Assembly: GCA_000708835.1 (NCBI GenBank)
Contig: DF237024.1
Location: 173,267-237,266 of the forward strand
Source: Klebsormidium nitens
Taxonomy: Eukaryota > Plantae > Klebsormidiophyceae
Direction of reading: 5' to 3'
Length of the DNA stretch: 64,000 nt
A model generated the notes under the pieces. That model was given only the letters and a program-made list of their open reading frames with translations. It ran no database searches and was not told the DNA's origin. The translations under genes were made by a program, and so were the position numbers. This document shows, in pieces, positions 1-64,000 of this stretch (positions are counted from its first letter, which is position 1; every line of letters begins with the position of its first letter).

Positions 1-857
1 CAGACAGAGCCTTCCAGTACCGAGCCCGGCGCCCCAGATCGTGTCTGGATCCAAACAGTCAAGACCACGACGTGCATGGTGCCCGCCCCCGGCCACGGCC
101 GACTAAATTTGGCGACTCAAATTTAGTCGGCAAATTGCTTGGCGATCGGTACGGCAAAGGCTGGACGGTTGCCCAGCCGGATGCGCAGCGTCTAAGCATA
201 GATCCTCATGGTACGTGGCCGTGGCCGCCCGATCTAATCTCTGCACATATATGCATATTATATGCAGCATGTTCAACGACATGCGTGTGCCCAACGAATT
301 TGTACCGTCACGTGCCATATGCCATGAGTCATGTATGCTTCCGTATCAATGGGCACATAAACCGGTCAGCATGTACGTGCACAAGCTGCGAAACCCCATG
401 GACATTGGGTCGCATGCCAGTTGCATGGTGCTTGGACACTTGACTCAGGATGGCCGGACGCAGGCGCAAACATTTCTTTGATCACATATCCGAGAGCACA
501 CGATCGTCTTGTGCCGCGACACGTCACGATTCGAGCTACCCAACATGGATCATTGGAAGTAACTCGCCAAAACATTATGACCATGACCCGTTGTTATCAT
601 CCGCATCTGCATCTGGCTAGGGGCGTGCTGACAATCTCGAACATCAGACGTCTTCAATTGTGCGAGCACAATAAATCAGTCGCCGTTGTAAACAGTCAGA
701 ATGTTACTAGCAGCCATCCGAGCTCTTGGACTCGATATTGGCAGTTCTAGTTAAGGCCACCTGCATGCTCTCTCGTACTGCTAGCACTTGAGCAAGAGAG
801 GAGATTCATTGCAGCTGTTTGAAGACTTTCTGAGCAGCCTGGACATAGACGCAGCGT

Positions 858-2806
858 CTATTTGAGGTGAGAGAACGTTTTGTTGGCCGCCTGCAGATGA
901 TATGGAGAACGTAAGCAACCAGGCAAGCGTTCGGTCCACTTACTTGCAGCGGAACTTCAGAAGTGTGAATGCCGAAGGTTTTCGTCCAGAGTGCTGCTCA
1001 GATGAGCCTGGCCAAGTGTTTGCCTTCGATTGAGGGTACGATTTCCACCCCAGCTTTGGGGGCTCAATCGGTCTAGAGGGAAGGGCAAAGGGAGGGCACT
1101 TGCGGAAGGGGGAGAGGCGACTCACGCATTTGTCTATGCAAGACCAGAAGTCAAAGTACTGCCCTGTGCAGTGCTTCTCCCCAGTGGTGTCTTTCTCTAC
1201 TCGCTCTTTACATTCCTGCAGAAAAAGCAGCGACTTTAAGCAATCTTCCCAGTTTTTTCATTGACCGGCCAGACATAGCTGCCAAGTACCGAACCGCACA
1301 TACGCTACTGTCAAGATGATTCTAACGTGCTCGTGGGTTGTGCCATCACCAGTATGGATGCGTTGTCCAAGAAACAAACAAGTGGACAGAAGCAAAGTAG
1401 TACAATAGATAAGTCGAAAGAAAAGGTCTTGAAAGCAACAAAAGGGGGTTCACATGGTCAGAGACGTCTGCATGGCTGCACTCACGTTGTACTTGAAGAG
1501 TGGCTTCGCGCACTTTGGTTTACAATCCTCTTCGATCTCGGGCTTCAGATCCACTGGATCCTCATCGTCGGCCCTACAGAAAGGAGGTTGTTAAGGGTCA
1601 CCTGAATTGATCAGCTTAGTTGGTGGACTCTGCCTCCGTTTGGTGGTCAGCGTTGTGGTTTCAGATGTTTCTTCTAGATGGGCCAAAGTGACAAACCAGG
1701 AATCTTACCGCAGCGAAGGAGACAACCCAAAAGCTGCTGACTCAGGCCTTCCAAACTAGATCAAGGTGGACACTTCATGCAGAATGGGGGAGCAATCAAT
1801 CTGAATGAGCAATTGACTAGAAGCTGTCCCCTTCAGTCTATGTGTGCAGGCAAGAGAAAAACACACTTGGGGGAATAGTCAGCACCACCTCTGAAAAATT
1901 GGCCAAGAGTCGTTCGATGGTGTTGAACATTGCAGAGATGCTTCTGAGACACTACACGGGGACAGATGAGCGCGTGGTGCTCGTCAAACAGCTGACTCAA
2001 GCACAAAGAAACCGCAAGCAGCATTCCTCTGTTCCGAGAGCGCACCATAAGCGCTCCACATTGGGTAAAAACAAACGGTGGGTATCACATATGTTTTTTT
2101 CCAGTCTGCTGGCTGGTGAGGACGACCGTAAGATGCTACAGTTCAAACAAACTTCAAAGCCCCAACATTGAGAAACATGTCGTCTTAGGGTTTCAGTATC
2201 TCTTGTTTGAACTCTGACACCTTCCTGATGAAATTGCTGAACCGACCGCATTGAGAATTTTACGGGCGACGGAAAATGTAAACCACTATTTGCCGTTTCA
2301 ATCCCATCTGAAAAGCTCACGACTGATATGACACAAGGCCGGCCAACGTGAGCGCCTAAAAGTGGTAGACCATCAGAGCTGGCCCATCAGATTGCGACAC
2401 GTTTTTCCCATGCTTGTGAAAGTCGCGCCAGTTGCGAATCGGCTTAACATAGACGCTTGACTCTCCGATCGTGCCCAGTTTACTTTTTGACGCTGATCTT
2501 TTGCAATAGCTTTGGCAAACAATGATGATCTATTGTGATCAAAGAAGATCAAGAGTTCTTATTGAAGTAAGCATTGAAAGGGGCTGGCTGAAGATGCATG
2601 CTCCAGACAAGTTCTGCCGCAGTGATGCGACTATCACGAAGACACGTTTGGAGGAGAAAATTACAAGTAGATGAATCAGACAAAGCGCAAAGAGTATATT
2701 GCATTGCCCCCGCAGCCATGAGAATGGTCGTCTGCACAGCAATCCAGGCAGACCAGAAAGGAAGATAAGGTACTGCTCACATCTGAAAGCCAAGAACAGC
2801 TTACAT
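858..2806 (-). CDS. QCR6: Cytochrome bc1 complex hinge subunit (QCR6), 70 aa, 4 exons
   Basis: Not in the ORF track. Exons 2806-2805 (AT, donor GTAAGC), 1573-1486, 1215-1126 and 890-858 join to 213 nt: MADDEDPVDLKPEIEEDCKPKCAKPLFKYNECKERVEKDTTGEKHCTGQYFDFWSCIDKCAANKTFSHLK*. Has the twin-Cys pattern and HCTGQYFDFW motif of plant QCR6. The first exon is the least certain. Confidence 0.92.
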
Positions 2807-3343
2807 TTTCTGAGTGAAGCGGCACGGCTAGTCGCAGCAATGCAGAGATCGTCCTTGCTGAGCAGAGTGGTGCGCCCTCGCCCTTCGTCCTGGACGATTT
2901 GCTGAGCAGCGAGCTGGCAATCAAAGTTCCTGCTCCTGCTCTGCGCAATCAAGGAGGCACTATGTAGTTAGTTGCAAACCTCTGGCAAACCAGATTGAGC
3001 GTGACAGTATTGTATCACCAACTTCGTGACAGACCTTTGGCTTCTGCTTCCCTCGACTGCGCTGTAACGCTAGCGGGTTACTGAATGAGACCTTGGCCTT
3101 GCTCTATCGATCGTCTAACTAGCTACCTAAAAGGAAATCTTGATTTCTGAGGTGTTGAAAACCAAGCAGAACGCAAGGAGCTATGCGAGGCACTATATGG
3201 ATTGTCTTTTTTGACAGCGCCGTCAGGAGTTGCATTTCAGATAGGGGGTATCGGACAGCAAGCGCACGCAGAGTTGCTTATGCTTGAGCGCCGGTTCGGG
3301 TGGACAGAGGAGCGCACATTGTGATTTGAGATCTGTGGTGGTC

Positions 3344-5830
3344 ATGGGAGCCGCAGATCTGAAGAAGAAGGGGAAGGTGAGCAGGGTTGATTTGTTGACC
3401 AGGCAGGTTTTCCAAAATGTCCTTAGCAACATTGGACTGGCAATATTGATCGGAGAAGTCATTCTCCTCAAGAAAAAAGGTTCAGCCACTTTTGATCGGG
3501 TTCTGCGACGAATTGCATCCATCGTTCATACTTTCCTGTCAGCTCTTCCACTGTCCATCCCTTTTCCTCCTCTTTTCTGATGAGCTACTGAGTGGTGAGA
3601 AAGGGCTTGCTTGTCGGCAAAATGGAAGCCAAGTCACTGTCTTCTAATATGCTAAGCACTAACCAGCAGACAGTTTCATTCGAGTGGTGCATATACTGTT
3701 CTGCTGAGTATCATATTGCGGACCTTGTGTTGTGCGTTGCACCTGAGGGCGAGTGAAGATCCAATCCCAGCAAATGAGTGGTGATGGCTGGGCGAGCCTG
3801 AGGTCAAACCTTCAAGGTCTCCAGAGTTCATGCTGTGTCAAAGCATTCGAAGCCGTGTTGATCCGTCAGAAATGCCTATCGGATGGAAGTCATGATGTCG
3901 GGTCCGCTGCTGCAGGGGAAACCCGAGGTCAACCCCCTCGACGTCTTCGCCACCAAGGTGCGCACGCACAAGGCCCTCGAGTCGCGATGGGCCGTACTCC
4001 AGGGGAAGGAAGCGCGGGTTGAGTACTTCCGGGGCAAAGACTTTGCCGAGTTTCTGAAGAGCCAGAGCGAGCTTCTGACCTTTGCTCTTGAGAATGCTGG
4101 GGTGAGGTGGATGCCTGCCCCGGGGGGCATGAGCGACGTCGAGAAGATTGGCCAGGCGTTGATCAGGGCCAAGCTGTTGATACGGTGCGACCGGCTGAAC
4201 AAGACAATCCGCCCCGGGAAGAAGAAGCTGTCCAAGTTTCCGGCGAGGCTCGTGGAGTACCAGGTGAGGGTCGTCATAAGCTCGTAGTGTCTACTCGGTG
4301 CATGCAGAGAAACAGTTCCCTTTTGATTGTTAAAGGGAGTGACAACTCTAATTCACTGAAGCCAGCCAAACGCTTTTTGGGGTGGGGGGCATGGGTTTAT
4401 TGGTTAGTTGTTCTTGTCTTGTTGAAGGCCTGCATTCGAGCTCTCGTCGAATCTGCTTTTACGGTTTGGTATGCCAGGAACCTCACGCTGATTCTCAAGC
4501 TCGCTTCTCACCACTTCCTAGGTATCTTTTCTCGTGCTCAACTCCATCAAGATTCTGTCCAGATGCTGCTTCCGTAATATCCACCTCCCTCACTATGGTC
4601 TCAAGTTTCTCATCACTTTCTCCCATTCCTCTGCAGCCTGCCGTCTTCTCGGAGGAGGACGGCTTCTACGCCTGGACCTTTGAGCGCAAGATGTCTGCGT
4701 TGCAGTGGGCGCTCTCAGCGATCGTCCCCATCTTCACCCTCAGCGCGTGCCTCTTCCCCGTCTTCCCGCGCATCGTCAAAGTCGGCGTGCTCTACTTCTG
4801 CATCTTCTTGCTCAGCTTCATCTTCGGGCTGCTTCTAGGTACGGCTTTCCTCCCCTCTCCCACATTTTCGTGCTTTCCGTCTCTTCACTTTCTCATTGCT
4901 TTTTTGGCCTGCCGTTCTGCATATGGTATCCGTTCTTGTTCTTATCACAGTGCGATTTCCGTGATGTGTTTGGTCATGGTCTTTCTGTGAAGCTTCACTC
5001 TGGCCTCTCTCCCCATGCTTTCTTGTTCTGGTTTTCCCTTCCCCTCCGTTCTGTTCAGCTTCTCATGTTGGTTGCAGCTGCTTAGTTAGCCTCTACTTGT
5101 ATGCGGCCGTGTCTTTGTGGTGTAACAGTTTAAAAACCTTGGCGGGCCAGAGAGTTAAGCTTGTAACGGACGCTTTCGTCGAAGAGTCTCTTCTGACAAA
5201 CATTTTGGTTTTAACACATAGATATTGACACGAACGGGGGAGGCATGGTTGGCAGTGAAAGTTTACCGCCAGGCTTACACCAGGCTCACTCAGCGCCCCA
5301 TCGCAAAACCCCCTGCAGTACGCGCGGTCATCTTCTCCCTCTCCTGGATGCTCCTGGGCAAGCGGTACTGGTTCCTGCCCAACATCTTCTCCGACGACGT
5401 CGCCACCATCAAGGAGCTCTTCCGCGTCCTCCCGACCAAGGACGACGAGGACCCGCCCAAATGGACGTCGCGCATCCTGGCGGCATTCTTGGCGGCGGGC
5501 TTCGTGTGGATTCTGGCGCGGCACGGGCCCGGGGAGGACCAGCGGAAACGGATGAGCGGAAAGGTGACGAACACCCTGCACGAGTGGTTGGAGTGGAACC
5601 CGGCGCAGATCAGTGGCAACGTCACGGCAGCGGCGAATGTGACGAGTCCGAACGTGACAGAAGATGCGAACTTGACGGAAGGAATAGTGGATGAGAAGGT
5701 GGGGCCGGGGAACGATTCAGGTGGTGAGGAAGGTCTGACGAGTAAGGAGGAGGTAATTGAGGACATCAAGGGAGGGCCAAGGCAAGACGAGAAGGACCCT
5801 GAGATAGATCAACAAAGACACGAGCTTTAG
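3344..5830 (+). CDS. SEC62: ER translocon component Sec62 (plant type, 3 hydrophobic segments), 364 aa
   Basis: Exons 3344-3376, 3916-4263, 4637-4838 and 5319-5830 (1095 nt, phases consistent). Plant Sec62 motifs ESRWAVLQ, VEYFRGKDF, RCDRLNKTIRPGKKKLSKFP, FYAWTFER and WFLPNIF are present. Exon 1 is inferred from ATG plus GTGAGC donor. Confidence 0.92.
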
Positions 5831-6653
5831 GCTCTCCGCGTCTTGTATCACAAAGATCTGGCTAAAAAGAGTGCCAGCCTTCAATAAGCCCGCCCTGAAC
5901 AGTCCTGTTGACGAAATGAGTTTCATTTTTGAGCTTTAGATGTACGGTCAACGCGTTGGGCTGTCGCTTGACCTCCTCACCTGTTGCTTCAACAATGTTA
6001 TAATGCGTGGGCGCCTCGTGTTGGGCGCCCGTTGCACCACTGAGGCCTGCATTCCGACGTCGTCTGATCATTGAAGTAAGGATTTGAGGACACATGACAA
6101 TAATCATATATAGCATCTGCTAAGTCGATTTTTGAATGACTAGCTAAAGGACAGATATGCAACATGTTGCAATTTGACTATACACAATTTGGGCCGCATT
6201 CACGCGAGGAAACCATTATGTTTTTAGGCGGCGCGGCCCAGTTCAGGTATGCTCAAACGGGACTTATCATGGCCTTTGATAAAGGAATTCTTGTCCAAAT
6301 GTATATGACACTTGTAACCAGAAACTAGCCTCTATTATATCTCCGACCGGATATGACAATCATCATGAAATAGTAGTGGTGTGTATGGTGAATAACAAAG
6401 GAGTTTCGATTGCTTAGATATGGAGTGTTCTATATATAATCATAGGTCAGTTAGAGGCCCGAGGAGCATAGATATACCGGCCAGTGCCAATAAAAGATTT
6501 TCGACCCGCACCTCAAACAAGGGTCGGATTGATCATTGTACATTGTGGCTAGATTGCTGACCGGACGTACTTGACAAACGGGTAGGCGAATTTGATTTTG
6601 GCCGTTCTGATAGCGCATTGGCTTCGGTGCATGTTTAATGCACATTCAACTTG

Positions 6654-7839
6654 GGCATCGTGTCAGAACACATGTGCAAGGGCGTCCGGAACTCCGAAAA
6701 TCGGCCCTCGAGGGGGGGGGCCTGGTGGCTGGTGGGGGCAATGTAACGATTACGACTGGTTAAGCCTAACCTCGTTCTCGACAGGATTTCGTCAACCTGC
6801 GGGTTAGCGAAACGGCGGTGGTTACGTCTTAACGACGCACTGCGTGGCTGTCTGCAAGACGCCGTAATATCCCGGATGGATCGGCTTCAGTGAGCCGATG
6901 TCACCGTTCAGGATAAGTTGTGTTCGGCTTCGCCGTTCGATGCAGCCAAGCTTATCTGTGNNNNNNNNNNNNNNNNNNNNNNNNNNNNNNNNNNNNNNNN
7001 NNNNNNNNNNNNNNNNNNNNNNNNNNNNNNNNNNNNNNNNNNNNNNNNNNNNNNNNNNNNNNNNNNNNNNNNNNNNNNNNNNNNNNNNNNNNNNNNNNNN
7101 NNNNNNNNNNNNNNNNNNNNNNNNNNNNNNNNNNNNNNNNNNNNNNNNNNNNNNNNNNNNNNNNNNNNNNNNNNNNNNNNNNNNNNNNNNNNNNNNNNNN
7201 NNNNNNNNNNNNNNNNNNNNNNNNNNNNNNNNNNNNNNNNNNNNNNNNNNNNNNNNNNNNNNNNNNNNNNNNNNNNNNNNNNNNNNNNNNNNNNNNNNNN
7301 NNNNNNNNNNNNNNNNNNNNNNNNNNNNNNNNNNNNNNNNNNNNNNNNNNNNNNNNNNNNNNNNNNNNNNNNNNNNNNNNNNNNNNNNNNNNNNNNNNNN
7401 NNNNNNNNNNNNNNNNNNNNNNNNNNNNNNNNNNNNNNNNNNNNNNNNNNNNNNNNNNNNNNNNNNNNNNNNNNNNNNNNNNNNNNNNNNNNNNNNNNNN
7501 NNNNNNNNNNNNNNNNNNNNNNNNNNNNNNNNNNNNNNNNNNNNNNNNNNNNNNNNNNNNNNNNNNNNNNNNNNNNNNNNNNNNNNNNNNNNNNNNNNNN
7601 NNNNNNNNNNNNNNNNNNNNNNNNNNNNNNNNNNNNNNNNNNNNNNNNNNNNNNNNNNNNNNNNNNNNNNNNNNNNNNNNNNNNNNNNNNNNNNNNNNNN
7701 NNNNNNNNNNAGGCAATATGTAGGGGCGAAATTACCCCACCTAGGTAAAATCATGATTTGAAGGGGGAGGAGGGGGCTGGTGGCCGGTTTTATTTTCGGA
7801 GTTCCGGACGCCCCTGCACACATGGTTTGACACGATGCC
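6654..7839. mobile_element. Inverted-repeat (foldback/non-autonomous DNA transposon-like) element spanning an assembly gap
   Basis: 6654-6701 and the reverse complement of 7792-7839 align colinearly over 48 bp. The inner core TGCA(A/G)GGGCGTCCGGAACTCCGAAAAT has 1 mismatch, and CACATG is directly repeated just outside it (6669-6674, 7819-7824). 750 N lie inside. Confidence 0.6.
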
Positions 7840-8505
7840 TTGGGGTCCCGATAAATCCGTTGGACGGTCAGTCAGCTTGGCTGGTGAAATTGGCAACGTC
7901 ATGCTGACGGGTTTTTGAAACATGGCTGCCAAGCTCACGTGCTTCCTTGTTGGACCTAGTTTCATAGTTTACTGTTCGCGGCGGCGCTCCTCATCAAGGT
8001 GCATGTCCAAGATTCACATTAGCCTAACCTTGTAAGAAGCAGTAAAGTAGTAAGTTACTTTGCAAGCTTGAAGCTGTGGACACTTTCAAATGTTCAAAGA
8101 TGCTCATCACGGGTCATTTCCCGGTCATTTACCCACTTTGTGAAGGCTGTAAAGTGTATCGAATGGTTTTCGGAGCGCAGAAAGCTTGTTATTCTCCCGC
8201 TATTCTGCCCTCGCTATAAGCCTTCTGCAGCCTGGCTTGGTTCTCATTAGAAAGCATGTTGAATTCATTGAATGTCTAGGTTGTATCCGCTGGAAACGGG
8301 AGAAAGAAGGAAGCTCCATGCGGAGAACCTTAGTAGGCTTTGAGCTGCCAGACCTCACCCGAGACGTCTGCAGGATAGAGGTGCCATGGCTCCTGCAGCC
8401 ATTGCTACCTGCTAAGGTCGCGACCACGGCTTTGTCCCAGTTAGTATTCGTGTCTATGATGATCTGCAAAACTATAGGGAAGGATGATCAAAAAGAGGTT
8501 TCTGG

Positions 8506-8587
8506 CGTCGACAGCAGGGTTCGAACCTGCGCGGGCGTAGCCCAATAGATTTCAAGTCTATCCCCTTAACCACTCGGGCATATCGAC
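8506..8587 (-). tRNA. tRNA-Ser (anticodon UGA), 82 nt, intronless
   Basis: Reverse complement GTCGATATGCCCGAGTGGTTAAGGGGATAGACTTGAAATCTATTGGGCTACGCCCGCGCAGGTTCGAACCCTGCTGTCGACG shows an acceptor stem, A box, CTTGAAA loop, long variable arm and GGTTCGAACC B box. A T5 Pol III terminator lies at 8490-8494. Confidence 0.96.
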
Positions 8588-9162
8588 TCGGGAGCACCAT
8601 CAAAGAGCCTAATAAATCTAAGACACAAACTAAGAGCTTCTCAGTTTTCAAACATGTCGGGGGGGCTGGCGCCCCCCGAACCCCCCCGCTTTAAAATATT
8701 TACGTACCGGTACGTAGCTACCGGTACTATTAGCAGCTAGTAACGTGCACGGTACATGACAATACGGAGTACGGTATACAGGCCCAGCTACTTCCTGCAA
8801 CTGATCTCTCGGGAGCGGGGCTGGCACAACCTGAAAATCCTCTGTAATTAATTAAGTTCGTCACCGCAACGGACCACGTCATCAAGAAAATGCTGCATTC
8901 TGATTGGCCCCGCTTCGCGCCACTCTGTTTGTCCATGTACCACTCTCACAGTCTCAAGCAAAGCAGCCATTGGGCCCCTTCTAGTCCTACAATCTCAGAA
9001 GGCCGACTTAAAACCTCATTTTAGTTTCAATCTGCTACCGCCACTACTGATAGTAAGGCATAGGCATAACAAGGCAAGCGCTGACCCCACGTGCTTAGTG
9101 TGCAGCTGACTGGTTACAACAAAAGGAAAGTTATTTCTCTGAGTTTGCAATAGTTGGCCACG

Positions 9163-12100
9163 ATGAGGCGCTCTGCAAGGCACGTGAAGAAGCTGGTGGT
9201 GGAGCGAGATGAAGCGGAGGACGAGGCTTCCAGCGAAGAGGAGATTGAAGAGGAAGAAGTGGAGGAGGAGGATGAAGTCGCAGAAGAAGTAGAAGAGGAG
9301 GTAAGCGCGCCCATTAGAAGGGCCTGGAGCAATGAATGAACGGGTGGCGATTATTGGCTTCTGAGTGTGCAGCGTAGTCTCTTTCACGGGATGACTAATT
9401 ATTGAAACTATGCGCATCAGGAGTGAGTCACCTTCTCCCTATTATGGGTTTAATTGAATTTGAACGGTTTTATGATGGTTGGATTGGAATAGTTGCCGAA
9501 ACAGGACGTGGGCCCTCAAAGTCCTGTGATGGACTTCATCGCTTTGTGGCAGAAGGGCAATGCTGCCAATTGTTTTCTTTGGGTTCGCTTCTTCTTGTCA
9601 TGGTGGCATTATTCCATGCTGCCCTCTTCGTCTCGTGGGCGAATTCCAGGTGTCGAAGCACATAGCTACCTACCCCTTGCTAGCTGGCAGGTTTTTTGTT
9701 GAGGGGGTACTAAGTTACCATGCGCTTTTGGATTTGCTTGTTTGCCAAATCAAGCGCTGTTTAGGCCGTGCTCGTTTCGCTGGTCTAGCCTCCAAAGACT
9801 TCTATGTGGAACGAGGCGGAATTACTGTATAGTCACAGGTGGGAAAAGCTTAACTGGGCAGCCTATATGGGCTGATTCAGTACCCCGCATCGAGCGCCCT
9901 TACCCATGGCTACAGGTTTGGAGATGTGGGCACCGTGGTCCTTTTCATGCTGATTTTCTGGGATTGTTCCTAGACCATATAAAGCTCAAAATGCATCGGA
10001 CACTATCTGGCTTTCCTATTACATCTGGGGGTGGAAAGTAAAGACTATCCGTAGTCCAGAAGCAGAACTTGGTTTTACCTACCTGATAGTGCAGTCTGAA
10101 ACCAGTTTGGCGAAGGGTTTCTGGAAGTCAAGCTCCTACACTGCTACAGAGTCATAAGAGCAGGGACCTCACCTTGGGTTTCAATGGGTTCAGAATCTGT
10201 GCCCGACAATGTTGCCATTGACCTGAGCCCATATAAGAGGTGAGAATTCTCCTTTCCTTGGACCAACATGATCTACGCCCTGAACCTAACAATGTCTTTG
10301 TCGTTGCCAGGAGGATGAGGAGGAGGGGGGTGAAGAAGAAGCAGAGGAAGAGCCCCCTGAAGAAGAAGAGCCCGTAAAGAAAAAGAAGAAGCCCATCTCA
10401 ATCAGTCTCAAAGGCGGCAACATTTGCAAGGTACGGAATCTTTAGATGGACTTCTCGGGGCTTTGACTTCAGTGAAGGCTCATCATTATTGCTTTTGCAA
10501 TTGTGTAAGTCGAGTGTCCTCCTCGTTCCTTGATTCTCTAAGTTGCTGTAATAGATTTGGCCATCAGAAGCCTCTGTTGAGAAGCTGCAAGTGGCTGCGC
10601 GCGGTAAAAGACACTGCTTCCCGGAGAACCGCTTTTCCTCCAACCCTGCTACTTTTAAACCTGCGCTACGATCAGAGCCATACGATCAGGGCCCTTGCAG
10701 AGCTGCCCGATTGTTGCACTTTGCGACGATCTCCATACTGACTCCCAAACCTTTGTCGTCCGTTTTCTAAGCCATTTCCACTTGAACACGGCTTCATGCT
10801 GCTATGGGAGTCAGAACGCTCACTGCCAGCTCAAACCCTTTGCGCAGGTTTGTAAGAAGACGGGCCACCAGGCGGGTTTCGTTGGGTCCATCTACATGGA
10901 CTGTCCAAACAAGCCGTGCTACCTATGCAAACTCCCTGGTAAGCATGAGGACTGGCGGCTTGTAAGTTGCTCGTGGATTTCTCAGACGGGGTTGGCAAGT
11001 TGCAGTAAACCGTTGACAGATTGTGTGGGTTGCTTACCCGCCTTCGTGAAGCCGTTCATACTTGTGACATCATTCTGGCAGGCCACACGACGATGACGTG
11101 TCCCTACCGGACGGCGCCCGAGCACGGGTCGACGCCCGCCGTCCGACGGCAGTCCGGCGGAATGATTGACGTCGTTCGAAACATGCAGATAAACGGACAG
11201 CGGCAAGAGGTGAGCTCCTGCGTTTCTTTGTTGATTCCTTAAAACTTTGCCGTTCTTCGCTTTAGTCGCTGGTTTCTGACTTTCCTTCCGCTTGGGGGTG
11301 GTCGTTCTGGATGGTCGACGTTTCTGAGAAAACAGAGCGGCACGTGGCGTTAAATGGGGGGCTTCTTGAGTTTTCTGCTTAATTCGCTTCGAAAGCCTTA
11401 CTTCAGTTCCCACGTTTTGTTTTGAACACCTGTTAAGACGAGGAACGCAGCGTCCTTCCAGAGAAAACAGAACCGTGATCATTCTCTTCATTCTCTTCGT
11501 CGCGTGTCCAGTTCAAGAAGCTCGCCAATCTGAAGCTGCGCGATGATATCTTATGTTGGATATTATCGCTCCCTTTCTCAAACTATTTCACTTGCCTTCT
11601 TTCGGGGTTATGAGGTGATTATTCTTGACGCAGTGGTAACCCTCGGTTTTCCAGGTTAAGAAGCTACCCCCAATCCCAAACCGTGTTGATGCCGCCGTCC
11701 TGAAGCTGCACAGCCGGCGGGTGACGTCACTCGAGTTCCACCCTACGAAGGACAACATTATTGTTTCGGGCGATAAGAAGGGCCAGATCGGCATCTGGGA
11801 CTTTGAGAAAGTGTACGATAAGACGGTCTACGATACGACTCACCGAGCGCTTGTAAATAGCATCAAGTGAGCGCTCTTTGACATCGTTGTCACAAGCACG
11901 AGCCCTTGTCTCATCCTTTGCCTCTGCCTGTGTTGTGGAGCCTGTTTCCGCGTTTCAGATGGTCATTCCCGGTCATTTCCAGCTTTGGGAGCCGTTTATG
12001 AAACTGCTGGCACGAAGTTGCAGGACGCTTATCGAGGCTACGAAACCTCTTATCTCGTTTCAAACGTTCTCTCTCAAGTTTGAAGCTCTTCCTGTTTTGG

Positions 12101-15100
12101 TGTGCGTGCCCTGTCTCGATATACAGCTACAGTAGCTACACTCACCTCTAAACTGAGTTCATCACAGTTCTGGACCGCAGACGAGTTCCTTGGAAGGCAA
12201 TTGCTGCTCAAAGGGTGTGTCTAGATCGAGATTGTTATAAGTTCGGACGTTCAAGGAGTCAGCTCGAAACCGATATCTGCCGTTGTTCACCGAAGATTTT
12301 CATTTTGAGGTCTGCAGGTTTGACGATCAGGACGACACCGCCCTGTACACCGCCGCTTCGGACGGTCTAGTTTCGTGTACGGACATGGACACGGGGTCCG
12401 CACAGAACCTGATTGATCTCAATCCGAACGGCTGGCAGGTACGCCCGGAGTTTTCCGCGAGTTGCTTTTGCACTCAGCGGTGTTTCATAACCTTAGACGC
12501 TTCGTTTGACCGGCTTGTTTCCGTTGTTGGCATGTTGTAGTACTCGCTCTTAACGCGCCGCTGAGACGTTATCCGTCAGCATTTCCCGTGAGCCTGTTCT
12601 GGCGTTTATTGCAACTCCAACCATTTTCGGTTCCTTAAGCAGGTTCTTTAAGCAGCCTCCAAGGGAGTCGCCGACTATATTCCTATTCAATGGTCAGAGA
12701 GGATAAGCCGCTGACACGTGTCACTCGCTCATTCGGCAGGGCCCCGCCACGTGGAAGATGGTGTACGGGATGGACGTGTGCCGGAGTCGGCAGCTCATCA
12801 TTGCGGGGGACGACGAGGGGTTTCTGCACATGGTGGATAAGCGGACGAAGAAACGGACGTCGGCAAAGATTCAAATTCACAAAAAGGGGAGCAAGGTCGT
12901 CGGCGTGCACTGCAACCCGTGTAGCGGGGACGTCTTCATGACTGCCAGTGAGTCTCTTTTGAATCTCTAGATCCTGAAGCCTTAGGACCAAATCCAGAGT
13001 CCCAAAAAGAAGTACACGGGCGCAGAGATCGGGGGCCACAAGAAAGGGAGCAACGTTGGCGTGCGTCTTAAAACAATTTTTTCCATAATTGCTGGTGAGT
13101 CCCCTAAGAATGCTGATACTGGAAATATCAGGACGCGAGCGGGCGCATGCACAGACTGAACCGANNNNNNNNNNNNNNNNNNNNNNNNNNNNNNNNNNNN
13201 NNNNNNNNNNNNNNNNNNNNNNNNNNNNNNNNNNNNNNNNNNNNNNNNNNNNNNNNNNNNNNNNNNNNNNNNNNNNNNNNNNNNNNNNNNNNNNNNNNNN
13301 NNNNNNNNNNNNNNNNNNNNNNNNNNNNNNNNNNNNNNNNNGTCTGGTGAGTCCCTAACGAATAGCTGATACTGGAATATCAGGACGCGAGCGGGCGCAT
13401 GCACAGACTGAACCGATTTTTTTTATCGACGGTGACAAGATGGACGGTGGTGACGGCAGCCGTCAGGCTTGGTTCCCAACGGTTTTGAATGTGCGGTTCC
13501 CCCTGCAGGCAACGATCACACCGCCGATATGGTGTGGTTGGTGATCGTTTGTATCTTCCACCTGTGCGCGCTGCACGCTTGCAGAGGGCACACTTGCAGT
13601 AATAAGCAACGTGATTGTTATCAGACTGCCTTCGCACAGTGTATACGAGAGTAATCTTGCTACTTTGCACGTAACGATCGCACGGCGAGGTCTTCGACCT
13701 GCGCACCTTGACGTGCGCACCTTTTATATTAAGGATTGCGCAGTTCTCAAAAGCCTGAACGTGCTTCGCGCTAGGCTTCTTTCTTAGATTACCCAAACGG
13801 AGGTTCTCAACCTTTGCTAGGTAACGATCACACCGCCAAGATCTTCGACCTGCGCACGTTGGACGCGCGGGAAAAGATGAGCCCGTCTCTCGCGGAGTTG
13901 GAGCACCCTCGGGTCGTCAACGCCGCCTACTTCTCGCCCTTCACTGGCAGCAAGATTCTGACCACGTGTCAGGTGAGGATTGGCTGGAATTCGGCGGAAG
14001 CAGGGTTTTGTTTACTGGCGTTTCGGCTTCCCTCTCGGGAATTGTGGGAGAAGTGGTCAGGTGCAGTTGATTCGCACTTTCCCAGCCAGACGCAATCTTG
14101 CGGTTCGGTGTTCGATTGAATTGCGTTCGTTCTATTGCACATAAGAGGAACTTCGAGACCGTCAGGCTTTATCAAGCGTGTGGCCGGGAAAGGTCGTATT
14201 AGCAGAACGCGGACCTGATTGGAAAGGCTTTCAATATTGGGATCCCGAGTGGAACTCTGTGAGCATATTTGTCGCTTGTTCTCCTTGCTGCAACTTCCTC
14301 CAGAATCCGAGAACCGTTTCTCTACAAGCAGCTTTGTAAATGAGAGCACGGCCTTCGTAAGCTTGTTGACACAGTCTTATTGTGTGCATGTCTCAAACTC
14401 TCCCATAATTTCGAAATCGAATGCGGGACAACAGGTTACGGGTCTGGGACTACATATCGTCAGGATCCTGACTGGGATTTCGTCCACAGCCACAACAAGA
14501 CGTGCTCGTCCGACTCCTCTAGGTCATATGTATATTGATTGTAGGACAACCGGTTACGGGTCTGGGACTACATCTATGGTGACCTGTCGGAGCCCAACCG
14601 CGAAATCGTCCACAGCCACGACTTCAACCGCTACCTTACGCCCTTCAAAGCCGAGTGGGATCCCCGTGACGTCACCGAGAACCTGGTCGTCATTGGGCGT
14701 TACATCAGCCACGACTTTGACGGCGTCGCGTTGCACCCGGTGGATTTCATCGACGCTTCTACCGGGGGGTTAGCGGGCGAAGTGTGGGACCCGAACATTA
14801 CGACGATCAGCCCGGTCAACAAGCTGCACCCACGGTTGGACGTCCTGGCAACCGGGTCGTCGAGGTGGGTTATTGAGAAGGGTTTACTTCTCAGGTTCCA
14901 GCTTTATAGAGTTTGGGTTTTGGCTTGCGGATTGCGGGTGCTGTGTTGAGGATTCCGAGTTCCCGAGTTCTGGGTTCTAAGTTCTGGATTCGGGTTCTGA
15001 GCTCTGGGTTCCAGGGCTTCGGGTATTGGAAGGATGATGAAGGATGATGGGGTTCAAAGTAAAATGGTATCTGGGTTTGGATTTTGTGAGGGGAGTCTGC

Positions 15101-15615
15101 GGATGCGGATGTGGGTCTCCAAATGGAGGTCATGGCTTCCAGATGAGTTGTTGTTTTCTCCCTTGTGGAAGATCGGGTATTTTTAGCCTTCAACAGTGAG
15201 GGACTTTGTCTCGAACCTCGAATCAAATGAACCGAGGTTTCTGACCACACTCAGGAGTTTGCCTGTGTTCGTACAAGCTGGTTCTTCATGCCCCACCTAC
15301 GCTAGGTTGATCGTCTGTTCCCCAACTTCCTTCTTTGGTAAACCTCCTTGGGAGCGGAATGACAAATCAAGGCGCAGTAAGCCGGTTCTTGGAACTTGAC
15401 ACTACCCTTTTCCCCGACGCAGGTCTCTCTTCATCTGGCGGCCCAATCCGGACGAGGAAGAGGACGACAGTGTCAAGGAGGCGACCCGGCAGATGCTCAC
15501 GGAGGTCCTCATTTACAACGCGGAGGAAGCCACCGACGCGAAGAAGAAAAAGAAGAAGAGTGCGGACATAGACGATTTGGCGGCAGCCGCAAAGAAGAAG
15601 AAATCGGCCGGCTGA
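9163..15615 (+). CDS. DDB2: UV-damaged DNA-binding protein 2 (plant DDB2: acidic N-terminus, CCHC zinc knuckles, WD40 propeller)
   Basis: Exons 9163-9300, 10311-10430, 10848-10938, 11082-11209, 11655-11866, 12318-12438, 12740-12947, 13821-13972, 14545-14864 and 15423-15615 have consistent phases. Motifs [69 protein letters not shown] and [21 protein letters not shown] match plant DDB2 as I recall it. Confidence 0.95.
14952..15030. repeat. Degenerate 7-bp periodic repeat (G(A/G)GTTCT-like) in the last DDB2 intron
   Basis: gattccgagttcccgagttctgggttctaagttctggattcgggttctgagctctgggttccagggcttcggg. Confidence 0.55.
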
Positions 15616-16778
15616 GTGATGCAGCACTCGGGGCGCGAAACCATGCAGGATTGTTGTTTATCGGACCGATCATACCCATGGGAGTGAATCGTACTCCATG
15701 GAAGTGAAGCCTTGTCAGCGAACGGGCCAGACTGTCCGATTGAAGTGGCCTAAATAGATGGAAGGTCGTCAACGGTCGTTGATTTGATTTGTTAAGAACA
15801 AACAATGCGCTTTGGAGGAGATCATGTACAAGGTAATTACTTGCTGGCTTGTATCGTTGTTGGGCTTGAAAAACTTATGTGTGGGTATAAGATTGGCGAT
15901 CGGGCTGGCGCTTCCAGTTTTGCAGCGCAGACTCAATACTAGCTTCGAACTATTGGGCCAAAGATTGAGGGGCAGTGAACGTTTGAATGAGTCTGCCGTG
16001 CACTTACTTGGTTGCTGGATATGCGAGCAAGCGGGCAGCCTGCATTACAACGTACGGCAAGCCTGAAGCGTGTCTGACACCAACGACATTGAACTTGAAG
16101 GCTAGAGCACTCCGACTACCAGGCGTAGCCGCCTGGGGTACAATTGGACGGTCTGCGACCTTTGCAGACAATGAGCCTTCGATCATTGCCGGGTGCTTCA
16201 TTGATATTGCCGCATTAGTATAGTCACTCAGCGCAGCCCGAAGAACTATTGGCCCCTTGGGTACGTCGGCCGGGTCTGCAGCTACTCGATCAGCATGCAT
16301 CGTTCATTTTAAGCTGCCATGGTTTAGTAATGTGCCTGCCACTCGTTGCACGGCCACACGTGCGATTCTTTTATATAATCATGTACATATGTGCATATTT
16401 TACGTATGTACGTAGCTTTTAGCCTACTAGCCTGCTCCAAGCTAGGCAGCAGATGGCCGATCATGTTGCCGTGATGGTCGAGAATCTGACATATTAGTAT
16501 AACCATGACGTTTTGGCATGGTTCAGATAGACTGGTCAGCATGTATACTGACCTTCCATTGAAATCTTGCCGCTAGCTTCTGATGCAAGTGCGAACGGTG
16601 TAGCTCATTGCACGACTCACTGCCTGGGCCGGGCCGGACTGGAGGGAGCCGGAGACCCTCCGGGACTACATAAGAACGTGTCTTCCGATTTGGTATCAAG
16701 CACGCATTAGCACCCCCAAAGCTTCCATTAAAGGTAAAGAACCGTTTCCTGATTGACAATGTCCAACTCGCGACAGTC

Positions 16779-19700
16779 TCAGGAGAGCCCTTGAAAGGCC
16801 TCCATCTGCAACTTCTCCACCACTTGCTCCACCCCTTCCCTGTACAAGTCCCTCGACCGGGGCTTCTCCTTTTCCACCCGACCGTGCGGCCCCGGGCTGC
16901 CAATGCGGCTGCCAAAGCCCCCGGGGCTGGCCGGGTCGTCTTCCCCGTGGAAATCGAGCGGCCGGTACTCGGGACTTGGGTCGCCCACCAGGTAGTTTAG
17001 CCGTCGGTGGACGGAAGCGGCGGGCGGAAGAGGGGAGAGCGGAATGTCCGGGATTCCGGTCCGGTTGAGGAAGCGGGTGATGAGGCCCCGGAGGAAGGGC
17101 GTCATGGTTTCGGGCTGGTTCTCGTGGTAGAACATGAGGCTGCCCATGCACAGACAGAAGAGGGCGACCTGCAGGAAGGACGAGATGCGATTCCAAGGCA
17201 ATCATGCTCAAACTTTCGCTAATTTCGGCACTTAGTCGGGGCTGCAAGTCGGGGTGTTTGGTGAAAACAGAGCGCGCTTGAAGTCGGTTTGTTTTGCTAC
17301 AGTAACGATATTAAAGTCGGGCTGTCTGTTACAATCAAAGAACTTGAAGTCGGGGTGTTTGCTACAAACAAAGCGCGCTTGAAATTGAGGTGCTTGTTAC
17401 GCAACAGCGGTTGGTTCCTGTCGGCAAGAAAGCAGTCGTCAAAGGAAAAGGCCCGAATTCGGAGCTTGTGACGAGGGAGACTGTGAGTGCCAGGAGACGT
17501 GAGTACAGTTAATGCTGAAAGCATGCGCAGAGGGAGCAGCCGCCGTCGTCCGTACTATGCGAAAGCCAGAAGCAGCCGGCCGTGCACGAAAATGTACCAT
17601 TGCGAACAAAGCCCCTTCAAGACTACACAATGGACAACGTTACAAGCCTGATGTCGCCGCCCACGTCATCATGAGCGCGTGCTCAACTCAACATGCCGAA
17701 TCTCCGGGAGCAGCCGCCAATCCACGAGGATGTGCTGCCGTCCATCAAGCGCGTTCAACACGCTTATGGAACAAAATCATCTGGTGACGTCAGAACAGGC
17801 GTGCCGACGTCAGCGTGCCGCACTCACCCCGGCGTGCCGGATCTCCGGGAGCAGCTGCCGGTGCACGAGGATGTACCACAGCGAACCAACCCGCTCTAAA
17901 AACTCCACCACACACGTCTTTTTTTGAAATCATATAACAAGAAGCGCCCGGGTCATCATAAAGACCTGCTCAACATGATTGTTATCAAAGTGCTTCATCA
18001 CGCTTACCTCAGCGTGCGGTAACTTGGGAAGCAGCCGCCGGTGCACGAGGATGTACCACAGCGAGTCGGCGGCGCGCGGGAGCACGTACAGCGCGAGCTC
18101 CGCGCGCCGGTTCTTCTTCTCGAGCAGCACGGACAGCGCAGCGAACGCGCCCGCGACCCAGTAGACCGACTTGTGGTCGCGGCTCGCAAACTTGCGCTGC
18201 GTGCAGATGACGCCCTGCGGAGGTTGGGGGAAGATGACGTGAACAGATGACGAATCAAGGGGCCGAGGGTTCGTCAGCGTCCTGGTAAAGAGATGCTCGA
18301 GATCGCGGGGCTAAGAGCGCCCTGAATCGCGCCCGCTATCCAGCAACGGGGCTTCATCATGGCGGTTGCCGATCTTGCACTGAGTGCACTTGACATTAAG
18401 ATGGGAAGCTTGATGTCAGCACACGCTAAAGGTTACCAGCAGTTGGAAAGCTGACAAAGACCTATCTCACGGAAACCAGGGGAGCTTTATTCCCAACTGA
18501 GGGAAACAAGACTGCTGCATTGTGACGGCTCTGGATACAGCATATTGTGGATTTTTAGATTCAACCTCGTCATCAAGCCGATGACGCCATGCGGGATCTG
18601 GTCTGTCAACAGCCAAAGCTGGGCAAGTGAGGTGACAGCCACGGCCTAATAACCGTTCTACGACTTTGCCCTTCGTGCAGCGACCGATTGAAACTGCAAG
18701 AGCGGGGTCAAGGAGAATCAGTAACTATGGGACCGGGGCCGGGGACGCTGTTGGAAGGGCTGACGTGGCGGGGTTTAGGGCCGAAACCCTGGGCTAGGCC
18801 TTCTTCCAACCAATCATTGAGCTTGAAGCCCCCGGTCAAAACCCTAATCCTCGCCACGTCAGCCCTTCCAACAGCGTCCCCGGTCCCGGTCCCCAAATTA
18901 CTAATTCTCGTTGACCCCGCTCTGAAAGCTGAAAGACGGGCACTTGGGACATCACTTTCAAAGCCTCACCTGATAGATGCCGACGAACGCCGACAGAAAC
19001 GCCGTTGACCGGACTGCGCCGCGCGTGGCGGTAAACAACGTTCGAAGCGGAGCTTGCGTAAACTGCACAGAAGTTACCCATTTCAGCTTTTTTTGGCTCG
19101 TTACATAAATGCACTTCCGTCGTCAGCACACTGGCGAAGGCGCGTGAAAAACAAGCTGTGGTTTTGCACTAAACCCTGACGGCAGGATCACTCGGCCGGA
19201 CCAGCAAACCAACTTTGTCCGTCGTCTTTAACGGAAGCCTTTGCCGAGGAAAACGTGGGTCAGGAGGTTGCGAATCGCATGAGCGACCGTGACGACATCT
19301 ACCACGCAGCCTAGGAAAGAGACTACACAAAGAACGGTCCGAGAAGACTATATACAGAAAGACGTAACTCAACTTCAGTAGTTAGCTGAAGAAGATGCTA
19401 CATTCAGCTGACTACGAAGAAGCTAGCTGAAGAACTTAGCATCTTCTTCAATACTTCAATACTTCATTTTTCCAGAATGAAAGTTGTCCATTCTGGAATC
19501 GAGCAATCGAGCGTTGCAGCCCCACCTTTTGGAGGTTGAGCACGACGAAGGGCACAAACGTGAGCGACATGTACAGCGGAAACGTCTTCTTGAACACGGA
19601 CCGCATCGCGTTGCCGTTGTGCGTGAAGCAATTGGAGGTGTCGGGGTGCAACACGGAGCACGGGATGATCTTGGGCTGTCGCCCGATGGTCAGCGGGAGC

Positions 19701-22700
19701 CGCGACGGGGCGACCTTTCTGAGAATGGAGGAGATGGAGACGGTTTGATATAACCAGTCTACACAGCCCAAGCTTGATTAGGGTATTTTGCAATCCTTGG
19801 ACAGGGTGATACTGGATACCAGATCTGACTTTGATTACAGTGTTTTGCCGCACCCGGTCTGTAGCTGAACCCTTCGACCGGTGCACTTCGAATGGCAGAA
19901 TCGACGCTGAAAGCTCCTTTTTAAAAAGCTCTTTCACAACTTAGACGCCCAACACAGGACTCCCGCAAGTCTCGCAGCAGGAGCATTCAAGTTTCGGGAT
20001 TGTGCGTTCTTGACAGGCTCTATCTGCCTTGCCGCTCAGACGCACAATCCACATTGAGCTTTCATAAGCAGGAACAAACCGTGAAAGCAACAGCAGCGTG
20101 CCTCCGAACAAACCCGAAGACACTCACGAAGAAACAACGACCTTCTCCAAATGCACTCGCAGAGGCAGTCCCAAGACTAGAGTGATTGGCCCTTCCTTCT
20201 CTCAACGTAGCTTTAGTCCGCATATACCTGCGAACAATGTAACATAATAGAAGGACGAGACTTAAAAAATCTATTGCATACCGGATGTAGGACGTCAACT
20301 CTGCAAGATCTACGCTCTCCCCTCGGACGGTGCTCTTGACCGCTTTCAAGACCGGCTTCGCAATCGGCCCCGTTCGTGCGATGAACTCCCAGTACGAGTT
20401 ATTGAGGGTCTCGGGCCGCATGACGTACGCGTACATGACCTGCAACAGAGCGACGGCGGAGTGACGTCAGACACTCTTGAAAGGAAGAACGCGCGCGGTT
20501 CGTTTGGGACGGAAGCAGAAACGAATGTCTGCATACATGTATGCATACATGACTGACAAGACAAGGCGAGAGGAACAACGCGATTAACTTCCGGATCGGA
20601 CAACTATACAACGTGATGTTTACAAAGCTGGAGTGTCAACTGCGAAGTCAAAAACGGACGCGACGAGGAGTCAGAAGCCGTCTTTGGGCATGGAAGATGG
20701 CGGCTCTTATGAGTCTGATTGGCCAGAACAGGGTCTGCTCCCTGTCTTAAAGCAACAAAGTCATCATGACCGGCATCGATGAAGCATTTCCGCACAGCAA
20801 AAGTACGCACGCTACTTCGACTCTTCCGGCAAAAGGACTCTCTTCCTACATGCATGACTACGATTAGAACGGCCACCTTGAAAGCATCTTCGCGCAACAA
20901 GAGAACGCACAAAGCCCTCACCTGCGAGGCCAGCACAAAAAGCGGCGTGTCCCCGTGCTGCCAATGATACAATTAAAATCCTATATCATCGGCTAGGTGT
21001 AAAACGGGCAATGATGTAACATCTCCGCATACTAGAGTACACACACAATACACTCACCTGTGCTGAGGCCAGCGCAAAGAGAAGCGTGTCCCCGTGTTGC
21101 CAGTGGCTCCCCCAAAAGTGCCACTTGCCCTTCGACTTCGCGAAATTGTACGAGCACTGGAAGACACGCGCCAGGAGGTAGAGCGCGAAGGTGCGTCGCC
21201 GCGTGGGATTGTCGATCGCCGAAAGCGAGAGTCCGGCCACAGAACCAGCGATAAAGCTGCAGACGACGCGGCGGTTTGAGCATGTTTGTTGGTGCGTCAA
21301 TCTGCCTGACCACGTTGGAAAAGAACGTTGATTTGGCCAACAAGAAGAGGGCCCCCGAAAAGTCTTGGTTCCCCTTGACGCATCCCTGCGGAAGCTGTTG
21401 GCGGAAGACATATTATAGCAAAACCATGACTCTCGCTGCGCTGTCACTGGACTTTGCTGACGTACGTCGAATTTCAGGTCCTGCGAGTCGCGGCAGATTG
21501 AGTCCGCACAAAATACGCAGATACCATCTCAGGCATGCAGAGTGTGTAACCTTGAAAGAACCACTTCAACGAGCCTGCCGCTGGAGCCAGGGCATCGTTG
21601 CGAGCCAGAGACATCCATGTCAAACTCCAAACGGTTTCCAAATGAAAGGCATCCAAAGTGTAAGACCAGAACAACTGCTGTCTTGCCAGATTAGTAGGTG
21701 ATCAAGCAGGAACCAGGTCACTCGACAGCAGTGATGTGCCTTCAAGGAGAAGTAAGACCTTCTCGTTTCTGCCAAGCTGTGCTATGACAGAGCATGGCAC
21801 TGTTAAACGCACCTGTTTGCGTCAGACTCGCGGTTAGTCAGCCGCCGGAGCAAACAGCGCATGAAGTGGTAGGTCCCAGTGAAGCCGCCGAAGAGGAGGC
21901 CGATTCTACATGCCTCCTCCCTGATCACCAGGTTCTTCTCGGATAGGAGCAGCTGCAGATCGTGACCGAAAATCGGAAGTCGTCAGATTGTTCGGTTATG
22001 AGCCCTTCTCGGTGTGGCGCCGTGTCAAAGTAACCACAGTGGAACCTTTATGTGCAACCTTCTCCATCATGACCTCAACAAACGCTTTAAACGAAACAGG
22101 AGGGACATCAGAAGCAAGAGGCAACTTCTGTCAGTGTGTAAGTTTGCATGAGAACGAAGTTGTGAGTGTACGGACTACTGACAATCATAAAGGGAACAGC
22201 CGGCTCAACAATTGCGTGCAGACTGAGATATCGTATTCGCATGTGTCTGAATGTGGTCCTGAGTAGGACTCCAGCACGAACCGAAACATGTGTGCAACGC
22301 TCGGCGATAGTTGGTCCTCAGAAGCGCGTAGATCCTAACTATTTGACACCGCAGCTGAAGTTTAGGAACAAAGAACCTGTAAGACGTGTGACAGGCACAC
22401 AGATTTGAGTTGATTGAGTCGCACCTGGAGATCTAGCACCTCTGCCGGCCGTTTTCGAAGTAAGACAAAGGACCGGAGAAGCACTCCAATCCCTGCTCGG
22501 ACTCCATATGCTAGAAGGAAGCTCTGAATGAGGCTGCCTGCGGCATGCGTGAAGCAAGCATCGCCATGCTGGCAGAGAGGATGTCGCCCTACACGTAGAA
22601 AAAGATTCTGCAATGAGAGATAGTTTGTTTCTGGTTTGAGTACTAGAGGTTGACCGCCCTGCTTTTTTCTCAAGTTCAGGATGTTACTCTCACATTCAGG

Positions 22701-23278
22701 ATGTTTGTAGGATGCTTTGAATAAGCTGTCAGAAGTGAAAGTGATGACAGAGTCCGAAATCCTGGCGCATTATTTGTAGAAAGAGACGTCAATCTATCAT
22801 GGTTAATTGCACAGCCTGAAGAAATACTGTAAATCATCTATCAACTCTGAACGACAGAGGCGAATGAGAGACCAGAGCTTCTTTTTTTGCAACAATAATA
22901 AGATGTCAACCAGATAAAAAGGTCGAAAGAAAAGAGGACTCTCACTACTGAAGTCCCACTTTGATAAAGCGTGGCCACTTCTGCTTCAGATGTTTACCAA
23001 CTACCATGAGCTTCTCTCAGCATTGTCTGAGCACAAGAGGCGGGGAAAAAGAAGTAAGTAGAATGCAAGAAGGTTTCACCTGTGAATATGTTTCCGCAAG
23101 CCACGTGCCCGTCCTCCTCATGGCTGCGGTGCTTTTGCCGCTGGATTTCTGCCACCGCCTCCGCCAGCTTCATCTCCGCTTCCTGCAACCTCCGCTCTGT
23201 CTCGGCCTTCTCGAGGGCCAGCCTCGTGGACGGGTCCTGGCTCAACATGACGGTGGCACTTGGAGTCATAACCACCAT
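16779..23278 (-). CDS. TMEM135: TMEM135 / Tim17-Tim22-Tim23-Pmp24 family membrane protein (plant long form)
   Basis: Exons read as about 23278-23080, 22588-22424, ~21952-21813, ~21260-21058, ~20442-20282, ~19720-19531, ~19062-18970, ~18216-18008 and 17168-16779. Motifs QSFLLAYGVRAGIGVLLR, REEACRIGLLFGGFTG, RRRTFALYLLAR, WGSHWQHGDTLLF, PCSVLHP, RRAELALYVLPRA and MTPFLRGLITRFL are present. The start codon is uncertain (23278, 23269 or 23248). Confidence 0.88.
18700..18922. mobile_element. MITE/foldback element with ~85-bp terminal inverted repeats (Mutator-like) in a TMEM135 intron
   Basis: 18700-18785 matches the reverse complement of 18838-18922 closely, including the perfect stretch CCGGGGACGCTGTTGGAAGGGCTGACGTGGCG. 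The ends are G...C and the flanks tgaaactgcaa / tgaaagctgaaa resemble a decayed 10-11 bp TSD. Confidence 0.75.
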
Positions 23279-23972
23279 CTCTCCATCGCTACTGCGGTTG
23301 CTTCCCATAGGCCCCGAAGTATTATCCAATATATATCATACCATTTGAGTGCTTTTGTATTATGTCAAAGCCCTGCTGAGTAGCCCTGCTGATAGGGGCA
23401 CACCCCCACTTTAAGCTAGACAGAGGAACACCAGTTGCGTGCACCAATCCAGTCTCCTCCGTTGCATGTTTCTAGCTCTGCAAATAGACTGTTCAATCTG
23501 CATAGCTATGTGCGATATAATTCAGCTGCTTCTTATGGTTGCGCCTTCTGGTTCTCGTTGTCATTCTAGATTTTAGATAAGTCCTCGCTAACAACCTCAA
23601 AACTTCTTCTGCAAATGCTCACGGAGGCTTGTCTTCAATCGCTTGAATTGTGAAAGGATTCTCAAAATCACCTATCGGACCACCTTTCCAGACGTTTCAA
23701 AATGAAGAACAAACGAGGATTGAGGCGTAAAGGTTTTGCCCAGCGCCTCGCAGAAGACACTCATGTTGCTTTCATACGTTCCAGACAAAACAGATGCCTG
23801 AGCTGAGGGGCGCCCATGCAAACAAATCCGAATTTGCAACTTCAAAAATAATCTAGAAATTAGCCGTCCCAGCTGGCAGCAGCCCAGGGCCAAGGCTGCC
23901 TACTCAGCAGATTTTGCCACTTTTACTATTAATTAGGGTTCGCTGTCTCTCCCAATCGTTTGCTAACCCTAA

Positions 23973-24168
23973 GGGTACCGTCATTTTAAANNNNNNNNNN
24001 NNNNNNNNNNNNNNNNNNNNNNNNNNNNNNNNNNNNNNNNNNNNNNNNNNNNNNNNNNNNNNNNNNNNNNNNNNNNNNNNNNNNNNNNNNNNNNNNNNNN
24101 NNNNNNNNNNNNNNNNNNNNNNNNAATCAGAATACCTACCCCGCTGCCACTTCAAAGTGACGGTACCC
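23973..24168. mobile_element. PIF/Harbinger (Tourist-like) MITE
   Basis: TIRs GGGTACCGTCA(T/C)TTT(A/G)AA at 23973-23990 and 24151-24168 are flanked by a direct TAA repeat (23970-23972, 24169-24171). The interior is largely N. Confidence 0.7.
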
Positions 24169-24316
24169 TAACAGTAAAGCTGTGCATCTCGCGTAGATCT
24201 GGGGGAGAGGGAAAGCCTAAGGCTATTAGGTGCGTGCAGATCAACATTTCTTTGCCAAAGGTTCAGCCTTCTTTGCACAGGCGCTCCTTTCTGCGCTTTC
24301 AACAACCTCTGACAAG

Positions 24317-32001
<7,685 letters not shown>

Positions 32002-32834
32002 CAACTCTCATGATCGACTTATTGATGCTTTAAGTTGACCAGAAGAGACTGTACGTCGCATGATTGCGCGTGTGGTGTGAAGCTTGGACGGAATGATATC
32101 CCTGAAACGTTGGTACATTGTAATGACTTGTGGTGTTCGAATGTTAAGGTACATCTAGGCCATGGCATGCGCATATATGAGCAAAGATATCATGCACCGT
32201 CACTGTAATTGCACATGTATCACGCGTACGTTTCCTTCGTTTATAGATTCATCCGCGGACTCAATCATAGTTTAAAGGCCGTATATAAAAGAATCCTTTG
32301 TAAATAAGAATTGGCCTTAGTATACTGGAGCCGGCGCGCGCCGCCTATATACGACAGGCCATATCCGTATCCTACAGGCCGCCTCTAGATATCGGTGCCA
32401 ATACGGGTCCAGTCCGGATGTCTGCTTCCGATCAATCGTTCAATTACGGTTGAATAGAGTGACATGCGCGTGACCTCGATGATCCCCTTTTCTGGCTTGG
32501 TTGTCATGGAAGCGCTCAAGATGTTCGAGGTCGTGGGAAATCAAGAGCCTGCCCAGACCGTCAATATGAATACGTACTAGCTTTGTATTACATGGAAAAT
32601 CTGCCCTTCTCAGGCATGCATGAATAGGCATGCGTGTCCGACCTCTTAAGCACAGCTGCCACCGTCACACCGTGAGTTGAGAACGTGCGATTACATGCAT
32701 GAAGCTGCGCGACAAGCCGAAGCGACTGGCCAAACATGGCGCAATAAGAAAAAAGTTGATGTCTGTGCGCATACAAAAGCTACCTCAAAGCAAGACGTCA
32801 CATGATCCATTTCTGTACAGCGTTTCGAGTCTTT

Positions 32835-35997
<3,163 letters not shown>

Positions 35998-36118
35998 GGT
36001 TGCTGGCGCTAAGGGCTGGAGAGATGTATGGGAGGGTGGGGCTTAGAGGGTGCGGAAGATCGACGAAGCGGGTTGGGCGATTGGAGAGGAAAGGAGGCTG
36101 GTGTTTGCAGGTGAGAAG

Positions 36119-36204
36119 GCGCCAAAGGGGACAGATTTGATGAAGCAATTTGAAATGTAGATTTGATTTGTGGACAGATGATTGAGAACCTGTTCAATTG
36201 GCGC
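36119..36204. promoter_or_regulatory. Two E2F-consensus sites upstream of PCNA
   Basis: GCGCCAAA at 36119-36126 (TTTGGCGC on the minus strand) and ATTGGCGC at 36197-36204 both fit the plant WTTSSCSS consensus, 120-210 bp upstream of the PCNA ATG. E2F control of plant PCNA is established; binding here is not shown. Confidence 0.55.
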
Positions 36205-36954
36205 TACATAGGTAGCCTATAGGTAGCTGCACGCAGCCTGCAACAGCCTGTACCTATGCAGATTTTCAGCGGAAAAAGTTGGAAGTCTTCCCGCGAGATC
36301 CTCTACCGTCCCTGTTCCTCAGAACCTTCACCCGCTGGCTTTTTATTCTCCCGGGCATTTTCAAAACCACTTTAGAGAGGCCGGTACAGAGCTTCTCTGA
36401 TCGCTCCGCTTGGAAAGCCTTAGTATCATGCAGAGGAAACGTTCCCGCGCTTTCAAATACAAACCTCTGAATTTCGAAGTTTTCGTGCGCCAGAGTGTGC
36501 GCACCGCGGCCGCGATAATCTGTCGGTTCTAGCCTACTTCTAGGAGTTGGAAGTGGTTGGAAGGGCTTCCTGACTCCCGGGCTTCTCTTCTGCGTTCCCT
36601 GATGCTGCTCAGCATCTCCGCCTCATATCTGCGCGCCTGTGCCAGTGGTCTTTCTACTAGGCACCTGGTTAAAAGGACCTTTATAAGCTAGGTGCTCTTT
36701 TTGCTTTGTGAAGCACAAACCCGTGTCTTAAGTTCTGTGCTTCACGAGAGAGGCAAGAAGCCGCAGCGCTAGCAAGTTGCGCCTGGGTGAGTTGGGGTGA
36801 ACGCGCCTGATCCTTACTCTGAAAACAGAAGCGCTTGAGGCAACGTCTCTAAGGCAAGAACGGCCAACTTGTCCTGGGCATTTACAGAAGTTAGCAGTGC
36901 TCTGCTTGTTTGTAAGGGAGAACCCAAGCAGTATAATCTCAGGAAACTCCAAAG

Positions 36955-38730
36955 ATGGATCGGCTCAAGCTCCTCTCCCCCTTCAAGTCCAAGCCCGCAA
37001 AACCCCCCGCCCCCAACCCCGCCGCCCGCTTTGGCACCAGCTCTTCCAGCCGCCCCGTCTCCTCGTCACAGCCCAGCAGACCCGCACCACCCCCATTAGC
37101 CATGGAAACCCCTGCGCCAGCGGCATATGCTTACACCCCTGAACTCCGCTCCCGCCGCGACGTTCTATTCTCGCTCCTCCTGCGCTTTGCCCACTTCCTA
37201 ATCGCGCTGATTGCCTTCTCAACAATGGCAGCGAGCAAGCAGACGTTCACATTCCATACGGGGTTCACGGAGCTTTCGCCCACGATCCAGTTTAGTGACT
37301 ACGTGCCGTTCAGTTTTTTGGTGGGCACTATGGTAGTGATTGCGTGCTGGGCCCTGGTCTTGGTTGCGCTTGATGCGGTGGAGCTGATGACGGGCAGGGC
37401 GCTAGCCTTCCGGTGGAAGACGTGGGTCTGGCTCACGATTGATGCGGTAAGTGACAAGTGTCAATATTACTTTTCTCTGACAAGAGGGAGCCCACTTCTC
37501 AAGAGTCCTTTCTAAAAGCCTTTGGTAGAATGGTATGAAGACTGGGTCGGATGTGTGTTTGGTGCGGTCAGGAAGCTCCAGATGCATATTGCAACTGGTG
37601 AAGTACAGGCCTTGAGGAACTCGACAATATGGGCCGCTTCCTTGATCACTTTCATCTCAGTCCATGCCTCAAATCCGCGCAGGAAAGCTGTGGGCTTGGA
37701 AAAAGTTGTATGATCAGCAGGTCGTTGGTGTGACTTGTGGGTGCTGCGAAAAAGGTGTTCCCTTCCTGATAACCACCCTTGTAAAAACAGAAAAGCTTCT
37801 GAGCGTCTGGCAGGCCACTCGAGCTTCAACATGCTGTTCTTTGGTCATTTACGATTGACTGCTTAAGACTAACTGCTTAAGACTAATTATGTCTTCTCTC
37901 AATCTGCTCGTAAGCTCACATGTCACTTGCACAGGAATAGGACTTCGGTGCTGTTTACTTGATGGCCTTCATTTTTGCAATTGACTTTCGCCGCGCTTTG
38001 ATCGTGCGCAGTGCCTTATCTCACATTGACGTTATCAACGCTGAGCAGTATAGTTTGACCTCCTTGCCAGTCGCAGGCTCCTTCATCACGTTCAATGCAA
38101 CTTCAAAGCGGATTTTTTACGTTGAAGTGACCTCAGTCAACACTCACATCCGAGCACCATGGTTTGCAAGTTGGCCGACCAGAAAAAGACGCAGATTCTT
38201 CGGGATCTTTAGAAGCCATCAGCAGCTACTTCAGCTGGACAGAATCTTTCTACCTAGCGGCTCGAATGCGGGAAATACTTTCTTGTGTGTAGTGACCTCT
38301 TCACAAGGTCAGTTTCGAGTCTATAACTCACTGATCCATCCAAGGTTCTGGTCACAATCAATTGTATCTTGCATCATCGCCGATCAGGTTCATCATCATC
38401 TGCAGCACTCCCCGTAAACCTGCTCAAGTCAAAGACCCCCAAAACCCGTTTTGCAAAAGTGCTTTCTCATTTTCAGGCACTACTCCCTTGCCGCAATACC
38501 ATTCTTCTCTTTCCACTTGGCAGATCCTGACTCTCCTCTCCTTCGGCGCCGGTTGCGCCGCTCTTGGAGTCACCTCTATCAAGGGCTTGGTCTGCGATAC
38601 TCAGTACAGCGCTAGTCAAAGTTTCTGTATTCATGCTAAGATCGCGGGCTCTCTAGCTTTCATAGAGTGGGCCGCCATGCTGCCGTCTGTCACGGGTTCA
38701 CTAATGACTGTCTTGCGAGAAAGCCTGTAA
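36955..38730 (+). CDS. CASPL: CASP-like (CASPL/MARVEL, DUF588-type) four-transmembrane protein
   Basis: Exons 36955-37446 (GTAAGT donor) and 38524-38730. A Pro/Ser-rich N-terminus is followed by four hydrophobic segments with Arg in TM1 (LLLRF), Asp in TM3 (LTID) and an FC motif before TM4. Confidence 0.8.
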
Positions 38731-40822
38731 ACAAGCGGCCTCTCCTAGTCTTGAAAAATCTTGACAAGAATCTTGATAACGAGCACAGCTGAGATCTTTG
38801 CATCTCTTTAAACATCTCTTGGAATGAGCTTGCCGATCCAGGTTATGGTGCACTCGGCATGGTTACTGAGACACATTGATGCTGTGTTCTCAGCTGCGAT
38901 CGAATGGGCAAACTCGTGATGCCAAGAAGTTGGATTTATGTACTATCCTTAATCATGAGGCACGCACTGCCTGGCAATTCAGTTTTTTGAATTAACAATC
39001 ATGTACAAATTGCCTAGTCGTGAGTCTAGCTGTTTCAAACTTTCTGAGTCTGGTTAAACAGGGCCTAGGCGCACAATCAGATTGTAGCTAGGACTTTCCA
39101 ATCAAACAAGCTAGCTCCGTTCGCGCGCAACAAATCGTACACACCGTGGCAACTTGGTTTCACAGCTCTTTGATTCAACTTAAGTGGCTTTCTATCGATC
39201 TAGCTTTCTTTCGATGTTTTATATAACATCGAATGCGCTGATTATACTTACGTCATGCAGTATCCGCATGTTGGGCCAGGGGCCCGCACCATTTTTTTGA
39301 ACATCTATGCAGTGCCACCGCTGTGGAACGCTTGAGTGCATATGCGCGGCCGGCCTGGAATCAAATGTGGTTCAGAGCCTGTATATATTCACATGAAGTG
39401 CTCGATTGTTAGAAAAGGGCCGCCAATAAGAATCATAATGAGACATTACGGCACTAGTGGTCTTGAAATGCAGGCTAGATTGAGCACGCGGCCCATGTTA
39501 TTGAATGTCACCTTGTGTAAAGTTCAGCAAAAGGTTGGGGATCGAAAGCAGGGGGAAATCAGTTTGAGTGACCAGTCTGAGGACATCACGCTGAGTCATA
39601 GCTGGGGCCAACATACTGGCCCCTGTCCCTTCCCCTGGGACCCCTCCGCTCCCATTCCCTGCCCTCCCGCCTTTTCTACAGCCCCGTTCGTCCGCAGGGC
39701 CCTTGCGTTTCCGCTTTCTCCTCCGCTTTCCTCCCTTTTTCTGTGCGTTTTCCCCTTGCCGCTGTCGCCCCTTCCGCTTCGTTGAGGCGCTGACCGTCTC
39801 CGTGCTCAGCCCTTCCGCTTCCGTTCTTGGCACAGCCAGATCCCGTTGTCTCCCGTCCCTTTCCTGCGGGAGTTCATTGGCGGAGCGGGCGTGCACGTGG
39901 CCCCGGACCTAGAGCACTGACGATCGCCTGCGGACGCGAGAAGATGAGAGTTTTGAGTGGTGGTGATGCAGCTTCGATGCGATGCAAGAGCGCTTGCGTG
40001 TTCCTTCGCGTATAAACTGTTGTCAAACAACGGAGACAACGGGGACTCTAAACTTCGGGTATGGCGAAGGGCGGCGCCGGATGATTTGAGCGCCAGTCGA
40101 TTCAAGCGTCCCGACGGACTGCTCCCAGAATCAAAAGTTGTTTGACCGAGCAATCGTGTCACGAAAAAACTGGGAAAGAAACTACTCACGAGGCTGGCGG
40201 GTCGCCTCGTTACTGGCCGAAAACGGGTGGACATTTTGTGGAGTCGCAAAAGTCTGCTTGTCTTACAAAGACAGATTGCCCAGATGCCCAGAAGTCTGAT
40301 TCCCATCCAAAGTGACCGGAAGGATTTCTAAGGGAGAACGCTTACCACCACCAGCCTCAGTACGAAGCCAGCAAGCCGTCCAGATGCTCCGAATTAGCTG
40401 CCGGCACAGCCTGCAAAATCAAGGGAGTATGGTTTGGAAACAAGCTCGATCCATGTGAACCCGGTAGATTGGATTCGAGGGACAGAAAGCTCGGCAGAAT
40501 CTGGTCCACTATAAGCGTAAGGGCGGTTGAAACGTTGCAATCTCGCGTCGTCAACCCGTCGGGCATTCTCTAGACCGCGCATATTACTTTTTGGAGAGAC
40601 TGAAACCGTTGCAGACGACAAGCTGTTTCGCTCGGAGAGCGATATAAGCAACCCGCAAATGCCACAGCTGGCCGGGAAAAAGCGGGTACTGATCTCTACA
40701 AAAGCATTGATGACACAGCTTTGACCCGTTGCAGATCCAAGCGTGACCGCACCTCTGAAACGGACACGTATCACACCCACGGCCCTGCTTCAAAGCCTCC
40801 GCCGCAGCGCGGACTCTCGGAG

Positions 40823-40842
40823 TGACGTAACTGCTGACGTCA
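40823..40842 (+). promoter_or_regulatory. as-1/ocs-type element (copy A)
   Basis: TGACGTAA-ctgc-TGACGTCA: two TGACG octamers with the canonical 4-bp spacer. Confidence 0.6.
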
Positions 40843-43223
40843 GCTATGCTGCCGGCACTCCGCCCGTGTGACTCGTGGCTGCCTCGCTGTCAGCGCGGGT
40901 TGCATGTTGACACGACCGCTGCGAAAAGCAAGGATAAGGAGTCAGATCGGCAGAATCTGCTTGTTCCGCGCCATCTTGTGACGTAGGACTTTGCCACGTG
41001 TCTCCTCCAACTCGGGCCGTGTCTCAGCCTTCAGTGAGGGCCTCCGCAAGATGCACTGCCCATTGCCTGTTAGCTTTGATCGAATACCTTCCAAGACAAG
41101 AAACGATTCAATGTGAGAGGTACAATCAAGACTCCAGTGGGACGCCCATTCCCGTACAGAAAGGGCCGCTCTGTTCCGGAAGCTCCGTGTGAGTTCCGCT
41201 TCTGACATAATGAAAGATTCTGACGATAAGAGCTTCGTGACTCGCAACAAAAACACGGGTTCACAAATTGAAGCGTGAGAAGTGCGCTGCCAGCAGGCGG
41301 GAAAACGTCGGCAGCTTCTGAAACAGTGTGGTAGAAGTCGACAATGTCAGCTTTGACTACCAGCCATGGCAGCCGCGAACGCTTCCGCAAAACCCGGCAT
41401 GTCGGAATGGTCCACGGAGCAATTTCGCAGACTGTTCTTCACCGTTTTTCTGCGAAAGTCAGAAAGCAAGTCGAATTATGTCAGCAGACATCGCTCTTCT
41501 AGACTAGCGGCCACGTCATCCAGCTTATTTTGTTCGCCCGATCTCATTTTGGAAGCCTTCAAGGAAACCTCACCAGATCAGTTGCATGAATGCTTACCGT
41601 TGAGGCTGCTCACGGTGTGGGTCGCTCTGAACGATCTCGCCGGAGGAAGCAAGCCCTTCCAAGAACAGCTTCTGGCGACCAGTTCCCACGGCGCGCCAGT
41701 CCGTGGTCGCCAGAATGGTACAGGGACGCTGGCAGGAGGGACTTCGATCTTGGCGGCTGCGCACTTACAGACAAAAATAGCCATCGTCGATGTAGGTCGC
41801 AAGAAGATGCCTCGTGATGTTATAATGATTTTGGTTGGTCACGTTTGCAATTCAATTTATTCCTGACTGGCGATTCAGCGTTTCTTATTGGGTCCGCCAC
41901 GCGCATAGCTTTCTTCACCAAGCAAACAGCTCGACAGCGATGCATCAGCAGACTACTGAGTTCAAGATCTTCCCTTTTCCCGCGAACCGTCACTTGACTG
42001 GCCAGTTCCGCAAAGGCCCAGAGGTCGAGAGAAGCGACTTCGGCAGAGAGAAGAGGAGGGAACGAGCCTTTGAGCGTTCTTTTTTCCGACGAGCCTTCGT
42101 CCAGTCCAACCGCAATTTGCCAGAGCTTTCAACAATTTGCCAAGTTTGTTCGCGCTCTGAGCCGCAACTTGTCGGAGCCGTTGCTCGTGAGCTCAACCTG
42201 AGAAAAGTCCTTCGAGCACAACGAACTAACTCGAACACCTACCAGTTCAGCGGCTCTCCTCCACGCCCCGAGCTTTGTTGCCCCAGTCCGCCACGTGTCC
42301 ACTTCTAGAGTGCCGTTCTGGCCTGCCCCCCTCCGGTGCCAACGTCGTAACGCTAGACTGGCCGCCGCAGCTGCTTTGTTCCCCCGGTGATGTCTTCTGC
42401 GGCTCCTCTCCGCTCTCTGGTAGGAAAAAGAGAGTCTGAACATTTCCAGTTTGAACGATTCCAGCAAGCGAAGGCATGCGTTTCAACATGCGTCTTTCGA
42501 TGCTTGATCAGGTATCTTTGGCTAGGTTGGAACGAACTTTGGCCGACTCTCTGTCAAACGGAAGGTGGTCAGGATTGGTCCAACGACCGAAAGAGAACAG
42601 GAGATGCTCGATTCAACTTGGAGGCAGGAATTTGACATTATTACTTGGAGCCAGACAGGAAGCACCCTGTTTCTAAAATTGCAAGGATCAAACGGATCAA
42701 CGCTGGCAAGGATGTAGATCGGCTCCCTTGCCGTTCTTAAACCGGGCAGATTTAGGAACTTTCAGCAGCACTGAATTCAGAGCCTGCCAGTCTTGAGGAC
42801 AATCAGTACCAAAGAGCACCCCCGCATGGGCGATGTGTCGAGAACACCTCGCTCACGGTCCAATCATGCAGTAAACTCAAAGTGGAACCCCCGATGAAGG
42901 CGAGGCAACGGTAGCATCGCAGAAATGCTGTGACAATGAGACAATGACAACTGGCAGGCGGCGCAAAAGTTGCACCTATGGCTGCCCGTCGACCACTATC
43001 CTATGGCTGGAACCAATTTACAAACAGGCTACAACATCAGGAAAGAACGCACCTGAGCCTATGGCCCCATTCGTGTCCCCGGCAGCTTTCGGTCAACCGC
43101 CCATCCACCTTAGTGCGCCTCCTCTGCAGTCCAACAGCTGTTCAAGGTCCGTCTTGTCGCTTCGACCCCCCAGCCAGCGCCCCAGCCCCACCGCATTCCT
43201 TTTCTTCCTTGGCGGACTTCTGC

Positions 43224-45515
43224 TCAAGGGTCGCGCGTCCCAAACGAGCTGGCCCCAACCTGTGCTTCGCTTGCCGTGATCTCGTTGAGAACTTTGGCCC
43301 ACCGGTCCTTTATACCAGGAAGATGCACAAACGTCCTTACCACCTCCGGGTCCTCCATCAATCGCGACAGCAGAAACGTACCCATCCGCTGCATCCCCTC
43401 TACCAGCCGCATCAGTTTCTCGAGACACCCGGGAACGGCGGCTATTACCTTTCTGTTCTCGGGCGCCTCAGCCAGACAAGTCAGGACGGACACCAAGCGT
43501 CGGTTCACCGACGCTCTGTTCAGAGTCACCGTGGGGAGGTTCTCGTCCAAGGGCCCCACTCCGTCCAACGCAGCAACTAGGCGCGACACGAGGGCCGGCT
43601 CCCTCGCCATTGTCACCCGGATGGAGGACAGCGCAGCTGCGTCTGTAATCTTCTCCGCGAAGTAGAGGAGGATCTCAGCGGCCGCGCTTGCCTTGCCCCC
43701 GTCGCGACAGTAGGCGGGGAAGTCCAATAGCCCCACGAGCCCCGTAATGCAGCCAGGCAAGCGAGCGATCGCCTCCGCTTCGCCGCCCAACTTGACCAAC
43801 TGAAGCAGAACGGTCACCGCCATCAGTTGGTCCCAGCTCTCGCCGCTACTCAAAACGCTGACGAGTACCGGGAGACTCCCATCGATACCGCCTAGAGCCT
43901 TGCACGCCTCAGCATCGGCCACCAAAGCCGCCAACACACTCAGAGTTTCCCCCGCGGCGCCTCTGGAGAGCGCACTTCTGACTTGCCCAACTAATCCCTC
44001 CAGAAACCTTGGCAGGGCAACCATTGCCCGAGGCTCCGTCTCCACAAGACGCTGGAACAGCTGCAGAGCGGCCTGCCCCGAGTGCCGCTCCTTGCGCATC
44101 ATCACCGGTAACTGCTCCTCTAAGAATCTTTCGACGGCTTTCACGGCCGTGCCGTTCTCTCCATCCTAGCGGAGCCGCAGCAACAGCCTCACAGCCAGTA
44201 TCTGCTGGTTGACGCGCTTCCGAGTGTTGAGGAAAGCTGCCAGCTTCTTAAGATTCACCCGAGACCTGGCCAAAGCTTGTCTAACTTGCGCCACGTCAGT
44301 CAGATGCAGCAGGATGAACTCCAAATGATCCAAGCCGTCCATTGTATCAAAAGCGGACAACAGATATCCCAGCATCCCAGGTGTTCTGCCAACAACGCTT
44401 GCAACTTCTAACTCCAACGTCAGCTTCTCAAGCAGTAAGAGAGCAACGGGGCCTTCCGCCCAATGGTCCGAGGACACCCTAAGCTGCGCCAGGCACCCCG
44501 GCACGTCCGCAATAGCCCTCCGGTTCGCAGGCAAACCAGCCAGGTTGCTCAACAGCCTCAGCGCGGTCATCCGTCTCCTTATAATCGGTATGCTGCTACC
44601 TCCGCACGTGGTGAGCTCTACCAGCGTCCGCAAACCGTGTGGCACTAGCACGATCGCTTTCCGCGCGGCGCCGTCGATCTCGGTCATCCTCCCAAGCGTG
44701 CACAAGATCCACTCCAGTCTGGTGCTGGACGTCTCAGCGTCCGCGCTGCGCAGATAGCCCAGCAGCATACGCAGGCTCCTTGGAACAGTGACCGTTTCGG
44801 GGGACAGAACGTCGAGCCCCTCTTGCATAGTCCCCCACCAGTAGGCCTTTTTGAGGGAGCTCAAATGGAGATCCTTGTACGCGAAAGGCTCGTCGTAATA
44901 GTGAAGCTCCAGGTTTTCAAGAGCTGGAAACACCTCCGAGAAGGTCTTGAGGTAATCTGGTGGAACGGTAAATCCAAAGAGGGTTAAGGACTGGAGCACA
45001 GGGAAGGACTCCAGGGGTTTCGCAAAGTAGAAGTCAACGGGTGGGTCCTCTGGTTGGGCAGCTTCCCACAATCTGATGTGCAAGACTGTCAGCCTTTGGC
45101 ATCGCTGGAGAATTGACAGGACGCTGTGCCAGTCTACCTGGTCTGCCGGGTCTGCATCGTCCAGATACAGATGGACCTCCTCTAAGCTATTGAGAGGAGC
45201 AGGAAGGAGTGCTTGGAGAATGGCCCGCAGACTTGTAGGAGAATGTATGTGAAGAGCCAACTTTCTCAAAGCAACGGCATCCTCCCTTCTGCTTAAGGCT
45301 TGTCTAAACCCCTGCTCATCTATAGGATTGTTAATTTCTAAGTCCACTCCCTCCAAAGAAGGAAGCAAGCGTTTGAATCTCCTGCACACCACTCCCAAGT
45401 GCCGCTTCTTCCGCACTGAGTCAAAGTCGAGAGGGCTCCACAAAACTCTGTCCAGGACGTTCCTGACCAGCTCGTCAGGCAGCCTCTCAAACAGATCTAC
45501 ACCGGCAGGCTCCAT
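43224..45515 (-). pseudogene. Intronless F-box / LRR-like / ARM-like repeat gene, copy A-minus, with an in-frame TAG at 44166-44168
   Basis: N-terminal F-box-like LFERLPDELVRNVLDRVL...LGVVCRRF, LxxLxL repeats (FPVLQSLTLFGF, FPALENLELH) and helical repeats (GCITGLVGLLD, GCLEKLMRLV). ORFs 44166-45527 and 43224-44144 are in the same frame and together align to the 60350-62669 paralog. Confidence 0.8.
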
Positions 45516-45937
45516 TCTGCAAGCCACAAGGCTATGCAGGCTACAGCGCCAATTGCTTGCACAATATTAATGAACATTGCCACCACTGGCACCAGCCTCA
45601 GGCTGACTACCGTAATCAGGTCCCATGCCGCTGCGCCAGGAAGTTCTAAGCGGATTTCACCCCACAAAAACTAAATAAATTTCAAGGGATCCCGCGAAGC
45701 GCTCGCGTCGTCACTGTGACACTGTGACTGAGCAGACCGTTTGCATACTGCTGGCAGTGCTGGAGCTATCTAGAGCCTAGCTTGCTCGACAAGACTCGAA
45801 TTTGTCAAAAGCCCGTCAAAGTCTGACGTCAAAGTTCAATGACAAAGATCCTGTTTCAAAGAAATTTGAAGTCGGAGAACTTGAGAGCTGTTCATCCAAG
45901 ACGAAAGTACCTAGTTGTGTTAAGAGCAGCTGCCAGC

Positions 45938-47812
45938 ATGGAGCCCGCCACCAGTAACCCATTCGAGCGGTTGCCCGAGGACCTGGTCAGAAACATCCTG
46001 GAGCGCGCCCCTTCGAGTTTGGCGTCATGAAAGCGAAGAGGAAGTTTCATCTGGGGATGCTCTGCAAGCAGTTCTGGGAGGCGCTCCCTGCTTTGGAAAT
46101 TCTCGAATGGGAGATCGACAATGCTGATGCTGAGCAGGACTTCCTGCAATCTATGAGAGATAAGAGGGAGGGGCTCCAGTTGAAGCGGCTGGCTCTCAAT
46201 GTGGCGCACCCTAGCAAAATGCAGGGGATTCTCCAGGCCGTTACTCCCCCTGCCCGAGAAACGCTAGAGGAGGTCTACCTCTTTCTGGGTGACAAAGATG
46301 AGGAAGCTTGGGCGGACTGGCATAGCATTCTGTCCCTGCTCCAGGAGTGCAAAACCCTGGAAGTCCTTCACTTAGCCATCTGGGCGGCCGCTTCCCCTAC
46401 TTCTGGCAAGCGTGTCCTCTGGCAGTCGGATCAGATTCCTCCCAAACCCTTCCCGGCCTTGCGATCCCTCACTCTGTTTGGCTTCTCCTTCATGGGCGAC
46501 ATTGGTACTCTCCTTCAATGCTTCCCTTTGCTAGAGAGCCTAGAGCTTTTCCATCTAGAAGGCCAAAACTACAATTTGGGCTCCACACCCCTCAAAAAGT
46601 TCTATTCATGGGGAAGGGGCGACTTGGGTTTTGACGTAAGAAGTCAGGCATTGGCGAGGGTCCCATCGAGTCTAGCGATGCTTCCCGGCTTCTTGCGCAG
46701 TGCCAGCTTCGCGAAGGTATGCACGCGCACGGATGGGATTCTAAAGATGCTCAGAATGTTGTCTCGTGAGGCAGCATGTCGAACTCTGCTTGGAAAGTTG
46801 CCAGATAGTGCCGAGATGTTGGTGGGCTTTTCCTGCTGCGGGGAGGTCTCCGCTGGAAGAAGATCAGATGCACTGCAAACTCTCGACAATCTGGCTTTCT
46901 CACCGGAGGTGGCGAGACTCATCGCTCACGTACCAGGGGCCCTCGCGCAGCTAGGGGCCCTTCTGAATAACAGCACGAGGACTGTGGAAACGAAGGTAAT
47001 TGCAATAAGGTTGCTCGCCAAGCTGACTCAAAGCGACGAAGTTAGGGAGATTGCCGGGGACATGCCATGGCTTCTGGATGATTTAGTGACTGCGTTAGCC
47101 GTTGACCTCATTCCGGAAAGGGTTGCCGAGGTTCTGCTTGAACTTTGTACAGCAGCAAGGGGTCAGGGAGGCACTTGCGAAATCTGGGTTTACTCTTGAG
47201 AAGTTGGCCAGCTTTCTGAGTATGGAAAGCTCCATCAAAGTGCAGGCGGCAGCAGCAAGCATTCTGTTGCAGCTGAAGGTGGACGGCACAAAGGGGTCTG
47301 CGATGGGCAGAGTTGAGACATATTTGCAGCAGCAGTTGGACTTGATGGTGAATGGAAACGGGCTCTCCCAGTGGACCGCGCTGAAGCTGGTTGGGGCCCT
47401 TCTAACAGCTCATAGAAAGGCTTGGGCTGATGTGCCAGGACTTTTGGAGGCGTTGGTTGCAGTTCTGAAATTTCCACCCCACCTGCAGCAGGTGGGGGCG
47501 GTTGCCTTACTGCAAGTGACGCACGATGGTGAGGCTCGTATAGCGATAGCGAAAGTTCCTGGGGTGTTCCATAACCTGCTCGCGGGGCTAGACTGTTTGG
47601 CTTGTCTCAGGGTTCTGCACCGGCTGGCGCAAGATGAGGGGAACTTGTGCACAATCAAGGACACTCCCGGGTGTGTAGAAGAGGTGGAGGCGTTGCTGGA
47701 CGAGGGCGGGGTCGATGCCCTTGACAGAGGGTTGCATTCGCAGAATGAGAGGGAAGAGCTCCGAACGTTTTTGACTGAGTTCGTAGCAACTGACGGTGCT
47801 GTTGCCGAGTAA
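45938..47812 (+). pseudogene. Intronless F-box / LRR-like / ARM-like repeat gene, copy A-plus, two frameshifts
   Basis: Starts MEPATSNPFERLPEDLVRNILER. A 10-nt deletion after 46007 relative to the 63537 paralog and a second frame change near 47148 join ORFs 45839-46030, 46027-47199 and 47102-47812. Confidence 0.8.
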
Positions 47813-50800
47813 GAGCTCATGCACATGATGTAGAGTCCTGAAATATGCTGAAACCTAACGAAGACGTGGGAGCTTCCGATTTGATGTGGCTTTTGAAAGG
47901 TCGTCCCTGTTGCTGCAATAGTTTGGAGGCGAGCTAGACATAACGGAGCAGGGGGTTTAGAAGAGCCAGGGACGAGTGGTGCAGCTAGAAACGCTGTGCC
48001 AAAGCTTACTGCAATAGCCAAGACTCCGCCAACCACAGTCAGGATTCCGGAAATGGCGATTCAGAGAGTAACAGAAGCTGGACGCGGTTTGTTCGGGGCC
48101 AGCGAAGTGCCGGAACGGGTGGTGGCTTTTGAAAAAGCCAGACGGTGCCTGTTGCGGAGCAAAATCATCCAGGGTAAAGAGTAAGAAGCACGAAACCGAG
48201 AGCAGATAATAAGAGGGGCGAACACGGCTCCCGCAACGAGGGCCCGGCAAGGAGGGGGGCAGCGGAATAGGGCGTATGAGGGGGGGCGGAAAATCCAGGT
48301 ACGTGTAAGAGAGACCCGGAAGTGATTGCAGGGTAGAGTGTGAGAGCCGTTAAGAACTTCGAAAATGAAGCGAGCTCTTGGAGCGAATCTTTGTCTATCA
48401 GCCTTGTCTTGCTCTATTGACCCTTTAGCAGGACCCTTTGTTGCCAGATCGATCACAATCTTTTCAGTTCCTTTCGACGCCCTCTGCCTTCTGATACGGT
48501 CTCATATGCCAGGTGTCTATCACGTGACGGATAATGAGAGAGCATCAGAGCTGCTCAGTGGTTGCTTCTTCAGCTCTGTGTTCGGTTTTACTGGACGAAC
48601 ACTGCTGGCTCAAGAGAGGATGCCAGCAGATATTCGTGGTTGATTGGTTCTTTAGGCACGTTTATTAAGTTAGTTGCAGCATGGTTCAGTGTGCCTCGTT
48701 TTGCTTCTGCACTTTGCTGTTGGAACAACCGACCGGCTCGCGTCTCTTCGACCACTTGTCCAACCATCAGTTCGACACTAAAACAACCCGGACGTTCTTC
48801 TTCCTCAGACGAGCAGGAACACAGACTTGACGAGATCAACATCATAGCGCAAACCTGGGGACAGAGCTTGGAGCGCGAAAAGAATTGCCTCGCAAGCAGA
48901 CACGTGGCAGCTCGGGGCGACGACGCTGGGATAGATAGAAGCTTTGGAAGAGGTAAGGTCCCGACCAGTTCTTGTTCGGAGAACGTACGAGTTCCCCTGT
49001 CTGTCTCTTTGTCCCTGATCATGCGGAGCCTCAAGAAAGGGTGGAAAACAGAGTGAGATGGTCAATCCCTATGCATCAAGCATCGTGCTTCGAAGCTTGG
49101 AAGTAGTCCGATTCAAACCACTCAGTCGCCTGCTCGCTTGCCTCTTTGCCGTGTGCAAGTGGCCTTGGAAGAGGAGCCTGTCGATATTCGTCGGGGCGTT
49201 GATAAAGCAAAGCGCCGACAATCAGCCGTTCTCATCTGTTGCCGCAACCAAAGGGCGCCCGCCCGTTGCTTTGCTTGGCAGCGGTTTTGATTGGGTCTCG
49301 AGTCCAATCACGAGAACCGGCTTCAAAGCTCACGAGTCAATCGGCGGTGCAATTCATTTTTCAGGGCGAGAAGCATGAGCGACGACACCGATGCATCCTG
49401 CCACCGGGAAGATGAGGCGACCACAACGCGGCCACGCTCGCTTACGGGTCGCCGAGACACGACGTCCATTCACAACGTTCGAGAGGGCCGGTGCTGCTTG
49501 GGCAAGTAGGTTTCTGTTCATGATTCAGTATTTTGCGGTATTTACTGCCGGAGGCTGGCCAAGGCTGTAAGTATGATGTGGCTGATCCTGCAGAGGACTG
49601 CAATCGACGTCGTAGTACGGATGGGCGTGTCCATCTTCGTGGAAAGTGCCGTCGACGTTTTGCGTTTTGTGCTTTGAGAGACCGGGCCTTATAAGGCAAT
49701 AGGCATACAATTAGACTTGGAGGATGTTCCAGCCCCGCAGAATGTCCCTCAGAGTTAGAGGTCCGTACACGCCGGCCCTTGAAGTCTGCGGCTCAAAAGT
49801 GATGCCGCCTCGGTTCCCCTCCTCGGGCGGACTCAGCGCTGAAACTGGCCTAGCCCGTGATCCACGGCCAGCGATCGGAACCCCTCATGCATCTTGTATC
49901 CGGCATTCGAGAAACACTTTTGGGGCTTCCTGTGTTTCAGTACCTTAAACCGGCTTGTAGTCGCGTGGGGCTTCGACACATGTAAGGTACAGAACGTGTA
50001 AGTCCATCGTCCGTTTCATCTCTGGTTCCGATCACAGCGCGCCTCACCAGCAATCGGACTTTCTCCAGGTCGGACTCTCGAGGGCTGCGAATCCGGCTCG
50101 GGTCATGATATCGGCGGGAGGGGTGGAGGGGCGAAAGTGCACGAGAACGGAATCTGCACTCGTTTCGCTGCAAGCTTAGGACTCCGGTCCTGCAGCGCTT
50201 TGCGCAGGCGGAAGCCGGTTTGAGAGGCGGAATGCGGCCGGAAGGCGCGAAAGCGAGGTGAGCAATCTCTTAAAAAGAGCGCCAACTCTACGAAGCGACC
50301 CTGTCTCGGAGCAAGGTTCTCTCAAGGGTACGGTTTGTGGGGACCGCACTGGCTCTGGTCGCAATCCTCCGCCGTGATCGTTTTGTTTTCCGTATCTTTA
50401 CTCTCGCTCTTTCCTTTTGCGACTCTTGACTTTGATGTCACACACTGACCGGGCAAAAGCGCAGGCAAATTAAAGGTTCTGGACACCTCCGAATGGGAAG
50501 AGAGAGCCGAGCGGAAAAGATCTGGCCGTTGACCTTTTTAGATTGCTTTGAAACCTGTGCCGACTGATTGCCATGTAGAGAGGGTGCTCATTGAAATGTT
50601 TGCAAACTGCTGCGCGGACTTCCCATTCGAGACGGGCCGTTTTTCCCCCATGTCAAACCGTAAACTGTAGTGCCCAGGGCTCTTGAATTGGAAACAGTTT
50701 CTGTGTAGGCCCATTTCGGATTGTTCTGACTTTGTATTGGTCACACCCAGACGACGACTGAGTTCGTAGCATCTGACGGCAGCATCAGTGATTTGCATAC

Positions 50801-53605
50801 GAGGCAACCACAGCATATTGTCCTGGTACATCTACCGCTTCGGCTAGCACTTCGGGTTCTCAGATAGTGCGGCGCTCGTGGCAACAGGTGTGGCCAGCTT
50901 GATCTTGTCGTGATGATCTACGTTAACGTTATGACCTACATACGTTGGGCTCTCTCTGCAGGGCGCGTTACATCGTCATGCACACGATTCCACCCGTGCG
51001 TATGCAGCTTCGGCCCCCAACACCAGACCCACGTGGCGCCACTTTGACGCAGCATGTCGCAGGTTTTGGAGCTCAGTAAGTGGGCGTCCTCTTGCTCAAG
51101 TTGAAATACTGGCCTACAGAATGCCAATGGTATCTTGTCTGGGCGGTAAGCCTGTTGACGTTTTGGAGCTTTTGTGTTATTTGGGTTGCGTCATTTCGTC
51201 TGCGAAACCTTTTGGCAGAGATTATTGGGAGGTCTAGCTTGCACTCGTTTTTGATTATAACAACATGAATCGTCCTCTGACGGTAAGGTGACTCATATAA
51301 TCTGTGAAGCGTGACGATTAACTATCTGGCAACTTCGACGTCGGTGGCTTCCGTCGATTGTGACGAGTACAACAACACAAAGGCTCCGCGCTCTGAAGTT
51401 CAACGATTTTTATATCCCAACAATCCGAACTGGCGGTCAAAATCACCCGTCCGAGTCTGTGCTGGTACAAGCCATTCTACGTACCTTCGAGGTTGCAAAT
51501 CTGTATCAAACAGGATTGTTAAGAAGCTTTATTCCCTAACCAGCTCCTTGACTGTTGTAGAACCCGGTGCTTTCCTTGCATCCCCGACCAGACCTCCGGT
51601 TCTACAGTTTGTACGCTCCACAGTATCCGGGTCGTAGCATCTTGGGAGCTTTGTCCGACTCCCAATCCGAACATGAATCCGAAGTATGAGTCATTGTTCC
51701 GAATCCAATTTCTCACCCAAGTCTGATTACCAAACTGCTTTTGTTCAGGCACGGGGCGGCGCCACTGGCGGCTCCGCCCGGGGTGACTCCCCGGTTGGCG
51801 ACAGCTGCGCTCACCCGTTTGGTCGGCTTGGGACGCGACCCTTACCGACCTCAGAGCAGCAGACGGGGGCGGGGCGAGATCCCCCACAAGGGCGCCGCCC
51901 GGGAAGCTCGACGGACATTGGGGCTCACGTCAGCAGGGACGTCAGCAGCCACCTCAGCCTGACGTCTTGGTGGGAGGCTCTGAGGCACGGGGTCTCGGTC
52001 GAACAGGGACCGAGGGCGCGGCGCGAAGCGATGCTGTCGAGAGATATGACGCGTAGGGGAAGCTTGGCCTGGAGTAGTTCCCTGGATAGGACACGTGGCA
52101 ATGACTTTGGCGGTTGCGAGAGGTGAGGCCCACGTGGCGCTCTGGGATTGAAGATTTGGAGGAGCGAAAATGACTTGGAAGGCGGCGGTAATTGACTAGC
52201 ACGAGAAGCGCAGGACAGGTTTGGTTGATAAACTGACGTCAAGCTTTGTCAATGTCTAGACTGGTTATAATATCTTGCTAAAGGTGGAGAATTTAAAGCA
52301 CTCGTCTTCGTTGAAGTCTGGTTCGAGCATGTACGCTGTTTTTTAACACCGTCTCCGCTTGCTCGGGGCGTTTTTGGGGGCATTTCGAAGATCCAATACC
52401 GTCTTTGAATGCATCCATATTATCCCAACCCGCTAATGTACAAAAGCAGATGAGATGTAACAGACGTGTCCTCGGTAGAGAGTACTTCACATCAACGCTG
52501 AAGCCAAGCTCGCTCTCACGGCGTCGTCCCAGATCATTTGGGTGCCGTGAAAGAAGTTTCCAAAGCAAGAATGCAGGCTACCTTGCGTTTGAAGACCATC
52601 AGCGCTTCCATTTGCGGACCCCTGAGCGGTTTATTTGCTGTTCCGGATCAGTCCCTGAGGCGGACTCCTTCTTGTACTGGCACCCATGCAGTCTGTAAAC
52701 TTCTTTCTTGCAGGTCGCCCATGTTACAAGCTGCCGCGCACGGGGCAATAGAACCGCGATAGCTACAGAAGCTGTTGACGTTTTTGAGATCTGTTGACTT
52801 CCGGCCTCAAAACAGTAAGAATATGTCTGCGAAGCGGGCTGTAGAAGTTCGCCCCGAGCATGTGTATGTACGCTTATAAGAGACTGATTATGGAGCCAGA
52901 GCCCTAGCTAATGCGTTCCTGAAGTATTATATAGCCTTGAGCCTTCTGTGCACAATGTAACCTGGACCATTGGAACTGCTTGCATGTTGGAACATGAACG
53001 GGCGAACTACGGCATGACCGAACAACAGAGGGATCTTGAACTCCTTTTGGATTGAAGGTTTCAGCGTCAAGCACGTACTTTAGCATTAGATGGAGCTTTG
53101 ATTAGCTATATACAAATATAGCATCAGCTTTAGTTTGAGATTGACCCGGGCAGTACGTCCGACCCATGCCCACGCCCCGCTAGCTGACGGTACGCATGAA
53201 AATTTGAAAGCTAGCGTGGGTCGATCGAGTCCGCCGTATACTGCCACTACATTATGATGGTTTCTTTCGGTATAGCCCCATAGCCCAGAGGGCGAAGAAA
53301 TAGTGTACATGTGGTTGGACGGATTTATCTACGGGTCCTCACCTAACGATCAAGCGTTCGATTCCTAGCAACAGCACCAACGTCAATTCATTGAACCATC
53401 GCCTATCAACTTTTTTATGACGTGCATGTTCAATGTATATATGAAGTTCTATATTGCTGAGAATCTGCACTAATCGCGTCAACGGGAGGGGAGGAAGAGG
53501 GCCTCCTACCCATGTACTATAGGGGGTGCTTCCGAAGAAGTCACAACCGGGCCGACTAAGTCAAAAGTACTGGCTCCCCCTCCACTCGTGATCAGCGGGA
53601 AGTTA

Positions 53606-53916
53606 ACATGGAGTTGGCATGGAGTAGTACAAGAAGATAGATTGTGCCAAGTCTGTAAGTGCAATCAAGTTGAGGACGAGGCTCACTTTTTGTTTCATTG
53701 TGAGGCATATCGAGATTTAAGGCTCCAATATAGACACCTTTTTCAAGCTAATGCTAGCCAGAACTTAGGAGACTTTCTCAATTTCAGAGAACAACTCTCC
53801 GTTGCTAAGTACATTCAATTGAGCACAAAGAGGAGGACAACAATAGTAGGCTAGCTTTGATAGGATAGTCCACTAGGCCAGTCGTGGCCCCGAACGGACT
53901 GTAAACAATCAATCAA
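53606..53916 (+). mobile_element. 5'-truncated non-LTR retrotransposon (LINE) 3' end
   Basis: DRLCQVCKCNQVEDEAHFLFHCEAYRDLR is the CxxC...EDExHxxxxC zinc-binding C-terminus typical of LINE ORF2. It is followed by a stop, a short 3' UTR with hairpin GGCCA-GTCG-TGGCC and a (CAAT)n-type tail at 53906-53916. Confidence 0.75.
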
Positions 53917-54100
53917 ACTAGGGGAGTTGACTACGGGCTAGGTCAGGGGCCGGCTGCTTGCTGAAGTCTTGGAGTGCTTGTTTTGCGCGCCACCAGTGCA
54001 TTGAGGGGCTGTAAGACAAATACATAGAAACAAAACATGCATTCGATTGTGTGCGCATGTACTATATTACAGCCAGACCATATATTGCACTGCTCATGAC

Positions 54101-54588
54101 AAGGGCTTTTGGGTTTACATTACGGTCTGATTACGGTCGCCGTAATTACTGTCGTAATTACGCCGTAGTTACGGTTGACCCCGTGTAACGCATTAAAATT
54201 ACGGTCGTTTCCTTACGGTGTCATGACGGTCTGAATTTTGCTTCACTAGTGGTAAGACGTAATTGTAAAGCGTAAAGCAAACTTTTGTCCGGTTAGAGCT
54301 CGGTTGTTGGAATCTCCTTTTACCAATATTATGCTTTTTAATCAATATTCCTGTAATCTGCACATATATTCTGTTGCGTTATGGCGGGATATGATACACA
54401 TTTGCCGTATATATGTTTTTTTTTCACTTGCGGTAATGCCTGTTAATAGTTGCCCTTTGCGTTACGTTTTCTTTGCTTTACCAGATTGGAGCTCAGACCG
54501 TAAAATGACGGCGTACCGTAAAGCAACCGTAATTTACGCCGTATTACATGACGGTCAGCCTCTGTTACGCCGTAAACCAAAACCCCTA
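54101..54588. mobile_element. hAT-like non-autonomous element (MITE) with subterminal TTACGG/CCGTAA repeats
   Basis: Imperfect TIRs (A/T)AGGG(C/G)TTTT(G)GGTTTAC. TTACGG-type motifs cluster at the left end (54120-54230) and CCGTAA-type motifs at the right end (54497-54575). No clean 8-bp TSD; a (CGGAGT)4 array abuts the right end. Confidence 0.6.
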
Positions 54589-54706
54589 CTCGGAGTCGGA
54601 GTCGGAGTCGGAGTCATGACTCAGTTCTCACCACGCCTTGAGTCCGTTGCAAGAACGTACCGTTAAAAACTCCTCGAGGGTCCATAGTGCATGGATAGTG
54701 CATGGA

Positions 54707-54760
54707 CTCATCGCCGCAGAGTTGATCCGATAACTCATCGCCGCAGAGTTGATCCGATAA
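54707..54760. repeat. 27-bp perfect tandem duplication
   Basis: actcatcgccgcagagttgatccgata occurs twice, preceded by an 11-bp gcatggatagt repeat. Confidence 0.8.
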
Positions 54761-57700
54761 CCTTCCCAAGTCGTTGCATGAAATATGCATATGACCGCGT
54801 ACGTCCAGGCTCGAGACGATTCGCGAATCGGGCGCGCGCGCCTGCTTTAAGCCTAGCGAACTTAAGTTAGAAGGCTCGTCACTTAGTCCAGACACTGGCA
54901 TATCGATCTCATATGCACTGACATGTCTCGTTGAAAACTAGAAATTGCCGCGATTGATACGTCATGAGCGGCTCATGACCATGACCGTTGCAAAGCTAGC
55001 TGAGCCCGGTAATTACATACAGCCTGTGCTTTTCCGAACGATATTCTTCGTGCATATAAGCAATGTGCAATTGATCAAACAATCGAGCGCGGCACAATTA
55101 ACATCATAGCCGTGACAACGGCGCTCTGACAGTTGCACTGCCACTGCGCAAGAACGACAGGCTTTTAGGTAAGATAAAGCGCAGTTCGAAGTAAGTAGCC
55201 TGCTTGTAGGACGTATCACACATGACGTTACAGTAAATCCTCATCGTTGACCATGCGGACCTCGAGACATGATCCCATTACTGCATGCAAAGTTAATGAC
55301 TGGCTGCCGGGTCCTTCTGCGGTCAGTCCGCAGGATCACACTCGATAATACCGCTTTTGAAACTCAAGAGCTAACCGAATGGCTTGATCGAGAAAGACTT
55401 TCCGGTGCAGTTCCGCTGAATTTTGCAGGGAATCATCCACGATCTTCTATTATGACGAGATGACGAATGTCCAGACACGCCCAATCAAATTCCTGTTCTT
55501 GAGAAGGTGCACACTGACTAATAAACTCCGCGGATTTTGACAGCCGGCAGTGCCGACGGTTCCCACCTCGATATATTTTATGGACGACTCCTGCTTCTTT
55601 GCGACAAGAGGGCTTTGTCAGGCCGTCCACAGGAAAGTTTAACTGAGGCTTCCGTATCAGTCCCGCAATCCTGCAAGTATTGAAAGGAGGCTTCCATGAA
55701 TATGGTGCTGTCGAATTGACAGGAATGAAGGGGTTGGAAAGATCGGCGGTCGCCAGAACTCCATACCAAAGGATTGAGATGGACACATTGGACAATTGGG
55801 CAAGGTCAAGAGCTCTATAATTTTCGGTGCACATTGTTGGTGTTCCGACTCATACCAACGATGATTAACATTCCATTAACGGTAGCCCACACAAACGTTG
55901 GAAGAAGAGCTGCCAATGAAGGTAACCATGTCGAGGGCTGAGTTGCGTAGTTCCGTGACGCTCTGTATTGGCGCCAGTTCTCCGTCGGAGAAAGAGCGCA
56001 AAACGAAACCCACGGAAGCAGATCAGAAAGCGTTCCGGGTCAGCATTCCGTCCGCCACGACGCTCGTCTGGAAACGGAGTGCCGGAATGGCAAATTGAGA
56101 CCTTCGCAACCGGAAGAAGAGGGCCCCCGGTGCTGAATTTGAATGGCTTCGGGGTCCGTCTTGAAGGCCCACTGACATAGGCACAGGACAGACTTCAGCA
56201 CGACCATTCTGACGTCATCGATTCGGTTGATATCGGTCCGGTTCGCGGAACGGCTCACCTGGAGAGTTGCGTTTGAACGGTGAGGATGGGCCAGACCCGC
56301 AGTCTCCGAGGGCGATGTTTTAGAGACCGACCTGTATCTTTCCAACAAACGAAGATACGGTCCGCCTGACACCCTGCACGTGAAAGCCTCGATATCAGTG
56401 CGTAGCGGCCTCTCTTCCTGTCTAGTTAGACGCAATCACGCTTGAAGAGGGCCCGAACATTAGTACCACTGACTGTCACAATGAATCATTTGACTTGAGC
56501 AGGTATCATGCTACCAAGAGCTTCGCCAAACGAGTCATATCTGCGCAGGCTGTCAACGTCACCGCATCAGCATTTCTTATCACAAATATGCTAGCAACCA
56601 GAAGATTGACACCTGGAAAGAGCTGCGTGCAGGCAACTGATTATGGCAGTGCACCAACAGAAAACCTCGAGGGAAGGCCTTGAGTTCGATGAAGCGCATG
56701 GTGCTTCTAAGATTGCCAGCGGTCTTGCGACTTTGTTCGTCTGGCATGCTCCTCAAAATCAGCCAACTAGAGACGTGGACAGGATCGTAGCGGATCTTAC
56801 AATGGATTTGACGCTCAAGATCAAACTTTAAACGGTTGTTTCGCGCCCTGTTGGTCCTCCGCAGCCCCGTCCCTTTCAAAGCTACGAGCGCCTTTGCCAC
56901 CCTCCGAGTTCCTGACAGAAAGAACGGATGACGTTAAATTCAATGCTTTGAGCTTGCCTTTCATCTGCGGTCATGCGCGTGCAGATGTGGACTCTGATCA
57001 TGCGCGTCGCCCAAACAATGAGAAGCCGAAGACGCCTCTTGTCAAGCGGACTGAAATACCTTGGTTGAAGAGTGTCGGTTGAAAACTCTCAGTTGAGCTT
57101 AGTGCATCCACTCTCCTACTCGGGCCTTTGAACAGCTACCAAGTGGCCTGACCACGTCCTGCTTATGTTGCAAATCGCAAGGGGTGTTGGCATCAAAAAA
57201 ACTTTTGCCAGGTAATTCGCAATCTGCTCATCGGCAGGGGGGGAAAGTTTCGAGAAGCCCGTACGTTGTGTCGAACGAAATTCCCAGAAGTCTTACACAC
57301 AAAGCTTTCTGGGATCAGCATTACGACGATCAAAACGTAGCCGAAACAAGACTTGTAATAGAGAAAGGGCAGGCAAATGAAGTAACAACTGGAGGGACAC
57401 CCAAAGGCAGCATTCGGACCTCCTTGATTGGGGCTGTCAGTCGACGGCTGCTTCTCTCGCCTGGTCAAAGGGGCGTGTTTCGGACACATCACAGGGCAGC
57501 TCCATTGAAGCGTTTGGGGCTCGATTGTCTCCACGGAAGCTGTGCAATCCTTGAGCTTCTTTCAGTCGCAGAGGTCCGTGTCGCTTTCTCGTCGCTTCCC
57601 GACTTACGGCCGATGCGTTGCAAGATTGCGCTGGATGCCTTGTTTCTCAGAGCAACAATTCATTCAGCTGCCACCCTCTCATAAGTATCCGATACAATCG

Positions 57701-57822
57701 CCACGTGTCATCTCCAGGATTTTAGAAAAGCTTGGCCGCGGAAGGGACCCACCTTCCGATCATCGCCGGGCAGCTCTTACGGCCCTGCTCTGCAACCTCC
57801 TCTGTACTGCACACAAGCGCAT

Positions 57823-57842
57823 TGACGTCGCTGCTGACGTCA
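57823..57842 (+). promoter_or_regulatory. as-1/ocs-type element (copy B)
   Basis: TGACGTCG-ctgc-TGACGTCA has the same spacer and homologous position as copy A. Confidence 0.55.
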
Positions 57843-60349
57843 GCTAGGCTGCCGGCGCTCCGTCCGTATGACACGTGGCTGCCCGCTGTCGGAGCGGGCC
57901 GCCTGTTGCCACGTCCACTGAAAGAATGTTATAAGCAATCAGACGAGCAGAGCTTGTACCGCGCCATATTGTACTTAAAGACTTTCCATGTGAGTTCGTT
58001 AGCGTGGGGTTGTGTTTCCATATTCATCGACGCGTTTACAGTACGGAGTGGCTACTAAATGTCAAAGTCGGAGCCACCAGCCGGAAAGCATTCAAATTCG
58101 GAAAAGGAAGCGTAAGAGGTACAATAACAACCCGACGAGACGCCCGGTTTTACACAGAAACCGCCGCGCTGCTCGTTCCGGCACCTCTGAGCTGCACCTT
58201 TTGGAAGCTTTGCTCTTAAGTTATCGACAAATCTTGACGGAGAGAGCTTTGTACCTCGAAACAAGAATTTCGCTGGCATTTGTAAGCCCAGGCGGATTGC
58301 ACGTTTTAGCGGGCAGAAAACGTCAGAGGCTCAGCTCGGAACAGTGTGATTGATGTTGCAAGTACTGACGTTGCTGGCTTCAAGTTGTATACAGCCAGCA
58401 TGCGGCGACCACTTCCAGCGAGACCCGAAGTGCCGAACCTAGCTATTTGCAGATGCGCACAGTTATCAAAAAATAAAGCCAGAGCCAGAGAGAAAATCAG
58501 TTCTTTAATCCGAATCGACGGTGATCGGCTTGACATCGATCGCTCTCACAAATCAGTGGTCAAGTCCTTTCGGTCGGTCTTCCGCTTCATTTCCATCTCA
58601 AATTATGTCAATCAGAGAACCTAACCATGAAACGTGAATGCTCACCACTGAGTCGGCTCACAGTGTGAGTCTCCGTCAACGATGCAGTCCGTGCTTCCAA
58701 GTGCAGCTTCCGGCGACCCCTTCTCCGGGCGTGCCAGTTCGTGGTCGCCGGACTTGTGGAGGGACGCTGCAAAAGGAAGTTCCCTCTCGGCGGCTCTGCA
58801 CACCCTGCACACCCTGGCCTCTGAACGAGAAAGAGCAGGGAAGGCACTGCAAAGCGCAAAGAAGGGGTCGTACTATTTTGGTGAAATGACGTCTTTCTCG
58901 GGTGATTGATCAAGGCTGAGCATCCCTAGCGACTTCTCATGGCTTCGCTACGAGCAGCGCTTTCTTTACAAGCAGACGGTTAAATCAGCTACAGAGTTCA
59001 ATATCCCTCAACCGACTTTCGAACCCGGACCAGTCATTTCGATGGCCAGACACAAAATGCCCAGGGTTCGAGGACTGCCGCTTTGGTCGCGGAAAGTTCG
59101 AGGAGAGACACTCTGGACTCGGTTCTCATTTGGACGAATCTTGGGCCGACTCAGCCACAAACGGACCCCGAACGGACAAAGCCACAACAGCAGTTTGTAT
59201 CTTGTCGCATTTTGCCAAAGCCCTTCCTTTTCATCTTAGTACGGAAGAAATAACATGACCACCTAAACAAACAGCTTGTAGACCTACCGGTTCAGCGGCT
59301 TCCCTTGTGACCCAAACTTTGTTGGCCCTGATCTGCCACCATGTCTGCTCCCAGATTGTCCTTCTGACCTGGCCCCTCCGAAGCCGACGTCGTACAGCTA
59401 CGTCAGCCCCGCAGCTGCACCATCCCCTCCGGTGTGTCTGCTGCGGGTCCCTTTCACTTCCTGGTAGGAGAAGGACCACAATCGTATCCGACTAGAAAAA
59501 TCAAGGGAGTCGACGCAAGGTGCCCCCGATTCGGTGTGCTCTGTTCGATACCCTTTGCTAAATCGAAACGAACTTGGGCAGGTTCTCCCTCAAAAGATAA
59601 AAGTCAGGGTTGGTTCGACAACACAAGCGGGAGAGGAGATGCTCGCCCAAAGGAGGGACGTCAACGAGGATGGACGAAGCAACACAGAGAAGCACCCTGT
59701 TTCTACGTATTATGCTGACCGTCAACTCGTCAGTGCACGCCCGCTGACAATGAGGCAATGAACGGCCTTCTCATGGATTGATTGAGTCAAGAAGCAAATT
59801 CCGTATCGATTTAGGTAGCGTCAATCATATCAGAGCGTGCCAGATTTAGCAGCGATAAACGCTGAAGGAGGCAGAAGCGATAACCACTGGAGGAGGCAGC
59901 CCTGCACGAATCCTTTCCTTATCACATGGCGATCGTAGCCCGAGGCACGGCATCGATGCACTATCTTAGAAGAGCAACAGGCGGCAAAGACGGACTTTCA
60001 GGATAGGGTGCAGATCGAAGGCCGCGAAAATGATAGATCGACAAAACGGCAGGCACGACTATTCCACTCGAGGCTAGGAAGACAGGTAACTGAAAAATTG
60101 TCAGAAACACCCTTAGACCAAAGGGCAAAGATGCCGCAAGCTCAATATAGACACGCACCTGAGCCTATATGCCCCTCTGGCGTACCCAGCTTTCGGTTGG
60201 CCGTTCGCTCTCACTTTCGTCTGCTGTGTGAGGGGTCACCTTTCCAGCCGCAGTGCTCCAAAACTCGTTCCGTTGCTTCCACCCCCAGCCCGCCCCCCGA
60301 CCCCGGCCCCCGCCCCTCCGCTTTTCCTTCGAGTCTTCAGACCTTCCGC

Positions 60350-62669
60350 TCAAGGATTGCGGATGTCCAACGAGCTGCCGTCAAACTTCACCCCACTCGC
60401 TATGATCTCATCCATGACTTTGGACACCCGGCCGCGAAAACCGGGAACCCGTCCAACTCTCCATGCCACCTCCGAATCTGCCATCAAACGGGACAACAGG
60501 AACGTGCCCATGCGCTGCATCTGGGGCGTCCCTTCAAAGAGACCCACCGCTTGGTCCAGGCAGCCAGGCACAGCCGCTATCAGTTTTCTATTCTTGGGCT
60601 CCTCAGCCAGGCAGATCAGCGCACACACCAAGCATTGATCTACCAACCCTTCGTTGACAGCCACCGTGGAGAGATCTTCTTCGAGAGGCCCGACTCCGCC
60701 CAACGCGTCGACCAGCCGCCATAAGAGGGCCCGCTCCCGCGCCATCGCCTTCCGGACCGAGGACACCGCCGCTTCGTCTGCAGGAGAAACACAGGAGCGT
60801 CTCGGCGGCCGCGACCGCCGCGCCCCCGTCGCGAGAGTAGGCAGGGATGTCCAACAGCCCTACGAGCGCGGGGATGCACCCGGGCAGGCGAGCGATCGCC
60901 TCCGCTTCGCCGCACGACTTGACCAACTGAAGCAGAACCGCTGCCGCCAGGTTGTGCTCCCAGGTCCCAAGGGTTCTCAGGACCTCGACAAGCGCCGGAA
61001 AGATCCCGTCCACTTTGCACACCGCCCTGCAGGCCTCAGCATCAGCAACCAGTCCCTCCAACACGCCCAGAGCATCCCCCGCCCATGGCCCCATGCCTTT
61101 TCCCAAGTTAGTACCTTCTATCAATGTCCCTACCAGTCCCTCCAAGAGCCCCGGCACAGCAAGCACTGCCTGAGGCTCCGTTTTTGCAAGTGCTTGGAAC
61201 AGCTTCAGAGCTGCCCTGCGCGGTAAAAATGCCGTCCCACTTCCCGTTCCAATCATCACCGCCACCTGTGCTCCTAAGAATCGCTCAACGGCCTTTATAG
61301 CCGCCCCCCTCTCTCCATCCCGCCGGAGCCGTAGCAACACCCTTACGGCCATTGTCTGCTGTTCGACGCAGACAAAGCGGGCTTCAAGAATACCTGCCAA
61401 CCTTTTAAGATTCACCCGCGATCTGGCTAGGGCTTGTCTAACTTGCGCCACTTCAGAGAGATGCAGCAGGGTGTGCCCCGCACAATCGAGGCTGTCGATT
61501 GGATCAAGGGAAGACAACAGGTGCCCTAGCATTCCCGGCATTCTGCCAACGATCTGTGCAACTCCTACATCCAACGTTAGCCTCGCAAGCACCGCCAGGG
61601 CAATTGGGCCTTCCCCCCAGTGTTCCGAACACACCTTGAGTCGCGCTAGGCACCCCGGCACGTCTCCGATAGCCCTCCGAGCCTCCGGCAACGCAGCCAA
61701 ATTGCGCAACAATCTTAAGGCAGTAATGCGTCTCCCGATTACCTCTATGCTGCTACCTGTACATGTGATAAAGTCTACCACCGTCTGCAAACCGTGTGGC
61801 AGCTGCGCGATCGCTTTTTGAACCGCGGCGTCCCACTGAGTCATCCTCTCGAGAGTGCCTAGGATCCAGCTTTTAACGGGGCTGGACGTTGCGATGTCCC
61901 CGCTGCGCAGATGGCCCGTTAGCATGGCCAAGCTCCTTGGGACAGTGACGAGCTCGGGAGACAGAATGTCCAGCCCCTCCCGCATAGTCCCCCACCAGTA
62001 GGCCTTCGTCAGGGAGCTAAACTCGAGATCGTATGGGGTTGGGCCGTCAGGGTGTTGGAGCTCCAGGCTTTGGAGAGCCGGGAAAGACTCAAGAAAGCTA
62101 TTGAGTTCCCTTGGGGGAACTGCAAACCCAAACATGGACAAGGATTGGAGCACAGGAAAAGACCCCGGACATCTGGAAAAGTCCAGGGCAAAAGGTGGGT
62201 CTTTCCATTGGGCAGCAGCCCACAGCGTAATGTGTAAGACTGTCAGCTTTTTGCATTGCTGGAGGGTTGAGATAACGCCGTGCCAATCTACTAGCTCTTC
62301 CGGGTCTGTATCTTCCAGATACAGGTAGACCTCCTCTAGCCTGTTCTCAGTAGCAGAAAAGACCGCTTTAAAGATGGCCCCTAGACTAGAAGGAGATTGT
62401 ATGTGAAGAGCCAACTTTCGTAAAGAGGAAGCAACTTCCCTTGTGGCTACGTACTCTTCAAACCTCTGCTCATCTTCAGCATTGTCGATCTGAAAGTCTG
62501 CGCACTCAACAGAAGGTATATTGCACCTGAACCTCTTGCACACCACTCCCAAGAGGCGCTTCTTCCGCAGCGAGTCACAGTCGAGAGGGGTCCACAGAAC
62601 TCTGTCCAGGACGTTCCTGACCAGCTCGTCAGGCAGCCTCTCAAATAGATCTACGCCTGCAGGCTCCAT
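60350..62669 (-). pseudogene. Intronless F-box / LRR-like / ARM-like repeat gene, copy B-minus, late frameshift near 60783
   Basis: The ORF from MEPAGVDLFERLPDEL stays open for ~630 codons. An apparent 8-nt deletion relative to copy A then shifts the homologous C-terminus into ORF 60350-60766. It could still make a near-full-length protein. Confidence 0.78.
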
Positions 62670-63536
62670 TCTGCAAGCCAGAAGCCTAAGGGGTATGCAG
62701 GCTGCAGCGCCTTGCTTTGCACAATTTGACATCAGACAATGGGAGCATACCCGGTAGTACTAGTAGAGTAGCGGCGCCGGTACCGCAGTTGCCCTGCAGT
62801 TGTTCTCAAAGGGGGCGTCCGATTTCAAAGCTCCGGAATTGCACACTCCGTGCATCTGAGTCTTTTTTCAACGGACCAGATTGCAACTTGGGCCAATCTG
62901 GGCCCCCATCACCGTAGATGTCCTTGGGGTGTCCATGCATGGCCTACCTAGAAACTTTACTGCAATGCAAAAACTTCTGCCACTGGCGCCGCACTGGTGC
63001 TAGTGCCTACAAACTTCTGCAGGATGATTGTAGAGAAGGGTGGCTTTGGGGAGGAGAGAGACGGTAGAAGCAGGTAAGTGTGGGGCTGCTGAAGCCGAGG
63101 CGCCCCTAATTTTCCTCCTGATTTGAACCGGTGTACCGTTTCTAAGCAAGATTACTACATGCTGTGCACAGTTCTTCAAGCTCGTCAAGTTGATGATGGC
63201 GAAAATTAAAACGGGTTTTCCTGAAACCCTCCGTCGCAAAGGGGTCGGGGAATCAGCAAAAACGTACGGGGGTTTTCAGTAGCCAACTGCTCGGAATGAC
63301 CTAGTAACCAGGATCGATAAATCTGGTCAGGCTTTAGCAAACCATGTCGGTCCTTCAATCGACGTACGAGAACTGTCGAGTCGATGATGGCTTGACAAGC
63401 ACTGCTTCAAGTGCTTGGCAGCAGTCCGAGCAGAGTCATTGTCACAGCTGTCAGTCAATGACAAGGAAGAGGGGAAGTTCATTCGGAGCTAGAGTCGACA
63501 GCCGCACAAAAGTGTCACTGTATAGCTGAGGACAGC

Positions 63537-64000
63537 ATGGCACCCGGGACCATCAACCTGTTTGAGCGACTGCCCGAAGACCTGGTCAGAAACATCCTGG
63601 AGCGCGTCCTGTGGCGCCCCTTTGAGTTTGGCATTACAAAGTCAAGGAGGAAGGTTTATCTGGGGTTGCTCTGCAAGCAGTTTCGGGCAGCAATTGCTGC
63701 TCTGGAAAGCCTTGAGTGGGAAATTCATAATGCAGAGGACGAGCAAAAATTCCTGCACTTTTTGCGCGGAAGGGAAGAGGGGCTCTCGCTGAAGCGGCTA
63801 TCTATCAATGTGGCGCACGTGTGCAGAGTGCGGCAAGGGATTCTGGAGGCCGTTACTCTTGTCGCCCGAGAAACGCTAGAAGAGGTTTGCCTATTCCTAG
63901 GTGACAAAGATGAGGCAGTGTGGGAGGACTGGCCTAGCACTCTGTCCCTTCTTCAGGAGTGCAAGAACCTGAAAGTCCTTCATGTTGCCTTATGGGCTGC
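63537..64000 (+). CDS. F-box / LRR-like gene, copy B-plus (5' part, runs off the window)
   Basis: Hand translation MAPGTINLFERLPEDLVRNILERVLWRPFEFGITKSRRKVYLGLLCKQF...LEEVCLFLGDKDEAVWEDWPSTLSLLQECKNLKVLHVALWA is open to the window end and colinear with 45938-46390. Confidence 0.82.
   Translation, partial: MAPGTINLFERLPEDLVRNILERVLWRPFEFGITKSRRKVYLGLLCKQFRAAIAALESLEWEIHNAEDEQKFLHFLRGREEGLSLKRLSINVAHVCRVRQGILEAVTLVARETLEEVCLFLGDKDEAVWEDWPSTLSLLQECKNLKVLHVALWA

What the first reader, a model, noticed from the sequence alone, without database searches (positions are those of the whole stretch)
43224..64000. Duplicated head-to-head pairs of intronless F-box-LRR-ARM genes: a candidate paired ubiquitin-ligase receptor system
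Seen: a divergent pair (43224-45515 minus / 45938-47812 plus, ATGs ~420 bp apart) is repeated ~17 kb downstream (60350-62669 minus / 63537-> plus, ATGs ~870 bp apart). The two partners are themselves distant paralogs and are intronless, whereas every neighbouring protein-coding gene model has introns. Established: F-box+LRR+ARM is the ARABIDILLO architecture, but I recognise no ARABIDILLO-specific motif. Head-to-head pairing is how plant sensor/helper NLRs (RPS4/RRS1, RGA4/RGA5, Pik-1/Pik-2) are arranged. Inference: a lineage-specific family of co-regulated SCF substrate receptors that spreads as a two-gene unit, possibly for defence or stress-triggered degradation. I know of no description of such a system.
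Basis: partly seen in the sequence, partly recalled or inferred. Interest (0 to 1): 0.78.

Follow-up and report, generated by a model that had tools for sequence, protein, structure and literature searches.

The report
Duplicated, decaying F-box gene pair
The alga Klebsormidium nitens carries two copies of a back-to-back pair of related F-box/LRR/armadillo genes from a family seen so far only in this alga and unnamed look-alikes. At least three of the four copies are broken and nothing shows the partners work together, so this is ordinary gene-family turnover.

Summary
The window is K. nitens scaffold KFL_00075. A head-to-head pair, A (43224-45515, minus) and B (45938-47812, plus), recurs 17 kb downstream as A' (60350-62669, minus) and B' (63537 onward, plus). 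The copied block is at least 6 kb.

- **Single duplication event:** dS is about 0.70 for A/A' and 0.75 for B/B'.
- **Two types:** A-type and B-type copies form two sister clades, each with 100/100 support.
- **Architecture:** fold searches support an F-box + LRR + armadillo layout like ARABIDILLO. N-terminal relatives that carry a name are all K. nitens; no direct comparison with an ARABIDILLO protein was possible.
- **Lesions:** A has an in-frame TAG, A' an 8-nt deletion, and B a 10-nt deletion in the F-box plus a 1-nt insertion. B' seems to stop at codon 156. Public gene models hide these lesions with an intron or a late start.
- **Selection:** dN/dS of 0.24-0.37 means the genes coded for proteins until recently.
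- **No sign of coupling:** the two spacers do not align, and nine other annotated members show no adjacent relative among the proteins I retrieved.

Verdict: a private F-box subfamily undergoing birth and death; the pairing reflects how it was duplicated.

The parts
43224..45515 (-). Gene A (A-type F-box/LRR/ARM; public model KFL_000750340). It is one reading frame of 763 codons with a single in-frame TAG at 44166-44168.
   Evidence: Translation. tblastn of the intact relative P0001 covers residues 1-751 in one frame. P0002 is identical to A apart from the skipped 40 codons. TAG position.
44073..44192 (-). The 120-nt 'intron' of the public model of A (GTGAGG...GGGCAG). It removes the TAG and 40 codons that are coding in A' and in P0001.
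45516..45937 (.). Spacer of pair 1 (422 bp). It holds one TGACGTCA at 45824-45831.
   Evidence: It cannot be aligned to spacer 2.
45938..47812 (+). Gene B (B-type; public model KFL_000750350 is a truncated version). It is collinear with the intact 632-aa relative P0007 but lies in three frames. A 10-nt deletion at 46007/46008 inside the F-box and one extra base at 47158 cause the shifts.
60350..62669 (-). Gene A' (A-type copy; no public protein model was found). An 8-nt deletion relative to A near 60782 shifts the frame. The last roughly 143 codons remain open in the other frame.
62670..63536 (.). Spacer of pair 2 (867 bp). It has no TGACGTCA.
63537..64000 (+). Gene B' (B-type copy). Its first 154 codons are intact and the window end cuts it. 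A 155-aa ORF call from the same 237-kb scaffold (P0021) matches it exactly and ends one codon past the window, which suggests a premature stop.
40779..43223 (.). Non-coding flank downstream of A that belongs to the copied block. Its counterpart is 57779-60349. The best-kept patches are 40779-41000 and 42237-42431.
   Evidence: tblastx shows similar conservation in all six frames, so the flank is not protein-coding.
57779..60349 (.). The same non-coding flank in copy 2.

Best explanation
These are two copies of a head-to-head pair of paralogous single-exon genes. Each encodes an N-terminal F-box-like helical motif, about seven leucine-rich repeats and a long armadillo solenoid. The likely role (inferred) is a substrate receptor of an SCF ubiquitin ligase: the F-box docks on SKP1 and the ARM/LRR surface binds targets.

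The family is known by name only from Klebsormidium. It has the ARABIDILLO architecture but is not the conserved ARABIDILLO orthologue.

History (shown): an old inverted duplication produced the A and B types. Later a block of at least 6 kb, holding both genes and 2.4 kb of flank, was copied 17 kb away.

The copies then evolved under relaxed purifying selection, so they made proteins for most of that time. In the sequenced strain A, A' and B carry ORF-breaking mutations, and B' probably does too. The locus is therefore in the death phase of the birth-and-death turnover typical of lineage-specific F-box genes.

The head-to-head layout is inherited duplication geometry. It is not evidence of a two-protein machine.
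For: - **Identity:** the window is K. nitens scaffold KFL_00075.
- **Copied block:**
- **Equal age of both partners:** A/A' dS 0.70 (bootstrap 0.60-0.85) and B/B' dS 0.745 (0.50-1.16).
- **Selection:** dN/dS 0.37 (0.30-0.44) for A/A' and 0.235 (0.15-0.39) for B/B'.
- **Lesions:**. P0021 ends at 155 aa.
- **Public models dodge the lesions:**
- **Tree:** A clade 100/100, B clade 100/100, A+B sister 96/92.
- **Fold of the whole protein:** AF2 model of the intact A-type relative has pLDDT 87.5, with helices 8-53, beta/alpha repeats 56-226 and helical repeats 247-750.
- **ARM part:** beta-catenin and Vac8 are among the top Foldseek hits. The family profile hits PDB ARM proteins at E 1e-53 to 1e-23.
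- **N-terminal part:** the A' N-terminal model gives FBXL2, FBXL17, D3, TIR1 and Skp2 as top hits. Alignments start at their F-boxes; Z 10.6-11.7.
- **Pfam:** LRR_At5g56370 is at or above cutoff in A' and P0001.
- **Restricted range:** in 1.84 billion representatives, only about 35 share the N-terminal part. All 11 with a name are K. nitens.
- **Spacers:** not conserved.
- **General pattern:** lineage-specific plant FBX genes with relaxed selection and many pseudogenes are described in PMC3030570.
Against: - Each copy has only one or two lesions, and dN/dS is well below 1, so the inactivation is very recent or not real.
- The scaffold is a draft with N gaps. The 1-nt insertion in B lies in a short homopolymer context.
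- The TAG in A sits inside a 120-nt segment with GT...AG ends, which could be spliced out in frame.
- Both partner types were kept through dS of about 0.7 in both copies.
- A second adjacent pair, KFL_000110430/440, seems to be adjacent in a related alga as well. Some selective value of adjacency is therefore not excluded.
- No expression data could be consulted.
Confidence: 0.7

Rival explanations
1. A and B form a functional two-component SCF receptor module. They are co-regulated from the shared spacer, spread as a unit, and act in defence or stress-triggered degradation like paired sensor/helper NLRs.
For: - The head-to-head layout is kept in both copies, and the pair was copied as one unit.
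- A and B types form separate clades.
- Both types were under purifying selection.
- All four copies appear to have been hit at about the same time, which could reflect shared dispensability.
- A second adjacent pair of family members exists on scaffold 11.
Against: - The spacers cannot be aligned and share no motif.
- Three or four of the four genes are broken.
- The annotated long B-type paralogue KFL_012100020 has no annotated A-type partner. No A-type protein other than KFL_000750340 was found in K. nitens.
- There is no integrated decoy, no NB-ARC and no other defence domain.
- Only one unit-duplication event is seen here.
Confidence: 0.07
2. The genes are still functional. On this view the lesions are assembly errors or are tolerated. 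A would be rescued by splicing out the 120-nt segment that holds the TAG, which is roughly one ARM repeat (a recent 'intronization'). A' would make a protein lacking its last repeats. B would make an F-box-less protein from an internal start.
For: - The skipped segment has GT...AG ends and a length divisible by three.
- Each gene has only 1-2 lesions, and dN/dS is 0.24-0.37.
- The assembly is a draft with gaps.
- The extra base at 47158 lies in CAAGGGG.
Against: - The skipped segment is ordinary coding sequence in A' and P0001 and has no polypyrimidine tract.
- Deletions of 8 and 10 nt and a TAG that differs at two bases from the CGG of A' are not typical sequencing errors.
- The B deletion removes part of the F-box itself.
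- A' has no public protein model at all.
Confidence: 0.2
3. The copies are gene fragments captured and moved by a transposon, and were never functional host genes.
For: - The genes are intronless in an intron-rich neighbourhood.
- The block was copied together with flanking non-coding DNA.
Against: - The genes are full length and collinear with intact relatives.
- dN/dS is far below 1.
- The only inverted repeats are the two F-box coding regions themselves.
- Pfam found no transposase or reverse-transcriptase domain in the flanking ORFs tested.
Confidence: 0.03

Closest known systems
ARABIDILLO / PHYSCODILLO (plant F-box + LRR + Armadillo proteins)
   Same: The domain order is the same: N-terminal F-box, then leucine-rich repeats, then armadillo repeats. 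The protein-atlas feature search puts ARABIDILLO-type clusters nearest, at score 0.91 with 173-174 shared features. That result is a lead only.
   Different: ARABIDILLOs are described as highly conserved from charophytes to flowering plants (PMC4982054). This family evolves fast: 58-65% identity between copies, and 27% to the next subclade. Its N-terminal part found no named relative outside K. nitens among 1.84 billion representatives. In A, A' and B the ARM repeats fall below Pfam's Arm threshold. No ARABIDILLO sequence could be compared directly.
FBXL-type F-box/LRR receptors (FBXL2, FBXL17, Skp2, TIR1, D3/MAX2)
   Same: They are the best structural matches of the N-terminal 260 residues. 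The alignments begin at the F-box of SKP1-bound proteins, with Z 10.6-11.7 and 169-209 aligned residues.
   Different: Sequence identity is 11-16%. Pfam F-box scores are below cutoff. Generic LRR proteins score almost as high, at Z about 10. The C-terminal ARM solenoid is absent from FBXL proteins.
Lineage-specific plant FBX genes under 'genomic drift' (Hua et al. 2011, PMC3030570)
   Same: This locus shows relaxed purifying selection, local duplication, many pseudogenes and a narrow taxonomic range.
   Different: That work covered land plants and Chlamydomonas, not Klebsormidium. It did not describe a head-to-head pair copied as a unit.
Paired plant NLRs (RPS4/RRS1, RGA4/RGA5, Pik-1/Pik-2)
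   Same: The genes are head to head, the partners come from two clades, and the pair was duplicated as a unit.
   Different: There is no NB-ARC, no integrated decoy and no conserved shared promoter, and the copies are broken. The comparison with NLR pairs rests on general knowledge, not on a test made here.
ZYG11/ZER1 (LRR + ARM substrate receptors of CUL2 ligases)
   Same: Both are LRR-then-ARM receptor designs. They are the second set of atlas neighbours, at score 0.84.
   Different: The score is below the trust level. They use a different cullin-docking box and are animal proteins. No homology was shown.

Membership tests
F-box superfamily (SCF substrate receptors) | An N-terminal F-box motif of about 45 residues, recognisable by sequence | tested here: inconclusive
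   Pfam F-box (cutoff 20.5 bits) scores 12.2 bits in A and 17.7 in P0001. Pfam F-box-like (cutoff 24.3) scores 20.6 in P0004 and 17.0 in P0006. All are below cutoff. The LPxxL...VCKRF pattern is conserved across the family.
F-box superfamily (SCF substrate receptors) | A three-helix F-box fold that leads into the LRR domain, as in SKP1-bound structures | tested here: met
   The AF2 model of the A' N-terminus has pLDDT 79.9. Foldseek top hits are Dia2, D3 and Skp2, with FBXL2 and TIR1 just below. VIA-align gives FBXL2 Z 11.7 (model 6-243 on chain 9-266), FBXL17 Z 11.5-11.6 and TIR1 Z 10.8. The margin over generic LRR proteins is small.
F-box superfamily (SCF substrate receptors) | Binds SKP1 and assembles with a cullin | not testable with these tools
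   This needs yeast two-hybrid or co-IP with K. nitens SKP1.
FBD-type F-box LRR (Pfam PF24758 LRR_At5g56370) | Score at or above the gathering cutoff of 27 bits | tested here: met
   Above cutoff: A' 32.0, P0001 27.5, P0004 28.3, P0012 27.3 bits. Below cutoff: A 26.1 and B 22.2 bits.
Armadillo-repeat proteins | Tandem ARM repeats forming a right-handed helical solenoid | tested here: met
   The family profile against PDB hits designed ARM proteins, Vac8, beta-catenin and importin-alpha at E 1e-53 to 1e-23. Foldseek of the P0001 model hits beta-catenin and Vac8 at E about 1e-8 to 1e-7. Pfam Arm is above cutoff in P0006, P0010, P0004, P0009 and P0012 but not in A, A' or B.
ARABIDILLO family | F-box + LRR + ARM domain order | tested here: met
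ARABIDILLO family | Orthology, meaning high sequence conservation with land-plant ARABIDILLOs | tested here: inconclusive
   No named land-plant protein matched the N-terminal part among the best 150 of 692 profile hits. All 11 named N-terminal matches are K. nitens. The atlas puts ARABIDILLO-type clusters nearest at 0.91. No ARABIDILLO sequence was available for direct alignment or for a tree.
Paired sensor/helper receptor genes | A head-to-head pair whose partners belong to two distinct clades and move together | tested here: met
   Only one duplication event was seen.
Paired sensor/helper receptor genes | Both partners kept intact, with a conserved shared regulatory region | tested here: not met
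   Lesions are present in A, A' and B and probably in B'. The spacers cannot be aligned.
Paired sensor/helper receptor genes | The partners depend on each other functionally or bind each other | not testable with these tools
   This needs genetics or interaction assays.

The most novel reading that the evidence does not exclude
The A-type and B-type proteins are obligate partners, for example a heterodimeric SCF receptor or a receptor with its regulator. They would be expressed from a bidirectional promoter. The pair would be the unit of selection and duplication in Klebsormidium, and the near-simultaneous loss of all four copies in this strain would reflect that interdependence.
Probability: 0.07. 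Interest if true: 0.6.

Novelty: new member of a known kind. Interest (0 to 1): 0.25.

Why it matters
The locus adds a documented example from a streptophyte alga of the rapid birth and death of lineage-specific F-box genes, a pattern known from land plants. It also shows that the ARABIDILLO-type design (F-box + LRR + ARM) has a fast-evolving, alga-restricted offshoot.

The practical value is for annotation. The public models KFL_000750340 and KFL_000750350 are built around ORF-breaking mutations, and A' has no model. All three should probably be flagged as pseudogenes or re-examined with RNA-seq.

The locus does not open a new mechanism.

Tried and rejected
The DNA around P0001, P0007, KFL_012100020 and KFL_000110430/440 could not be fetched, so gene orientation at other family loci is untested.
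- **Metagenome scans:** Scans with alignment A5 and with P0153 found nothing.
- **Word-indexed protein search:** it returned only 3-4 hits per query because ARM-type words saturate the candidate list. The family census therefore rests on the profile search of representatives plus cluster look-ups.
- **Looking for ARABIDILLO among ARM-only hits:** Pfam scans of eleven such hits found U-box/ARM, NB-ARC/ARM and HET/ARM proteins, but no F-box/ARM protein.
- **A third gene in the copied flank:** rejected. tblastx conservation is similar in all six frames.
- **A transposon origin:** rejected.
- **A conserved bidirectional promoter:** rejected. TGACGTCA is enriched across the whole window and is not specific to these spacers.
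- **Literature:** a search for the locus tags found nothing.
- **Scan notes looked up by sequence:** blank.
- **How broken genes were handled:** Broken genes were searched piece by piece, by reference. In scripts the pieces were joined only with NNN/X at the breaks, for the codon alignments and the tree.
Full report
**Source.** The window is part of Klebsormidium nitens scaffold KFL_00075 (237,266 bp).
- The protein KFL_000750340 (P0002) is identical to the translation of 43224-45515 (minus), apart from 40 skipped codons.
- KFL_000750350 (P0003) is a shortened version of the plus-strand gene at 45938-47812.
- The scaffold is a draft with N gaps at 6961-7710, 13165-13341 and 23991-24124.

**Observation.**
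- Gene A (43224-45515, minus) and gene B (45938-47812, plus) start 422 bp apart. Gene A' (60350-62669, minus) and gene B' (63537 to the window end, plus) start 867 bp apart.
- blastn aligns 43163-45565 with 60291-62725 at 72% and 45934-46388 with 63533-64000 at 75%.
- A more sensitive run shows one collinear block, 40779-45565 against 57779-62725. The copied unit therefore holds both genes plus 2.4 kb beyond the 3' end of A.
- That flank is conserved similarly in all six frames, so it is non-coding.
- The two spacers between the start codons do not align. They share only the few bases next to the ATG of A.

**Integrity of the four copies.** tblastn with an intact A-type relative (P0001, 751 aa) and an intact B-type relative (P0007, 632 aa) shows that all four genes are collinear with their relatives and have no introns. 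Three of them are nevertheless broken.
- **A** has an in-frame TAG at 44166-44168, where A' has CGG.
- **A'** lacks 8 nt near 60782. Its last roughly 143 codons continue in another frame, up to the stop codon that aligns with A's.
- **B** lacks 10 nt at 46007/46008, inside the F-box. This removes four residues and shifts the frame. It also has one extra base at 47158.
- **B'** is open for the 154 codons in the window. An unnamed 155-aa ORF call from the same scaffold (P0021) matches it exactly and ends one codon later. This suggests a premature stop just outside the window; that is an inference.

The public gene models avoid these lesions.
- The model of A has a 120-nt 'intron' (44073-44192, GTGAGG...GGGCAG). 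It removes the TAG together with 40 codons that are plainly coding in A' and P0001.
- The model of B starts at an internal Met after the deletion and skips about 550 nt around the second frameshift.
- A' has no public protein model of comparable length.

**What the genes encode.**
- Pfam gives LRR_At5g56370 (PF24758) above its 27-bit cutoff in A' (32.0 bits) and P0001 (27.5 bits), and just below it in A (26.1 bits). F-box and ARM hits are below cutoff.
- More conserved family members (KFL_000110440, KFL_002770130, P0004, P0009, P0012) have Arm (PF00514) well above cutoff.
- An AlphaFold model of P0001, built on a 29-sequence family alignment, has mean pLDDT 87.5. It shows short helices at 8-53, seven beta/alpha repeats at 56-226 and helical repeats at 247-750.
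- Foldseek matches the helical part to beta-catenin and Vac8. The family profile hits solved ARM proteins at E 1e-53 to 1e-23.
- The N-terminal 261 residues of A' were folded alone (pLDDT 79.9). They match F-box/LRR receptors best: Dia2, D3, Skp2, FBXL2 and TIR1 by Foldseek.
- By VIA-align the best matches are FBXL2 at Z 11.7, FBXL17 at Z 11.5-11.6 and TIR1 at Z 10.8. These alignments begin at the F-box of the SKP1-bound proteins. Generic LRR proteins score only slightly lower, so the F-box assignment is well supported but not proven.

**Family and range.**
- A profile search of 1.84 billion representative proteins gave 692 hits. Most match only the ARM part.
- About 35 representatives share the N-terminal F-box/LRR part. 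Every one that carries a name is K. nitens.
- The named members are KFL_000110440, 000750340, 000750350, 001390020, 002770130, 003470090, 003650010, 004190110, 007590090, 009400060 and 012100020.
- The remaining representatives are unnamed Logan, ENA or JGI sequences.
- The atlas feature search puts ARABIDILLO-type clusters nearest, at 0.91. ARABIDILLOs, however, are described as highly conserved from charophytes to angiosperms (PMC4982054). This family is fast-evolving and private.
- I therefore file it as a lineage-specific family with the ARABIDILLO architecture, not as ARABIDILLO.

**History.**
- A maximum-likelihood tree of the N-terminal 330 residues of 31 members gives an A clade (A, A', P0001; 100/100). 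It also gives a B clade (B, B', KFL_012100020, P0007; 100/100). The two clades are sisters (96/92).
- The pair therefore arose by an old inverted duplication of one gene. The only inverted repeats around the spacer are the two F-box coding regions.
- Synonymous divergence is 0.70 for A/A' (0.60-0.85) and 0.745 for B/B' (0.50-1.16). The two partners were thus copied in one event.
- dN/dS is 0.37 (0.30-0.44) for A/A' and 0.235 (0.15-0.39) for B/B'. This is relaxed but clear purifying selection.
- With only one or two lesions per gene, inactivation must be recent relative to the duplication.

**Is the pair a functional unit?** Evidence for:
- The arrangement survived in both copies.
- The two types form separate clades.
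- A second adjacent pair exists. KFL_000110430 and KFL_000110440 are 42% identical.
- Relatives about 70% identical to these two (P0012 and P0004) both lie on Logan contigs of 20,955 bp, probably the same contig.

Evidence against:
- There is no conserved spacer element.
- Three or four of the four genes are broken.
- The nine other annotated members lie on other scaffolds, and none has an adjacent locus tag among the relatives I retrieved.
- No A-type protein other than KFL_000750340 was found in K. nitens, so the long B-type paralogue KFL_012100020 has no annotated A-type partner.
- No defence-type domain is present.

**Verdict.** The proposed paired-receptor mechanism has no support.
- The best reading is ordinary birth-and-death turnover of a lineage-specific F-box subfamily, as described for plant FBX genes (PMC3030570). 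Confidence 0.7.
- The main rival is that some copies still work, either through assembly error or through in-frame splicing of the TAG-bearing segment. Confidence 0.2.
- The paired-module reading gets 0.07.
- This scan has already reported similar decaying head-to-head F-box pairs on other pieces of this genome (s1-267521, s1-277689), and an F-box/LRR/ARM cluster (s1-285592).

**Method note.** Broken genes were searched piece by piece, by reference. In scripts they were joined only with NNN/X at the breaks.

Noticed in passing
window 11722-57842 (13 sites; for example 40835, 45824, 57835): The perfect palindrome TGACGTCA occurs 13 times against 1.08 expected. The sites are spread over the whole window, so it looks like a general promoter element of this alga. 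Sites 40835 and 57835 are homologous positions in the conserved non-coding patch that opens the copied block. Compare scan note s1-285642.
   Followed up: partly
window 6961-7710, 13165-13341, 23991-24124: These are N-run assembly gaps. The segments 13092-13164 and 13344-13416 are 93% identical and flank the second gap. That looks like an assembly artefact and may bear on the 'splice-site echoes' note s1-353345.
   Followed up: no
K. nitens scaffold 11 (KFL_000110430 / KFL_000110440; not in the window): Two adjacent, apparently intact family members are 42% identical and have true Arm repeats. Relatives about 70% identical to them (P0012, P0004) both lie on Logan contigs of 20,955 bp, which suggests conserved adjacency in a related alga. 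Their orientation is unknown.
   Followed up: partly
window 44073-44192: The public model of KFL_000750340 contains a 120-nt GT...AG 'intron' that removes an in-frame TAG and 40 codons that are coding in paralogues. It is either an annotation artefact or a case of recent intronization.
   Followed up: partly
window 4382-4990 (+) and 36955-37515 (+): Two neighbouring genes show partial-domain ORFs: Sec62 (E 7.8e-08) and a Casparian-strip-membrane-protein-like domain (E 3.6e-13). This is consistent with intron-split housekeeping genes around the F-box cluster.
   Followed up: no
window 27228-27564 and 17823-18064: Short local direct repeats: 27236-27450 against 27351-27560 at 78%, and 17823-17884 against 18003-18064 at 84%. 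Their nature is unknown.
   Followed up: no
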